A stretch of DNA of 64,000 bases from Candidatus Carthagonibacter metallireducens. Lineage in GTDB: Bacteria; Gemmatimonadota; Gemmatimonadetes; Palauibacterales; Palauibacteraceae. The DNA lies in contig JAMJQQ010000026.1 of assembly GCA_023554445.1 (NCBI GenBank), positions 5,549 through 69,548 on the forward strand, read 5' to 3'. Position 1 is the stretch's first letter. Each line of letters opens with the position of its first letter. Both the position numbers and the translations under genes were made by a program. Below, piece after piece: positions 1 through 64,000 of this stretch. Under the pieces are notes generated by a model. It did not search any database. It was not told the DNA's origin and saw only the letters and a program-made list of their open reading frames with translations.

Positions 1-1
1 C

Positions 2-619
2 GTAGGCAACGTGATGATCGACACCCTCGACCTGCACAGGGATCGGGCTGCGGCGCTTCGAGTGGCCGAGAACATGGGTCTCGTACCTGGCACGTATCTG
101 CTCGTCACGTTGCATCGCCCATCGAACGTCGACGATCCGGATCGGCTCTCGGGCCTGCTTCTGGCTCTCGGCGAAATCGTCGCCGGAACCGGGCACCCGG
201 TACTCCTGCCGGTCCACCCGCGCACGTCCGCCCGGATTCGGGACTTCGGACTCGAATCTCTGCTGGACCCGCTCACGGTCCTTCCGTCGCTCCGTTACCT
301 GGATTTCCTGGGCTTGATGCAGGACGCTGCCGGCGTGATCACGGACTCGGGCGGAATTCAGGAGGAGACGACGGTCCTTGGGGTTCCCTGCGTCACCGTG
401 AGACCGAACACGGAACGGCCGGTGACGCTGACGCACGGAACCAACAGGATGTTCGACGACGATCCACATCTCCTGCTGGATGTGGTGCGTGAGGCGCTCA
501 TCGATGCGGAAGCCGTGGAACGCCCCCCTCTGTGGGATGGGCATGCTTCCGAACGGATCGCCGCCATTACGATGCAGCTGGAAGAGAGCCGGTCGGAGTC
601 GATTTCTATCGGCACATAA
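2..619 (+). CDS. wecB: UDP-N-acetylglucosamine 2-epimerase (non-hydrolysing), C-terminal part; the 5' end lies outside the window
   Basis: The frame is open from the window edge. The motif DSGGIQEETTVLGVPCVTVRPNTERPVT and the LLPVHPRT core are typical of WecB/MnaA. TAA stop at 617-619. Confidence 0.85.
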   Translation, partial: VGNVMIDTLDLHRDRAAALRVAENMGLVPGTYLLVTLHRPSNVDDPDRLSGLLLALGEIVAGTGHPVLLPVHPRTSARIRDFGLESLLDPLTVLPSLRYLDFLGLMQDAAGVITDSGGIQEETTVLGVPCVTVRPNTERPVTLTHGTNRMFDDDPHLLLDVVREALIDAEAVERPPLWDGHASERIAAITMQLEESRSESISIGT

Positions 620-1079
620 CGCCGTTCTCCGGGGAATTTCGGGGCCTGGAACAGCTTCAGTCGCGTCCTGCACGACCGAATCGCGCCCTGCAAAACGGAG
701 TGCGGCTCCTCCGGAATTCCGCTGACGATTCGAGGCCACCCGGGGCCTGCAATTCCAGCCGCGTCTTCGTTCGACTCGACGACCGGGTCGGGGCGACAGG
801 TCGACCGACCCGTGCAGGAAGCGCGAATCGTTGACCGCTCAAGGTTGCCCGGAAAACAGATTCATTCGGCCAGATCCGGGCCCGGCTGACCCTCCTGATC
901 GGCAGAACGCAACGGTTCACCCCCGTGGCGGATTCCCCACAGCGACATCGCCGATACTGACGCTTTCTCGCCACACGGGTCCGGGACTTGCCGACTCCCG
1001 GCGTGACGCCCCGTGCCCGGCACGGAACCCGATCGACCTCGAAGGCGCCGCGATCGGCGCCTGGGAGACGGAAGCCGAA

Positions 1080-2609
1080 GTGAGCGAGTCCTACGAGCTG
1101 GAACAGGAGATCCTGGAAGAAGCGCAGGGGGCCGACCACGGGGGGGACCCTGACGGGAATCCGCTCGCGCTCGACCCCGAGATCCTCAAGACCATCGATG
1201 TTCTCGTCGTCGACGACGAGCCGAGCATTCTCGAAAGCTGCGAGACGGTGCTGGCCGCGGAAGGCTACGACGTGGAAGTCGAGCGGCGGGCCGAAGAAGC
1301 GTTGCGTCGAGTCCGGTCGCAGGAATTCGACATCGTCCTGATCGACCAGAACATGCCGAATGTCCACGGACTCGACATTCTCGCCGAGGTCAGAAAGCGA
1401 AACCCCGACACGCTCGCGATCGTGATGACCGGCCATGCGACGGCCGAGAGCAGCGTTCGAGCCATGCAGGCCGGCGCATGGGACTATCTGCCCAAGCCGT
1501 TCACGGCCACCCAGCTGCTCGTGCTCGTCGGGCGGGCCGCTTTCACCCTGTTGCGCACGCGGAAGATCTCCACGCCGACCGAGCGCCAGGGAGTTCTGGT
1601 CGAGAAGGGCGCGCAGATTCTGGGAGTTTCCAAGTCGATGCGCGAGGCCGTGGCCAAAGCGCTCAAGGTGGCGCCCACCGACGCTTCCGTATTCATCACC
1701 GGGGAGAGCGGCACGGGGAAGGAATTGTTCGCTCAGTACATCCACCGCGAGAGTCGCCGATCACGTCGACCGTTCATGGCCGTGAACTGCGCCGCGCTTC
1801 CGGGCGAGCTCCTCGAGTCGGAGATGTTCGGGCACAAGCGAGGAGCCTTCACCGGAGCCATACGCGACAAGGCCGGGCTTCTCGAGGTCGCCGACGGTGG
1901 GTCCTTCTTCCTGGACGAGCTGGCCGAGATGCCCATGCCTCTTCAGGCGAAACTACTGCGCGTTCTCCAGGATGGCGTGCTGCGCAGGGTGGGGAGCGAG
2001 AAGGACGACGCCGTCGTAGACGTACGGTTCATTTCGGCTACGAACCGTGAGCCGGAGCAGGCCCTGGAGGACGGTGTCCTTCGTCACGACCTCTACTATC
2101 GCCTGCGTGTGGTGCCAATTCGGCTTCCAGCGCTGCGCGAGCGCCCGGAGGACATTCCCGTTCTCATCAAGCACTTCGTATCGCATTTCTGGAAACGGCA
2201 CCAGCTGGGCGGCGACGAGCCTCCCCGCCTGTCCCGGGAGACGCTGGAACGCCTGGTCTCGTATGAATGGCCGGGCAACGTGCGCGAATTGCAGAACGTG
2301 ATCGAGAACCTCGTCGTCCTGTCGGATCCGAACGAGGAGATCCCGGCTGACCGACTTTCCATGCTCGGCGGAACGGACCCGATCGGAGAACCGTCGATCG
2401 GCGGCTTCGCTTCGGTGGATGTCGGACAGCCGTTCCACGATGCGAAACAGGAACTCGTGGATCGATTCGAGCGGGAGTACCTGTCCCAGCTCATCGCCCG
2501 TACCGAAGGCAACATGTCGGAAGCCGCACGACAGGCAGGGATAGACCGCACCACGCTGTACCGCCTGATGGACAAACACAATCTCGCGAGAGAGGCCTTT
2601 GCGTCCTGA
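1080..2609 (+). CDS. Sigma-54-dependent response regulator (NtrC family: REC + AAA+ + Fis-type HTH)
   Basis: REC domain (IDVLVVDDEPSILES, DIVLIDQNMP). Walker A GESGTGKE. GAFTGA loop (KRGAFTGA). C-terminal HTH NMSEAARQAGIDRTTLYRLM. There is no ATG upstream of REC. GTG 1080 follows GGAGACGG, and the ORF is open from TTG 831, so the start is uncertain. Confidence 0.9.
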   Translation: MSESYELEQEILEEAQGADHGGDPDGNPLALDPEILKTIDVLVVDDEPSILESCETVLAAEGYDVEVERRAEEALRRVRSQEFDIVLIDQNMPNVHGLDILAEVRKRNPDTLAIVMTGHATAESSVRAMQAGAWDYLPKPFTATQLLVLVGRAAFTLLRTRKISTPTERQGVLVEKGAQILGVSKSMREAVAKALKVAPTDASVFITGESGTGKELFAQYIHRESRRSRRPFMAVNCAALPGELLESEMFGHKRGAFTGAIRDKAGLLEVADGGSFFLDELAEMPMPLQAKLLRVLQDGVLRRVGSEKDDAVVDVRFISATNREPEQALEDGVLRHDLYYRLRVVPIRLPALRERPEDIPVLIKHFVSHFWKRHQLGGDEPPRLSRETLERLVSYEWPGNVRELQNVIENLVVLSDPNEEIPADRLSMLGGTDPIGEPSIGGFASVDVGQPFHDAKQELVDRFEREYLSQLIARTEGNMSEAARQAGIDRTTLYRLMDKHNLAREAFAS

Positions 2610-2748
2610 CGAGAGACGGGAACGGACGCTCCCTCCCGCGATCGGAGAACGATCGGGAGGCGGGCGAGACGGAGGACGGCTGGAACCGGACGGGCCGTGG
2701 AGTCCCGGTTCGGCCGTCGAGGGGGCTCCGTCTCGCCTGCAACCCGCG

Positions 2749-3696
2749 ATGCGCTTTCTCGCGCGAGCCCTGGATCCGGGCTTCGCTCCAGCCGGAAGAG
2801 AATCGGATGAGCAGACGGAGAAGGCCGAGCTGGACCGGTTCACCCTCGATGATCTCGGCGAAGCACTGGCGTACATGCGCGCGGGCCTGCTGCACGACCT
2901 GCAACGCCAGGACCCTGCCACCTACGGGCTTCGGTCGCGGCGCCATGCGGACCTCGATGCCGCCACCCTGGAGGCGGCCTCGCAGATCCTCGAGCGGCAC
3001 GGTGGACGCCAGAGACGCTTCCTGCAGGACATCTCGCATGACCTGCGATCACCGCTCAACTCGATACTGTTTCTCGCCGACGCCCTGCGAAGCGGACACA
3101 GCGGGCCACTCAATCCGGTCCAGGTACGCCAGGTCGAAGTCCTGTTCATGGCGGCCGTGACGCTGGTCAAGATGGTGAACGACGTGATCGACTTCGCGCG
3201 ACTCGGGACCGACGCACCCCTCGTATCTGCACAGGCACCCTTCTCACTCGAGTCGGTGCTGACCGACGTCAACGGCCTGGTCGGACCGGTCGTCGCACAC
3301 AACGGGGTCGAACTGAATCTCTCGATGCGCGCGGAGGGCCTGCGCACCGGCGACGCTCAGGTCGTGAACCGCGTACTGCTGAACCTGATCTCGAACGCGG
3401 TTCAGGCTCTGCCGGACGGCGGGCGGATCGACGTCGTGTTCGAGGACACGGACGACGGGGGGCTGCACCTGGACGTGAGGGACTCGGGAACCGAGGCTCC
3501 CATTGCGAAGATCCGGGCCGCGCTCGACTCGGACGATCCGGATCACCTGGCCGGCGAGACCCGAGGCTGGACACAGGGTCTCGGCCTTTCCATCAGCGCA
3601 CGGCTCGTCCGCGCGGCAGGCGGTTCGATCTCGATCGACACGACTCCGGAAGGTGGGGCCGCGTTCGACGTGCTGCTTCCGTTCCCACCGCTCTGA
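2749..3696 (+). CDS. Sensor histidine kinase, apparently soluble (no TM segment)
   Basis: H-box FLQDISHDLRSPLNSI, N-box LLNLISNAVQA, G-boxes RDSGTE and GLGLSI. It lies immediately downstream of the NtrC-type regulator. Start is uncertain: ATG 2749, or TTG 2599 overlapping the upstream stop. Confidence 0.8.
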   Translation: MRFLARALDPGFAPAGRESDEQTEKAELDRFTLDDLGEALAYMRAGLLHDLQRQDPATYGLRSRRHADLDAATLEAASQILERHGGRQRRFLQDISHDLRSPLNSILFLADALRSGHSGPLNPVQVRQVEVLFMAAVTLVKMVNDVIDFARLGTDAPLVSAQAPFSLESVLTDVNGLVGPVVAHNGVELNLSMRAEGLRTGDAQVVNRVLLNLISNAVQALPDGGRIDVVFEDTDDGGLHLDVRDSGTEAPIAKIRAALDSDDPDHLAGETRGWTQGLGLSISARLVRAAGGSISIDTTPEGGAAFDVLLPFPPL

Positions 3697-3724
3697 GGGT
3701 TCTTCCTGCCGCTGACGGTACGTC

Positions 3725-4564
3725 TCAGCGGACCAGGAAGGTGGGGATGGAGACCGCTCCGATTATCTCCTCGGTGTGCGATCCCAGCAGCAGGTCGTGG
3801 ATCCGGCCGTGCCCGAAGGCGCCCATGAACAGGCCATCGATCCCCCATCGTCGCACCGCCTCATCAACGGCATTGCCGGGCTCCGCGTCCAGCCGAACCG
3901 ATTCCCACTCGATGTCGTGATCGTCGCAGAGACTGTGGGCAGGCTCCAGCAGTGCATCCGCGCGGTCGTCCCCGGCCGTGAGAAGCCGAATCTGTGCTTC
4001 GGCTGCCGCGCAATACTGGATCGCCAGATCGAGAGCCCGCACCGATGGCTCGCGGCCGTCGAGGGCAACCATGACGGTCAGAGGGATCTCGGTGGATGGT
4101 GTCCTGCCCGCCACCAGAACGGGGTGGGTGGCATGGCGCAGCACCCTGACGAGCGTGCTGCCGATCGGATGGAGACCGAATCCCACATTCTCTCCTCGTC
4201 GACCCATTACGACGAGATCGGCCGAGCGACCTGCCTCCGAAATCGCCTCTTCGGCGAGTCCGGTGACCTGCCGCCGCTCGACGCTCGTGATACCGGCAGC
4301 TACGGCCCGGGATTCGAAACGGTCCAGCTCCGTCCTGCTGCGCTCGTTCCACGTCTCCAGAATCTCGGCCTTGAAGGGACGGTTACTGGTCTCGCCCCAG
4401 ATGGGCGCCAGCGCCTCGATTGCCGGTCCTTCGATCGATCTGCTGTCGATGACGAACATTGCGGAAAGGCGCGCCCCGAAACGTGCTGCCAGCCGGATGG
4501 CGAGGTCGGCGGCGTTCCGGGAATCGGCGGAGCCATCAAGGGCGACGACGATCCGTTCGAACAT
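3725..4564 (-). CDS. Universal stress protein, tandem Usp domains
   Basis: Two Usp repeats (MFERIVVALDGSADS..., LTVMVALDGREPS...). ATP-site-like GAFGHGRIHDLLLGSHT. ATG start. Confidence 0.8.
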   Translation of the reverse strand: MFERIVVALDGSADSRNAADLAIRLAARFGARLSAMFVIDSRSIEGPAIEALAPIWGETSNRPFKAEILETWNERSRTELDRFESRAVAAGITSVERRQVTGLAEEAISEAGRSADLVVMGRRGENVGFGLHPIGSTLVRVLRHATHPVLVAGRTPSTEIPLTVMVALDGREPSVRALDLAIQYCAAAEAQIRLLTAGDDRADALLEPAHSLCDDHDIEWESVRLDAEPGNAVDEAVRRWGIDGLFMGAFGHGRIHDLLLGSHTEEIIGAVSIPTFLVR

Positions 4565-4615
4565 TCAGTCCTCCCGGAATTCCTGGATCGGCCGAAAGCA
4601 GGAAGCTCGTTCGTG

Positions 4616-5359
4616 TCAGGTGAGGTGCTGCCCTCCGTCGACCCGAATAATCTCCCCGGTAACATACTCGGCGTCGGCGAGATATAGAACCGCCTCCGCC
4701 ACGTCCCGCGGTGAGCCGATCCGTCCGAGCACCGTGCGCTCCGCCGCACGCGCTCGATAACTCTCCGAGTCCTCACCCACGGGCAGCAGCACCGGACCCG
4801 GCGACACCCCGTTGACGCGAACTTCGGGCGCAAAGGCCCGGGCCAGCCCGCGCGTGACACTGGCCAGTCCGGCCTTGGTCGCCACGTACGGCACGTATCC
4901 CGGCCACGCCTCGTCGGCCCCGGTGTCGATCAGGTTCACGATCGATCCTCCCTGCGAGACCGCCATGTGCCTGGCCGCTTCGCGCGAACAGAAGAACGGC
5001 GCCCGGAGATTCACGGCGAAGAGGTCGTCCCACTCCGCTGCCGATACCGTCAACGGATCCTGCCGGGGAAAGACGGCCGCGCTGTTTACCAGCAGATCGA
5101 TGTGCCCGAGGGCCTTCACCGCGTCAGAAACGAGTCCCTCTGCAGCCTCAGCCTCGGACAGGTCGGCCTGGAGAGCGATACCTCCGGGACCCAGCTCCTC
5201 GAGACGACGGACCACCTCGACCGCCTTCGATTCGGAGCTGCGGTAATGAACCGCCACGCGCCAGCCCGTCCCTCCAAGAGCCAGTGCGATGGCTCGTCCT
5301 ACCCGGATCGCGCCGCCCGTGACCAGTGCCGTCCGCGGGCTGTCGCGTCGTTCAAGCAA
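4616..5359 (-). CDS. Short-chain dehydrogenase/reductase (pteridine-reductase/FolM-like SDR)
   Basis: Rossmann motif VTGGAIRVGRAIA, catalytic YxxxK (YVATK). TTG start preceded by AGGAG. Confidence 0.8.
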   Translation of the reverse strand: MLERRDSPRTALVTGGAIRVGRAIALALGGTGWRVAVHYRSSESKAVEVVRRLEELGPGGIALQADLSEAEAAEGLVSDAVKALGHIDLLVNSAAVFPRQDPLTVSAAEWDDLFAVNLRAPFFCSREAARHMAVSQGGSIVNLIDTGADEAWPGYVPYVATKAGLASVTRGLARAFAPEVRVNGVSPGPVLLPVGEDSESYRARAAERTVLGRIGSPRDVAEAVLYLADAEYVTGEIIRVDGGQHLT

Positions 5360-5520
5360 ACGAGTTTCTCCTAAATGGGACTATCAGTTTCGGCAGGTGG
5401 ATGCTCACGTGCCCTGAAGCGATACCACGCCTCCGCATTGTCTCGCCGGCCGGTTCGAACCGCCAGCCCCGAGGTCGAAGCAGCCTTTGCGACTTGCGTG
5501 CCTCGACACGGGGGGGCTAC

Positions 5521-5597
5521 GAGTACTGGGGGTCGCTGCGAGCCGCAGATGAAACTTTTCGAGGTCGATTCCGAACTACACAGGGGCGGGAGTACTG
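5521..5597. promoter_or_regulatory. Two copies of the palindrome-containing octamer GAGTACTG in a divergent promoter region
   Basis: GAGTACTG occurs at 5521-5528 and 5590-5597. The core AGTACT is self-complementary and AT-rich in a GC-rich background. Confidence 0.25.
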
Positions 5598-5630
5598 CAG
5601 TCCGACGAACCCGAGCCGGTCAGAGGCCCG

Positions 5631-5999
5631 ATGAACGAGATCCTGAGAAAGGAAATCTGGAGGAAGCTCGACTCTCTTCCGGACGACAAGGCTTACCAGG
5701 TGCTGGACTTCATCAACTACTTGAAGTCGCAATACGGAGAGGACGAGCTGCCTACATCCGGCATCCAGAAGCTCGGGGAGATGTTTCAGGACACGATGCG
5801 CAAGCGTCGGGTTCCGGCATCGGCCATCCGTGAGACCATGAAGGTGATGGGAGCGGCGGACCGGGTTCTCGGGCATGTGCGGGCGGCAGGCAAGGAATTC
5901 CTCGTGGAGCTGGAGGGCAGTCGTCCGGAACCCTCGGCACCGACGAAGAGGGATGCCAACCGTGAGCCTCCGGAATCGCGCGAGATCGCCGTCGAATAG
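5631..5999 (+). CDS. Small hypothetical protein with a DUF2281-like N-terminus
   Basis: The N-terminus EILRKEIWRKLDSLPDDKAYQVLDFINYLKSQY resembles DUF2281 (antitoxin-like) domains. ATG start. There is no partner gene. Confidence 0.5.
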   Translation: MNEILRKEIWRKLDSLPDDKAYQVLDFINYLKSQYGEDELPTSGIQKLGEMFQDTMRKRRVPASAIRETMKVMGAADRVLGHVRAAGKEFLVELEGSRPEPSAPTKRDANREPPESREIAVE

Positions 6000-6058
6000 T
6001 TGACTGTCGCCGCAGGGCGCTCTACCCTTTCGCGTTCGTGACGACGCCGAGCAGGTGA

Positions 6059-7609
<1,551 letters not shown>

Positions 7610-7698
7610 TCGAAACCGCGACTGCGTCCGGACAGGTGGCGCAAGCCGGGCGAAATCGCGCATGGCGCGCTCGACGGCCCTACAGGAGGCACTGCGTG

Positions 7699-9219
7699 AT
7701 GGATCTCGAGTACTTGGACGACAGGTTCGGCCGGGGGGCATGGCGAATCAGGTCAGCCCGGCCGGCCATTCTGCTCACGGTTCTCGTGCTCGCAGCGTGC
7801 TCCGGACGCACATCGCCGCAGCTGTCGCCGGTCCCGGAGAGCCTTGCGAACGATGGCGTCACTGCTGGTGCCGAGCCGCCAGCGAGTGCTTCCGCGCCCA
7901 CTCTCGGTGAAGTCGCTTCCGAGGCACTCGACGCCTGGGAAGGGGAATCGCCGGGCTTCCAGGACGATGTCCTGAGCTTCGACGAGGGCGATCGTCGTTC
8001 CTTCTATCACATCTACGGCAGTGATCCCCTGGGTCTTTCCGAGCGCGCGGTGTCGCTGGCAGAGCGCAACGAGATCCCGCTCGAGATGAACGAGCACGTC
8101 GAGCGCTGGATCGACTTCTTCACGACCGGGAATGGCCGCACCAGGTTCCGGATTTATCTCGAGCGTGCAGGCGCGTACGAAGAGATGATCCGCCGCAGGT
8201 TGCGACAGGCCGGACTTCCAGAAGATCTCCTGTATCTCGCGATGATCGAGAGCGGGATGAACCCGAATGCGTACAGCCGGGCTCACGCGGTGGGACTATG
8301 GCAGTTCATCCGAGGCACCGGTCGGCTGTACGACCTCGAGATCGGCTACTGGCTGGATGAGCGTCGCGACCCTTTCAAGGCTACTGATGCCGCCGTCGCC
8401 CACCTCAGGGACCTCTACGAGGACTACGGATCCTGGTATCTGGCGGCAGCCGCATACAACGGCGGCCCCGGCCGGGTGAACCGGGGCATTGCCCGAACCG
8501 GGTCCAACGATTTCTGGGATCTTTCGGACGCCAGGGTGCTGCGCAGGGAGACTCGCAACTACGTGCCGAAGCTGATCGCCGCCACTACGATCGCGAAGAA
8601 CCCCGTGCGATACGGGTTCGACGACGTCGTGCCGCAACCGCCACTCGCGTTCGACGTGGTGGAGGTGCCGGACGCCACGAGCTTCGATGTCCTCGCCGAG
8701 GCGGCTGGTACGACCGAGGACGAGATCCGGCGACTGAACCCCCAGTATCCGCGTCGTGTCACGCCGCCGGATACGCGAGCCGAGGTGCGCGTTCCGCCGG
8801 GCACCGCCGCGACGTTCACGACCGCGTACGCGCAGGTGCCTGCATCCGAACGGGTGACCTGGCTCGAACACGTGGTGACGCGCGGACAGACGCTGTCCCA
8901 TATCGCCGATCGGTACGGCGTTTCGATCACCGCGATCCGCGCGACGAACAACAACGTGAATCCTCGCCGTCTGCAGATCGGACAGAAGCTGATCATCCCG
9001 CGTTCGGGCCGCGCCCGCGCCCGGGTGGCGAGCGCCGCGCCGGCTCCGGCGCCGGCGGTGACGTCGGAGGACGGTTCGCGGATCGTGACGGTGCAGCGCG
9101 GAGACACGCTCTGGACGATCGCTCGCGCCCACGGGGTCACCACACGCGACCTGATGGCGATGAACAACCTGAAATCGTCCAGAATCTATCCGGGCGATCG
9201 CCTCACCGTGGGGAAATGA
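7699..9219 (+). CDS. Membrane-bound lytic murein transglycosylase (MltD-like) with two LysM repeats
   Basis: Lipoprotein-like signal LVLAACSG. SLT core LAMIESGMNPNAYSRAHAVGLWQF...AAYNGGPG. LysM repeats HVVTRGQTLSHIADRYGVS and VTVQRGDTLWTIARAHGVT. Confidence 0.85.
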   Translation: MDLEYLDDRFGRGAWRIRSARPAILLTVLVLAACSGRTSPQLSPVPESLANDGVTAGAEPPASASAPTLGEVASEALDAWEGESPGFQDDVLSFDEGDRRSFYHIYGSDPLGLSERAVSLAERNEIPLEMNEHVERWIDFFTTGNGRTRFRIYLERAGAYEEMIRRRLRQAGLPEDLLYLAMIESGMNPNAYSRAHAVGLWQFIRGTGRLYDLEIGYWLDERRDPFKATDAAVAHLRDLYEDYGSWYLAAAAYNGGPGRVNRGIARTGSNDFWDLSDARVLRRETRNYVPKLIAATTIAKNPVRYGFDDVVPQPPLAFDVVEVPDATSFDVLAEAAGTTEDEIRRLNPQYPRRVTPPDTRAEVRVPPGTAATFTTAYAQVPASERVTWLEHVVTRGQTLSHIADRYGVSITAIRATNNNVNPRRLQIGQKLIIPRSGRARARVASAAPAPAPAVTSEDGSRIVTVQRGDTLWTIARAHGVTTRDLMAMNNLKSSRIYPGDRLTVGK

Positions 9220-9935
9220 CCGACTGGACGAGCGTCGACCTCCACGCTCACACCAGCTGGTCGGCCGATGCCCGCACGTCGCCCGCCGAGCTGGTGGAAC
9301 GAGCGGAGGAGGAGGGAATCGGGCGCATAGCCGTCACCGATCATGGAGAGATCGAGGGCGCTCTCGTCGCCCGGTCGATCGACCCCTGCCGGGTCATCGT
9401 CGGCGAGGAGATCCGTTGCGCAGGCCGGACCGAGCTGATCGGGCTCTTCCTCAGCGAGAGAATCCCGCAGGGCCTGTCCGTTCAGGAGACCGCGGACCGG
9501 ATCCGCGACCAGGGAGGGATCGTGTACGCGCCGCATCCCTGGGCTTACGCCTACCGACCCGCCCGGCATGCAGCCCGATCGATAGCCGTCGCGGACATCG
9601 TCGAGGTGTTCAACTCCCGGGCATTCTGGGAGCGCTGGAATCGTCGCGCTGCAGAATCTGCCGGCAGTGAGGGAAGGGTGATGGCGGCCAGCAGCGATGC
9701 GCACTTCCCGCACGAGATCGGCAGGGCACGGACGGCACTGCCGGCATTCGAGGGACCGCAGGGCCTGCTGGAGGCGCTGAGCGTGGGCCAGCCGATGGCG
9801 CTCACCGTCGGCTCGCCATTCGTCCACGTCGCGTCCGTCCTGATCGCCGCCCGGCGGCGACTGACACTGCTGCCGACCGATCAGGCCGGCTGGGATACCG
9901 TCTCCGCCCGACGGGGCGGGCCCGCGATCGGGTAG
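9216..9935 (+). CDS. PHP-domain metal-dependent phosphoesterase
   Basis: VDLHAHTSWSADA, VTDHGEI, YAPHPW and SSDAHF form the PHP His/Asp pattern. ATGA overlap with the upstream gene. Confidence 0.7.
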   Translation: MTDWTSVDLHAHTSWSADARTSPAELVERAEEEGIGRIAVTDHGEIEGALVARSIDPCRVIVGEEIRCAGRTELIGLFLSERIPQGLSVQETADRIRDQGGIVYAPHPWAYAYRPARHAARSIAVADIVEVFNSRAFWERWNRRAAESAGSEGRVMAASSDAHFPHEIGRARTALPAFEGPQGLLEALSVGQPMALTVGSPFVHVASVLIAARRRLTLLPTDQAGWDTVSARRGGPAIG

Positions 9936-11233
9936 ACGACAGAGAGACCGGGGTCCTTCATGGCGTTGCGGGGATCCACGATGATCCGCGCATGTCGGCC
10001 GATCGTCCCGTAGTCTATCTCCGAGTGATCCGTCGCGATCACGACCGCGTCGGCTCCTTCGAGTCTCTCGATGGTCAGAGCAACCGAACCGATCGCTTCC
10101 CCGTCCACGTCCAGTGTCTCGACCAACGGATCGTGGAAATCGACCAGCGCACCCCTCTGGCGCAGGATCTTGATGATGTCGATCGCCGGGCTCTCCCGGA
10201 CGTCATCGACATCCGGCTTGTACGAAACGCCGAGCACGAGAACGCGGCTCCCGTTCAGCGGCTTTTGAGCATCGTTCAGAGCTTCCGCGGTCCGCTCGAC
10301 CACCCAGCGGGGCATGTCCCCGTTCACCTCGGCCGCCAGCTCGATGAACCGGGTACGGTACTGGAGCGTACGCATCTTCCACGCGAGAAAGATCGGATCG
10401 ACGGGGATGCAATGACCGCCGAGCCCGGGACCCGGGAAAAAGCGCATGAATCCGTAGGGCTTGGTCGAGGCAGCGTCGATCACCTCCCAGATGTCGATTC
10501 CGAGCCGATCGGCCACGACCGCCATCTCGTTCACCAGGCCGATATTGACCGCCCGAAAAGTGTTCTCCAGCAACTTCGCCATCTCCGCCGCTTCGGGAGA
10601 CGACACCTCGACGACCTCGTCGATCACTTGCCTGTAGAGTGCCACGGTCAGCGCATGACAGGTCGGAGTCAGGCCCCCCACGACCTTTGGCGTGTTCTCG
10701 ATGTGCCACGTGGGGTTGGCCGGGTCGACGCGCTCGGGGCTGAACGCGAGGAAGAAGTCACGGCCGCAGACGAGGCCTGTCTCTTCGAGCATCGGCTGGA
10801 CGATCTCACGCGTCGTTCCCGGATACGTGGTGGACTCGAGTACGATCAACTGACCCGACCGCAGAGTCGAGCGCACGGCCTCCGTTGCGGCGACCACGAA
10901 TGAGAGGTCCGGGTCGTCGGTTTTCGACAGCGGAGTCGGAACGCAGATCACGACGGCATCGGCTTCCTCGAGCCGTCCGAAGTCTAGCGTAGCCTCGAGG
11001 GGGCGACCCTCGCCCACGACTGCTGCCAGTCTCTCCGAGGTGATGTCCGTGATGTGTGAGCGGCCCTCGTTCAACCCGTCCACGACCTGCGGCTTCACGT
11101 CGAAGCCGACGGTCCTGAATCCCGCCTCGGCAAAGGCGACAGCCAGCGGGAGCCCGACGTAGCCAAGACCAATGATTCCCACCACAGCGTCGTGGGATTC
11201 AATCCGGGCGAGAAGATCGGCGTCTCTTGCCAT
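9881..11233 (-). CDS. Nucleotide-sugar dehydrogenase (UDP-N-acetyl-hexosamine 6-dehydrogenase family; WecC/WbpA/Cap5O-like)
   Basis: Rossmann motif GIIGLGYVGLPLAVAFA. Catalytic Cys in GPGLGGHCIPVDP. ATG start. Confidence 0.85.
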   Translation of the reverse strand: MARDADLLARIESHDAVVGIIGLGYVGLPLAVAFAEAGFRTVGFDVKPQVVDGLNEGRSHITDITSERLAAVVGEGRPLEATLDFGRLEEADAVVICVPTPLSKTDDPDLSFVVAATEAVRSTLRSGQLIVLESTTYPGTTREIVQPMLEETGLVCGRDFFLAFSPERVDPANPTWHIENTPKVVGGLTPTCHALTVALYRQVIDEVVEVSSPEAAEMAKLLENTFRAVNIGLVNEMAVVADRLGIDIWEVIDAASTKPYGFMRFFPGPGLGGHCIPVDPIFLAWKMRTLQYRTRFIELAAEVNGDMPRWVVERTAEALNDAQKPLNGSRVLVLGVSYKPDVDDVRESPAIDIIKILRQRGALVDFHDPLVETLDVDGEAIGSVALTIERLEGADAVVIATDHSEIDYGTIGRHARIIVDPRNAMKDPGLSVVYPIAGPPRRAETVSQPA

Positions 11234-11277
11234 GTGCCTGTCTTGTATCTGAAACGTGAATCAGCTCGTGCCGGCAG

Positions 11278-11925
11278 CTACTCGGCTGCTCCCAGCACGC
11301 GGTCCGCGAATCCGTTGCCCGGGTCCTGGCCGCGCGAAATCCTCGCGCTGACTACGGCAGGACCCCGGTTGTACGCAAGAAGAGCGAGTCTCGCATCCGC
11401 CCCGTACCGATCCAACATCTGCTTCAGGTAACGGAATCCGAGTCGCAGGTTGGTGTCTCGATCATACAGCTGGCTCTCGGTGAGACCCGGTTCGAGCCAC
11501 ATCGCGGTGCTCGGCAGCAGCTGGGTGTATCCGATCGCTCCGAGCGGACTCACGGCCCGCTGCCGGAAGCCCGACTCGTGCCGGACGAGCCTGAATCCGA
11601 GTTCCGGTTCCAGACCTTCCGCGACCGCTGCCCTCTGTATGGCCGAAGCCAGATCCGCCGGGATCCCGTAAGCCTCCGACCAGGCGAGGATCGATTCGGT
11701 ACGCGTGAGCTCGTGCTGCACCGCGGCCAGCTCGCTCTCGAGCACGAGGGCCCGCTGTTCCGACCGCTCCCGCTCCATGTCGATTGCCTCGAGCGTAGCT
11801 GTCATAGAGGCCGTCCAAGATACCGCGACGGCGAACGCCATGGGGGCAATGAGGCAGATCGCGACCAGTCCACCGGACGACACTCGCCCGATCGCCGGTC
11901 TGTGCTTCCCGATCGTCTCGTTCAT
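11278..11925 (-). CDS. Lytic transglycosylase (SLT domain) with N-terminal TM anchor and a coiled segment
   Basis: RHESGFRQRAVSPLGAIGYTQLLPSTA and LLAYNRGP are SLT signatures. Confidence 0.8.
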   Translation of the reverse strand: MNETIGKHRPAIGRVSSGGLVAICLIAPMAFAVAVSWTASMTATLEAIDMERERSEQRALVLESELAAVQHELTRTESILAWSEAYGIPADLASAIQRAAVAEGLEPELGFRLVRHESGFRQRAVSPLGAIGYTQLLPSTAMWLEPGLTESQLYDRDTNLRLGFRYLKQMLDRYGADARLALLAYNRGPAVVSARISRGQDPGNGFADRVLGAAE

Positions 11926-11991
11926 GGTCCAACACCTCGTTCGGACTTCGAGAACGTGCAGGGCTCCAACGCGCTCGGCAGGGTCCGCTCC

Positions 11992-12474
11992 TCACCGACG
12001 CCAGGATCCGCTTCGGCCGCCGTCCTTCTCCAGCAGCCGGATCGCGTCGAGCTCCATCGCCCGATCGCGGCCCTTGCACATGTCGTACACCGCCAGCAAC
12101 CCTGCGCTGACCGCGCAGAGAGCTTCCATCTCGATCCCGGTCCGTGCCTCGGTCCGGGCCTCCACCCGGATCCGAATGGCGGGAGGATCTTCCTCGGCCG
12201 CTATGTCCACGGTCACGCCGTGAATCGGTAGCGGGTGACAAAGCGGAATCAGGTCAGCCGTCCGCTTCGCCCCTCCAATCGCGGCAATCCGGGCGACCGC
12301 CAGCACGTCGCCCTTCGGAACGTCGCGATCCCGAATCGCGCGAAGCGTCTCCGCGCTCATCCGGATCCTGCCCTCGGCCACGGCCCGTCTCGAGGTCGCG
12401 GCCTTGTCGCCGACGTCGACCATCCGGGCCCGGCCGGCCTCGTCCAGGTGCGAAAAGCGATCGATCTCGTTCAC
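11992..12474 (-). CDS. moaC: Cyclic pyranopterin monophosphate synthase accessory protein
   Basis: MVDVGDKAATSRRAVAEG, GDVLAVARIAAIGGAKRTADLIPLCHPL and EALCAVSAGLLAVYDMCK match MoaC end to end. GTGA overlap with holB. Confidence 0.9.
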   Translation of the reverse strand: MNEIDRFSHLDEAGRARMVDVGDKAATSRRAVAEGRIRMSAETLRAIRDRDVPKGDVLAVARIAAIGGAKRTADLIPLCHPLPIHGVTVDIAAEEDPPAIRIRVEARTEARTGIEMEALCAVSAGLLAVYDMCKGRDRAMELDAIRLLEKDGGRSGSWRR

Positions 12475-13628
12475 GAGGCGCCAGTTACCCCTCGGCCCGC
12501 GGACCCGTTCCGATCGGCCGTCCCGGCAGGGCGCAACTCCCGAGCCAGACCCGAGAGCAGGACCGCCGTGATCGCCTGCGGGTTTCCGTTACCGAGCGCC
12601 GCATCTCTCGCCCGGTCTACGTGAGATAGCGCGGAAATCCAGCGTTCCGGGAGAATCTGTCCGACTCCCGGGATCTCCGATGCCAACCCGTCGTCGGCCG
12701 CGAATCCAGGTTCGTCGGCCGCGAGGGTGATGCAGTCACGCAACACCGATTCGAGCGAATCGAGAAGATCGGCATACCCGCCGCGTCCTCCGGAAGGTGC
12801 GAGCCCGGCAGCGACCGACCACCGTTCGCCTCGGCTCGGAGACAGGGCGGCGCAGACCATTCTTACGGCCGGCGCACGCAGATCCTCCTCCGGATCGGCG
12901 AGTCTCAGGGCTCGACCGATCCGGCCTTCGGCCCTGCGCGACAGTTCCGCAGCACGGCCGGGCTCGATGTCCGCCTCTGCTTCGAGAAAGCGTTCGACCT
13001 CTTCAGGCTCGACCGGCGGCACTCGCACGGCCAGAACTCGCGAACGAATCGTGGGGAGCAGCAGCCTGGGCCGGCTCGAAGTCAGGACGAATACGGAGTC
13101 GCTCGGGGGTTCCTCGAGCAACTTCAGAAAAGCGTTCGCCGCTTCCGTGCTCGATGCCTGCGGAACCATGCGCTCCGCATCACCGACGAGGAACACGGCC
13201 CCGCGGCCCATGGCCGGCCGGCGCGAGGCACGCTCCCGGATCTCATCGATGATCTGCAGATAGATGGCTGCCGATCCGGTCTCCTCGGGCTCGAGGAGCG
13301 GATTCTCACGCCGAGCCGCCAGCGCTGCGCCCCGCGCCTCTTCCAGCAGTTCACGTCGCTTCTCCGGACCGGACGCGCGCTTCGGCGCCGGAAGCGGAAA
13401 GAACCAGTGGATGTCGGGGTGCTGAAGCTCGTCCGCGAGCCGGCACGAGCGGCAGGCGCCGCAGGGGCGATCACGCTCTTCCGCCTCGCACAACAGCATC
13501 GCGCCGATCCACTGCCCCAGTCTCTGCTTCCCACTGCCGCGTGGGCCCGTGAGCAGGATCGATTGGGGCAACCGCCGCGCCGTCGCGCTTTCGGCGAGAC
13601 GGCGGCGCAGGTCTTCCATACCGTACAT
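12471..13628 (-). CDS. holB: DNA polymerase III delta' subunit
   Basis: Walker A LLTGPRGSGK, zinc module CGACRSCR, FLKLLEEPP box. Start is ATG 13628 or GTG 13661. Confidence 0.8.
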   Translation of the reverse strand: MYGMEDLRRRLAESATARRLPQSILLTGPRGSGKQRLGQWIGAMLLCEAEERDRPCGACRSCRLADELQHPDIHWFFPLPAPKRASGPEKRRELLEEARGAALAARRENPLLEPEETGSAAIYLQIIDEIRERASRRPAMGRGAVFLVGDAERMVPQASSTEAANAFLKLLEEPPSDSVFVLTSSRPRLLLPTIRSRVLAVRVPPVEPEEVERFLEAEADIEPGRAAELSRRAEGRIGRALRLADPEEDLRAPAVRMVCAALSPSRGERWSVAAGLAPSGGRGGYADLLDSLESVLRDCITLAADEPGFAADDGLASEIPGVGQILPERWISALSHVDRARDAALGNGNPQAITAVLLSGLARELRPAGTADRNGSAGRGVTGAS

Positions 13629-13639
13629 GGCCGGCAGGC

Positions 13640-14866
13640 TCACGACCGCCCTCGCAGCCACCTGACCGGATCGACCTGCCGCGGGTCGCCGCGGGAATCC
13701 GGCTCGTAGATCTGAAACTCGATGTGCGTTCCCTCGGGAGACTCCTCGTCGCCACCCACGTGGCCGATCACCGTCCCCGAGGATACGCGATCTCCTACGC
13801 CCACCCTGACATCCTGGAGATAGAGGTACCCGGACCAGTAGCCGCCCCCGTGGTCGATGATGACGGTCTGGCCCAGCAGGCCCCTCGATCCGGCCCAGGC
13901 GATTTCACCCGACTCGACGGCTCGCACCGGCGTTCCACGAGGAGCACCGATCCCGAGGCCCTTCCAGCTGTCGGCCACATCGGGCCGGCTCTGGCCGAAC
14001 CGGTAGATCACCGTGCCGTCGACGGGCCAGTTGAGTTGCCCGAGGTCCGACGTGCGCAACGACGAGCTGCGCGTGGTCCCGGCCAATCGCTCGGCCTCTC
14101 GCCTGGCGCGATCGAGCTCGGCCAACAGGTCACCGAGCCGCTGCTCCTCGGTCTCCAGGGCCGACAGCCGTGTCTCAGTCTGGGAGACGCGGGCCTGAAC
14201 GTTGGTCAGGCGGCGCTGGCGCTGTCGTTCCAGGCGCTCCAGGTCTCCGATCTCACGCTCCTTCTCCATGCGGAGCGCACTGAGTCTCGCATACTCGCTC
14301 GCAAGCTGCTCGCGCTGCTCGGAGAGCTTCTCCTCGAGCTCCCGTACCTGCCCCACCAGCAAGCGATCATACCGGGCCACGAGGTGAAGATACTTGTAGC
14401 GGCTCAACAGGTCTCCGAAGGAACGGGCCTCGAGGAGTACCTGAAACGCGTGCAGCTGTCCGCGCTGGTAGATCTCGCGGAGTCGTTCGCGAAGCTCCGT
14501 CCGCCGAAGTTCGAGCTCGTCGCGGGTGAGGAGCATCTCGCGCGTCGTGAGATCGACCTGCTCTCCGTAGGCGGCGATCTGAACATCCAGTTCACTCAGC
14601 AGACTGGAGGTCGAGCCGATCCTCGCCTCGATGTTTCGGATTTCCTGAGAGACATTGTGGACCTGCCCCCGCAACTGGCTTGCCTCGTTGGTCAGCTGCT
14701 GTCGTTCTCGCCGGATCTGCTCGAGCCGCTGCTGGCTCTCCCGGATTCTGTCGCGGATCTCCTCCTGCCCGAGCGCAGGACGAACTGCCGACACCAGCAG
14801 GGATGCGAACAGGAGCAGGACCGCGAGTCCGTATGATCCGTCGATTGACCGGTGCGACAGCACCAT
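13640..14866 (-). CDS. envC: Murein hydrolase activator EnvC-like (coiled coil + degenerate LytM/M23 domain)
   Basis: N-terminal anchor, then about 250 aa of Q/E/R/L-rich coiled coil. The C-terminus SWKGLGIGAPRGTPVRAVESG...IIDHGGGYWSGYLYL...THIEFQIY aligns with E. coli EnvC. The start lies 2 nt after the ftsX stop; the listed ORF extension to 15271 overlaps ftsX. Confidence 0.85.
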   Translation of the reverse strand: MVLSHRSIDGSYGLAVLLLFASLLVSAVRPALGQEEIRDRIRESQQRLEQIRRERQQLTNEASQLRGQVHNVSQEIRNIEARIGSTSSLLSELDVQIAAYGEQVDLTTREMLLTRDELELRRTELRERLREIYQRGQLHAFQVLLEARSFGDLLSRYKYLHLVARYDRLLVGQVRELEEKLSEQREQLASEYARLSALRMEKEREIGDLERLERQRQRRLTNVQARVSQTETRLSALETEEQRLGDLLAELDRARREAERLAGTTRSSSLRTSDLGQLNWPVDGTVIYRFGQSRPDVADSWKGLGIGAPRGTPVRAVESGEIAWAGSRGLLGQTVIIDHGGGYWSGYLYLQDVRVGVGDRVSSGTVIGHVGGDEESPEGTHIEFQIYEPDSRGDPRQVDPVRWLRGRS

Positions 14867-14868
14867 CG

Positions 14869-15732
14869 TCAGAGAGCCTCGATCCTGCTGATCTCTTTCC
14901 GCACACCCCTGCCGGCGGCCAGCACGCCGAGCGCGGCGGCCAGGACGATGCCCAGCGCCACCCAGAGGTCCGGAAGCCACTGCAGCTCGAGAAGCGATCG
15001 ATTGACGGTCCACCAGGCCAGCCACGTCAGACCGAGAGCGAGAATCCCGCCTGCAATGCCCGTGAGCAGCCCTTCGACCAGGAACGGACGTCGGATGAAG
15101 GAGTCGGTGGCGCCGACGGTCTGCATGATCGAAATTTCGCGGCTTCGTGCGAGCACCGCCATCCTGACCGCGGTACCGATCAACAGGATGGAGCCCAGCG
15201 CGAACGCGCTTCCCAGGGCCAGCGCAGCGCCGCCCGCGATCCGTCGCAAGGCGTAAACCTTGTCCACCCATTCCCTTCCGTAGCGCACCTCCTCAACGAA
15301 CTCGTAGCCGCGCAGCCTTTCGGCCACCCGCTCCACATCTTCCGGCGTGCGGGATCCCTCGCGCAGGCGCAGTTCGAAGGAGGCCGGCAGCGGATTGACT
15401 TCGAGATCGGAAAAGACGTCCGAGAATTCCGTGAGTTCACGGGATGCGTCGTACAGGGCCTCTACCTTGGAGACGAACCGGACCTCCTCGATCTCCGGGA
15501 ATCCGCCGATCTCGGAACGGGCGACCGACACGATCGCTTCGGGCGTTCCCTCTTCGAGATAGGCGACCACCTCGACCCGTGACTCGACATCCGTGAGGGC
15601 CTCGTCGATGTTGTGCGCCGTCAGGGCGAAGAGACCGATGATGAACAGGCTCAGGCCGATCGCCGCAATCGAGAGCCCGCTGAGCAATGGGGCTCTTCGC
15701 ATCCCTCGCGTAGCTTCGCGCAGACTCCTCAC
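14869..15732 (-). CDS. ftsX: Cell division ABC transporter permease FtsX
   Basis: Four-TM FtsX topology with a large periplasmic loop. Position is between ftsE and envC. GTGA overlap with ftsE. Confidence 0.9.
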   Translation of the reverse strand: MRSLREATRGMRRAPLLSGLSIAAIGLSLFIIGLFALTAHNIDEALTDVESRVEVVAYLEEGTPEAIVSVARSEIGGFPEIEEVRFVSKVEALYDASRELTEFSDVFSDLEVNPLPASFELRLREGSRTPEDVERVAERLRGYEFVEEVRYGREWVDKVYALRRIAGGAALALGSAFALGSILLIGTAVRMAVLARSREISIMQTVGATDSFIRRPFLVEGLLTGIAGGILALGLTWLAWWTVNRSLLELQWLPDLWVALGIVLAAALGVLAAGRGVRKEISRIEAL

Positions 15733-16424
15733 GTCGACCTCCCGGGGCCGGTTCCGGCAGAAACGGAATCGTACACCACAGCCCCGTCTTCCAGCTCGAG
15801 CACACGAATTCCGGGATTTCGGCGGATCAGCTCTGCATCGTGAGTAGCCATGACCACCGTGGTGCCTGCCGCATTGATCCGGCGGAACAGTTCGAACACA
15901 CCCGTGGTGGCCCGTTCGTCCAGGTTTCCGGTCGGTTCGTCGGCGAGCAACACCACGGGCTCGGTGGATAGGGCCCGCGCGATCACCACCCGTTGCTGTT
16001 CACCACCGGACAACTCGCGAGGATAGGATCGCGCCCTGGGTGCGAGCCCGACCTGGCCGAGCAGGCGCTGAACCCGGGCTTCGATCCGGCTCCTGGGCGT
16101 CCCGGTGCATTCGAGTGCGAATGCGACGTTCTCCGCGGCCGTGAGGCCCTCGAGCAGCTGAAAGTCCTGAAAGACGTAGCCTACTCGACGTCGGAGCTCG
16201 GGAATCTCGCGGCGCCGGATCTTCCTCGAACTGTACTTGGAAACCCGGACTTCGCCCTCGGTTGGCAGACCCTGCATGTGAATCAGTTTCAAAATGGAGG
16301 TCTTACCGGCGCCGGAGGGGCCGGTGAGGAAGACGAATTCTCCCTTGCGAACGTGGAAAGAGACGTCGTCCAGGGCCGGAGCGCTGCGTGCGTACCGTTT
16401 GGTCACCGAACGGAACTGGATCAT
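15729..16424 (-). CDS. ftsE: Cell division ATP-binding protein FtsE
   Basis: Walker A GPSGAGKTS, ABC signature LSGGEQQRV, Walker B LLADEPTGNLD. Confidence 0.92.
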   Translation of the reverse strand: MIQFRSVTKRYARSAPALDDVSFHVRKGEFVFLTGPSGAGKTSILKLIHMQGLPTEGEVRVSKYSSRKIRRREIPELRRRVGYVFQDFQLLEGLTAAENVAFALECTGTPRSRIEARVQRLLGQVGLAPRARSYPRELSGGEQQRVVIARALSTEPVVLLADEPTGNLDERATTGVFELFRRINAAGTTVVMATHDAELIRRNPGIRVLELEDGAVVYDSVSAGTGPGRST

Positions 16425-17443
16425 GCGCTTTCCGCCTCGGAATCGATCCGCTGGCAGAAATCTGTGCAGGTATCGATTGCAGCGGCCATCGAGCTGGGAT
16501 CAGCCTGTCCGCGGCCCGCGATGTCGAAGGCCGTGCCATGATCGGGCGATGTGCGGGGGAACGGCAGTCCTGTCGTCACGTTGACACCCGAATCGGGTGC
16601 GATGGTCTTGAGAACCGCGAGGCCTACGTCGTGATAAGGCACGATCACGAGATCGGCTTCGCCCGCGATGCAGCGACGGAACACGGTGTCCGCAGGAAAC
16701 GGTCCCGACACATCGACGGACTCTTGCCGTGCAATGCGCTCCATGGCAGGCATGATCACCCGCTCCTCCTCGTCACCGAACAGGCCACCCTCGGAAGCGT
16801 GGGGATTGAGTCCGGCGAAGGCAAGCCGCGGGCGGGCAATGCCCCACCAGTCGCGAAGACCTCTCGCCGCGATCGTCGCGCGCTGCACGATCCGCGGCAC
16901 CGTAAGGAGCACAGGTACCTGACGGAGAGGAACGTGTACGGTTACCAGCGCGACTCGCAGGGGCCCTCCCAGAGGCGTCTTCTCGGCCGCCATGACCATG
17001 GCCACCTCCTCGACACCCGTCCGCTCGCGGAGAAACTCGGTGTGGCCCGGGAACGGATAGCCGGCCGCCCGGAGCGCTTCCTTCGAGATCGGAGCCGTCA
17101 CGAGTCCATCGATTCGTCCTTCGAGAGCCATCTCGATGCCGGCTTCGATCGCTCGCGCCGCCAGCTCACCGGCTTCATGATCACCGGGGTTCGCTTCCCG
17201 TGTTCGCGCGGAGCTCCCCGGGGCCTGATTCCGCCGGGCATCAATCTCCAGGAACTCGACAGGTGCACCCGCATCCGCCAACTCCTCGAATTCCAGGCGG
17301 AAACGCCGCGGGCCGATCACGAGAATCGCGGCGCGGTCCGGATGGGCACGTCCCCGCAGCGCTGCGAGAGTCACTTCGGGACCTATGCCACGAGGGTCTC
17401 CGAGCGTGATGCCGAGTACCGGGATCTCGGGGCGGGGGCTCAT
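16421..17443 (-). CDS. pdxA: 4-hydroxythreonine-4-phosphate dehydrogenase
   Basis: GITLGDPRGIGPEV, GHTEFL, GLNPHASEGG and TSPDHGTAFDIAG motifs. Start chosen at MSPRPEIP; the ORF is open to 17587. Confidence 0.9.
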   Translation of the reverse strand: MSPRPEIPVLGITLGDPRGIGPEVTLAALRGRAHPDRAAILVIGPRRFRLEFEELADAGAPVEFLEIDARRNQAPGSSARTREANPGDHEAGELAARAIEAGIEMALEGRIDGLVTAPISKEALRAAGYPFPGHTEFLRERTGVEEVAMVMAAEKTPLGGPLRVALVTVHVPLRQVPVLLTVPRIVQRATIAARGLRDWWGIARPRLAFAGLNPHASEGGLFGDEEERVIMPAMERIARQESVDVSGPFPADTVFRRCIAGEADLVIVPYHDVGLAVLKTIAPDSGVNVTTGLPFPRTSPDHGTAFDIAGRGQADPSSMAAAIDTCTDFCQRIDSEAESA

Positions 17444-17468
17444 GGTCGGAGCGTTCTGAATGGCCCGT

Positions 17469-18857
17469 TCAGATTCGCACGTCGACGTAGACCTCGTTTC
17501 GCAACTCATCCACGAACCTGCGATAGCCCTCGTCGAACGTGAGTCGCTCCCGGACCTGGTCACGGATTTCGTCGATCTCCCAGTCACCTTGTTGCTTGAA
17601 CTCCGTTACCCGGACTATGACGAACGCAGGTCGATCGGGAATCAGATTCGCGTGGTCGAAAGGCCCGATCACGTCGCCCGGAATCGGATCGGCCAGCGCG
17701 GCTCCGTACTCGGGTCCCAGTCGCTGTTCGAGCTCGTCGTATGGAATCTCGGGCACACGCACCGGGATCTCTTCGACTCCCTGTCGTTCCGCAAGCTCCG
17801 ACAGGGGGGTCCCGTCACGGATGCTGTCCGCCACGGCCATGGCTCTCTCACGCGCGATCTCTGTGTCGGCCGGTCCGAGCTCAGGTCGTATCAGGATGTG
17901 ACTGATCTTACGTTCACCACCCCGGACGTTCTCGACCTTGATGATGTGGTATCCGAACCGGGTGTAGACGGGTCCGATCGGCGTCCCGGTCCGTGCGGCC
18001 CACGCCGCCTGAGCGAATGCGGGGACCAGCTGGCTGCGACGGACCCAACCGAGGTCGCCTCCCTGTTCCCGGTTCGAGAGGTCGTCCGAATACCGACGCG
18101 CGACGACCGCGAAGTCTTCGCCCGACCGCAACTCGGCCACGGCGCGCTCGGCTTCCGCCAACGCGCTGTCCCGAGCTTCCTGGCTCGGCCTCGGCTCGAT
18201 CACCAGCTGTTCGAATCCGATGCTCGCCGGACGCGTCTGACCCGCGAGGTTTTCTTCGTACCAGCTCTGGATGTCTTCCTCGGAAACCACGACGGGCGGG
18301 AGGTTCTCCGAGTTCTGCCGCACGAACTGGTCGATCATGATCTGCGCCCGGACCTGGTTTCTCAGGAACTGTCGGTACTGGACCAGAGTCCGACCTGAGC
18401 TCTGGACCGCTTCCTGAAAGGCGGAGGCGCTGGGAAAGCCGTTTCGAATTTCGCGGAATCGTCGATCGGTTTCGCCATCCAGCATCTCGGGCGGCACCCG
18501 GATCTCGGCCTGTTTCGCCTTCTGCAGGAGAACCAGCTGATCGACGAGCTCTTCCACCGTCTGGTGGGCGACCGAGTCGAAGGCGGGCGTACCTGGTTCC
18601 GGTACGTTCGCGCCCTGCGCCCGCGCCTGAAGCAGGGACTCCAGAATCTCGGTGTACAGAATCACCGTGTCCCCGACCACGGCCGCGATCCGATCGACGA
18701 CTTCGACGGAGTCCGCTGGAATCTCCTGCCTGGAAACCGGATCGTCTTCCTGCGCGAGGAGGGGGGAGGGCAGTGCGACCAGCGTGCCCGCGAGGAGCAG
18801 GGCCAGCCCGCCACCGAGGACAGGCGCTCTGAGATCCCGGCTGAAGGAAACGGTCAT
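17469..18857 (-). CDS. surA: Periplasmic chaperone / peptidyl-prolyl isomerase SurA
   Basis: Signal peptide, SurA_N-like region, and a parvulin domain (GGDLGWVRRSQLVPAFAQAAW...GYHIIKVENVR). Lies upstream of pdxA, as in E. coli. Confidence 0.8.
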   Translation of the reverse strand: MTVSFSRDLRAPVLGGGLALLLAGTLVALPSPLLAQEDDPVSRQEIPADSVEVVDRIAAVVGDTVILYTEILESLLQARAQGANVPEPGTPAFDSVAHQTVEELVDQLVLLQKAKQAEIRVPPEMLDGETDRRFREIRNGFPSASAFQEAVQSSGRTLVQYRQFLRNQVRAQIMIDQFVRQNSENLPPVVVSEEDIQSWYEENLAGQTRPASIGFEQLVIEPRPSQEARDSALAEAERAVAELRSGEDFAVVARRYSDDLSNREQGGDLGWVRRSQLVPAFAQAAWAARTGTPIGPVYTRFGYHIIKVENVRGGERKISHILIRPELGPADTEIARERAMAVADSIRDGTPLSELAERQGVEEIPVRVPEIPYDELEQRLGPEYGAALADPIPGDVIGPFDHANLIPDRPAFVIVRVTEFKQQGDWEIDEIRDQVRERLTFDEGYRRFVDELRNEVYVDVRI

Positions 18858-20341
18858 TCGCCGTGCTCCCCGGAGTTCTCTGCCGCTGCGTCCGATTCGT
18901 GTTCCGGCTCGACGTCTTCATCCTCGATCTTCGCACCGGCAGCACTCGGAGCTGCGAGCTCCCGCAGATCACGGGCCAGTCTGGCTGCCGTCTCCGCACC
19001 CTGATCGTCGATGCGGCTCGGGAAGTCGCCGAGTACGTACCGGTACTCCGAGAGCCACGGAACCGGCCTCTGGGCAGCCAGCACGGCGCGGACGAAACTC
19101 TCGCTGGCGAGGTCCATATCGAAGCCCGGGTCCGTCACCATTCCGTGGCTCAGATTGTATCGGCCCCCGATACTCGACATCTGTGCTGCCAGCGCTTCCT
19201 CCAGCTGAGAGCGCTCGGTCTCGCCGGCCCCGAAGCCGCCCTGCTCGGCGGCCCTGACGAGCACCTCGTCGGCCGCGAGTTCCATCAGGAAGTCGTAGGC
19301 TTCGTCCTCCGTCGCGGTCGCGAAGCGCTGCCGCAGGTCGGGGCGCACACGAAACAGGGTACGAAGGTCGTTCGCCGAGAGAGAACCATCTACGAACAGT
19401 GCCAGAGGCGCCGATCCGGAGATCGTTCCTTCCGCCATGTCCGATCGGGATGCAATGGAGATCGCCGCCGAGGGGGCGTCCTCGGGAATCGACCTCTGTC
19501 CGGCCGCCAGCAGGGAGTCCAGAGTTCGGATCTGGCTGGCTTGCGCCCGCTCCTCCACCATCCGTTCGTACGTCATGTCCCGGGCCGCCTCGAACTCCGG
19601 TTCACGCCGTTGCTCGACCCGGTAGATCACCATCGCGTCCGCGGTCGCGAACACCGGGCTGATCTCTCCGGGGCGCATCGCGAAGAGCGCGCTGTCGGCC
19701 ACGGGCGGCACCGACTCGTGACCCTGGTAGGCGAGTACTCGTCCCCGCTGTTCGGGCGCTTCGTCGCTGTGGGCTCGTGCCGCCTCCACGAAATCCGCGC
19801 CGCCGGCAAGGCGCTCCCTCAGTGCCGAGGCCTCGGCAAACAGGCTGTCGCGGGTGGCCTCGCTCGCGTCGAGCGGAACCTCGAGCGCGATCCGGCGGAG
19901 GTCGAGGCGGGTGAATGGCTGACGCGTGTCGAAATACTCGCGGACTTCCGCCTCGGTGGGTTCGGAATTGAGGCTCAGGATGCTGTCGCGGAACCGCTGG
20001 ACCGCCAGGGCCGCGAAGTAGCGACCCTCGTCCAGAAGTGGCGTATAGTCGACGCTCTGCGTCGAATCGGGATGTCGGTAGATCGTGGCGAGGGTCACGT
20101 AGTCGGCCCACAACTGGGCCACCTGGCTCGCTACTTCCGAGTCGAGTGCCGAGTCCGGGATGGGCGATTCGGCCATCATGCGGCCGAGCTCGCCGGTCGA
20201 CAGGCTGTGTCCCACCGCCGTGGCGGCCGGTCGCGAGTGTGCCGTAAGCGCGTCTTCGGCCGCCGAACAACCTGCGACCAGCAGGACGGCAAGGAGCGAA
20301 GGCAGAGCAGTGGTGGTTCGTTTCAGTCGCATGCGAGTCAT
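18854..20341 (-). CDS. SurA/PpiD-like periplasmic chaperone lipoprotein with a degenerate parvulin-like domain
   Basis: Lipobox LLVAGC. SurA_N-like helical region. The central ADFVEAARAHSDE...PGEISPVF...IYRVEQR resembles a parvulin fold without the usual GGDLG. Start is ATG 20341 or 20332, or TTG 20353. Confidence 0.6.
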   Translation of the reverse strand: MTRMRLKRTTTALPSLLAVLLVAGCSAAEDALTAHSRPAATAVGHSLSTGELGRMMAESPIPDSALDSEVASQVAQLWADYVTLATIYRHPDSTQSVDYTPLLDEGRYFAALAVQRFRDSILSLNSEPTEAEVREYFDTRQPFTRLDLRRIALEVPLDASEATRDSLFAEASALRERLAGGADFVEAARAHSDEAPEQRGRVLAYQGHESVPPVADSALFAMRPGEISPVFATADAMVIYRVEQRREPEFEAARDMTYERMVEERAQASQIRTLDSLLAAGQRSIPEDAPSAAISIASRSDMAEGTISGSAPLALFVDGSLSANDLRTLFRVRPDLRQRFATATEDEAYDFLMELAADEVLVRAAEQGGFGAGETERSQLEEALAAQMSSIGGRYNLSHGMVTDPGFDMDLASESFVRAVLAAQRPVPWLSEYRYVLGDFPSRIDDQGAETAARLARDLRELAAPSAAGAKIEDEDVEPEHESDAAAENSGEHGE

Positions 20342-20349
20342 GTATCCCG

Positions 20350-23300
20350 TCAAGAGTCGATCAGCAGTTCGAGGGCCTCGATCAGCGTCGGAGGAAGCGG
20401 CTCCACTCCGGCGCGGGCAAGCTTTAAGGATAACGGCTGGGTCCTGCGTACTTCAACTACGATCTGTCGATTCTCGAAAGCCCGGCTCAACTTCGCGAGC
20501 CTGGGCACGGCCTCCGGGCGAAAGTTGACGCGAGCGGAGGCGTCAGAGACGCTGATCCGCTCGATTCCCAGTCTCTCCGCCAGCAGCTTCAAACGGGCGG
20601 CGTTCAGCCAGCGATCCGCGGCGGCCGGGACGGGTCCGAATCGATCTTCGAGCTCTTCGCGAAGCGCATCGATATCGGCAGCCTCTTCCGCGCGTGCCAG
20701 CGTCCGGTACAGGTGAAGCTTCTGGTCGCTGCCCGCGATGTATTCGTCGGGCAGCAGCGCCTCACCGTCCACGGAAACCTGTGCCGGCGCCTTCTTCTCC
20801 TCCTCGACCTCACCCCTGAGCCGACGGACGGCTCGCTGCAGGAGCCTCTGGTAGGTATCGAATCCGACAGCGTGCGCGAAACCCGACTGGTCGCCGCCGA
20901 GAAGATTCCCGGCGCCTCGAAGCTGCAGGTCCTTCAGCGCGACCCTGTATCCGGATCCGAGCTCCGTGTGATGCTCCAGGATCCTGAGTCTCTGTACCGC
21001 ATCGGGCGTCGGATTCGGCGGCAGCAGCAGGTAGCAGTACGCGCGGTGATGCGACCGGCCGACGCGTCCGCGCAACTGGTACAGCTGTGCGAGGCCGAAA
21101 CGGTCGGCACGGTGCACGATCATCGTGTTGGCGGTAGGGACGTCGAGCCCGTTCTCGATGATCGAGGTAGAGACGAGAACATCGATCTCGCCGTCGAGGA
21201 GCTGATCCATGACGCTCTCCAGCTCCCGTTCGGGCATCTGCCCGTGTGCCACGGCGATCCGTGCATCGGGCACCAGGCTGCGTACCCGCTCGCCGATCGC
21301 TTCTATGGTCTCTATCCGATCGTGCACGAAGAACACCTGTCCGGCTCGATCCAGCTCCCGGCGCATCGCGTCCTGGAGAATGCCGTCACTCCAGGGCATG
21401 ACGTGGGTGATTACGGGCATCCTGTCTCTGGGGGCGGTCTCGATGAGCGACATGTCGCGCAGCCCACCGAGTGCCAGCTGAAGAGTGCGGGGAATCGGGG
21501 TCGCGGTAAGAGTGAGAACGTCGACGCTTCGCTTCAGTTCCTTGAGACGTTCCTTGTGGCGCACTCCGAATCGCTGCTCTTCGTCCACGACCAGCAGACC
21601 GAGGTCCCGGAACTCGACATCGGGCGACAGCAGGCGATGAGTGCCCACCACCACGTCGATATGTCCGCTGGCGAGGCGCTGCAGCGTTTCCGTCTGCTCG
21701 GACGGGGTGCGAAGTCGGGAGAGTGCCTCGATTTCGACGGGAAAACCTGCCAGGCGCTCTCGGAAGGTGTGCAGGTGCTGTTCGACCAGAATCGTCGTCG
21801 GAGCGAGCACCGCCGCCTGCTTCCCGTCCTGTACCGCCTTGAACGCGGCACGAATCGCGATCTCCGTTTTGCCATAGCCCACATCGCCGCAGACGAGCCG
21901 GTCCATGATCCGGGGGGCGATCATGTCCGAACGCACATCTTCCCAGGCTTTTCGCTGGTCGGGCGTATCCTCGTAGAGGAACGAGGACTCCATCTCCCGC
22001 TGCCAGCGCGTGTCCTCGGGATAGGCGTGTCCGTGCGTCACCTCACGATGTGCGTAGAGGTCGAGCAGCTCGGTCGCCATCGCCCGGATCGCCTCCTCCG
22101 TTCTCGATTTCAGCTGCTTCCAGCGCTTGCCGCCGATCTTGTGGACCTGGGGTGGCCGGACAGGATCATCGCCGTCTCCGATCCCGGTCCACTTCTCGAT
22201 CATGTCGATCCTGTAGTGCGGCAGCCGCAGGATGCCTCCGTCGGCGTACTCGATCTTGAGCGTCTCGATCGTCTCGTCGCCGACAGTGACACGCTCGATC
22301 CCGTCGTACCTCCCGATCCCGTGATCCATGTGAACCACGTAGTCTCCGGGCGATAACGAGGCGACCGACTCGAGCGAAGCGACTCCGTGCAGGGTGCGAC
22401 CACGGCGTACGCGATGGGATCGCTGAAAGACCTCGTGATCGGTCAGCACGAGCAGCGGCCCGGGGCCCGGTATCCGCATACCGCCGCTCAGAGAACCGAG
22501 CGCGAGCTCGACCTCGCGCAGGATCCGCCCGCCCGCGAGGTCCTCGAGGATTTCCTGCAGGCGCTCGAGCTGTCCCTGGTTGTCACACAGGAGGAGGACG
22601 CCCTCTCCGGCACGGACCGCCTCCTCGATCTCGGCCACGAGCGCCTTCATGTTGCGGTCGATCGCGGGAGGCGGGCGAATGCCCAGGTCGATACTCGGCT
22701 CGCCTGGAAGCGGTTCGGCGTCGTGGGTCCCGACGCGGACGCGCCGCAGCCCATCGAACGCTCGCTCCACGTCCACAGGCGGCAGCACCAGGTCGGCCGC
22801 CGATCGTCGCCCCCCCGGTGCGTCGGTGCCCCAGGCGTCGCGGACATCCTTCCAGAGTCGCAGGCGCCGCGCGTCCGAGCCCGAATCGCCCACTTCTACG
22901 ACGATCGAATCCTCGGGCAGCAATTCGAGCAGACAGCGGCGCTCCCAGGTGACGCCCATTTCCTCGAATTGACCTGGATCCAGCGATACGGGAAGAACTT
23001 CGGCGTCCTCGTGCCGCTCGACGGAACGCTGAGACAGCAGGTCGAAGCTCCTGATCGAGGCGATTTCGTCGTCCCACAGCTCGACCCTGATCGGAAGGTC
23101 ACTGCCGAACGGGAACAGGTCGACGATCCCTCCGCGAACCGCGAAGTCGCCCAGTTCCTGCACCGAATCGCTGGCGGTGAAGCCCATCCGCGAGAGGCGC
23201 TCGGCCAGCTGTGCGCGCGACCACTTCTCGCCTTGCCGCAGGAACAGCGAGAAGTCCTCGCCCCTGACCGCTACCGGGCTCCGCTCGACCAGACCCCGCG

Positions 23301-23658
23301 CCGTCGTCACCAACAGCCGCGTCTTTCCCGCCAGCAATGCCGAGAACGCGTCCACCCGCTGGCTGGTGATTTCCACGTGCGGGTCGGCGAACTCGAAGGG
23401 AAGAGTCTCTCGCTGCGGCAGCAGGCGGGCATCATCGATACCTGCGCCGGTGACCAGATCCGCCATCGCGGACTCGGCCAGCGATGGCGTGTCGTGGACG
23501 AGGACCAGGGGCACTCCGGAAGACCGGGCGAGGCTGGCCGCGAGCAGAGAGGGCGCGGCTCCCGGACAACCGGTCACCCGCAGAGATTCACCCGGGTGTG
23601 GCAGGAGTCCGTCGAACTCCAGTTCTGCGAGCAATGCGGCAAGACTGGAGGAAATCAT
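20350..23658 (-). CDS. mfd: Transcription-repair coupling factor
   Basis: 1102 aa. CarD-like [17 protein letters not shown], helicase Walker [25 protein letters not shown], and the TRG region [13 protein letters not shown]...QLRGRVGRS. Confidence 0.95.
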
Positions 23659-25649
23659 CCGCCCGTCCCGGCTGGCTCATGCCCGTCGGCTCTGGTCGCG
23701 CGGGGCCGCCGCGCCCCCGAGAGCCAGGTCTCCACAGCCATGAGGACGAGTGCCACGGCCAGGACGAAGGCAGTGATGTTTCGGCCTCGTCGTGCGGCGA
23801 AGATCTCGTCGGGCCAGCTGTCCCCCGAGCTCACCCGCAGGTCGCGCGCAGATCCGATGGCGGATGCCAGTCCGTCGGTGTCCAGTGTCGCGGGATTCGA
23901 CTCGGCTGCGGGCACGTTGACACCCACGAACCGGGTGTCCCGGCCGGTGTCCGAACGCACCGCAATGCGCCACGCACCGGCGATTCTCGGACGCCAGGGA
24001 GCTCCTCCTTCCACATGGACAGGGGGACCATCCGGTCCGGCGAGGGAGTCTGCGCGTGACGGGAGCGTCGTTTCCTCGCCGGCCTCGAGAGATCCGCCAG
24101 GGTCGCCGGGTCGTGACCATCTGCTGACCAGTGCGTCGACGAATTCGATCATTCCGACACTGGCAGGAAGAGTCGTGGCTTCGGGAACGAGTGCCGAGCC
24201 GATCAACAGGTACACCCCCGTCTCCGGAGCCCGGCCGCGAACCAGCCATGCTTCTCCGTCGGCGGTTCGGAGAATCACCGAGTCCACGGGGGTCGATGGC
24301 GCGACTCCCGGCTGCAGAAGATACCGTCGCGTCACGGTCTCGCCGGTGACGACGGGGATTCCAGCGTCCGCCAGCCGGAGCACTCCCGCGGCAGGATCCG
24401 GTTCGGCTCTCCAGGGAATACCGAGACTTGCCAGCTCACGATTGAATGCAGCGAGCTGCAGTTGATCGGAAGGGGGAACCAGGATTCGCGCCGCCGGTCT
24501 GTCGGGGACCCCGGGCTCACGGTACGGCGCCCCGGCCACCTGTATGACCACGTCGGTCCGACCCGTTCCCAGCCGGACCCGGCCGTCGGCCTCGAGCGTC
24601 TCGATCGCCTTACCGATGAATTCGCCGTCGGAATCCGAATCTCCGACGAGCCGGACTCCTGCCGGCCGTGCGACCCTGATACCGATCTGCCGTCCATCGT
24701 CGGCCCGCAGTCCGGTCGGATCGATCTCGACACGAACGACGTGAGATCCCGGATCTGGTGCAGGAATGGAGAACGAAACGTCCGTGCCCCAGTTCGCGGT
24801 GCGGATAGCTGCCGTCCGTCCATCGACCAGCAACCTCGCCTCTGGCGCCGCATCAACCGTTTCGTCTTCCGGGGATCTCGAGCCTCCGGAGTCGGATTCG
24901 GCTTCGATCCGGGCCGTCACGGTCAGCGATGCGCCCGGCGGCACCGGATGCGACGGTCCGACCGACAGGGATGCCACCCGACCGTTCCGATTTCCATCCG
25001 GCGCGACCTGCATCACCCGGACTGCCCAGCCGTCATCGATCTCGGCACGTCCCGCGAAGGAGCCGGCCTGCAGATCGGTGAAGATGTGCAGTTCCCTGGC
25101 CCTGCCCGGGCTGGCGGGAATGGCCGAAGCAGCGGTGCGTATGGCGAGAGCCAGCGACGCCCCCGCGTCGGAGGGGCGGATCGCCGGCAGCAGTCGGGCT
25201 GCCTCGTCGGCACTGCCGCCGGCAACGACGATTCCATCGACAGCCGAAAGCAGCCACACGCGATCCTGAGGCGTTGCATGCGAAAGCGACACCGCCAGCG
25301 CCTGACGCGCCGACTCCAGCAAGGTGCGCCCATCGCTGAGCCGGTCCATGCTGGCGGTGTTGTCCAGAGCCAGGACCAGGTCCGTCGGGCGGTGACTGCG
25401 GGCGTCGCCGGTCCCGATCAACGGTTGCGCCGCGGCTAAAGCGAGCAGCGCTACGATTCCCACGCGTGCAGCGACCAACATCCGGTCGCGGATCCGCATG
25501 GAGCGCGCGCTCTCGCGCTGCGCCGACTGCAGGTACCGCAGAGAGGGAAACGGTACTCGTCGGTCGGTCTCCCGCCGGACGAGGTGCAGAAGCAGCGGGA
25601 TGACGGTGAGACCCGCCAGTGCCAGGGCAGCAGGGAAGAGAAAGCTCAA
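23655..25649 (-). CDS. BatA-type membrane protein with a von Willebrand factor A domain
   Basis: N-terminal double-TM BatA-like segment SFLFPAALALAGLTVIPLLLHLVRR. MIDAS-like LALDNTASM. A TTG start at 25649 gives a TTGA overlap with the DUF58 stop; the ORF is open to 25745. Confidence 0.75.
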   Translation of the reverse strand: MSFLFPAALALAGLTVIPLLLHLVRRETDRRVPFPSLRYLQSAQRESARSMRIRDRMLVAARVGIVALLALAAAQPLIGTGDARSHRPTDLVLALDNTASMDRLSDGRTLLESARQALAVSLSHATPQDRVWLLSAVDGIVVAGGSADEAARLLPAIRPSDAGASLALAIRTAASAIPASPGRARELHIFTDLQAGSFAGRAEIDDGWAVRVMQVAPDGNRNGRVASLSVGPSHPVPPGASLTVTARIEAESDSGGSRSPEDETVDAAPEARLLVDGRTAAIRTANWGTDVSFSIPAPDPGSHVVRVEIDPTGLRADDGRQIGIRVARPAGVRLVGDSDSDGEFIGKAIETLEADGRVRLGTGRTDVVIQVAGAPYREPGVPDRPAARILVPPSDQLQLAAFNRELASLGIPWRAEPDPAAGVLRLADAGIPVVTGETVTRRYLLQPGVAPSTPVDSVILRTADGEAWLVRGRAPETGVYLLIGSALVPEATTLPASVGMIEFVDALVSRWSRPGDPGGSLEAGEETTLPSRADSLAGPDGPPVHVEGGAPWRPRIAGAWRIAVRSDTGRDTRFVGVNVPAAESNPATLDTDGLASAIGSARDLRVSSGDSWPDEIFAARRGRNITAFVLAVALVLMAVETWLSGARRPRATRADGHEPAGTGG

Positions 25650-26581
25650 CCGAGTCGGGCCCGCTTCTGGAGGAAGTGCCCGAGACCGACTCCGAGTGGC
25701 GTGTCGGTGATCAGCAGGTGGTAGTCCGCTCCCATGCGGCGACACTCACTGCGCCACCGGGCTACCGCGTCTTCTACCGCCGCTGCGTACTCCGCGCGAA
25801 GCGCCGCCGAACTCGTACGCAGCTCCTCGCCGGTTTCGGGATCGAAGAACACGGCGTCGCCGGCGGCCGGCAACTCGCGCTCGCCGGGGTCCATGAGGTG
25901 CAGAACGATCACCTCGTGTCCGCGGTGCCGCAGGAAATGCAGCGCGCGACGCGTACCTTCCGCGTCTACCAGGAGGTCCGAGATCAGGACTACCAGGCCC
26001 CGCCTTCGCAGCCGGATTGCGACGTCCCGAATCGCCGTTCCGGCCTCGCTGCCACCGTCGCCTTCCAGCGCCACGAGCTCGCGGAGAATCGTGGCCAGGT
26101 GACGACGGGAGGCCCTGGGAGGCAGGTGGGTGCGGACACTTTCATCGTAAGCGACGAATCCGGTTGCGTCTCCCTGCCGAAGCAGAAGATTGGACAGCGA
26201 TGCCGCGATGAGCCGGCCATAGTCCAGTTTCGAGAAGCCGCTCATGACCGGCGATGACCAGCGCATGGAACGGCTCGTGTCGAGCACGAGATATGCCCGG
26301 AGATTCGTCTCCTCTTCGAACTGCTTCAGGTACCATCGATCGGATCGAGCGTACATTCGCCAGTCGAGAAAACGAATGTCGTCGCCCGGGTAGTACGGCC
26401 GGTTCTCTGCGAATTCCACCGAAAATCCGCGATGCGGAGAGCGGTGGAGCCCGATCAGGAATCCTTCCACCACGGTTCGGGCGATGAGCTCGAGACGCCC
26501 GGGGTCGTAGAATTCGGACGGGTTCTTCAGGTCGGGCCGCGAACGGCTGCCGTCCCCGGTCAGGCTCCCGGACACAGCCAT
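25646..26581 (-). CDS. DUF58 domain protein (VWA-like, MoxR-system associated family)
   Basis: HRSPHRGFSVEFAENRPYYPGDDIRFLDWRMYARSDRWYLKQFEEETN is the DUF58 signature. Start at MAVSGS; the upstream part of the listed ORF (to 27208) is antisense to the M28 gene. Confidence 0.85.
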   Translation of the reverse strand: MAVSGSLTGDGSRSRPDLKNPSEFYDPGRLELIARTVVEGFLIGLHRSPHRGFSVEFAENRPYYPGDDIRFLDWRMYARSDRWYLKQFEEETNLRAYLVLDTSRSMRWSSPVMSGFSKLDYGRLIAASLSNLLLRQGDATGFVAYDESVRTHLPPRASRRHLATILRELVALEGDGGSEAGTAIRDVAIRLRRRGLVVLISDLLVDAEGTRRALHFLRHRGHEVIVLHLMDPGERELPAAGDAVFFDPETGEELRTSSAALRAEYAAAVEDAVARWRSECRRMGADYHLLITDTPLGVGLGHFLQKRARLG

Positions 26582-26794
26582 TCGGGCCCGCCGGGTGTTT
26601 GGGACATCGATGCGGTCATAATGCTCGGGCGGTTCCGCACGCCTCGGTGGCCGGAAACGGTCGTCGAGCGGGCAACACCCGCCGGGCTGTGGAGTACACA
26701 CCCGGATCGAGCGCGTGTTCCGGATTGGCCACACGCGGCGACGAAAAAGGGCCGACCCGGGAACGGGGGTCCGAACGATCAAGGAGTCGAGGGA

Positions 26795-28309
26795 ATGAAG
26801 GGAAAGGGAATGGTCGGGAGAGGGTCGAACTTCACCAGCGGGGTCGTGGCCCTGCTCCTTGCATGCACGGGTACTCTCTCGGCGCAGATGGCGCCGTCGC
26901 ACTCGTCCGCAGCTCGGGACGCTGCGGCGACGATCACCGTTGCCGACATGCAGATTCACATGGGCGTGATCGCGCATGATTCGATGCGAGGCCGGGACAC
27001 CCCGAGTCCCGAGTTGATGAAGACGGCCCGGTACGTGGCCGATCGATTCGAGGAATTCGGGCTGAAGCCCGGAAACGGTGAGTCCTATCTGCAGCTCTAT
27101 CCCATCTCCTCGATCGTCCCCGCCGGGCCCGAGGATCACGGGCTGGTACTCAAGGGTCCGGTAGGCGAGACGGAGCTCGTCTACGGAGAGCAGTTCTTCA
27201 CCTTGCACGACGCGCGCCTCTCAGAGGGCGAAGGCCCGCTCATGGTAGCAGACATCGCCGAGGACTTCGGTGACGTGGACGGCAGGATCGTAACGGTGTT
27301 GCTCACGGCGGAGAACATCCGCCCCGTGTTGCGGGGAGGACTGGCGGAGAAGCTCGGACCTCACGATCCGGCCGGCGTGCTCGTCGTACTGGACATTCCG
27401 CAGAATTTCTTCGATCAGCTCAAGCGTTTCCTCAGCAGCACACAGACCCGAGTAGGAGAGGTGGATGACACCTCCTTCCCTGCCGCGTTCGTAGCCTTGT
27501 CCTCTCTGCCGGCGGACCTGGCAGCCGCCGTATCAGCAGGAGAACCGGCAGAGGGGTGGTCGGCAGAAGTGCGGTCGGAAGCCGACGTGAACGTGGAGGA
27601 GGCGCCCAATACGATCGGCTGGCTGGAGGGCTCCGACCCCGAGCTGAAGAACGAGTACGTCGTGCTGACCGCACACATGGACCATGTGGGAGTGGGACGG
27701 CCGGTGGATGGAGACTCCATCTACAACGGTGCGGATGACGATGCATCGGGCACGGTCACGATCATCGAGCTTGCGCAGGCGTTTGCCGCGCTTCCCGAGG
27801 CACCCCGGCGATCGATGGTGTTCATGACCGTCAGCGGAGAAGAGAAGGGGCTTCTGGGTTCGGGCTGGTATGCCGATCACCCCACCTTCCCGCTCGCGCA
27901 GACGGTCGCCAACCTGAACATGGACATGGTCGGCAGGAACTGGACTGACACGATCGTAGCGATCGGCAAAGAGGAATCGACGCTCGGTCCGCTCGTGGAG
28001 CGTGTTTCGGAGGAGCACCCGGAACTGGACATGGCGGTGATCGATGATATCTGGCCCGAGGAGGGCTTCTACTCGAGATCGGACCACTACAACTTCGCGC
28101 GCAACGGAGTGCCGGTTCTCTTCTTCTTCAACGGAACGCACGACGACTATCACAAGCCGTCCGATCACGCGGACAGGATCGCATATGACAAAATGTCACG
28201 CATCGGCCGGCTCGTCTTCTACACGGGATACGAGGTGGCCAACGCGGATGACCGTCCGGCGTGGGACGCCGCGGCGTACGGGCGGGTGGTGGAACAGGCC
28301 TCGGAGTGA
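26795..28309 (+). CDS. Secreted M28-family aminopeptidase
   Basis: Signal peptide. Zinc-site pattern HMDHVG, GADDDASG, SGEEKGLLGS, DHY..HKPSD. ATG follows AAGGAG. Confidence 0.85.
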   Translation: MKGKGMVGRGSNFTSGVVALLLACTGTLSAQMAPSHSSAARDAAATITVADMQIHMGVIAHDSMRGRDTPSPELMKTARYVADRFEEFGLKPGNGESYLQLYPISSIVPAGPEDHGLVLKGPVGETELVYGEQFFTLHDARLSEGEGPLMVADIAEDFGDVDGRIVTVLLTAENIRPVLRGGLAEKLGPHDPAGVLVVLDIPQNFFDQLKRFLSSTQTRVGEVDDTSFPAAFVALSSLPADLAAAVSAGEPAEGWSAEVRSEADVNVEEAPNTIGWLEGSDPELKNEYVVLTAHMDHVGVGRPVDGDSIYNGADDDASGTVTIIELAQAFAALPEAPRRSMVFMTVSGEEKGLLGSGWYADHPTFPLAQTVANLNMDMVGRNWTDTIVAIGKEESTLGPLVERVSEEHPELDMAVIDDIWPEEGFYSRSDHYNFARNGVPVLFFFNGTHDDYHKPSDHADRIAYDKMSRIGRLVFYTGYEVANADDRPAWDAAAYGRVVEQASE

Positions 28310-28332
28310 CGCGACGAAGTGACGCCGGTTCG

Positions 28333-28361
28333 TTGTAGATCTGCAGCGGGGCGTCTAGATT
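28333..28361 (+). promoter_or_regulatory. Candidate promoter of ytxH (TTGTAG-N17-TAGATT)
   Basis: Hexamers at 28333-28338 and 28356-28361, 43 nt upstream of the ATG. The -10 lies inside an 11-mer shared with the smpB upstream region. Confidence 0.25.
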
Positions 28362-28403
28362 GAATCGATCGACGAACCTCGGGCCTCAGCCTGGAGCGAC
28401 AAG

Positions 28404-28910
28404 ATGCCTGACAGAAGAGACGAAGTGCCTTACGTGGTAGTGGAGAAGCGAGGCTCGGGCCTGGGAGCCTTCCTCGGCGGAGCGATTGCAGGCGCTCTCG
28501 TGGCCCTGCTTTACACACCGCGAACGGGCGATGAGACGAAGCGCGAGATCCGGGAAGGATTGGCGCGACTTCGCGAGGATGCGGACCACCGGTTCAGTCT
28601 GCTTCGCACCGAAGTCGAGGACCGGTACGATCGTGTCCGAGAAGAGGTCGGAGAGCGGATCGAACAGGCGCGTGGCGATGTCAAGCATCGCAAGATCCAG
28701 GCGGAGGAGGCCGTGAAGGCCGGCCGGGCGGCCGCCAAGAAGGCACGCGCCGAGCTCGAAGAGCGCCTCGCCGATTCGAAGGAGAGCTACAGCCGCAGCG
28801 TCGAGGAGCTGGCTGAGACCGCGGAAGTCGACGTCGAGGAGGCCAAGAAGGTCGTGAAGCGGGCCGTGAAGGACGTCAAGAAGGCCGTCAGCGAGGCCGT
28901 CGAGGACTGA
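28404..28910 (+). CDS. YtxH domain-containing protein
   Basis: GAFLGGAIAGALVALLYTPRTGDETKREIREG followed by a charged helical tail. Confidence 0.8.
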   Translation: MPDRRDEVPYVVVEKRGSGLGAFLGGAIAGALVALLYTPRTGDETKREIREGLARLREDADHRFSLLRTEVEDRYDRVREEVGERIEQARGDVKHRKIQAEEAVKAGRAAAKKARAELEERLADSKESYSRSVEELAETAEVDVEEAKKVVKRAVKDVKKAVSEAVED

Positions 28911-28997
28911 GCCCTGCCGCTCGACCAGACGCCGATAGGGAGCGGTCCGCGCAGGATTCCCGGATTCGGCAGCGGAGTTCGAGGCGGTCTCGAGTTC

Positions 28998-29837
28998 GTG
29001 CACGAGGTGTACGACCAGGCCGCCTCGGACGACATATTCTTTCTCGCCTCAGGGCTCACCTTCAGCCTGCTCCTCGCCGCGATCCCCTTTCTGGCCCTGT
29101 TGCTCGCCGTCGCAGGCTTGATCCTCGCACCTCAGATCGAGGCCCCACGCGGAGTCGTTCTGGACTGGGTCGGATCACTGCTTCCGGTGTCGGAGGCGGT
29201 CGAACAGGAGATCCTCTCGCAGCTCGTCGATGTGGTTGAGATTTCCCGTTCGCTCGGTTTGATCAGCGCCGTTCTGTTCATCTGGTTCTCCACCCGGTTG
29301 TTCGGTGCCCTGCGCACGGTGCTCGATTCGGTTTTCGATCTGCGCGAGGGACCCGGCATCCTCAAGTCGAAGCTGCTCGACGTGAAGCTCGTGGTGCTGG
29401 CCGCCATCCTGCTGACGGCCAACGTCGGGATCACGACCACCTTCCTCACGATGAGTCGTGAGTGGATCGGGCGTCTGCCGGTCGCCAGCGGTTTCTCGGC
29501 GCAGGTTCTGGGCTACGCGACTGCATTCGCGGCGATCTTCCTCATGTTCCTGTTGATATACAAGTTCGTTCCTACCACGAGCCTGCGGTGGCGGACCGCG
29601 GCGATCGCGGCCCTGGTCGCCTCGATCGGGTTTGAGCTGGTAAAGGCCGCCCTCGGCTGGTACCTGGCGGACATCGCCGACTTCAGCAGGTTCTTCTTCG
29701 CGTTCGCGACGCTCATCGTTCTCGTGCTTTCCTTCTACTACACGGCGATCACCTTCGTCCTGGGCGGCGAAGTGGCGAAGGTCTACGGATTCCGTCGGGC
29801 GATGCGACTGCAGCGGGAAGCTTTCGATACGGCCTGA
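28998..29837 (+). CDS. YihY/BrkB family inner-membrane protein
   Basis: FFLASGLTFSLLLAAIPF start of the family core. Six hydrophobic helices. C-terminal YYTAITFVLGGEV. GTG start. Confidence 0.8.
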   Translation: MHEVYDQAASDDIFFLASGLTFSLLLAAIPFLALLLAVAGLILAPQIEAPRGVVLDWVGSLLPVSEAVEQEILSQLVDVVEISRSLGLISAVLFIWFSTRLFGALRTVLDSVFDLREGPGILKSKLLDVKLVVLAAILLTANVGITTTFLTMSREWIGRLPVASGFSAQVLGYATAFAAIFLMFLLIYKFVPTTSLRWRTAAIAALVASIGFELVKAALGWYLADIADFSRFFFAFATLIVLVLSFYYTAITFVLGGEVAKVYGFRRAMRLQREAFDTA

Positions 29838-29856
29838 AGCCAGGGCCGTCACCCGG

Positions 29857-29885
29857 TGGCGAGTCCCGTCCGGTCCGTCTAGATT
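29857..29885 (+). promoter_or_regulatory. Candidate promoter of smpB (TGGCGA-N17-TAGATT)
   Basis: The same CGTCTAGATTG 11-mer at 29876-29886, about 25 nt upstream of GTG 29910. Confidence 0.2.
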
Positions 29886-29909
29886 GGCCGCGTCCCGTCC
29901 GTTCGCAGT

Positions 29910-30395
29910 GTGGCTTCAGGAGACCAGGTGGGAGAGAAGGCCGGGGGAAGAGCGCCCGTCATACGCAATCGCAAGGCCCGCCACGAGTTCGAGATTCTGG
30001 AAGAGCTCGAGGCGGGCCTCGTGCTGGAGGGAGCGGAAGTGAAGTCGCTCCGAGACGGGCGCGCGAACTTCACCGACGCCTTCGCTCGGGTCGAGGACGG
30101 AGAATTGTGGTTGCACAATCTCCACATCAGCCCCTACGAACAGGCGAGCATCGACGTACCCGATCCGCTTCGCCGAAGGAAACTCCTGGTTCACGCGCGT
30201 GAGTTGAATCGCCTCGCCTCGAAGACGGCCGAGCGCGGTCTCACGATCGTTCCGCTCGACATCCATTTCAGCCGGGGTCGGGCCAAGGTCAATCTCGGAC
30301 TCGCGCGCGGGAAGAAGCTGCACGACAAACGTCAGTCCCTGAAGAAGGACGACATGCGGCGGGAGGTCGAACGTGCGCTTCGTGCGAGAGAATGA
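29910..30395 (+). CDS. smpB: SsrA-binding protein
   Basis: NRKARHEFEILEELEAGLVLEGAEVKSLRDGRANFTDAFA...LWLHNLHISPYEQ matches SmpB throughout. GTG start. Confidence 0.93.
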   Translation: MASGDQVGEKAGGRAPVIRNRKARHEFEILEELEAGLVLEGAEVKSLRDGRANFTDAFARVEDGELWLHNLHISPYEQASIDVPDPLRRRKLLVHARELNRLASKTAERGLTIVPLDIHFSRGRAKVNLGLARGKKLHDKRQSLKKDDMRREVERALRARE

Positions 30396-30402
30396 GACGG
30401 GG

Positions 30403-31605
30403 ATGAGAGGTCGTTCATTGCTTCGCCGACCGGTCTGGGGAGCATTGTGCTGCGCGGTGCTGCTGGGACCAGCGCATGGAATCCAGGCCCAGATGGCGAA
30501 CGGCGGAGCGAGCGGAGGCCCGGGTGACGATCGCGGTGGTTCGGCAGTTGGTGGGGAACCGGGCTATCCAGTCTTTCGCTGGAGTGCGGCCCCCGAAGAT
30601 CTCGTTCGAGGACCGTCGCTCACGGCGGGGCGCGGATCGGCGTACGGACCGGGGGGCGACGCGATAGAAGTCAGGGCCGGTGCACCGTTTGCGCGTCTCG
30701 GAGATCGAGTCCTGCCTCTCGCCAACTCGCCCTACCTGTCTGGCGGCGATCTCTGGGTTCCGTCGGAATTCCTGGAGCGGCTCGAGATGGCGCGTCGCGA
30801 GGCGCGTAACGGGCTCATCGTCGAGATTCCTCGGCCCGGTGAAACCGGTGGTGAATCCGTGTCCTCGGCCCAGAAGAACGGTCCGTGGAAGATCACGATC
30901 GATCCTGGACACGGGGGACACGATCCGGGAACCGTGAACCGGAGGACCGGGGCGCGGGAAAAGGACATCGTGCTGGCGGTGGGCCGGAAGCTGGCCGAGG
31001 AGTTACGCAGAAGACCGGGATTCGAGGTCGAACTCACACGCGATGATGATCGGTTCATTCCGCTCAAAGAGCGGCCGAAGCGGGCCAGGACGAGTGGATC
31101 GGATCTCTTCGTCTCGATCCACGTGAATGCCGAGCCCAACGGCGGAACACGCGCGAACGGCTTCGAGACCTACTTCCTCAGCCCTGCGCGGACGGACGAG
31201 TCGTCCCGTGTCGCGCGCCTCGAGAACAGTGTGCTCGAACTGGAAGGTGAGACGCTCGACTTCGAGGGAGAGGCGCCGATAGACAAGATCGTCTCCATGA
31301 TCGTGCTCGACGGGAACCGCGATGTCTCGCAGGATTTCGGAGAAGTCGTCCAGACTGGCTTGAACCGGGTCGCGGTCGGCAAGGACCGCGGGACCAAGCC
31401 CGGACCCTTCTGGGTACTGGTGGGAGCGACCGGTCACATGCCGGCGGTTCTGGTCGAGCTCGGCTTCATCACCAACCCGAACGACGTGAAGAAGCTGACT
31501 GATGATGCGTATCAGGCGCGGCTCGCCGTGGCGCTGGCCGATTCGATCGAGGAGTATCGGGACAGGTACGTACGATCGCAGATGCGGAGGAGTGGAGGCG
31601 GTTGA
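30403..31605 (+). CDS. N-acetylmuramoyl-L-alanine amidase (Amidase_3, AmiC-type with N-terminal targeting domain)
   Basis: ITIDPGHGGHDPG, DLFVSIHVNA, GFETYF and VLVELGFITN. An alternative start at 30373 would overlap smpB. Confidence 0.85.
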   Translation: MRGRSLLRRPVWGALCCAVLLGPAHGIQAQMANGGASGGPGDDRGGSAVGGEPGYPVFRWSAAPEDLVRGPSLTAGRGSAYGPGGDAIEVRAGAPFARLGDRVLPLANSPYLSGGDLWVPSEFLERLEMARREARNGLIVEIPRPGETGGESVSSAQKNGPWKITIDPGHGGHDPGTVNRRTGAREKDIVLAVGRKLAEELRRRPGFEVELTRDDDRFIPLKERPKRARTSGSDLFVSIHVNAEPNGGTRANGFETYFLSPARTDESSRVARLENSVLELEGETLDFEGEAPIDKIVSMIVLDGNRDVSQDFGEVVQTGLNRVAVGKDRGTKPGPFWVLVGATGHMPAVLVELGFITNPNDVKKLTDDAYQARLAVALADSIEEYRDRYVRSQMRRSGGG

Positions 31606-33137
31606 AGCGGAGTGGTCTGGAAGCGGGACTGCTGGCGACGGTGCTGAGCGTCGCGACGGCCGGCTGTGTTTACTTCAATGCGATGTACGATGCCGGGCAG
31701 GCGTACGACGCCGGCATGACGGCGCTGCAGGAGGAGCAGGACCAGCTCGCCAGGCAACAATTCGATAGCGTCATCGCGAAAGCAGGGCGAATCGTCGGCA
31801 ACCACCCGGGCAGCAAGTATGCCGACGATGCGGCGTTCCTGAAGACTCGCGCGGAACTGCACAACAAGCTCTGGGAGTCGGCCTTCACCTCGGCCGACTA
31901 TGCTCGGCAACTCTCGAAGCGGTCTCGTGATTCAGCACTCGCGGCAGGTCTGAAGGGGATCGCGGCCGTTCAACTCGAGCGTCTGCTGCTGGGAGACTCA
32001 CTTCTCAGTTCGGCCCTCGCGGCCGATCTGGCTGCGGACGACCGGGCAACCATCCTCTTTCACAGGGGACTGGCCCGGCTCCAGCTCGACCGGCCCGCCG
32101 AGGCGGCGGAGGATCTCGAAGACGCGGCCAGGCAGATCGACCTCACCCGGGAAGCCCGGCTCGAACTGGCTCGCGCTCTGCTACAGATCGGCGACTACGA
32201 ACGGTCCGTCGCTGTGACCGCGGAGCTGCTGCGCATGGACGAGTTCGGCCAGCTCTCCGAAGCGGGTCTGGCTCACGTGGACACGCTGGCCCACCTGGCT
32301 CCCGAGAGCCTCGATGCCAGCCTGGAGGAGCTGCTGCAGGAGGAGGGGATGCGCCCCGCCCGACGCTCACTTCTCCAGTTGCTGCGCGGACGGGCCCTCG
32401 AGGATCTCGCGGACTACGCGGCGGCGCTCGCCGTCCTCGACAGCTCGGCCAGCGCAGGGGCAACGAGCCGATGGGCGCCGCAGGCCAGTCTTCTGGCCTC
32501 GCAAATCCGTTTGCGCACCGCCACGGATCCCGACCAGGTCTCCGGGACCGTTCCGGATCTCGAACGCGCCACGCGGGCAGGAGACCTGGCAACCCGGGAG
32601 ACAGCCATCCCCCTCGCGTCTTCGGCTGCTCGATTCCGGGATTACACGCAGGCGTGGCGGGATCGCGGTGCATCGGCGGCAGAGGCCGCTCTCCGCGGGG
32701 CGGAATTGGCCGGGACCGAGCTGGGGTCACCGGCAGTTGCCCGCGGACTCTACCTCAAGTACCTGGAGCTGGCGCCGGATTCGCCCTGGACGGCAAAGGC
32801 GATCTATGGAGCGCTGGCCTACGCAGACTACCGACCGGGCAACTGGGTGAGGGACGAAGGAGATGTCACCGACGCCCGGCTGGTCGCGCGACTCGATGCT
32901 TTGCCCCAGGGTGATCCGTACCGGCAGGCGATCACGGGCACGGCGAGTGACTCCTGGGCCGACTCTGCATTCGTTCTGGCCGAGGCGGATCTCGAAGACC
33001 GAATCACGGAGATCCGAATGCTGTTCGACACGACCGTCGTGCGCGTGCGCCGTGATTCACTGCCTGACGAGGCTCCGGTCCCCGCCGCGGACTCGGTCGC
33101 CGCGGACGAGCCGGCCGAGCGAGAGGTCGAATTCTGA
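31602..33137 (+). CDS. TPR-like outer-membrane/periplasmic lipoprotein (hypothetical)
   Basis: Lipobox SVATAGC, then Ala/Leu-rich helical repeats. TTGA overlap with the amidase stop. Confidence 0.5.
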   Translation: MKRSGLEAGLLATVLSVATAGCVYFNAMYDAGQAYDAGMTALQEEQDQLARQQFDSVIAKAGRIVGNHPGSKYADDAAFLKTRAELHNKLWESAFTSADYARQLSKRSRDSALAAGLKGIAAVQLERLLLGDSLLSSALAADLAADDRATILFHRGLARLQLDRPAEAAEDLEDAARQIDLTREARLELARALLQIGDYERSVAVTAELLRMDEFGQLSEAGLAHVDTLAHLAPESLDASLEELLQEEGMRPARRSLLQLLRGRALEDLADYAAALAVLDSSASAGATSRWAPQASLLASQIRLRTATDPDQVSGTVPDLERATRAGDLATRETAIPLASSAARFRDYTQAWRDRGASAAEAALRGAELAGTELGSPAVARGLYLKYLELAPDSPWTAKAIYGALAYADYRPGNWVRDEGDVTDARLVARLDALPQGDPYRQAITGTASDSWADSAFVLAEADLEDRITEIRMLFDTTVVRVRRDSLPDEAPVPAADSVAADEPAEREVEF

Positions 33138-33916
33138 TGAACGCGCCGATCAGGGACTGGGCGGAGGTCCGAGAGATCCGCCGTGCCGCCGACGAAACCT
33201 GGTGGGTGGAGCTCGATTCTCCCGCCATCGCTGGACGGGCGAGACCGGGTCAATTCGTCATGGTGGGCCTCGGCGTCGAACAGGTAGCGGCTCCATTCCT
33301 CCCGCGTCCGTTCAGCGTGGGCCTCGCAGGCCCGGACCGGACGGTCGGGCTCCTGCTGCGCGAATTCGGTGCGGGTACCCGCCGCCTCGCTCGGCTGCGG
33401 GACGGAGACCGTGTACTGTTGCTGGGGCCGCTCGGGCAGGCGTTTTCGGTATCGTCGGATCGCCCCGTCGTGTGCATCGCCGGCGGCGTAGGGCTCGCGC
33501 CGTTCCTCTTTCTCGCAGCCGAGCAGCGGAAACTCGGACGGCAGGTCAGGCTGCTGTACGGGGAACGGACCGCTGACCGGGTCTTCTCTTCGGAATTGAT
33601 CGAGGAGCTGACGGGCGTGGCGCCGATCATCTACACGGAAGACGGATCGGCGGGCCACCAGGGCCTGGTGCTCGCGGGCATTCGCCCCGAGGAGGAGCCC
33701 GCCCTGCTCGCCTGCGGTCCTACGCCCATGCTCCAGGCCGTCGCCCGGCTGGCGATCGAGCATGGCTTACCGCTGCAGGTCTCCGTCGAAGAGCACATGG
33801 GGTGCGGAATCGGCACCTGTCAGGGCTGCGTGGTACGCAGCGCGAGTGGAGAGTGGATCAAGTCCTGCACCGAGGGCCCGGTGTTCGATGCCCGGGAGCT
33901 GTCATGGCCGACCTGA
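33137..33916 (+). CDS. pyrK: Dihydroorotate dehydrogenase B electron-transfer subunit
   Basis: FAD/NAD ferredoxin-reductase fold plus the C-terminal 2Fe-2S motif MGCGIGTCQGCVV. Confidence 0.9.
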   Translation: MNAPIRDWAEVREIRRAADETWWVELDSPAIAGRARPGQFVMVGLGVEQVAAPFLPRPFSVGLAGPDRTVGLLLREFGAGTRRLARLRDGDRVLLLGPLGQAFSVSSDRPVVCIAGGVGLAPFLFLAAEQRKLGRQVRLLYGERTADRVFSSELIEELTGVAPIIYTEDGSAGHQGLVLAGIRPEEEPALLACGPTPMLQAVARLAIEHGLPLQVSVEEHMGCGIGTCQGCVVRSASGEWIKSCTEGPVFDARELSWPT

Positions 33917-34827
33917 CGCAGCGACTGTTCGGGACGCAATGGCAGAGCCCGGTGCTTCTGGCATCGGGCACGTGCGGCTACGGGGAGGAATACGCCGAGC
34001 TGATACCTCTGGACGAGATCGGGGGAATCGTCACGAAGGCCGTCAGCCTCGAGCCGAGATCCGGGAACCCGCCGCACCGGGTGTCCGAGACGCCGGGCGG
34101 CATGATCAACGCGATCGGCCTGCAGAATGTCGGCCTCGCTGCCTTCATTCGCGAGAAGCTCCCCTGGCTGCGCGACAACCTGGTTCGCGCCCGCGTTCTG
34201 ATCAATGTAGTTGGCCACACCGAGGACGAATTCGAGGCAGTCGTCGCCGGACTGGACGGAGAGGACGGCTTTCTCGGCTTCGAGATCAACGTTTCCTGCC
34301 CCAACGTGAAGGATGGCACGCTGTTCGGGACGGACCCGGCGGGTCTGGCCGGTCTTGTCGCCACCCTCAGGCGCGCCACGGCCCGACCACTCGTCGTGAA
34401 GCTGACGCCGAACGTGCCCGACATCGGGCTCTATGCGCGCATCTGCGAGGAGAACGGGGCGGACGGACTCAGCACGATCAACACCTTCCCCGGCATGTTG
34501 ATCGACGTCGGGAAACGTCGCCCCGTGATCGGAAATGTATCCGGCGGTGTCAGCGGGCCGGCGATACTCCCGATGGGCGTATACCTCACCTGGCGGGCCC
34601 GTCAGTCGAGCAGCCTGCCGATCCTGGGCATCGGAGGAATTCGCTCGTCGGATGACGCCCTGCAGTACATACTCGCAGGAGCGAGTCTGGTACAGATCGG
34701 GACTGCACTCTTCGTCGATCCCGAGGTCGCGGTGGCAGTACATCGAGGCGTCGAGGCGTACTGCACAGAATCAGAGACCCCGCTGCGGGAGCTCGTCGGT
34801 GGCGTTCAGATTCCCGACCGGGACTGA
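33904..34827 (+). CDS. pyrD: Dihydroorotate dehydrogenase B catalytic subunit (class 1B)
   Basis: SPVLLASGTCGYG, NAIGLQN, EINVSCPNV, KLTPNV and GGVSGPAI motifs. Overlaps the pyrK 3' end. Confidence 0.92.
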   Translation: MADLTQRLFGTQWQSPVLLASGTCGYGEEYAELIPLDEIGGIVTKAVSLEPRSGNPPHRVSETPGGMINAIGLQNVGLAAFIREKLPWLRDNLVRARVLINVVGHTEDEFEAVVAGLDGEDGFLGFEINVSCPNVKDGTLFGTDPAGLAGLVATLRRATARPLVVKLTPNVPDIGLYARICEENGADGLSTINTFPGMLIDVGKRRPVIGNVSGGVSGPAILPMGVYLTWRARQSSSLPILGIGGIRSSDDALQYILAGASLVQIGTALFVDPEVAVAVHRGVEAYCTESETPLRELVGGVQIPDRD

Positions 34828-34834
34828 GGAGGAG

Positions 34835-35569
34835 ATGGTGGCCGGCAGACCCGAAGTGATCGTGGCGCTGGACTATCCCGATTTCGAGTCGGCGTGGGCG
34901 CTCGTGGAGCAACTACCCGCAGACACCTGGTACAAGGTTGGCCTGGAGCTGTTCACGCGAGCCGGTCCCCCGGTCGTCGAGCGCCTGGCGGGAGAGGGCC
35001 GCAATGTATTCCTCGACCTCAAGCTGCACGACATACCGAATACGGTGGCCGGAGCGGTCCGGTCCGCATCGCGGCTCGGCGCTCGCCTGTTGACGGTGCA
35101 CGCGGCCGGAGGCGAGGCGATGCTCAGGGCGGCGGCCGACGCTGCCGTGGAGGCGGCTGCTGCGGGGAATGGCTCGGGAGCTCAGGCGCACAGCAGGCTC
35201 CGCCTGCTCGCGATTACCGTACTTACTTCTCTGGACGATGCTTCGCTGCCGGCGGTGTTCGGCCGCGGGGCCACGGTGGAGGAGACCGCCGGCCGGTTGG
35301 CAGGGCTCGCTCGTGAGAGCGGAATCGACGGAGCCGTGTCCTCCGTCAGAGAATGCCGGGCCATAAAGCTCGCCTGTGGTGAGGAGTTCATGGTCGTGAC
35401 ACCCGGGATCCGGCTCGCCGGCCAGGACGCACAGGACCAGGCCCGCGTCGCTACACCCGCCGTGGCTTCGGCGGCAGGGGCCGACTACCTCGTGGTGGGC
35501 CGGACGATCACGAAGTCGGAGGATCCACGCACCGCCCTCGAGACGGTCCGCGCGGCTATCGATTCCTGA
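34835..35569 (+). CDS. pyrF: Orotidine 5'-phosphate decarboxylase
   Basis: VIVALDYPD, FLDLKLHDIPNT, TPGIR and DYLVVGRTI motifs. ATG follows GGAGGAG. Confidence 0.9.
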   Translation: MVAGRPEVIVALDYPDFESAWALVEQLPADTWYKVGLELFTRAGPPVVERLAGEGRNVFLDLKLHDIPNTVAGAVRSASRLGARLLTVHAAGGEAMLRAAADAAVEAAAAGNGSGAQAHSRLRLLAITVLTSLDDASLPAVFGRGATVEETAGRLAGLARESGIDGAVSSVRECRAIKLACGEEFMVVTPGIRLAGQDAQDQARVATPAVASAAGADYLVVGRTITKSEDPRTALETVRAAIDS

Positions 35570-35591
35570 CCCTGGACGGTCCGCCTCGCGG

Positions 35592-36314
35592 TCAGATGTC
35601 TGCCGGCGAGAGCACGACAGGCCCGGTCTCGTTCCGCAGTCCGAGGTACTTCCGATATCGCGCCGAGTGCACGGACCGCTCTCGGACCGCTTCGTCGTAT
35701 CTTCCGGCAAGACCGAGAAGCAGCTCGGCCGATTCGCGCACGGCATGCTGGCCGCCCTCACGGCCGGTCGTGTAGTCGAACCTCTGCTCGCGCTCGGCCC
35801 AGCTGCGCAGCAGGGGCGTGGCGCCGTTGCGGATGAGAACTCGCAGTCCGCAGGCGTCGGCGACGCCGAGGTCGAGCACATCGTCGAACAGGAAGCAGAT
35901 CTGCTCCGGTCGGATCCCGAACCGGCTCTCCAGGTCCCGCAGGGCATGCAGCTTGTCGAGGAAACCCCGGTACACGACGTGAAAACGTTCGCGCTCGGCC
36001 AGTGCCACCGCAGCCGGATTATCCTGACCCGTCAGGACGCCGACGAATGGGAGGCGACCGTCTCTCAGCCACCAGCCGAAGCGGAGGAGGTTGGTTCCCA
36101 TGGCGTCCGACTCGGAGAAGCCGCTGGGAGTGCCGGTTCCCTTGATCCCCTCGTTGAAAACTCCGTCCCAGTCGAACAGGAATCCCTTGACCCCGGCCAG
36201 GCGGGCCCGGAGGTCTCCGGGGGAGGTGCGGAACTCGCCCCCCACGGCGCGGAAAGGAGCGAGAAGCCGATCGTCCGGCTCCTGAAAGACCGGGTGCGAA
36301 TCTCCCCGCGGCAT
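35592..36314 (-). CDS. HAD-IIIA phosphatase of the KdsC family (candidate Kdo-8-phosphate phosphatase), with about 40 aa of N-terminal extension
   Basis: Aligns along its length with E. coli KdsC: FLFDWDGVFNEG vs CDVDGVLSDG; GVLTGQ vs AIITGR; FLFDDVLDLGV vs YVGDDLIDWPV; GGQHAVRESAELLLGLAG vs GGRGAVREVCDLLLLAQG. Confidence 0.75.
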   Translation of the reverse strand: MPRGDSHPVFQEPDDRLLAPFRAVGGEFRTSPGDLRARLAGVKGFLFDWDGVFNEGIKGTGTPSGFSESDAMGTNLLRFGWWLRDGRLPFVGVLTGQDNPAAVALAERERFHVVYRGFLDKLHALRDLESRFGIRPEQICFLFDDVLDLGVADACGLRVLIRNGATPLLRSWAEREQRFDYTTGREGGQHAVRESAELLLGLAGRYDEAVRERSVHSARYRKYLGLRNETGPVVLSPADI

Positions 36315-37318
36315 CAGAGATCCTGGATGTCCAGCATGCCTACCGGACGACCCCGGTCGGTTACCAGCAGATTGTCCACCTTGTGTCGGTGGAACAGCTC
36401 ATCGGCCTCGTTGAGCCGGACCCCTCTCTCGATCGATATCGGAGTCCCGTACGGCAGATCGCTCATCCGTCGATCGAGCACGTCACGGCCGTTGGCCTGG
36501 AGCAGACGTCGCAGATCTCCATCCGTGAACACACCCACCAGATTGCCTTCGCCGTCCACCACGGTTACGCAGCCGAATCCGTACTCGGTCATGCTCACGA
36601 TCGCGTCGCGAAGCTCGGTGTCTGCCAGGACGGTCGGATTGACGCTGCTCATGACATCGCCGACGGTACGCGTGATCATCCGGGTGTGAACCCGGAATTG
36701 ATCGGTGCCGACCGAAGTGAACACGTTCTCTGTGAGGCGCGCGAGGATCGGAAAAGGCACCGTGATCGTGTGCGCGCCCAGCTGAAGTGCGTTGCGCACG
36801 TGCTCCACGTGGCGGACGGACGAGAACATGACGCGCGTTTCGTATCCGTAGCGTTCCACGGCATCTACCGCGTCCGCGACCAGAGCCAGAGCATCCTGTC
36901 CCTGATCCTGAAGCCGGCCCACGAGGGGGCATACGTAGGCGGCCCCTGCGTGCATGGCCATGTATGCCTGTTGCAGGGTGTAGACGAGGTGAACGTTGAC
37001 CATCAGCCCTTCGTCCGTCAGCCGGCGGCATGCCTTGATACCTTCCAGAGACACGGGAATCTTGAACACCGTACGCCCCGGCTCCAACCCGAGCTCCAGC
37101 TGGCGGATCGCTTCGGACCGGATCTCGTCGGCCGTATCCCCGAGCGCCTCGACCTGCAGCACAGGTACGATTCGAGCGAGATCGAGAAGGTAGGCGTCCA
37201 CGTCCTCGATGCCGTGCCGATGCATGAAGGTCGGTGTCGTGGTCAGACCATCGAGTATCCCGAGTCCGAAGGCTTCCTCGATCTCCCGTCGATCCGCACT
37301 GTCAAGGTACAGCTCCAT
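36314..37318 (-). CDS. Chimeric protein: transaldolase/fructose-6-phosphate-aldolase (TalC/FSA) family barrel fused to a KdsD-type CBS pair
   Basis: N-terminal MELYLDSAD, GLTTTPT, Schiff-base Lys in TVFKIPVS, and AYVCPLVGR. The C-terminal CBS pair carries GVFTDGDLRRLL and VGMLDIQDL. Confidence 0.8.
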   Translation of the reverse strand: MELYLDSADRREIEEAFGLGILDGLTTTPTFMHRHGIEDVDAYLLDLARIVPVLQVEALGDTADEIRSEAIRQLELGLEPGRTVFKIPVSLEGIKACRRLTDEGLMVNVHLVYTLQQAYMAMHAGAAYVCPLVGRLQDQGQDALALVADAVDAVERYGYETRVMFSSVRHVEHVRNALQLGAHTITVPFPILARLTENVFTSVGTDQFRVHTRMITRTVGDVMSSVNPTVLADTELRDAIVSMTEYGFGCVTVVDGEGNLVGVFTDGDLRRLLQANGRDVLDRRMSDLPYGTPISIERGVRLNEADELFHRHKVDNLLVTDRGRPVGMLDIQDL

Positions 37319-37340
37319 GTCGACTCTCTCTTCCGTTCTC

Positions 37341-38180
37341 TCAGGCCACCGGTCGGTGACGTACCTCTACCTCGTGAATCTCCAGCAGCGGAGCCAGGAA
37401 CGCCTCGAGATCGAATACGCAGAGCTGGCTCGCCGCATCGCACAGTGCGCGAGCTGGATCGGGATGCGTTTCGATGAACACGCCGTCCACGCCGGCGGCG
37501 ACACCCGAGCGGGCGATGACCGGCAGAAATTCCCGAGCCCCCCCGGACGGGTCGGCACTCGGGATGCCATAGCGACGGATCGAGTGCGTGATGTCGAAGA
37601 CGGTCGGGAATCCCGTCTTCCTGAGGTGATAGAAGGCGCGCGGGTCCACTACGAGATCGTTGTACCCGAAGGTGTAGCCACGTTCGGTGAGGAGTATGCG
37701 TTCGTTGCCTCGGGCGAGAACCTTCTCGACCGGCCGCATCATGTTCTCGGGTGCGAGGAACTGACCGTGCTTCAGATTCACCACCCGGCCCGTGTCTGCG
37801 GCAGCGACCACGAGCTCGGTCTGCATGCACAGGTAGGCCGGGATCTGTATGACGTCCAGAACCTCGCCGGCCTTCGTCGCCTGATCCGGCGTGTGCACGT
37901 CGGAGAGGATGGGAAACCCGAAGTCCGTCCGGATTCGGTCCAGGATTCTGAGGCCCTCGTCGAGCCCGGGCCCCCGGTAGTAGTCCAGAGAACTACGGTT
38001 GTCCTTGGTGAATGACGACTTGTAGATGACCCCGACGCCCGTCGCGGACGCCACCCGTGCCAGCTCCTCGGCGGTGCGCAGCATCACGCTCTCATCCTCG
38101 ATCACGCACGGTCCTGAGATCAGGAACATACTCGCGCCACCGACATCGATGTTTCCGAGCTGGAACGTACGCGTCGCCAT
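37341..38180 (-). CDS. kdsA: 3-deoxy-8-phosphooctulonate synthase (Kdo8P synthase), metal-dependent class
   Basis: Aligns end to end with Aquifex KDO8PS: ISGPCVIED (Cys ligand), YKSSFTKDNRSS, IQIPAYLCMQTEL, FDITHS (His), FIETHPDP (Glu), ALCDAA (Asp). Confidence 0.93.
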   Translation of the reverse strand: MATRTFQLGNIDVGGASMFLISGPCVIEDESVMLRTAEELARVASATGVGVIYKSSFTKDNRSSLDYYRGPGLDEGLRILDRIRTDFGFPILSDVHTPDQATKAGEVLDVIQIPAYLCMQTELVVAAADTGRVVNLKHGQFLAPENMMRPVEKVLARGNERILLTERGYTFGYNDLVVDPRAFYHLRKTGFPTVFDITHSIRRYGIPSADPSGGAREFLPVIARSGVAAGVDGVFIETHPDPARALCDAASQLCVFDLEAFLAPLLEIHEVEVRHRPVA

Positions 38181-38182
38181 GC

Positions 38183-39271
38183 CTAAAGCCTCCGGAAGAT
38201 CGCCTCGAGGCGGTCCAGCGTGATCTCACTCTGCCAGTCGGGCCCGAGGGCGTGGTCCCACATGTGAGGCAGGCCGAAGGCGATCTCCGCCATTCGCCGT
38301 ACCTGCTCGTCGGTCCAGCCGTCCGACATCCCTGCAGGAAGGCTTATCGAGTGCTTTTCGACCATCGCTTCGAACTCGTCCACGCCGTGAGGATAGAAGT
38401 CGCGCAGCTGTCGGAATGCGACACAGTTGGCGATTCCGTGCCGCATTCCAAGAACATAGGAGAGCCCGTATGAGATGGCATGGCAGGCGCCCACTTCCGA
38501 ATAGGTGAGACTCAGACCCCCGAACAACGAGGCGACCATCAACTTCTCGTCGTTCGCAGGAGATCGCCCGGCGCCGTCGTCCAGGAAGACCTCGCGGCAA
38601 AGCTTGAGCGCTTCGTCACCGTAGGCCTGGCTGAACGTGTTGAAGTGCCGGCCGGTCTCGGCCTCGATACAGTGGATGAAGCAGTCCATCCCCGTGTAGA
38701 ACCAGTGGTCGGTGGGGACGCTTGCGGTGAGGTCCGGATCGAGGACGAGCTGGTCGAAAGGCGTCCATTCGCATTTGAGTCCGAGCTTCTTCTCCGGGCC
38801 CGTGAGTACGGCGGTCATCGACACCTCGGCCCCGGTGCCGGAGATCGTCGGGATCCCGCAATGCCAGACGCCCGGCCGCTCGACGAGGTTCAACCCCTGG
38901 TAGCGAGTCGAGGAACCTTCGTTCGTGAGCATCAGGGACACCGCCTTCGCGACGTCCATGACGCTTCCGCCGCCGATTCCCACGACTGCGGAAGGAAGAG
39001 CGCTCCGGGACAGGATGCCGTCGCGCAACTCATCCACCTGTTCCGTCTTGGGCTCCTCGTGACTTGCATCGAGGTAGTGAACCTCGTCGCCCGACTCGAC
39101 CGCGAGACGTGCTTCCAGCTCCCGACCTTCGAACCAGTCGTCCACGAGGTAGACCACCGTTCCCGTGCCACTCCGACGCACCGGCTCGAGGATCGATCCC
39201 AGCTGATCGAGCGCCCCCCGCCCGTAGACGATCTTCCCGACGTTACGGAAGTTCCTGTGCATGTCTCTCAT
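38183..39271 (-). CDS. Iron-containing alcohol dehydrogenase family oxidoreductase (candidate Kdo 8-oxidase, KdnB-like)
   Basis: GIGGGSVMDVAKA nucleotide/metal fold. Metal ligands in GMDCFIHCIE and ACHAISYG. ATGA overlap with the upstream aminotransferase. The family call is firm; the KdnB-like role is inferred from context. Confidence 0.7.
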   Translation of the reverse strand: MRDMHRNFRNVGKIVYGRGALDQLGSILEPVRRSGTGTVVYLVDDWFEGRELEARLAVESGDEVHYLDASHEEPKTEQVDELRDGILSRSALPSAVVGIGGGSVMDVAKAVSLMLTNEGSSTRYQGLNLVERPGVWHCGIPTISGTGAEVSMTAVLTGPEKKLGLKCEWTPFDQLVLDPDLTASVPTDHWFYTGMDCFIHCIEAETGRHFNTFSQAYGDEALKLCREVFLDDGAGRSPANDEKLMVASLFGGLSLTYSEVGACHAISYGLSYVLGMRHGIANCVAFRQLRDFYPHGVDEFEAMVEKHSISLPAGMSDGWTDEQVRRMAEIAFGLPHMWDHALGPDWQSEITLDRLEAIFRRL

Positions 39272-40473
39272 GCCCCCCCGCCCAGCACGGAAGCGAGGGA
39301 TTCCCGAAGGGATTCGCCGATCCTGTCCGTATTCTCGGGCTCCCAACTGCATCCGACACCTATCGACACGAGACGGCCGATCACTTCCTGCGCTCCGGGA
39401 AGCTCGAGCGCCCTGTAATCCTGCGGGCTGCCGAGTGAGTGAATCGCGAGCGGGGCGGCGGCGTCGAGGTTCTTTACATGGTCCCACTGGTTGATGAAGT
39501 GGTACATGTTGGTGAACCAGTAGTTGACCCCCGGAACACCTGCCGCGCGCATCGAGGCTACGGCCGCCTCGGCGCTCTCCGAATCAGGCAACAGCAGATT
39601 CAGAAAGGTGCCCGAATCCCCCTCCGGGTCGGGCATTCGGCGGAAATCGAGACCCGGAAGATCCTCGACTGCGTCCCTCAGCCGGGCCTTGTTCGCCCGC
39701 TTCGCGGATCGGATTCGTTCCAGCTTCCGCATCTGCGCAACGCCGACTGCCGCATGAAGCTCGCTGATTCTGTAGTTGAAGCCCACGATCGGGTGTTCTT
39801 CCATTCCCCGATTGTCTCCCACGTGGTCATGCCCGTGGTCCGCATAGCTGTCTGCGAGGCGATACCGGGACTCGTCATCGGTGACGAACACTCCGCCCTC
39901 ACCCGCCGTCGTGATCTTGAAGAAGTCGAACGAGAATGCGCCGGTGAGGCCGAACCGTCCTACGGATCGCCCGTGATACCAGGCTCCCAGTGCCTGGCCG
40001 GCGTCTTCGACCAGCACGAGATCCCGGTCACGGCAGAGCTCCAGCAGCGGATCCATGTCGGCGGCGGCCCCGCACATGTGCACGAGCAGAATCGCCTTCG
40101 TGTTCGGAGTCAGCGCCGCCCTGACGCTGGCCGCGTCGAGGCAGAGCGTATCGTCGATGTCCGCGAACACGGGGAGGCCACCGGCCAGCAGCACCGCCTC
40201 GATCGTCGCCAGGTACGTAAAGGGCGGCACGATAACTTCGTCGCCGTATCCGATTCCGGCCGCCGCCAGAGCGCAGGCAACGGCGGTCGATCCGCTCGAA
40301 ACGGCGAGGGCATGTCCGGCACCCGTGTAGTCGCAGACCAGGTTCTCCATCTCGCGCGCCTTCCAGCGGTCCATTCGTCGATCTTCGTGACCGTACCGGA
40401 AGAGGATGCCGGTCTCCAGCACCTCCATGACCTCCCTTCGCTCCTCGTCACCGAACAGTTCGGTTCCCGGCAT
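39268..40473 (-). CDS. DegT/DnrJ/EryC1/StrS-family PLP aminotransferase (candidate 8-amino-Kdo transaminase, KdnA-like)
   Basis: SSGSTAV, LVEDAGQALGA, and the PLP-Lys motif FSFDFFKITTAGEGG. First gene of the operon. The family call is firm; substrate is inferred from context. Confidence 0.7.
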   Translation of the reverse strand: MPGTELFGDEERREVMEVLETGILFRYGHEDRRMDRWKAREMENLVCDYTGAGHALAVSSGSTAVACALAAAGIGYGDEVIVPPFTYLATIEAVLLAGGLPVFADIDDTLCLDAASVRAALTPNTKAILLVHMCGAAADMDPLLELCRDRDLVLVEDAGQALGAWYHGRSVGRFGLTGAFSFDFFKITTAGEGGVFVTDDESRYRLADSYADHGHDHVGDNRGMEEHPIVGFNYRISELHAAVGVAQMRKLERIRSAKRANKARLRDAVEDLPGLDFRRMPDPEGDSGTFLNLLLPDSESAEAAVASMRAAGVPGVNYWFTNMYHFINQWDHVKNLDAAAPLAIHSLGSPQDYRALELPGAQEVIGRLVSIGVGCSWEPENTDRIGESLRESLASVLGGGA

Positions 40474-40683
40474 CGCGCGTCGCTCTCTTGCAGGTTGTCC
40501 ACGATCCTTACGGGTGACTCCCGTTCAGGCGAGAGAAGCTACGGGCGGCGTCGGGGAGCGTCCAGCGGGACGCCCGCGCTTGATCCTCGCGGTCCGGCAG
40601 CGCAACGTGCTCCACGTCAGGAGCCTCGGAACGGATCGGAAAGGCCGATTCTCTATCGAAGGAGAACATTGAGCAGGTTCACG

Positions 40684-41571
40684 ATGTCCAGGCGATTCGC
40701 TGCGGTGGTCGGTCTGGTAGCGGTCACCGCCGTGGGTGCTCCCGCCACAGGCATGGCACAGGTCGAGATTCCCCCACCGGTGGGCCTGGTCAACGACTTC
40801 GCGGAGGTCATTCCCCCTGCCGCAGAGGTGCGCATATCGGAGATCGTCGAAGAGGTGCGCGCGAAGTCGGGTGGAGAGATCGTAGTCGTCACGCTCCCCG
40901 ATCTCGGTGGCGTACCGCGGACCGAGCTGGCGCACCGGATCGGGAATGAATGGGGCGTTGGCAAGGCCGGCGCTCCCGGCGAGACGGGACGGCAGACGGG
41001 TACCGTGGTCCTCGTGATCCCGAAGGAGACCTCGACGGACGGACGGGGCCACATCGAAATCGCGCTGGCCTTCGGAGCCAACACGTTCATCACGGCGTCA
41101 GAATCGGGCCGGATTCGGGATCGCTACATGATCCCCGCGTTTCGGGAACAGGACTACGCTGCCGGGATCGAAGAGGGCGTAAGGGCTCTGGCCGGGCAGT
41201 ACGCTGCCGAGTTCGGATTCGACATCGACGGGGTGATTCCGCCGCCCGTGCTCCCGGCCGAAGGCGACGGCATTCCGCTGGGAACGATCATCCTGCTGCT
41301 CGGGCTCCTGTTTCTGATTCTCTATGCGATTTCGAAGCGGTCTCGGGGGGGGCGCGGCGGACGAGGAGGTCCCGGCTCGGGAATGGGTGGTGGCGGCCGA
41401 AGGGGTCCGGTGATCGTGCCGTTCCCGACGGGAGGAAGCTCCCGCGGAGGATGGGGCGGGTCGGGTGGCTTCGGCGGTGGCTTCGGGGGCGGCGGCCTCG
41501 GCGGGGGAGGCTTCGGGGGTTTCGGCGGAGGAGGGGGCTTCGGGGGTGGAGGTGCGGGAGGCAGCTGGTGA
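40684..41571 (+). CDS. TPM-domain protein (YgcG-like) with TM helix and Gly-rich tail
   Basis: Signal peptide. LVNDFAEVIP...IVVVTLPDLGG TPM core. TM helix LGTIILLLGLLFLILYAI. Tail GGFGGGFGGGGLGGGGFGGFGGGGGFGGGGAGGSW. Confidence 0.8.
   Translation: MSRRFAAVVGLVAVTAVGAPATGMAQVEIPPPVGLVNDFAEVIPPAAEVRISEIVEEVRAKSGGEIVVVTLPDLGGVPRTELAHRIGNEWGVGKAGAPGETGRQTGTVVLVIPKETSTDGRGHIEIALAFGANTFITASESGRIRDRYMIPAFREQDYAAGIEEGVRALAGQYAAEFGFDIDGVIPPPVLPAEGDGIPLGTIILLLGLLFLILYAISKRSRGGRGGRGGPGSGMGGGGRRGPVIVPFPTGGSSRGGWGGSGGFGGGFGGGGLGGGGFGGFGGGGGFGGGGAGGSW
41341..41568 (+). repeat. Low-complexity GGN/TTC codon repeat encoding the Gly-rich tail of the TPM protein
   Basis: Iterated ggcttcggggg / ggcggcgg units. 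They translate to GGFGGGFGGGGLGGGGFGGFGGGGGFGGGG. Confidence 0.6.
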
Positions 41572-41599
41572 GAGCAGTGGACGAGAAGGAGGCAGCCGG

Positions 41600-42340
41600 G
41601 TGAGCGCAACACGTGCTCTGGTAGCGAAGTCGGAGGTGGTGGACGGACTCGCAGCAGAATTCGGCGAGCGACTGAGATCGGTCGTCCTGTACGGGTCGGT
41701 ACCGCGCCAGGAGTCGATACTCGGCGTGAGCGACGTCAATCTGCTGGTCCTCCTCGACCGGGTGACGCTGGATGACCTGCGTCGGTTGTCGTCGATCGCC
41801 CGCCGGTGCGTGGACCTCGGGAGGGCGGCACCGATGCTGTTCGGCTGGGACGAGTTCCGGCAGTCGACCGATGCGTTCGCGATCGAGATGGCGGACCTGC
41901 AGGACGGACGCGAGATCGTCTACGGACAGGATCCCGTGGTCGATCTGGTCGTACCGCGAGAGGCACTGAGGCACCAGCTCGAGCACGAGATTCGGGCCCG
42001 GCATGCGCAGCTCCGGGAGGGACTGATGCTCGCGGCGCCGATTCCCGCTGCCGTCGGCGAGCTGCTCGAGCACGGGCTGCCGGCGTTCGTCTGCTATCTC
42101 CGGTCTATCCTGAGACTGGCCGGGCGCGAGGTTCCCTCCACGTCGGAGGACGTGATCCGGGCCGCCGCCAACCTCGTCGACGCCAGGCCAGACGCATTCC
42201 TGGATGTCTGGGGGGCCCGCAGGGCCGGATTCGTGCCCGAGATCGACATTGAGGATCCGCTCGTCGAGGCGTACATCGAGCTGGTGGAGCGGAGTATAGT
42301 CTGGGTCGACCAGACCGGAATCGACGCAACGAAAGGATGA
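41600..42340 (+). CDS. Nucleotidyltransferase-fold protein (ANT/KNTase-like N-domain + helical C-domain)
   Basis: LYGSVPRQESILGVSDVNLLVLLD fits the G-S-x(n)-D-x-D NTase pattern, but reads D-V-N. GTG 41600 follows GAAGGAGG. Confidence 0.6.
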   Translation: MSATRALVAKSEVVDGLAAEFGERLRSVVLYGSVPRQESILGVSDVNLLVLLDRVTLDDLRRLSSIARRCVDLGRAAPMLFGWDEFRQSTDAFAIEMADLQDGREIVYGQDPVVDLVVPREALRHQLEHEIRARHAQLREGLMLAAPIPAAVGELLEHGLPAFVCYLRSILRLAGREVPSTSEDVIRAAANLVDARPDAFLDVWGARRAGFVPEIDIEDPLVEAYIELVERSIVWVDQTGIDATKG

Positions 42341-42431
42341 GCGGGAAGCAGGAGCGAACGAGACGAGCGCCACCGCGTGTGCTCGCCAACAGCTATGGCC
42401 CCGGCGTGGGCCTGGAAGAAGGAGAATCTTG

Positions 42432-43049
42432 ATGAAACAGAGACACGCGGCAGGTCGCTTGCCACTGCTCGCCCTGGCGCTCAGCCTTCCACTCGGGGCC
42501 TGCGGATACAACACGATCCAGGAACTCGACGAGGGAGTTGAAGAGTCGCGCGGAAACGTCGAAGCGGAGCTGATGCGCAGGAACGACCTGATTCCCAACC
42601 TCGTAGCCACGGTGGATGAGGCGGCAGCCTTCGAAGAGAGAACTTTCACACAGGTCGCGGAAGCCCGGTCCGGACTGACCGAATCACGCGAGCGGCTGGA
42701 ACAGGCCGTTCAGGGTGACGCGTCGCTCGAAGAATTGAGCGCCGCGAGTGCGAGTGTGGCCGACAACTTGAGGCTGTTTCTCAACGTGTCCGTGGAGGCG
42801 TATCCGACCCTTACGGCCAACCAGAGTTTCCGGGCGCTGCAGGACGAGTTGACCGAGACCGAGAATCGGATCGCCTTTTCGCGTCGGACCTACAACGAAA
42901 CGGTCAGGAATTACAACACCTTCATCCGCCAGTTTCCGCAGGCGATCACCGCCTGGGTGATTCGCGCCAGGCCTCACGAGACGTTTTCTGCTCCTGCATC
43001 TGCGATGGATGCGCCCGCGGTGGACTTCGGCGGAACGTCGGACGGGTGA
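42432..43049 (+). CDS. lemA: LemA family protein
   Basis: N-terminal anchor/lipobox-like LGACGYNTIQ, RRNDLIPNLV, AYPTLTANQSFRALQDEL and YNTFIRQFP. ATG follows AAGGAGAA. Confidence 0.85.
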   Translation: MKQRHAAGRLPLLALALSLPLGACGYNTIQELDEGVEESRGNVEAELMRRNDLIPNLVATVDEAAAFEERTFTQVAEARSGLTESRERLEQAVQGDASLEELSAASASVADNLRLFLNVSVEAYPTLTANQSFRALQDELTETENRIAFSRRTYNETVRNYNTFIRQFPQAITAWVIRARPHETFSAPASAMDAPAVDFGGTSDG

Positions 43050-44998
43050 GGGCGGCTGGCATGAACAGGGTGACACTTCGCGCGCTCGTCTGTCTGTCGC
43101 CGGTCGCGCTGGCCGGACTCTCTACGCACGGCCCCGCGGCGCTCCATGCCCAGCAGAGCGAAGCCGAGCAAAGGGTGGCGGAACTCGCCGGGCGCTACGA
43201 GAAATCGGAACACCGCGTGGAGATGCGGGATGGCACATCCCTTTACCTGGCGCTCTACGAGCCGCGCGAGCGACGCGCGGAAGAGCTTCCCATCCTGCTC
43301 ACGCGCACGCCCTACAGCTGCAATCCATACGGGCCGGAGCAGATGCCGCCGCGGATCGGGCCCAATCGCCTGCTCGAGGATGAGGGTTACATCTTCGCCT
43401 GCCAGGACGTGCGCGGCCGCTTCCAGTCAGAAGGCACCTACGACAACATGCGGCCTCACGTGCCCGGTGAGCTGCCGATCGACGAGAGCTCCGATACCTG
43501 GGACACGATCGAGTGGCTGGTGCAGAACGTGCCGTCGAACAACGGCAGGGTGGGGATGTGGGGGATCTCGTATCCCGGCTTCTACGCGGCGGCAGCGCTG
43601 CCCGAAGCGCATCCCGCACTCGTCGCGTCGTCGCCCCAGGCGCCGATCGCCGATTTTTTCTTCGACGACTTCCACCATCACGGCGCCTACACTCTCGCCT
43701 ACTGGTTCATCACACCGGTCTTCGGCTACCAGCAGGACTCGCTGAACACCGGGAACTGGTTCCGATTTCCGACGCGCACCTCGCGGGACGGATACAAGTT
43801 CTACATGGATCTCGGACCCCTCGAGAATTCCGACGCCGTTTACGACTCCACCAACTTCTTCTGGCAGCAGCTGGTCGAACATCCCAACTACGACGAATTC
43901 TGGCAGGCACGGAACATCCTTCCGCACCTCCATGGGGTCGATCATGCGGTGCTCACGGTCGGCGGCTGGTACGATGCCGAAGATCTGTACGGTCCGCTCA
44001 ACATTTATCGAACCCTGGAGCGCGAGAATCCGGACATCGCCTACAACGGCCTCGTCATGGGTCCCTGGGGACACGGGGACTGGGCCCGCACCCTGTCCCC
44101 ACACGTGATTGGCGACATCGAGTACGGGGACGACATCTCGGGATGGTACCAGCGCGAAGTGGAAGCACCGTTCTTCCGCTACTGGTTGAACGGTGCCGGA
44201 GCCCCTCCCGAGTTCGACGCGCTGACTTTCGATACCGGAAGCAAGGAATGGCGGGCTTTCCCGGCCTGGCCGCCGGTCGAAGCAGACACCCGGACGCTCT
44301 ATTTGCGGGACGATGAGGTCCTGTCGTGGCAGGCGCCGTCAGCCGGCGAGGGTGAATTCACCGAATACGTGAGCGATCCGAACGAGCCGGTTCCTTACAC
44401 GGACGACATCCGGTTCGTGTTCACGCCGCGGCGATACATGAACGAGGACCAGCGCTTCGCCGAGCGGCGGCCGGACGTGATCGAGTTTCAGACCGAACCG
44501 CTCGAAGAGGAGCTGACGCTCGGGGGAGATGTCCTCGTCCGGCTGCAAGTCTCTACGACCGGCACGGATTCCGACTGGATCGTCAAGCTCATCGATGTCT
44601 ATCCCGATGATACGCCCAACGGTGAGCACACACCGGAAGGCGTGGTGCTCGGGGGATATCAGCAGATGGTTCGCAGCGAGATCTTCCGCGGTCGATTCCG
44701 CGACAGCTACGAGTTCCCCGCGGCATTCGTCCCCGGGGAGCGCACCGCGGTCGAGTTCCCGCTTCAGGATCTGCTGCACACGTTCAAGCCCGGGCACCGG
44801 ATCATGGTCCAGGTGCAGAGCAGCTGGTTTCCGCTGTTCGACCGGAACCCGCAGACCTTCGTGCCGAACATCTTCGAGGCAGAGGAGAAGCACTTCGTGA
44901 AGGCGACGCAACGAGTGTGGCACACCCCCGCTGCGGCCAGCCGGCTCGAGGTCAAGGTGCTGCCCCCCGGGTCGGGTCTGAAGATGGGGAGCGACTAG
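43046..44998 (+). CDS. CocE/NonD family hydrolase (S15 X-Pro dipeptidyl-peptidase-like), secreted
   Basis: TRTPYS, nucleophile elbow GMWGISYPGF, and a C-terminal beta-jelly-roll region. GTGA overlap with lemA; an alternative ATG is at 43061. Confidence 0.85.
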   Translation: MRAAGMNRVTLRALVCLSPVALAGLSTHGPAALHAQQSEAEQRVAELAGRYEKSEHRVEMRDGTSLYLALYEPRERRAEELPILLTRTPYSCNPYGPEQMPPRIGPNRLLEDEGYIFACQDVRGRFQSEGTYDNMRPHVPGELPIDESSDTWDTIEWLVQNVPSNNGRVGMWGISYPGFYAAAALPEAHPALVASSPQAPIADFFFDDFHHHGAYTLAYWFITPVFGYQQDSLNTGNWFRFPTRTSRDGYKFYMDLGPLENSDAVYDSTNFFWQQLVEHPNYDEFWQARNILPHLHGVDHAVLTVGGWYDAEDLYGPLNIYRTLERENPDIAYNGLVMGPWGHGDWARTLSPHVIGDIEYGDDISGWYQREVEAPFFRYWLNGAGAPPEFDALTFDTGSKEWRAFPAWPPVEADTRTLYLRDDEVLSWQAPSAGEGEFTEYVSDPNEPVPYTDDIRFVFTPRRYMNEDQRFAERRPDVIEFQTEPLEEELTLGGDVLVRLQVSTTGTDSDWIVKLIDVYPDDTPNGEHTPEGVVLGGYQQMVRSEIFRGRFRDSYEFPAAFVPGERTAVEFPLQDLLHTFKPGHRIMVQVQSSWFPLFDRNPQTFVPNIFEAEEKHFVKATQRVWHTPAAASRLEVKVLPPGSGLKMGSD

Positions 44999-45017
44999 AC
45001 CTTCGGCAGGGGAAGGG

Positions 45018-45425
45018 TCAGGCAGGGGGCGGGCCGCCGGGTTCGGTCGGCATACCGGATCCGGGCCGTCGCACGTGTCGGATCCATACTCCGCTGTAGA
45101 CGGCCAGATTGAACAGCAGCAGCAGGATGCCCAGCCAGATGTGCAGCCGATCCCAGTCGGCCGGATAGAGGATCGGGTCGAGGTAGCGCTCGAGGAAGCC
45201 TCCCTCGAATCCGGCCTCTCCGGCGCGGGCGCGGAGATTCCACTCCAGTGGGGTGAGCGGACAGATCCAGCCGACGAGCTCGATCCCGATCGCGTAGATC
45301 AGGACCGGAAGGTGAAGCCAGGCGAGGCGAGGCTTGAGGAGGACCATCAAGCCTCCGAGTGACGCGAATGCCGCGAATGCGAAGTGCGCGAGCATCACGA
45401 GGTCCGCCGCCAGCGACCAGCCCAC
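45018..45425 (-). CDS. DUF2784-like small membrane protein
   Basis: Four hydrophobic helices and a CPLTPLE motif. GTG start. Confidence 0.55.
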   Translation of the reverse strand: MGWSLAADLVMLAHFAFAAFASLGGLMVLLKPRLAWLHLPVLIYAIGIELVGWICPLTPLEWNLRARAGEAGFEGGFLERYLDPILYPADWDRLHIWLGILLLLFNLAVYSGVWIRHVRRPGSGMPTEPGGPPPA

Positions 45426-45471
45426 GTCCCGACTCCTTCCTCGAGATCTTCCGGCTACGGACCCCCGCGCC

Positions 45472-47232
45472 TCAGGGGCTTCGCAGCGAGTGCTCGCCGC
45501 CCTTGGCGGACTCCACCGTCACGGTGAATGGGCCGCTTCCCCGAACCAGCCACTTCACCGCTACCGTGCCCATTCCGTCTATTCGCTCCACCTCAATGCG
45601 CTCGGGACGGTGCTCCTGCTCCTCGGCGATTCCCTGCAGAGGGTTTTCGATCCGGAAGCCTGCGATCACGCGTCCGCCCTCGATCCGAATCCGGTCCGGC
45701 GGGCTGATCCCGTGAACGACATCCTGCTCCGTGCGCGTGGGCGCGAGCTTCCGATTCGAGATCAGGGCGCGGACTTCACTCACGCCACTCCCGAGCGACC
45801 GCACCTCCACGGAGTCCACCCGCACCAGGGGCATCTGTCCGGCCTGATACAGTGTGAAAGCCATGTTCCGGTGCGCCTCTTCACGAAGGAGGAAGCCGGG
45901 TATGGCCCGCGTGTACTGTCGCTTGACTCCGCCCACCTCGATGCGGCCGTACTGGGGGTGATCCACCGGTGTCCAGGGCACGATCGCCTCCCCGAACAGC
46001 AGGTATCGATCGAATCGGTAATCCGCCCGATCCCAGCGCTCATTTTCGGGTGATTCGCGGAAGTAATTGAACGAGGTCCAGAGCTCGTTGCTGAAGGTGA
46101 TGATCCCGCGGCCTGCGTAGAACCAGTCCAGTTCGTTTCCCCAGGTCGTGTAGAGGTCTTCCCAGATCGAGATATAACGGTAGCCGGGAAGGATCATCTC
46201 TCCACGCTCGCCGATCTCGTCCATCACCCTCAGGTCGGCTGCCTGCACGCTGTCGGACTCTGTTCCCGGCCCGCGCAAGATCATGCCGCCGGTGTTGTGA
46301 TAGGTCTGGGCGGCGGCGATGTTGGGGTGTGCCAGGACGAATTCCACCACGGCACGCGTCTCGGGCAGGGAGGTGGGAAAGGCATCGGAGCCGGACTGCA
46401 CGTACGCGGGTGCCCACCGCCAGGGCCAGTTCCGGTTGGGATCGTAATAACCGCGACGATCCTCGTTGACTCTCCCGTCCCCATCGTTGTCGAATCCTTC
46501 ATTCCCGAGGAGCTCCCACTCGCCAGGCTGGTCGGCGTGGGCCCGGACCATGATGCGAGGATCTTCCGGCGACGTGATCCAGCGCCCGTTCGAGCTGCGC
46601 CGGCGCATCATCGTGATGTGGCCGTCGCCGTCCAGGTCATCGAAATCGTCCTCGTCGAACAGTCCATCTCCGTCGTCGTCACGCGGGGCGAGGCCGCTGC
46701 GTGGACTGTGCGGCGTGTTCGGCTCGAGAAGGAAGTTGTCCCGACCATCCGGGTTGATCGAGGGAACGATGTAGAAGGTGCGATCCCTCAGCAGCTCGGC
46801 GATCCAATCGACGCGGTCGGCCATTTCGCAGAGGTACCAGGCCGTGTACAGGGCGATCTCGGATCCCTGGACTTCATTGGCGTGGATGTTCCCATCGATC
46901 CACATCGCAGGCTTGGCATCCGCCTCTCCAGCCTGGAAATCGGTGACTGTGAGCAACCACAGGTCGCGCCCTTCGACGCTACGTCCGATGGAAGAGAATC
47001 GGCACCTGTCGGGCCAGGCCTCTTCGAGGCGACGACCGATCTCTCCGAGTGTCTCGTGATCGAAATAGCGGTCCCAGGAGACGGCGACCTGCGGGTCGGG
47101 CGGCGCACCGAGACCGGCCATCGCGCCCGGAGGGGATTGCTGCGCCCATGCTGCCGTGGGAAGCAAAGCCAGGAGCGAAGCGCCGATGATGAAGTTCACG
47201 GCGGCGGCGGAGACATTCAGATGGCTGGTCAT
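45472..47232 (-). CDS. Secreted M14-family zinc carboxypeptidase with Asp-rich (Ca-binding-like) inserts
   Basis: Signal peptide. Zinc/catalytic motifs are intact: IDGNIHANEVQGSE (HxxE), DPNRNW, TYHNTGG. Inserts DDDGDGLFDEDDFDDLDGDG and NDGDGRVNED. Confidence 0.85.
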   Translation of the reverse strand: MTSHLNVSAAAVNFIIGASLLALLPTAAWAQQSPPGAMAGLGAPPDPQVAVSWDRYFDHETLGEIGRRLEEAWPDRCRFSSIGRSVEGRDLWLLTVTDFQAGEADAKPAMWIDGNIHANEVQGSEIALYTAWYLCEMADRVDWIAELLRDRTFYIVPSINPDGRDNFLLEPNTPHSPRSGLAPRDDDGDGLFDEDDFDDLDGDGHITMMRRRSSNGRWITSPEDPRIMVRAHADQPGEWELLGNEGFDNDGDGRVNEDRRGYYDPNRNWPWRWAPAYVQSGSDAFPTSLPETRAVVEFVLAHPNIAAAQTYHNTGGMILRGPGTESDSVQAADLRVMDEIGERGEMILPGYRYISIWEDLYTTWGNELDWFYAGRGIITFSNELWTSFNYFRESPENERWDRADYRFDRYLLFGEAIVPWTPVDHPQYGRIEVGGVKRQYTRAIPGFLLREEAHRNMAFTLYQAGQMPLVRVDSVEVRSLGSGVSEVRALISNRKLAPTRTEQDVVHGISPPDRIRIEGGRVIAGFRIENPLQGIAEEQEHRPERIEVERIDGMGTVAVKWLVRGSGPFTVTVESAKGGEHSLRSP

Positions 47233-48971
47233 CGCAGTTGGATCTCCTTCCGGTCACGCCCGGCCGAGGCCGACCCGGCGCTGACGGCAACGCGTCCGTT
47301 GCCCTTTCCGACCACGATCCACGTCAGCTCTTCCGCCGAACCGCTCCCGGGCAGTGCTTCCAGCAATCGAACCGCACGACCGCCGGCGAGCTCCTGCCCG
47401 TTCGTCTCCAGATCGACCCGGACGGATCGCGGTCGACCCAGCCTGTCGGCCAGCCGGGTGCGCGTCGGCAGATATCCGGTGTTGGCGATCCGGACCGAGA
47501 CTCTCCATGTGTCATCGCCCAGCGATTCCGCTTTCGACTCCACGATCTCGATGCGGGGAAGGAGCATCGCGATATCGATCAGGAATTCGACTTCCTTGCG
47601 GACGATGGAGTCCCGGATCGCCGCTGGCGGTGTCCAGCCGGTGAGTGGCCTGAAGCCTCCGACTTCAACCCTTCGGTCTTCGAAGTCGGGGTGATCGACC
47701 GGCTCCCAGTCGAGAAAGTCTTCCGGTCGGTTGGCTCGAATCCAGCGGAGCCGTCGTCGCTCCGCTGCCACCGGATCCGAAGCCTCGCTGGTTCGTGAGT
47801 CGCCGGACCCGGACCGGGAGGCGGAGTCCGACGCCGCCTCTCGATCTTCCGGGATCGCGGTGGTGCTGTCGGGTCGCTCTGCGGCCGGCGGTGTCCAGAC
47901 CGAAGAACCGAAGGCCCAGCGCCCCATCTGAAAATAGGCCCATGAGAGCGGGTCGCCGCCTTCGGGCCGGACCCCGAGGGTGTCGGACTCCGAGCGTCCC
48001 GTCCGCTCCCGATAACGTCGGGCGATCTCCGCATACCACGGTGCATCACCGGCGAGCGCGAATTTCAATGGTTCGCGGACTCGTTCGCCCTCCGAGCCGG
48101 GCTCGCCGGCCGGGTTCGATTTCCACGGCGAGAGAAGATTGTCTCTGGTCCCGAATACCACGACCATGCCGATCTCATCGCGGTCGGCCAGCAATTGAGC
48201 GACCGCACGGGCCTCCGGTGCCGAGAGGGGGTAATCGCCCGCCACCGATTCGAACCATGGATATCGGCGCGGGAAGTTGGCTCCGATGTCCACGCCCCCC
48301 TTCGGATCCTCGTTGAATCGGCCGTCGCCGTCGTCGTCCCTGCCCTCGACCAGAAGCCGCCAGGAAGGGCTGTCTCCCCGGGCAGGATCAGCGATCCTCA
48401 TCAGGCCGGGCTCGTCCTCGTCTTCCGTGTATTCTCCGGTCGCGTCCTCGATCCGCATCATCGTGATCCAGCCGTCGCCATTCAGGTCGTCGGGGCCATC
48501 CTCGTCCACGAGTCCATCGCGATCATCGTCGCGCGGCTGGTCGTTTCGGCGGGTCTCGTGAACCGGTCGCAGACGGGAGGAGCGTTCAGCGTCGGGGCTG
48601 AGCAGCGGAATGAAGTGAACGGTAACTCCGTCGAGCAGGGATGTGATCTCGGGGTCGCTCCCGTATCCGTCCGAGAGTCGCTCGATCGCGGCGAGAGCGA
48701 CGTCGGTGCCTATGGCGTGCGCTGCCTGCTCGCCGGCCAGGACGAGAACCGCCGGTCGGCCGCCGCCGTCCCCGGGGCCGGCTACGGTGGCCAGGAGGAG
48801 ATCTGCTCCCCCGGCCGAACGTCCAATGGAAGTGACATCGACACGGTCGGAGCGATTCAGCGCGCGCAACCGATCCGAGGGATCCTGAGCAGTCGCGTCC
48901 GCCGGGTCGGACGCCATGAAAGCGAACAGCGCCAGCGCAAAAAGAGTCCTGTCCAGAGTACGAATCGCCAT
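47229..48971 (-). CDS. M14-like paralogue lacking the zinc ligands (probable pseudopeptidase)
   Basis: Collinear with the downstream M14 gene, including the Asp-rich inserts. HxxE becomes Q..H (GEQAAHAIGTD), NRN becomes GAN, and the third His becomes Phe (VVFGTRD). ATGA overlap with the downstream gene. Start at MAIRTL. Confidence 0.75.
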   Translation of the reverse strand: MAIRTLDRTLFALALFAFMASDPADATAQDPSDRLRALNRSDRVDVTSIGRSAGGADLLLATVAGPGDGGGRPAVLVLAGEQAAHAIGTDVALAAIERLSDGYGSDPEITSLLDGVTVHFIPLLSPDAERSSRLRPVHETRRNDQPRDDDRDGLVDEDGPDDLNGDGWITMMRIEDATGEYTEDEDEPGLMRIADPARGDSPSWRLLVEGRDDDGDGRFNEDPKGGVDIGANFPRRYPWFESVAGDYPLSAPEARAVAQLLADRDEIGMVVVFGTRDNLLSPWKSNPAGEPGSEGERVREPLKFALAGDAPWYAEIARRYRERTGRSESDTLGVRPEGGDPLSWAYFQMGRWAFGSSVWTPPAAERPDSTTAIPEDREAASDSASRSGSGDSRTSEASDPVAAERRRLRWIRANRPEDFLDWEPVDHPDFEDRRVEVGGFRPLTGWTPPAAIRDSIVRKEVEFLIDIAMLLPRIEIVESKAESLGDDTWRVSVRIANTGYLPTRTRLADRLGRPRSVRVDLETNGQELAGGRAVRLLEALPGSGSAEELTWIVVGKGNGRVAVSAGSASAGRDRKEIQLR

Positions 48972-49122
48972 CTGCCGAAACCTCACGAACCTGGAGCACG
49001 ATGACCGGCGGCTTCCGAGTACGGAACGTCGTGCGGCACGCGGTACGCGGCAAGCGGTCCGGGTCCGCAAGGTGGACCCCTCCGGGCATGGGGCGGTATT
49101 CGTAGTCCGGGGGAGGAAATCC

Positions 49123-50115
49123 ATGAAAGCGATACGCATTCTGCGGCCCGGCGACCCGGACGTTCTGGAACTCGTCGAAGTCGACCCCGGGAGTCCCGGT
49201 CCGGGTGAGCTCGGCGTCTCGATCCACGCCACGGCGGTTAACCGGGCCGACCTACTTCAGCGGCGGGGTGGATACCCGGCACCGCCCGGTTGGCCGACAG
49301 ACATCCCCGGCCTCGAGTTCGCCGGAATCGTCGAGGAGGTGGGCGAGGGCGTCGACGAATCGGTGGTCGGATCGTGGGTCATGGGTCTCCTGGGCGGTGG
49401 TGGCTACGCCGAACACGTGGTGACGGGAGCCTCCCAGGTCATTCGGATTCCCGCCGGCCTCCAGTTCATCGAAGCTGCCGCCCTGCCGGAGGCGTTCTTT
49501 ACCGCATACGACGCTCTCGTCCTGCAGGGAGGGCTGAAGGAGGGGATGACGGTCCTGGTGCACGCTGCAGGGAGTGGCGTGGGAACGGCCGCTCTCCAGG
49601 TGGCGAAGACCTTTGGAGCCTCCCGGATCTTCGGAACCGCCTCAGCCGGTAAGCTCGCCGCGATCGCCGAGCGAGGACTGCCCCTTGATGTGCCGATCGA
49701 TTACACGCGTCAGTCCTTCCGGGATGTCATCCGCCGGGAGACCGCCGGCCAGGGCGTGGATCTGGTCCTCGATCTGGTGGGTGCGACCTACTGGAGCGAC
49801 AACGTCGCCAGTCTCGCGCCGCGAGGCACCCTCCTGCTCGTCGGACTGATGGGCGGAACGATGGCACAGATCAATCTCGGGGTCCTCATGCGTCGCCGAT
49901 TGACGGTGATCGGGACCGTCCTGCGATCGCGCGAGCCCGAGGAAAAAGCTGCGCTCACGCAGAGGGTCGACATGGATCTGTCACCGCTCTTCGCGAGTGG
50001 CGAGCTGGAGTCGGTCGTCGATCGTGTCTTCCCGCTCGCTCGAGCGGCGGATGCCCACGCCTACGTGGAAGAGAACCGAAACCTCGGGAAAGTCATGCTT
50101 CGGGTCAGGTCCTGA
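49123..50115 (+). CDS. NAD(P)H:quinone oxidoreductase (MDR superfamily, PIG3/Qor-like)
   Basis: [19 protein letters not shown] and [17 protein letters not shown] follows GGGAGGAA. Confidence 0.85.
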
Positions 50116-52048
50116 CCTTCTGCGGCTCGTCGGCTTCGCCTTCTACGGCGGCCGAGCGGTGCCGTCTGATCCCATCGAAATCCGGCATGCTCAGGTTCTC
50201 CTGCAGCCCTACGATTCCCTCTTCCATCCACAGGTACTCCCCAGCCAGTACCTCACGCGCGGTCTCGTAGAGCCGACCGTCGTCGTTGTGGTCGAGGGAG
50301 CGGAACAGGTCGTCCACCCGCCGGCGCGACTGGCGGCAGAACAGATCCGCCAGCGCCACGGCCTCCGACGCGTTCGGATGGCCGGTACGGACCATCATCT
50401 GCGCCCTGCCCGTGGTGGCGGCGATCGCGAACAACTCGGCGCCGATGTCCACGGCGCGGAACAGCAGCATCTGTTTCCGCTGCAGGCCGGCTCCGTAGCG
50501 GATCATCTTGTGGAACAGTTTTCGTGCGAGGCGCCGCGACGTCCGGCCGACGAAGCGCACGTGAGTTCGCAGTTCGCCGTACTCGCGCGGTGCGCGGTCG
50601 ATTGGAATCCACTGCTTCGGGTACCAGAACAGATAGAACAGGGCGATCCGCGGCAGCATGGCCAGCTTCTGACCGAATGATGCGTCGCCTTCTACGAGCG
50701 GGCCCGCCACCTGCAGATGCTTGTCCACCGCTTCCCGAGCGATGAACAGACGCATGATCTCGCTGGATCCTTCGAAGATCCGGTTGATCCTGAAATCGCG
50801 AAGCATGCGCTCGAGCGGCACGGGCGTCTCGCCCCGCGCCAGCAGGGAGTCCGCGCGCTCATAAGCTCGCCCTCCCCTGGTCTGGACGGCCTCATCGAGC
50901 AGCAGCCAGCCGAACTCCGTGTTGTAGAGTTTCGCGAGCGCGGCCTCGAGCCGAATGTCGAATCCTCCCCTGTCCACCATCAACGCCGACAGCTCGGCTA
51001 CGGCCTCCATGGCGAACGTCAGCGACGCGATGAGGGCGATCTTCTGTGCGACCGCCTCGTGCTTGCCGACCGGCTGGCCCCACTGGACCCGCTCCGAGCC
51101 CCATTCACGCACGAACTGGAGCGCCGTCTTGCCGCTGCCCACGGCGACCGCCGGAATCGAGAGGCGACCCGTGTTGAGCGTAATCAGGGCCAGCTTCAAA
51201 CCTCTGCCTTCCCCCCACAGCAGATTCTCCTTCGGAACCTGCACGTTCGTGAACCGGAAGTTCGCGTTCTCGATCCCGTTGATTCCCATGAAGTGATTGC
51301 GCTGCAGCAGCTCTACGCCATCCCAGTCCGTCTCCACGATGAAAGCCGAGATCTTCCGGGTGGCGGGATCGCGCGCCATGACGACCAGCAGTTCCGCGAG
51401 GGAACCGTTCGTCGTCCACAGCTTGTCGCCATTGAGCACGTAGTGCGTGCCCTCGGCGTTCAGCTCGGCGGTGGTGCTGAGTCGTGCCGGATCCGATCCG
51501 ACGTCATCCTCGGTGAGCGCGAAAGCGGAAATCGTGCCCGCCGCACAACGAGGGAGGTACTTCTTCTTCTGCGCTTCGGTGCCGAACAACTTCAAGGGTT
51601 GGGGAACGCCGATCGACTGGTGGGCCGATAGAAGAGCGACGAGACTGCCGTCCACGCTGCCGAGGGTAGCCATCACCTGGTTGTATTCGACCTGGCCGAA
51701 CCCCAGTCCGCCGTACTCAACCGGGATCTTCAGTCCGAATGCACCCATCTCACGCAACCGTTCGACCACTGCCTCCGGAACCTTCCGCTCACGGTCGATG
51801 CGCTCCGAGTCTACCTCGGTTCGCAGGTATTCCCGAAGATCTGCAAGAAACTCCCTGCAACGGTCGGAGATGAACCCGGCAGGATCGGGATAGGGATCGA
51901 TCAGGTCGAATCGAAAGGCGCCAAGGAAAAGATCCCGCACGAAGGTCGCATTCTCCCAATCGGCCTCCCGGGCCGCCTCCGCGACGCGGCGCGCCTCTTC
52001 CTCGCTGACGTGAACACGGTCGCCGCTGCTCGCGCGATCTTCGGTCAT
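50105..52048 (-). CDS. Long-form acyl-CoA dehydrogenase (about 647 aa)
   Basis: ACAD N/M/C domains ([25 protein letters not shown]) plus a C-terminal helical extension. Start at MTEDRAS; the upstream part of the listed ORF is antisense to egtB. Confidence 0.85.
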
Positions 52049-52162
52049 GATATTTCTTCCCGTACTCGGTATCGGTTTTGACGTCCGGAAGCAGGCATAC
52101 CCGGGCCGGCATCCGGGGTGCCTCGTTCGGGCAGCCGCGAAGCGTATATTCAGCGGCCCGAA

Positions 52163-53638
52163 ATGACGGCGGCCCATGGTAATCAGAGCGGCCCGGCGTC
52201 GAATGGAAAGGTGTTGACACGCGTGAACGAGCGAAAGGCGCATTCGATAGGCGAAGCGACACAGGACCGGGCGGCATTGAAGGCCGGCCTCGAGGAGACT
52301 CGAACCCGCACTCTCGCGCTGGTGGCGCCGCTGACGGACGAGCTGCTCGAACGGCAGCACTCTCCGCTCATGAGCCCGATAGCCTGGGACCTCGGTCACA
52401 TCGCGGCCTTCGAGGAGCTGTGGCTGGTCAGGAGGTTGGGAGAAGTCTCGAGCGAGAAGGAGATCGAACTGGCCTTCGATGCGTTCCGCACTCCGCGCGC
52501 GCGCCGGGGCGAGCTGTCGATACCGGGTGTCGATCTGCTGGAGCGCCGGCTCGCCGAGACCCGCCGCAAGACGCTCGAGGGACTGACTTCGGTCGATCTC
52601 GCCTCGTCGAATCCGCTTCTGCGGGGCGGCCACGTGTACGAGATGGTGCGGGATCACGAGGCTCAGCATCAGGAGACGATCCTCCAGGCCATCCTGCTCA
52701 TCGGAGACGCGGTCTACAAACCGGTCGTCAGGAAGCCGGTTCCGGGTGCCCCGGCCGAATCACCACCGCCCGGCTTCGTGCGGGTGCCAGCCGGCCGGTT
52801 CCGAATGGGCGACGTGTCCGGCCGATTCGCCTACGACAACGAGCGACCGGCATGGGAGACGAACACCGACGCATACGAGATCGGACGTTTCCCGGTGACG
52901 AACGCAGAATATTGCGAGTTCATCGCTGCCGGCGGATACCTGAACGAATCGCTATGGAGCCCGGAAGGCTGGAGGTGGCGGGTGGATTCCGACCTTGGTG
53001 CGCCGGAGGGATGGTACCCGCGGGGTATCCGTCACCAGCCGACAGGGCCGGGCGGGAAGGTCGGTTTCAGCCCGGACGCTGCCCGTGACCTGGCCGGCGA
53101 TTCGGGGATCGACTCGTGGGTGCGGATCTCGAGTCTGGGGGAAGAAGAGATCCTTCCGCAGGCGCCGGTAGCGCACGTCTGCTACTGGGAGGCTGAGGCA
53201 TACGCCAGCTTCGCGGCTGCGCGACTTCCGAGCGAGCCGGAGTGGGAGAAGGCGGCCGCATGGGATCCCGATACCGGTGGCTCGCGACGATATCCGTGGG
53301 GAGATGAACCCGTCGGTCCGCAGCACGCCAATCTCGACCAGCTCCGATTCGGGGTCGCACCGATCGGCGCCTACCCGGCCGGTCGCAGCGCCGTCGGGTG
53401 CTGGGGAATGCTGGGAGATGTCTGGGAATGGACGAGTTCGGCATTTCGGGGATATCCGGGCTTTCGGGCCTTCCCGTACCCGGAGTACTCCGAGGTGTTC
53501 TTCGGTCCCGAGTATCGCGTCCTGAAGGGCGGGTCCTGGGCCACCCGACCCAGCGTGGCGCGCAACAGCTTCCGCAACTGGGACTACCCGATCCGCAGGC
53601 AGATCTTCTCCGGATTCCGACTGGCCCGTGATGTCTGA
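52163..53638 (+). CDS. egtB: Ergothioneine biosynthesis sulfoxide synthase (hercynine oxygenase) EgtB
   Basis: DinB_2-type N-domain ([21 protein letters not shown]) plus an FGE-sulfatase domain ([40 protein letters not shown]). Start is uncertain: 52118, 52163, 52211 or 52223. Confidence 0.85.
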
Positions 53639-54620
53639 GTCCGCGCACGGGAGGAGGATCGTCCTCCACAACCGGCTGGAAGAACGTGAGAGCCCGTTCC
53701 GCCTGGCCGAGGACGCACGACGCGGCCTGACCGCGGAGACCCGGACGATGCCTCCGAAGTACTTCTACGACGACCGCGGCTCCCGGCTGTTCGAAGCGAT
53801 CACCCGACTTCCGGAGTACTACCAGACGCGGGCGGAACGAGAGATTCTGGAGCGTCACGCCGATGCGATCGTCGCCCGGATCCGGCCCGGTGTGCTGGTC
53901 GAGTTCGGTTCCGGAGCCGCCGAAAAGACACGAGCGCTGCTCGACGCCATGCGCTCGGCCGGTACGCTCGAGGGGTACGCACCGCTCGATGTGAGCAGGG
54001 AAGCTTCGCAACGCGCCGCCGAGGCCCTGATCCGCGACTATCCGGACCTCAGAGTCGAGGGAGTGATCGGCGACTTCGAGCGGCCACACCATCTTCCGTT
54101 TCCCGGGCGACGACGGTTGCTGGCCTTCCTCGGGTCGACGATCGGCAACTTCGAACGGGAGCGGTCCATCGCGTTTCTGGCGGGTGCAGCGGCCGAGATG
54201 TCGCCTGCGGATGGATTCCTGATCGGTTTCGATCTCGTGAAGGACGCGGACACGCTCGAGAGAGCTTACGACGATGCGGCGGGCGTGACCGCGGCCTTCA
54301 ACCTGAATCTGCTCCGGGTCATGAATCGCGAGTTGGGTGCGGACTTCGACCTCGCCGGCTTTCGGCATCGGGCACTGTACGATGCATCGCTTCAGCGCAT
54401 TGAAATGCACCTGGTCTCGACTCGCGATCAGACGGTCCACATTCCGGCCATCGACCTTACGGTTCAGTTTGCCGAGGGAGAGTCGATTCGGACCGAGCTG
54501 AGCCACAAGTACACCCGGGCCAGCGTGGATGCGCTTCTGCGACGTAGTGGTCTGGCGCTGTGCGACTGGTTCACCGACGAACGCCAGCGCTTCGCCCTGG
54601 CGCTGGCTCGCCTTCCGTAA
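53628..54620 (+). CDS. egtD: L-histidine N-alpha-methyltransferase EgtD
   Basis: PKYFYDDRGSRLFEAITRLPEYYQTRAEREIL, EFGSGAAEKT and LGSTIGNF. Overlaps the egtB 3' end. Confidence 0.9.
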   Translation: MMSESAHGRRIVLHNRLEERESPFRLAEDARRGLTAETRTMPPKYFYDDRGSRLFEAITRLPEYYQTRAEREILERHADAIVARIRPGVLVEFGSGAAEKTRALLDAMRSAGTLEGYAPLDVSREASQRAAEALIRDYPDLRVEGVIGDFERPHHLPFPGRRRLLAFLGSTIGNFERERSIAFLAGAAAEMSPADGFLIGFDLVKDADTLERAYDDAAGVTAAFNLNLLRVMNRELGADFDLAGFRHRALYDASLQRIEMHLVSTRDQTVHIPAIDLTVQFAEGESIRTELSHKYTRASVDALLRRSGLALCDWFTDERQRFALALARLP

Positions 54621-54661
54621 GAAAGCCATCTCGGGCAGAGCTACTGGCCGAATTCGAGGCG

Positions 54662-55480
54662 CTATTCACCCAGAGGCAGGATTTCCGCCTTTTCCCGATT
54701 CACGTCGAGTCGACGAACCCGGGCTGACGAGGATGGTCGGGCCGGCGGGTAGAGGTTCTTCCGCCGCGCCGCCGCTATGCCGAGAAGGTCCCTGACGCCT
54801 CGAATCGCCTCCCTCGCCGGCCGGACCCGCGCCGAAGCCATGTGCTTCCATGAAACCGGGATTTCCCGGATGTCCATGCCGAGCCTCCGAGCGACGAGGA
54901 GACACTCGACGTCGAATCCGCTGGTTACGCCGGCTCTCCTGACACCTCCCGGTCGTTCCGGAGCGTAGACCACCATCTGATCCAGGACCTGCAGAAGTAC
55001 CGATCTGCGCCAGGCCTTGAAGCCGCACTGCGTGTCGGAGAAAGGGAGGCCCAGCAGGAGACGGCTGAGGAGCATCTGTCCGAGGCTGAGCAGGTAGCGC
55101 TGCGGCGGTGCCCCCGGGCGGACCAACCCCCGGCTGCCGATCGCCGCATCTGCTCCGGCTCGGATCGCCTCGAGCAAGCGGGAGCCATCCTCGATCGGCG
55201 TCGCGAGGTCCATGTCGGAAAGCAGTACGATCTCGCCGCTCGCGGCCCGCGCGCCCGCACTGAGTGCAGAGGCTTTCCCCCCGCGAGGTAGCTCCAGGAC
55301 GAGGTCTGCCGTCAGCAAGGCCCGGGCGACCGTGTCGTCTGCGCTGCCGTCGTCGGCAACGATGAGCTCGGTGGAGAACGGACGGGCCGCGAGCCATGCG
55401 CGCACGATCTCGAGTGCGCCGGCGTCGATCGCTGCGCTCTCGTTGTAAGCCGGTATGACGACCGACAGCGCAATGGCCAT
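54662..55480 (-). CDS. Family 2 glycosyltransferase (polyprenyl-phosphate hexosyltransferase-like)
   Basis: LSVVIPAYNES, VADDGSADDT and the DxD in LLSDMDLATP. Start at MAIALS. Confidence 0.8.
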   Translation of the reverse strand: MAIALSVVIPAYNESAAIDAGALEIVRAWLAARPFSTELIVADDGSADDTVARALLTADLVLELPRGGKASALSAGARAASGEIVLLSDMDLATPIEDGSRLLEAIRAGADAAIGSRGLVRPGAPPQRYLLSLGQMLLSRLLLGLPFSDTQCGFKAWRRSVLLQVLDQMVVYAPERPGGVRRAGVTSGFDVECLLVARRLGMDIREIPVSWKHMASARVRPAREAIRGVRDLLGIAAARRKNLYPPARPSSSARVRRLDVNREKAEILPLGE

Positions 55481-55780
55481 ATGCTCTCCCTCGGGCCGCA
55501 GCGGATTGGCGGGATGGCTCGCGCAGGCGGCCTTCCCCGACCGATCCTTCGATTCGGCAGCAAGGGGAGCAAGCGGGGTGCCAGCCTGCAGGCACCGGAA
55601 ACCCGCCACGTTCGCATCCAGTTGCCCCGGCGGATCCGGGCGGAATCCCGCGTTATGCCCGGATCGAGTGCGACGCGCCCCCGGCCCTCGATGCGCGCGG
55701 GCCCGTCCCCCGGGAGGGGGAACGGGCCCGCTGATGTCAGGCTTTCCACCCGATGGCCGACTCGGCGACCACCGCATGAA

Positions 55781-57238
55781 TCAGAGCTGCTTGACCTCCT
55801 CGAGAATACGGCCGATCGAATCTCCCGCGTCTCCGAACAACATCATGGTATTGCGCAGGTAGAACAGCTCGTTGTCGAGACCGGCGAAGCCGGGATTTAG
55901 GCTGCGCTTCATCACGACACAGTGCTTTGCCCGGTCGACCTCGATGATCGGCATCCCGTAGAGGTCGCTGTTCGGGTCATCCCGAGCAGCCGGATTGACA
56001 ACGTCGTTCGCGCCTACCACGAGACAGGCGTCGACGTTTGCCATGTCGGGGTTCACGTCCTCCGGCTCGTAGAGCTGGTTGTACGGGACGTTGGCCTCGG
56101 CCAGCAGCACGTTCATGTGACCCGGCATACGGCCGGCCACGGGATGCACCACGTACTTCACGTTCACGCCGCGGCTCTCGAGGTTGTCGCAGAGCTCGCG
56201 GAGCTTGTGCTGGGCCTGGGCGACGGCGAGGCCGTAGCCAGGCACGATCACGACCTGCTTCGCGTAGGCCAGCAGCATGGCCACGTCGTCCGCCTGCACG
56301 TCGTTCACGTCGGCCATCGTGCGCTTCTCGCCCTTGGCGACCGGACCCTTGCCGGCCACCTCGCCGAACGACCCGAAGATCACGTTGGCGAGAGAGCGAT
56401 TCATTGCCTTGCACATGATCCGCGTCAGGATCAGGCCCGAAGCTCCGACGAGCGCACCGGAGATGATCAGCACGTTGTTGTTGAGAACGAAGCCGGCAGC
56501 CGACGCCGCGAGCCCCGAATAGGAGTTCAGCAACGAAACGACGACCGGCATGTCCGCGCCGCCGATCGGAATCACGAGGAGGATCCCCAGGATCATGGCG
56601 GCGATCCAGAGTCCCCAGTACCAGAGGTTGATGCTGGACGGATCCGCCCCCGCGATCGCGCCGGGAGTCGAGATGATCAGCCAGCCCATCAGGGCGAGGA
56701 TTCCCAGGAACAGGCCTGCATTGAGCACCTGCTGACCCGGGAACTTCACCGCCTTCTCTGTGACGATTCCCTGCAGCTTGCCGAACGCGACCAGACTACC
56801 GGAGAACGTGACCGCACCGATGAGAGTGCCGATCATGATCGAAAGCGAGGAGTCCAGCGGAACCTCGGACACGGCCACGCCGCTCTCGACGACCTTGCCG
56901 TGCGTGTAACGGAGGTACTCGGCGGCCGCCACCAGGCCGGAGGCCAGGCCACCGAAACCGTTGAACAGTCCCACCATCTGCGGCATCGCGGTCATCTTGA
57001 CGAGACGGGCCATCAGGCCGCCGACCAGACCGCCGATCAGCAATCCGCCGATGATCCACTGCCAGGTGACGATCCCGCCGCCGACCAGCGTGGCAACGAT
57101 GGCGACGAGCATTCCAATGGCCGCGAGCTGGTTGCCGCCGCGGGCGGTATCGGGGTGACTGAGGCGTTTGAGCCCCAGGATGAACAGCACCGCCGAGAGC
57201 AGGTAGGCGAGCTGCATCATGATCAGTCTTGTATCCAT
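55781..57238 (-). CDS. pntB: NAD(P) transhydrogenase subunit beta
   Basis: Multi-TM N-terminal part plus the dIII NADP(H) domain (VIVPGYGLAVAQAQ, HPVAGRMPGHMNVLLAEA, GANDVVNPAA). Confidence 0.93.
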   Translation of the reverse strand: MDTRLIMMQLAYLLSAVLFILGLKRLSHPDTARGGNQLAAIGMLVAIVATLVGGGIVTWQWIIGGLLIGGLVGGLMARLVKMTAMPQMVGLFNGFGGLASGLVAAAEYLRYTHGKVVESGVAVSEVPLDSSLSIMIGTLIGAVTFSGSLVAFGKLQGIVTEKAVKFPGQQVLNAGLFLGILALMGWLIISTPGAIAGADPSSINLWYWGLWIAAMILGILLVIPIGGADMPVVVSLLNSYSGLAASAAGFVLNNNVLIISGALVGASGLILTRIMCKAMNRSLANVIFGSFGEVAGKGPVAKGEKRTMADVNDVQADDVAMLLAYAKQVVIVPGYGLAVAQAQHKLRELCDNLESRGVNVKYVVHPVAGRMPGHMNVLLAEANVPYNQLYEPEDVNPDMANVDACLVVGANDVVNPAARDDPNSDLYGMPIIEVDRAKHCVVMKRSLNPGFAGLDNELFYLRNTMMLFGDAGDSIGRILEEVKQL

Positions 57239-57257
57239 CACTCTGCCTCGGGGTTCG

Positions 57258-57560
57258 CTAGTTCGTGTCGGTGTCCCGCCGGAACATCTGCAGCATCCGG
57301 TCGGTGACCATGAATCCGCCCACCACGTTGATCGTCGCAGCGACTACGGCGACCATTCCGATGACGTCGAACAGCACGCCCTCGCCCATGCCGGCGATCA
57401 CCAGCGCACCGACGATGGAGATTCCCGAGATGGCGTTAGAGCCCGACATCAGGGGAGTGTGCAGTGTCGGAGGGACTTTCGTGATGACCTCGAATCCGAT
57501 GAACATCGCCAGCACGAAGATGATCACGTTGACCAGAATGTCGGGCATCGTGGCAATCAT
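57258..57560 (-). CDS. pntAB: NAD(P) transhydrogenase subunit alpha part 2
   Basis: Small 3-4 TM protein with HTPLMSGSNAISGI. ATGA overlap with pntAA. Confidence 0.85.
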   Translation of the reverse strand: MIATMPDILVNVIIFVLAMFIGFEVITKVPPTLHTPLMSGSNAISGISIVGALVIAGMGEGVLFDVIGMVAVVAATINVVGGFMVTDRMLQMFRRDTDTN

Positions 57561-58684
57561 GACTCGTACCTCACCGTTCCGTCGTGCGTCACTACGCACG
57601 CTCCCGTGATGTCGTTCTCCAGATCGATGACGAGTTGCCCCTCATCGTCGACCAGGTAGTTGAGCAGATTGGAGAGCACCTTCCCGTACATCTGCGACCC
57701 GTGAAGGGGAACGGCCGCCGCGAGATCCTGCGGACCCATCACCAGCACCCCGTTCCGGACGACCGTCTCACCGGGTTCGGTCAACTCGCAGTTTCCACCT
57801 GCCGGGGCGGCGAGGTCGACGATCACCGAACCGGGGCGCATGCCCTCGACCATGTCCGCGGTGATCAGAACCGGCGCCTTGCGACCGGGAACCAGGGCGG
57901 TCGTGATCACGACATCGGATTTCGCGATGTGCTCGGCGAGAAGCTGCCGTTCGTGCTCCTGCTCCTCCTCCGACACTTCCTTGGCGTATCCGCCCTCCGT
58001 CTCCGTATCCTCGCTGCCCTGCCACTCGACGAAGTTCGCGCCCAGACTCTGGACCTGTTCCTTGGCAGCCGGCCGAATGTCGAACGCTTCGACGACCGCG
58101 CCGAGTCTCCGCGCCGTCGCGATCGCCTGCAGGCCGGCGACGCCGGCGCCGATGATGAACACGTTGGCCGGCGCGATCGTGCCGGCGGCCGTCGTGAGCA
58201 TGGGGAAGAACTTGCTGCTCGCAGCCGCGCCCCGAAGCACCGCGTTGTAGCCTGCAACCGTGCTGAAGGCGGACAGGGAATCCATCCGCTGGGCCAGCGT
58301 CGTGCGCGGCATGAGTTCCATGGAGAACGATGTGACGCCGCGCTCGGCGAGACGCTCCAGGGTCTCCGCGTTCGCGTGCGGCTGGAGTTGTCCGATGAGC
58401 AGTGCTCCCGATGGGATCAGCTCGACTTCGTCCGTGCCGTCGTCCCGTTTGACCGGACCGTTGACCTTCACGACGACGTCCGCTCCGTCGAACAGCTGCT
58501 TCGGGTCGGCGACGATTTCAGCGCCCGCCTCCCGATACTCTTCGTCCGAGTGCGAAGCGGCCAGGCCTGCGCCGCTTTCGACGACGAACTGCATCTCGTC
58601 GGAAGCCAACCGGCTGATCGCGGACGGTGACATGGCGACACGCCGCTCGCCGGGCGCGTGCTCCTTTGGAACCACGATTCGCAT
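57557..58684 (-). CDS. pntAA: NAD(P) transhydrogenase subunit alpha part 1 (AlaDH/PNT domain)
   Basis: MRIVVPKE..GERRVA start and Rossmann motif IIGAGVAGLQAIATARRLGA. Start chosen at MRIVVPKE. Confidence 0.9.
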   Translation of the reverse strand: MRIVVPKEHAPGERRVAMSPSAISRLASDEMQFVVESGAGLAASHSDEEYREAGAEIVADPKQLFDGADVVVKVNGPVKRDDGTDEVELIPSGALLIGQLQPHANAETLERLAERGVTSFSMELMPRTTLAQRMDSLSAFSTVAGYNAVLRGAAASSKFFPMLTTAAGTIAPANVFIIGAGVAGLQAIATARRLGAVVEAFDIRPAAKEQVQSLGANFVEWQGSEDTETEGGYAKEVSEEEQEHERQLLAEHIAKSDVVITTALVPGRKAPVLITADMVEGMRPGSVIVDLAAPAGGNCELTEPGETVVRNGVLVMGPQDLAAAVPLHGSQMYGKVLSNLLNYLVDDEGQLVIDLENDITGACVVTHDGTVRYES

Positions 58685-58765
58685 GGTGATCCGCTCTTGT
58701 GTATAGGGTTCGCTTTTGTCCGGCGGTTCGTTCCGGCCGGTGCGTGTCGGCAACTGACCTCTCGC

Positions 58766-58793
58766 TTGACACCGCCCCCGCCCCGAATAGCTT
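58766..58793 (+). promoter_or_regulatory. Candidate sigma70-type promoter TTGACA-N16-TAGCTT
   Basis: Perfect -35 hexamer at 58766-58771 and a -10-like TAGCTT at 58788-58793, about 30 nt upstream of the orphan terminator hairpin. Confidence 0.25.
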
Positions 58794-58819
58794 GACGCGG
58801 GTCGAAGACGGACGTTTCC

Positions 58820-58847
58820 GCGCTTCCCGATCCGGGAGGCGCTTTTT
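58820..58847 (+). terminator. Intrinsic-terminator-like hairpin plus T5 (orphan)
   Basis: GCGCTTCCCG-ATC-CGGGAGGCGC forms a 10-bp stem with one G.U pair, followed directly by TTTTT at 58843-58847. It is the only stem+T-run of this quality I found in the window. Confidence 0.45.
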
Positions 58848-59187
58848 CATATCCGTGTTCCGCATCGCCCGCGACGAAAGGTGCTGCAATGGCCGGCGAG
58901 CGTAAGCGAGAACCGTGCCGCTGTCCGTTGTTCGGACAGCCGCCGCGGCGTCGTCTCGCGGCATCCCACCGCGGGTCGTAAGGACCCCGAAATATCAACT
59001 CGTGCACATGTTTGCGGCGGAAGGAAACCAGTGATTCCGCATACCGGGATTGAGAAACGCGGTCCCATTTATCGAGGCCATGGGACACAGTAACCCTCCG
59101 CGGGACATCCTGACCATAGGGGCACGGGAGCCGCTGAAATTACGGGCCTGAGATCACAGTCAATCCGCGATGACCGGGAGGAGCGAG

Positions 59188-59796
59188 ATGTCGAGAATTC
59201 TGACCGTTTTCATGATTCTGGGGTTGAGCGCGCCCACCGCAGCCCCGGGCCAGGATGGGGGTTCTGAAGCCGGTGTGGTTTCAGTGGCGGAACAGATCGA
59301 AGGAGCTTTGCTCGCCGCCCCGGCCTCTCTGCGTTCGGACGCTGAAGTTCTCGGCTCGGGAGGCGATCAACGCGACGGGGACGTGCTGACCACACTGCGC
59401 GCCGGCACCAACGGTCTCATCTGCATCGCCGACGATCCGGAACGCGAGGGGTTCCACGCCGCATGCTATCACGAGTCGCTCGATCCGTACATGCGACTGG
59501 GTCGCCGGGGGCGTGACCGGGGCCTGGACCGGAGCGAGATCATGGAATCCCGCTACGAGGCTCTGCGCTCGGGAGCACTCTCCATGCCGGCCTCGGCGAC
59601 GCTCTTCTCGGTGAATGCGGAATCCCTGTCGGCGGCGAGACTCGACCCGCCGGCGGAAGGGCTCAGACGGCTCACCGTCGTGTATCTGCCCGGTGCAACG
59701 CTCGAGGGAACCGGACTTCCCGGACGGCCGGAAGATGGAATTCCGTGGCTGATGCTTCCGGACACTCCCTGGGCTCACATCATGATCTCACACTGA
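59188..59796 (+). CDS. Hypothetical secreted protein
   Basis: ATG 59188 follows GGGAGGAG. Signal peptide MSRILTVFMILGLSAPTAAPGQ. No domain recognised. Confidence 0.55.
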   Translation: MSRILTVFMILGLSAPTAAPGQDGGSEAGVVSVAEQIEGALLAAPASLRSDAEVLGSGGDQRDGDVLTTLRAGTNGLICIADDPEREGFHAACYHESLDPYMRLGRRGRDRGLDRSEIMESRYEALRSGALSMPASATLFSVNAESLSAARLDPPAEGLRRLTVVYLPGATLEGTGLPGRPEDGIPWLMLPDTPWAHIMISH

Positions 59797-59804
59797 GGAA
59801 GACC

Positions 59805-60545
59805 GTGCCGCAGCTCACACGACAGCAGATCGGTGGCACGCTCCTGACGGCCTTTCGCGGGGCGGGCCTGGGAGTCCGCGACCTGTTCGAAGGAAGGCAG
59901 GAGCCGGTCACCTGGTTCTTTCGCTGCCTGGCGTACGACCAGTCGGAGCTCGACATCCTCGAATCAGGCGCGCTCGACATTCTGCACGCTCCGTCGGCGC
60001 TGGTGGAGCTGGCGCTCGACGAGGTCGCGCTGGCCGGCGCCCTGATCGGACCCGGAGGCCTGGCGGCCTATCTGACCACCGAGGTTCCGGCGGAAGCGGA
60101 GGAGTCGTTCTCGCTCGAGATGGAGGAGCTGGAGCGGGAGCTGGGGCCCGGTGCCGACGATTCTGCCTTCGCCTTTCATCCGGACGTCATGCTGGGCAGC
60201 CTGGTGGTGGATGTGGCACCGCCCGCGCTCTGGCTGGAGGAGCGCGCCGCCGATCCGGAGGGGAACGAGCGACTCGCCCGACGGCTGGGAATCATGGCTC
60301 AGGAAGTGGGGCGCGAAGCCGACGCGGTCGAGGTGCACATCGAGGGGGCGCTGGATGCGTCGGAGGAAGGTTGGGCGGACAGCGCGGCACGCGTGCGCCC
60401 GGCAGGCGTGTCGGTTCACTTCGCCTTCGACATTCCGCTCGCGGAAGCCGACGAGCGCACCCTCGCCAAGGCGTTCGACTCGGGTGCAAGGACTTCGGCA
60501 CTGGCTCTGGAAGCGATCCGGCGGGTATTCGAGCGGCTGGGATGA
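59805..60545 (+). CDS. Hypothetical acidic cytoplasmic protein
   Basis: GTG 59805 follows GAGGAAG, 9 nt after the previous stop. Ala/Glu/Leu-rich. No domain recognised. Confidence 0.5.
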   Translation: MPQLTRQQIGGTLLTAFRGAGLGVRDLFEGRQEPVTWFFRCLAYDQSELDILESGALDILHAPSALVELALDEVALAGALIGPGGLAAYLTTEVPAEAEESFSLEMEELERELGPGADDSAFAFHPDVMLGSLVVDVAPPALWLEERAADPEGNERLARRLGIMAQEVGREADAVEVHIEGALDASEEGWADSAARVRPAGVSVHFAFDIPLAEADERTLAKAFDSGARTSALALEAIRRVFERLG

Positions 60546-60555
60546 GCGATCCCGT

Positions 60556-61677
60556 TCACCGGGATCTGGCGGCTCGCTGAACTTCCGGATCGTCGGTTCG
60601 GGCGTACGCAAAGAACAGCAGCTGGATCAGCGGGAACGCCAGTGCGGGCAGCCCCCACTGGTGAAGGGACCGAGCGACCTCCTTCGAGAAGAACAGCTCT
60701 CCCGTACCCGTCAGCAGCAACCACACCGCGAGCAATGCGATACGACTCGATCCGGGCAGTAGCAACGCGAGCCCCGGCCACAGCCACATCTGGTGGTGGA
60801 TCCAGCTCAGAGGTGCTGCCCAGAGGATGAATGGCACCAAGGCCAGCATGCCCAGCGCGAATCGATCACGGTCGAACGACCGCACGGTCGCGATCCAGAG
60901 CAGTCCGGAGAGGCTCGAACCGACGAACCAGAGCGGGATCGCCAGTCCGCCGAGGGTCTCGCGATTGCGGGCGACGAGACCGAACAGCGTCTGGTTGTCT
61001 TCCTTCGGAAGATTGTGGCCGTGCACCGGGTCGGTGAGCGTGTGCCACCAGTCGGCGTACGCTGCCGGCCCTCCCAGCAGCAGCGGTAGCAGGGAGAGAC
61101 CCGCCGCCACCGCCATGAATGCGACAAGTGTCCGCCTTCGCGAGTCCATCGCCGGCAGGAGGATGAAGGGGCCCCAGAACGGCTTCAGCAGTACCATGAC
61201 GGCTGCAGCTCCGCCCGATGGGGCGGGACGTCCCGTAGAGACGACGATGGCCATCAGCCAGAGCAGGAGCAGGGTCACGTTTCCCAGCTTGAGCTGCCAT
61301 GCGAGGGCGGGAAGGACGAAGAGCAGTGCGAGGAACAGGGCCCCGTTCCCGAGTCCGAGCGAGGCTCGGAAGCGGCGTCCCGCATCCCAGATCCAGAAAC
61401 CGTTCAGCACCGCCCAGGAGACCTTCGCGATCGCCCAGGGAAGGAGAGCGAGCGGCGCGAAGAGCATCGCGAAGAGCGGGTGATACTTGAAAGGAGTCAG
61501 TTCAGACGGGCGGTAAACATCCGTCCATCCCCCCGCGAGGAAACGTTTTCCCGCCTGGTAGTAGACCCGGAAGTCATCCACGTACACGGCCGCCAGAGCG
61601 AGTGTGCACAGGAGAGCGACGAGGACGAGCCAGTCAGTACCTCGTGAAGCCGCCCGACTCTCGTCGGGGGGGTGCAC
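60556..61677 (-). CDS. GT87/DUF2029-family integral-membrane glycosyltransferase
   Basis: About 10 TM helices. N-terminal YVDDFRVYYQAGKRFLAGG...PFKYHPLFAMLFAPLALLP is typical of polyprenyl-phosphate-dependent GT87 mannosyltransferases. Confidence 0.7.
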   Translation of the reverse strand: MHPPDESRAASRGTDWLVLVALLCTLALAAVYVDDFRVYYQAGKRFLAGGWTDVYRPSELTPFKYHPLFAMLFAPLALLPWAIAKVSWAVLNGFWIWDAGRRFRASLGLGNGALFLALLFVLPALAWQLKLGNVTLLLLWLMAIVVSTGRPAPSGGAAAVMVLLKPFWGPFILLPAMDSRRRTLVAFMAVAAGLSLLPLLLGGPAAYADWWHTLTDPVHGHNLPKEDNQTLFGLVARNRETLGGLAIPLWFVGSSLSGLLWIATVRSFDRDRFALGMLALVPFILWAAPLSWIHHQMWLWPGLALLLPGSSRIALLAVWLLLTGTGELFFSKEVARSLHQWGLPALAFPLIQLLFFAYARTDDPEVQRAARSR

Positions 61678-61694
61678 ACCCGCTCGCGGTGTGC

Positions 61695-62393
61695 TCAGGG
61701 AGCCTCCACTCCGCGCAGGGCCAGAACGCTGTCGACCGCTGAACGGAAACGCTCCGTGGAGACCGCTCCCCGGATGGCGATGCTGTCTCCCACGACGAAG
61801 AAGGGTGTGCTCGTAATCCCGGATCGAACGGCCGAGTCGTAGTCCGCCACCTGCAGCGGAGCCGTTACGTCATTCCTCAGGCAGGCCTCGAAGCTCGTCT
61901 CATCCACGCCGATCTCTCCGGCCCAGCGCGTGAAAAGCTCGGTCATGTCCGGTGCTGCCGTCCATTCGGCACTTCGGTCGAACAGGAGATCGTGCATGGC
62001 CCAGAATCGTCCGGCCGCTCCGGCACAAAACGCCGCTTCCACGGCTGGCCAGGCCCTCGGGTGCGTGGAGTTCGGGAACGAGATCCACAGGTAGCGGGCG
62101 ATCCCCGTGCGCACGTAGAGGCTGTCGATCGTCGGCCAGCTCTCGGCATGAAACCGGGCGCAATACGGACACTGAAAATCCGAGATCTCCACGATCCGGA
62201 TCGGTGCCGTCGAATCGCCCTTCACCCGGGCACGGTCCGCCCGCTGGAGGACGACCTCCTGCTCGGAGGGCACGACCCGGGCCGCGTCCTGGGTCCGTGC
62301 GGATGCGGGTGTCAGCAGCGAGGTGCAGAGCAATAGAAGCGCGGCCCGGATAGTGACCCGGGCCGCGTACGTCGGAAGCGAAGCGCGGCTCAC
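61695..62393 (-). CDS. DsbA-family thiol:disulfide oxidoreductase
   Basis: Signal peptide. CxxC active site FQCPYCARFH. Thioredoxin fold. GTGA overlap with bcp. Confidence 0.85.
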   Translation of the reverse strand: MSRASLPTYAARVTIRAALLLLCTSLLTPASARTQDAARVVPSEQEVVLQRADRARVKGDSTAPIRIVEISDFQCPYCARFHAESWPTIDSLYVRTGIARYLWISFPNSTHPRAWPAVEAAFCAGAAGRFWAMHDLLFDRSAEWTAAPDMTELFTRWAGEIGVDETSFEACLRNDVTAPLQVADYDSAVRSGITSTPFFVVGDSIAIRGAVSTERFRSAVDSVLALRGVEAP

Positions 62394-62848
62394 GCGGAGA
62401 GGTCCGACGCGACCTGCCCTGCGTGCTCCGCCGGCTTCACCCTGGCGTAGACCTTTTCGATCCGGCCCTCCGGGTCGATCAGGAAGGTCGACCGGAGTAT
62501 TCCCTGATACTCACGCCCGTACATCTTCTTCGTTCCCCAGGCGCCGTACGCCTCGGCGACCTGGTGATCGGGATCGGACAGGAGCGGGAAGTTGAGATCG
62601 TACTTGTCTCGAAACTTCTCGTGTGAGGCCACTCCATCCGGACTCACGCCGATCACGGTGGCATTGCTTTCCTCGAGCGCAGCCAGATTGTCGCGAAATC
62701 CGCAGGCCTCCTTGGTGCAGCCGGAGGTGTCGTCCTTGGGGTAGAAGTAGAGCACGACCCTGCGGCCACGAAGGTCGGAGAGCTTGATCGTGTCTCCGCC
62801 GTAGGTCGCGAGTTCGAAGTCAGGGGCGATATCACCCTCGTTCAGCAT
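62390..62848 (-). CDS. bcp: Thiol peroxidase Bcp (peroxiredoxin)
   Basis: VVLYFYPKDDTSGCTKEACGFRD peroxidatic Cys motif. Confidence 0.9.
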   Translation of the reverse strand: MLNEGDIAPDFELATYGGDTIKLSDLRGRRVVLYFYPKDDTSGCTKEACGFRDNLAALEESNATVIGVSPDGVASHEKFRDKYDLNFPLLSDPDHQVAEAYGAWGTKKMYGREYQGILRSTFLIDPEGRIEKVYARVKPAEHAGQVASDLSA

Positions 62849-62870
62849 CGTTCACTCCCGGATCGGGGTA

Positions 62871-64000
62871 TCAGGTCTTAAGCGATTCCTGGACGGCAGC
62901 CAGCTCGGTCTCGGCCGCCTCGATGTCTTCGTCTCTCACCCACGCGCTGCCTACCGAGAGACGCAGCACAAACCGGCCCGAGAGTTCCGTATGCGAAAGA
63001 AACACCCGGCCACGGCGATTTACCTCTTCAAGCAGTCGGCGGTTCCAGCCGTTCCAGTCCGCCAGACTGGCGGATTCTCTGTGATCGACCGGCGGAACGG
63101 CCCTGAAGCACACCGTCGAGAAGCTCGGGGGAGCTGCAAGTTCGAATCGAGCTTCGGTCTCGACCCAATCCGCGAATCCACGTGCCAGCTCGATATGTCG
63201 TCGCAGCATTCCGCGCAGTTCCGCGGCGCCCTGTCGCCGGAACAGGAACCAGAGCTTGAGAGCTCGAAATCGCCGGCCGAGGGGTAGCCCGTAGTCCATC
63301 AAGTTCCGGGCTTCGACGTCGGTCTCCAGGTAGGCCGGAGTGGAGTTGAGCGACCGGCGCACGGCGTCTGCGTCGCGGTAGAGCAGGACGCTGCAGTCTA
63401 TGGGGGTGGTCAGCCACTTGTGGGGGTTGAGAACTATGCTGTCGGCCAGCTCCCACCCCTCGAACAGATGCTGAAGCTCCGAAAGTGCAGCGGCCGGACC
63501 GGCATATGCCGCGTCGACGTGCAGCCAGACCCCCTGTTCGGCGCAGATCCCGGCGATCTCGGCGACCGGATCGACGCTTGCCGTCGAGGTGGTGCCCAGC
63601 GTCGCGCAGACCATTATCGGGTTGTCGCCTGCCGCCCGGTCCTCCTCCAGAGTGCGCAGCAGTTTCGCAGGTTTCATCCGGAACCGGTCGTCGCTCGGGA
63701 CTCGTCTGATACCGTCGAGCCCGATTCCGGCCGCGATTGCGGCCTTGTCGATGGAGGAGTGCGCCTGATCGGACTGGTAGACGCGCAGCCGGCCGCCACC
63801 GTCAGGCTGGCGCAGCCCACGCTCGCGCGTACCGGGAATCGCGCGCTCCCGGGCGGCGAGTAGCGCCGTCAAGCTCGAGCTCGATGCGGTATCCTGCAGC
63901 ACTCCCTCGAAGACCGAAGGGAGCCCTACGAATTGACGGACCCAGTCCACCATCCGGGTCTCCAGCTCCGAAGCGGCAGGCGCCGTCTTCCACAGCATCG
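62871..64000 (-). CDS. Group II pyridoxal-dependent (aromatic-amino-acid-type) decarboxylase, C-terminal two thirds; the 5' end lies outside the window
   Basis: PLP-Lys motif VLNPHKWL and HVDAAYAGPAA. The frame is open to the window edge. Confidence 0.85.
   Translation of the reverse strand, partial: MLWKTAPAASELETRMVDWVRQFVGLPSVFEGVLQDTASSSSLTALLAARERAIPGTRERGLRQPDGGGRLRVYQSDQAHSSIDKAAIAAGIGLDGIRRVPSDDRFRMKPAKLLRTLEEDRAAGDNPIMVCATLGTTSTASVDPVAEIAGICAEQGVWLHVDAAYAGPAAALSELQHLFEGWELADSIVLNPHKWLTTPIDCSVLLYRDADAVRRSLNSTPAYLETDVEARNLMDYGLPLGRRFRALKLWFLFRRQGAAELRGMLRRHIELARGFADWVETEARFELAAPPSFSTVCFRAVPPVDHRESASLADWNGWNRRLLEEVNRRGRVFLSHTELSGRFVLRLSVGSAWVRDEDIEAAETELAAVQESLKT

Follow-up and report, generated by a model that had tools for sequence, protein, structure and literature searches.

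We confirmed a five-gene operon in a Gemmatimonadota bacterium, located in the 64-kb stretch of DNA that was analysed as a whole (the window), which very probably makes the 8-amino form of Kdo (Kdo8N) for lipopolysaccharide (LPS). This reading holds because of the identities of KdnA, KdnB, KdsA and the KdsC-family gene (Table 1). The operon is notable for a transaldolase-like enzyme, here called TAL/CBS, where the usual arabinose-5-phosphate (A5P) isomerase KdsD would be; a published description of such a fusion was not found in the literature. As the best overall explanation, we consider it probable that an ordinary Kdo locus is combined with kdnAB to yield Kdo8N, with TAL/CBS as the A5P source.

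Table 1. Genes of the operon in transcriptional order, with predicted products, coordinates in the window and basis of the assignment.
Gene	Predicted product	Coordinates	Strand	Basis
kdnA	Kdo8N (8-amino-3,8-dideoxy-D-manno-octulosonate) transaminase, PLP-dependent, DegT family, 401 aa	39268..40473	-	Pfam, PDB match
kdnB	Kdo 8-oxidase/dehydrogenase, Fe-ADH family, 362 aa (or 359 aa)	38183..39271	-	Pfam, PDB match
kdsA	Metal-dependent 3-deoxy-8-phosphooctulonate (Kdo8P) synthase, 279 aa	37341..38180	-	NCBIfam, PDB, metal site
TAL/CBS	Putative arabinose-5-phosphate supplier in the kdsD slot	36314..37318	-	Pfam, NCBIfam, AF2, context
kdsC'	Divergent KdsC-family phosphatase (HAD, C0 type), 240 aa	35592..36314	-	NCBIfam, PDB, motifs

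Layout and genomic setting of the operon

The ORF coordinates and the directly read junctions bear out the original prediction of five minus-strand ORFs, their ends and their head-to-tail packing, and every overlap or gap is at most 22 nt. The TGA of kdnA and the ATG of kdnB share the ATGA at 39271-39268, kdnB and kdsA are separated by 2 nt, the 22-nt gap between kdsA and TAL/CBS contains a purine-rich stretch, and TAL/CBS and kdsC' overlap by 1 nt in TGATG. Because the homologues of KdnB are 359 aa long, its true start may be the second ATG at 39262 (M4 of MRDMHRNF), which would replace the overlap by a 5-nt gap. Downstream, the operon is bounded by the convergent pyrK-pyrD-pyrF genes, which end at 35569. 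A scan of limited use in these phyla returned neither a sigma-70-like promoter on the operon strand nor a terminator. In the window, the cassette has neighbours of unrelated function, namely housekeeping genes of pyrimidine synthesis and peptidase genes. As predicted, kdsB, waaA and lipid A genes are missing from the 64 kb, judged by the homologue search.

Enzymes for Kdo synthesis and amination

The Kdo8N pathway of Shewanella oneidensis was reportedly described by Gattis et al. in 2013, with KdnB (EC 1.1.3.48) and KdnA (EC 2.6.1.109) as its enzymes. Full-length orthologues of both are encoded here, and the metal, NAD and PLP-lysine positions are conserved in them. KdnA belongs to Pfam DegT_DnrJ_EryC1 (E 1e-80), and its residues 1-393 match S. 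oneidensis KdnA (PDB 5k8b) with E 7e-122 and 410 bits at 45.4% identity, the SFDxxK PLP-lysine segments being aligned. The runner-up in the PDB, a perosamine synthetase, reaches 173 bits, and S. oneidensis KdnA scores far higher than the structures of scyllo-inosose and NDP-sugar aminotransferases. When S. oneidensis KdnA was used as query against the window, the kdnA product was the sole DegT match. KdnB carries the Pfam domains Fe-ADH (E 8e-24) and ADH_Fe_C; its residues 5-362 match S. oneidensis KdnB (PDB 5k8c) with E 2e-118 and 399 bits at 50.4% identity, compared to 104 bits for the runner-up. Metal and NAD motifs do not vary throughout the KdnB family, and both FCB-type and gammaproteobacterial KdnB contain GGGS and D196/H200/H264/H278 without exception. 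Hence, both identities that had been proposed stand well above other Fe-ADH and DegT structures. At the level of the protein sequences, these comparisons show KdnA and KdnB to be orthologues of the characterised Shewanella enzymes, and we infer the corresponding enzymatic activities.

The original call of KdsA holds as well. The protein matches Pfam DAHP_synth_1 (E 7e-57) and passes the equivalog cut-offs of NCBIfam NF003543 (335 bits, cut-off 242) and TIGR01362 (327 bits, cut-off 314). Its best 40 PDB matches are all KDO8PS (192-243 bits), compared to at most 95 bits for DAHP synthases. The translation contains the quoted motifs KSSFTKDNRSS, ISGPCVIE, FDITHS, FIETHP and LCDAA, and the Cys/His/Glu/Asp metal positions align with those of the metal-dependent KDO8PS of Aquifex aeolicus. 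These features identify KdsA as a genuine KDO8P synthase.

The product of kdsC' has N- and C-terminal extensions and found no match in Pfam. Its score on the NCBIfam KdsC model NF007019 (E 4e-14, 52.6 bits) is below the cut-off of 208. Nevertheless, 15 of the 18 PDB matches listed at E<=1 are KdsC/YrbI-family HAD phosphatases, including the best one (E 4e-13, residues 33-210), and the DxDGV and DDxxD motifs are retained. Used as query, E. coli KdsC matched kdsC' in the window and its equivalents in 69 related loci. The predicted KdsC-family HAD phosphatase can thus be upheld as KdsC-like by the NCBIfam and PDB matches, and family and position together suggest that it acts as Kdo8P phosphatase.

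A transaldolase/CBS fusion in the kdsD position

TAL/CBS combines a short transaldolase/FSA-type barrel (residues 1-~210) with a KdsD-like pair of CBS domains (~218-334), detected in Pfam as TAL_FSA (E 6e-33) and two CBS domains (E 6e-17). The CBS pair has KpsF/KdsD as its top match in NCBIfam and the KdsD CBS domain 4o9k in the PDB; it is 30% identical to that of E. coli KdsD, including a common FTDGDLRR motif. Like kdsD in the kdsD-kdsC arrangement of E. coli, TAL/CBS lies directly upstream of a KdsC-family gene. However, E. coli KdsD, GutQ and KpsF consist of a SIS and two CBS domains, whereas TAL/CBS has the transaldolase/FSA TIM barrel in place of the catalytic SIS domain, and the SIS ene-diol isomerase mechanism cannot apply to it. 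A search for SIS domains in the window and in 85 loci found none.

In the AF2 model (pLDDT 86), the barrel shares the fold of E. coli FsaA and the short decameric transaldolases of T. acidophilum, B. subtilis and T. maritima, with a target-normalised TM of 0.84-0.89 to the decameric transaldolases. TAL/CBS keeps D6, E57, K86, N108, R135 and R169, among them the Schiff-base Lys86 and the Asp6, Asn108 and Arg135 common to FsaA and the short transaldolases. The score on the FSA equivalog TIGR00875 (141.6 bits) is below the cut-off of 246, the Gln59/Tyr131 pair of FSA is absent, and Glu57 is that of transaldolases, whereas FSA has Gln. Unlike both groups, the family carries a fused CBS pair and four invariant changes, namely N28T, T110H, S130C (Ser or Ala in the relatives) and F132L (Phe132 in transaldolases, Tyr131 in FSA).

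We infer that TAL/CBS supplies A5P in place of KdsD, because of its KdsD/KpsF-like CBS pair, the lack of SIS domains in the 85 loci, the intact barrel and the precedent of FsaA. The latter interconverts A5P and glycolaldehyde plus glyceraldehyde-3-phosphate with a Km of 0.65 mM and a kcat of 3.6 /s (PMC6900487), a reversible cleavage equal to the reaction proposed here. The likeliest mechanism would be an FSA-like Schiff-base aldol reaction of these two compounds on Lys86, with His110 and Leu132 in place of the Thr/Phe pair by which aldolase action is barred in ordinary transaldolases; the CBS pair would have been retained for regulation. The complete route from central metabolites that was originally predicted would hinge on such an A5P supply, which is plausible. 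KdsA would then condense PEP and D-arabinose-5-phosphate to Kdo8P, which the KdsC-like phosphatase would convert to free Kdo. Subsequently, KdnB would oxidise the C8-OH to the aldehyde and KdnA would transaminate it to Kdo8N. Finally, KdsB would activate the LPS inner-core sugar in its 8-amino form, and WaaA would attach it to lipid IVA; both enzymes are presumably encoded elsewhere in the genome.

Distribution and alternative explanations

The TAL/CBS fusion occurs in at least 591 species genomes. Synteny was counted in 54 well-flanked species loci, where TAL/CBS adjoins Kdo genes in 49; kdsA is present in 43, a HAD gene follows TAL/CBS in 43, kdnA plus kdnB are found in 35 and kdsB in 20. 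The five-gene order recurs in all close Gemmatimonadota relatives (nine loci) and in many Bacteroidota, e.g. Chryseolinea serpens DSM 24574, which argues against a chance arrangement. A rearranged divergent version has an unchanged gene set. Chitinophagaceae-type loci of the Bacteroidota form waaA-kdnA-kdnB-kdsA-TAL/CBS-kdsC'-kdsB operons, in which KdsB exceeds the NCBIfam cut-offs and WaaA has a Pfam Glycos_transf_N domain and is matched by models of lipid IVA Kdo transferases, though below their cut-offs. The trio kdsA-TAL/CBS-kdsC' was also found without kdnAB, and isolated TAL/CBS genes have envelope and housekeeping neighbours. The core of the cassette is kdsA-TAL/CBS-kdsC', and kdnAB is a frequent add-on.

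TAL/CBS could be a CBS-regulated ordinary transaldolase or other sugar-phosphate enzyme, with a canonical SIS isomerase elsewhere making A5P, for which a CBS-less API reportedly found in Bacteroides fragilis could be a model. Consistent with this are the barrel, closest to the true transaldolases of T. maritima and B. subtilis, the retained Glu57 and the phosphate-binding Arg135 and Arg169, and the scope of the SIS/KdsD search, i.e. the window and 85 loci. Moreover, the A5P proposal is weakest at the aldolase mechanism, since we know of no obvious steady cellular source of glycolaldehyde. But the linkage to Kdo genes persists across several different gene orders, the CBS pair is specifically KdsD-like, the residues at the four changed active-site positions are unlike those of all transaldolases, and the identity of TAL/CBS between phyla is very high (63-68%). 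We therefore regard such a role of TAL/CBS as possible but less likely. A departure from Kdo altogether, with the DegT/Fe-ADH pair acting on a cyclitol or NDP-sugar, appears very improbable. Scyllo-inosose and AHBA-type DegT enzymes are among the weaker PDB matches of KdnA (139-157 bits), and the folds shared by KDO8PS/DAHPS and by Fe-ADH/DHQS would allow a wider aminoshikimate- or aminocyclitol-type version, with enzymes resembling DAHP synthase and DHQ synthase as its base. However, the bit scores of KdnA and KdnB far exceed those of the next classes, KdsA reaches 116 bits on DAHPS models compared to its passed KDO8PS cut-offs, a DHQ_synthase Pfam match is absent, and synteny with kdsB and waaA extends over three phyla.

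The original prediction also suggested that the operon stands apart from housekeeping Kdo synthesis, possibly running parallel to it. In this version, a self-contained Kdo8N module would exist besides another kdsA/kdsC/kdsD set, and its product might serve a capsule or another glycoconjugate instead of the lipid A core. The window without kdsB, waaA and lipid A genes, the unrelated neighbours and the 57-69% identity of all five proteins between Gemmatimonadota and Bacteroidota, which would suit a mobile module, agree with it. Nevertheless, the Bacteroidota operons with waaA and kdsB, the kdnAB-free cores expected for a general Kdo route, the setting of isolated TAL/CBS genes and the GC content, which is not anomalous, disfavour this claim, and we consider it unlikely. 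Most likely, the cassette is the housekeeping LPS Kdo locus of the lineage with kdnAB attached, because relatives join these genes to kdsB and waaA and the core exists without kdnAB.

The operon and the Kdo8N genes of Shewanella share the order kdnA-then-kdnB and the linkage to Kdo genes. The predicted difference from Shewanella in linking kdnAB to kdsA and kdsC was found as well, and it extends to Gammaproteobacteria: in Shewanella baltica, kdnA-kdnB is followed by kdsB only, and Hydrogenovibrio has kdnA-kdnB-kdsB-waaA, whereas kdsA, TAL/CBS and the KdsC-like gene lie downstream here, in another phylum. Kdo8N has been reviewed as exclusive to Shewanella (PMC4402001); in JGI and NCBI annotation, the KdnB name is already widespread outside this genus.

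Identity of the operon products

Five minus-strand ORFs packed head to tail had been claimed in the original prediction, and all of them are present with the same ends (see the table). Reading the junctions directly gave the 2-nt gap before kdsA, the 22-nt purine-rich gap before the gene encoding the transaldolase/CBS protein (TAL/CBS) and the TGATG overlap before kdsC', the gene of a divergent KdsC-family HAD phosphatase. Only the ATGA overlap between kdnA and kdnB has to be qualified. An ATG overlapping the kdnA stop does exist at 39271-39268, but a second candidate ATG is found 9 nt away at 39262, and because the KdnB homologues comprise 359 aa it is more likely the true kdnB start, which would remove the overlap. 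The kdnB ORF can also be extended upstream to a GTG at 39487.

Coordinates of the operon genes and of neighbouring features in the window
Feature	Position	Strand	Remark
kdnA	39268-40473	-	
kdnB	38183-39271	-	counted from the ATG at 39271
kdsA	37341-38180	-	
TAL/CBS	36314-37318	-	
kdsC'	35592-36314	-	
ORF	40525-41052	-	upstream of kdnA; no Pfam or NCBIfam match
ORF	41465-42340	+	upstream of kdnA; no Pfam or NCBIfam match
LemA	42429-43049	+	between kdnA start and S15 peptidase gene
Variable stretch	40474-43050		kdnA start to S15 peptidase gene
Peptidase-rich regions	43046-49232; 26432-28309		
IMP dehydrogenase	6104-7609	+	TIGR01302, 623 bits

The Fe-ADH-family product matched the Kdo 8-oxidase KdnB of S. 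oneidensis (5k8c) over residues 5-362 with an E value of 2e-118 and 399 bits (50.4% identity), while the next structure class in the PDB search reached 104 bits. Its nucleotide motif GGGS (G100-S103) and the metal ligands, one Asp and three His (D196, H200, H264 and H278), do not vary across aligned members from Gemmatimonadota, Bacteroidota, Shewanella, Hydrogenovibrio and further sources. The assignment as KdnB, i.e. a predicted oxidase of C8 of free Kdo, is right. The same applies to the DegT-family aminotransferase, which matched S. oneidensis KdnA (5k8b) over residues 1-393 with an E value of 7e-122 and 410 bits (45.4% identity) and aligns with it in the SFDxxK segment carrying the PLP lysine. 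Lower PDB matches were perosamine synthetase with 173 bits and 2-deoxy-scyllo-inosose and AHBA enzymes with approximately 139-157 bits. As in Shewanella and Hydrogenovibrio, kdnA is located directly upstream of kdnB, and a reverse search of the window with Shewanella KdnA and KdnB hit one place each. Hence, because of these matches, the reverse search and the conserved sites, a placement of the DegT/Fe-ADH pair in clades with other substrates, whose scores are far lower, is excluded at the level that sequence can reach.

KdsA exceeded the cut-offs of two NCBIfam equivalogs (NF003543, 335 versus 242; TIGR01362, 327 versus 314), and all four metal ligands named for it originally (Cys, His, Glu and Asp) align with the metal-dependent KDO8PS of Aquifex aeolicus. 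The kdsC' product is more divergent. It contains HAD motifs I and IV as DWDGV (DxDGV) and DDVLD (DDxxD), and its matches in the PDB search were almost all KdsC-family phosphatases (best E value 4e-13); the NCBIfam KdsC-family models stayed below threshold (52.6 versus a cut-off of 208, and 48 versus 107) and the Pfam search gave no match. An aminocyclitol or aminoshikimate cluster, built from DAHPS-like, DHQS-like and AHBA-synthase-like enzymes, was considered first. It was rejected because no DHQ_synthase match was found, KdsA lies above the KDO8PS cut-offs, and the KdnA and KdnB scores far exceed those of the AHBA-synthase and inosose-aminotransferase matches. By the product identities, the predicted enzymology of 8-amino-Kdo (Kdo8N) synthesis was right.

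Gene order in related loci and the link to the LPS inner core

For a synteny survey, as had been suggested originally, the five window proteins served as tblastn queries and all neighbouring ORFs were clustered. Every close Gemmatimonadota relative keeps the five-gene order, and so do many Bacteroidota. The closest TAL/CBS proteins among the matches listed belong to Gemmatimonadota MAGs with 94% and 91% protein identity; in one of these MAGs (locus L004), 12 kb run collinear with the window at a nucleotide identity of 84%. The other carriers among the matches listed are Bacteroidota, namely Chitinophagaceae, Cytophagales, Cyclobacteriaceae, some Bacteroidales, Chryseolinea serpens DSM 24574 and Siphonobacter; the C. 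serpens strain (locus L032) has all five genes of the cassette. Scanning one genome per species placed TAL/CBS in at least 591 species, and thousands of homologues share the same two-domain architecture with 334-340 aa.

The count of neighbours used 54 species loci in which the sequence extends at least 4 kb upstream and at least 2.5 kb downstream of the TAL/CBS gene. At least one Kdo-pathway gene was found beside it in 49 of the 54 loci; kdsA and a KdsC-like gene each occurred in 43, kdnA together with kdnB in 35, kdsB in 20 and waaA in six. The neighbouring cytidylyltransferase is above the KdsB cut-offs, and the glycosyltransferase assigned as waaA carries Pfam Glycos_transf_N and gave sub-threshold matches to lipid IVA Kdo-transferase models. 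The Chitinophagaceae-type order is waaA-kdnA-kdnB-kdsA-(PIN)-TAL/CBS-kdsC'-kdsB, and in a rearranged form kdnA-kdnB diverges from kdsB-kdsA-TAL/CBS-kdsC'. In nine loci and in L085, another related locus, kdsA-TAL/CBS-kdsC' occurs without kdnAB nearby. Isolated TAL/CBS genes have housekeeping or envelope genes as neighbours, e.g. those of FabI, Skp and adenylate kinase. Unlike the cassette context here, the order is kdnA-kdnB-kdsB in Shewanella baltica and kdnA-kdnB-kdsB-waaA in Hydrogenovibrio crunogenus. Linkage to the CMP-Kdo synthetase KdsB and the Kdo transferase WaaA was thus found in orthologous Bacteroidota cassettes, and for kdnAB also in Gammaproteobacteria. These gene orders link the cassette with the inner core of LPS.

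The original prediction correctly noted that kdsB and waaA are missing from the 64-kb window, from which it had inferred that the operon looks like a separate branch, possibly running beside housekeeping Kdo synthesis. This idea is unsupported, since the related loci connect the cassette with kdsB and waaA and since kdsA-TAL/CBS-kdsC' also exists without kdnAB. The absence of both genes rather reflects a dispersed layout in Gemmatimonadota and is no sign of a separate pathway. A second kds set elsewhere in the genome, outside the 64-kb window, is formally possible. Nevertheless, we argue that these lineages ordinarily make their Kdo by way of kdsA-TAL/CBS-kdsC' and that kdnAB is a frequent add-on, which would turn free Kdo into Kdo8N ahead of its activation. 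As a whole, the reading as a Kdo8N/LPS operon is in our judgement quite probable.

A putative replacement of KdsD

The N-terminal domain of TAL/CBS belongs to the transaldolase/fructose-6-phosphate aldolase family (Pfam PF00923, 114.9 bits versus a cut-off of 27, E value 6e-33), and its barrel is of the short, decamer-type transaldolase kind. An AF2 model with a pLDDT of 86 gave target-normalised TM values of 0.84-0.89 to 1vpx, 3r8r and 3s0c, by which the modelled barrel fold is confirmed; the model speaks to the fold only. The closest NCBIfam and PDB matches of the CBS pair are KpsF/KdsD proteins, and only this half matches the KpsF/KdsD model (TIGR00393, positions 156-266). In E. coli KdsD the CBS half is 30% identical and shares the FTDGDLRR motif, and E. 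coli kdsD is likewise located directly upstream of a KdsC-family gene, the position that the TAL/CBS gene holds here. In contrast to E. coli KdsD with its N-terminal catalytic SIS domain, TAL/CBS has no SIS domain. With the E. coli SIS domain as query, neither the window nor the 85 related loci, with approximately 8-10 kb on each side, yielded a SIS-type KdsD, whereas the E. coli CBS half found every TAL/CBS gene in the same set. The second tblastn match of the TAL/CBS query in the window is due to the CBS pair of IMP dehydrogenase, the gene of which is the only other CBS-pair region detected there.

The active site combines retained and altered residues. The Schiff-base Lys86 is retained in TAL/CBS, as are Asp6, Glu57, Asn108 and two phosphate-binding residues, Arg135 and Arg169. 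At four active-site positions Asn28 is replaced by Thr, Thr110 by His, Ser130 by Cys and Phe132 by Leu, and these replacements are invariant in the family. Neither the complete transaldolase set (Asn28, Glu60, Thr110, Phe132) nor the complete FSA set (Gln59, Thr109, Tyr131) is present in TAL/CBS, and the FSA equivalog TIGR00875 scored 141.6 against a cut-off of 245.95. The residue at position 132 (Phe, or Tyr in FSA) and Thr110 control protonation of the enamine intermediate and so decide between transferase and aldolase activity. The roles of Lys86 and of Glu60 and Phe132 in the Thermoplasma acidophilum transaldolase are confirmed by the titles of PDB entries for a K86A variant and for an E60Q/F132Y variant with a DHA Schiff base.

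Most diderm bacteria cannot do without Kdo synthesis, which represents a drug target, and to our knowledge KdsD is regarded as the universal enzyme at the start of this pathway. The E. coli enzyme FsaA catalyses the reversible cleavage of arabinose-5-phosphate to glycolaldehyde and G3P with a Km of 0.65 mM and a kcat of 3.6 /s (PMC6900487), which is why we propose TAL/CBS as a supplier of arabinose-5-phosphate. Most simply, this would occur by the aldol reaction of glycolaldehyde with glyceraldehyde-3-phosphate, a route whose weak point is the source of glycolaldehyde. More speculatively, TAL/CBS may act on ribose-5-phosphate, either by lysine-iminium C2 epimerisation or by retro-aldol cleavage followed by re-addition. 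In our judgement, the supply of arabinose-5-phosphate by TAL/CBS has an even to slightly better than even chance of being correct. The wider claim, that it represents an undescribed, non-orthologous replacement of KdsD, which works with a Schiff base on a class I aldolase fold and supplies this sugar phosphate in hundreds of species of Bacteroidota and Gemmatimonadota, stands at even odds.

If TAL/CBS indeed replaces KdsD, nature has two mechanistically unrelated ways to carry out the first committed step of LPS inner-core synthesis, and a new enzyme activity would be defined. Furthermore, should this hold across Bacteroidota and Gemmatimonadota, the "missing kdsD" in pathway reconstructions of these phyla would be explained, and the unexplained CBS pair of KdsD would gain a second context in which its regulation can be studied.

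Predicted spread of Kdo8N and surroundings of the cassette

In a review from 2014, Kdo8N is described as exclusive to Shewanella, where it is linked to resistance against polymyxin and bile salts (PMC4402001). Our literature search retrieved no paper on Kdo8N outside Shewanella and none on a transaldolase-CBS protein in Kdo synthesis. NCBI annotation names KdnB in Corallincola, Aliikangiella, Sulfurivirga and Hydrogenovibrio, NCBIfam has no model naming either protein, and TAL/CBS is annotated only as a "transaldolase family" or "CBS domain-containing" protein. For KdnB the databases are ahead of the literature, and therefore the predicted spread of Kdo8N is already implicit in annotation. Hence, the Kdo8N part is a known pathway in new phyla and a new operon layout, and the putative substitution of KdsD by TAL/CBS is the novel part of the operon. 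From the cassette, Kdo8N is predicted to be widespread among the Bacteroidota and Gemmatimonadota of soil and freshwater, which, if true, would make it a common inner-core sugar well beyond Shewanella.

The GC content is approximately 65% across the whole window, at which GC3-based gene calling discriminates weakly, so the neighbouring genes were assigned by Pfam. The operon end lies 22 nt from the convergent pyrK-pyrD-pyrF genes, which end at 35569. Scans of the window for tRNAs and Rfam families gave no match, and a promoter and terminator scan of 35300-42500 was not informative, with a single promoter-like site, located on the wrong strand, and no terminator. The stretch of approximately 2.6 kb upstream of kdnA is present in L004 and in the related locus L007 and is missing from L006, L009 and L084; hence it represents a variable insert. 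The peptidase-rich surroundings encode an S15 X-Pro dipeptidyl peptidase, two M14 carboxypeptidases and an M28 peptidase, and L084 has the same neighbours.

Several additional genes recur beside related cassettes. A PIN-domain gene lies between kdsA and the TAL/CBS gene in Chitinophagaceae-type loci (L040, L041 at 7563-7976, L048, L053, L076, L079 and L080). An extra ORF of 213-223 aa with no Pfam or NCBIfam match occupies the same place in L023 (7262-7933), L077 and approximately eight other Bacteroidota loci, is duplicated in L077 (6605-7246 and 7255-7920) and may be a further component of the cassette. A polyphosphate kinase gene was found next to the cassette in L023, L024, L026, L027, L034, L036, L043, L077 and L088, where it directly follows the KdsC-like gene in convergent orientation; L088 is the exception, with the kinase gene on the same strand downstream of kdnB; L003 and L016 have a myo-inositol oxygenase gene instead. 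Bacteroidota-type cassettes also appeared in MAGs titled "Bordetella parapertussis" and "Candidatus Saccharibacteria" (L052 and L071), which are probably mis-binned or mislabelled.
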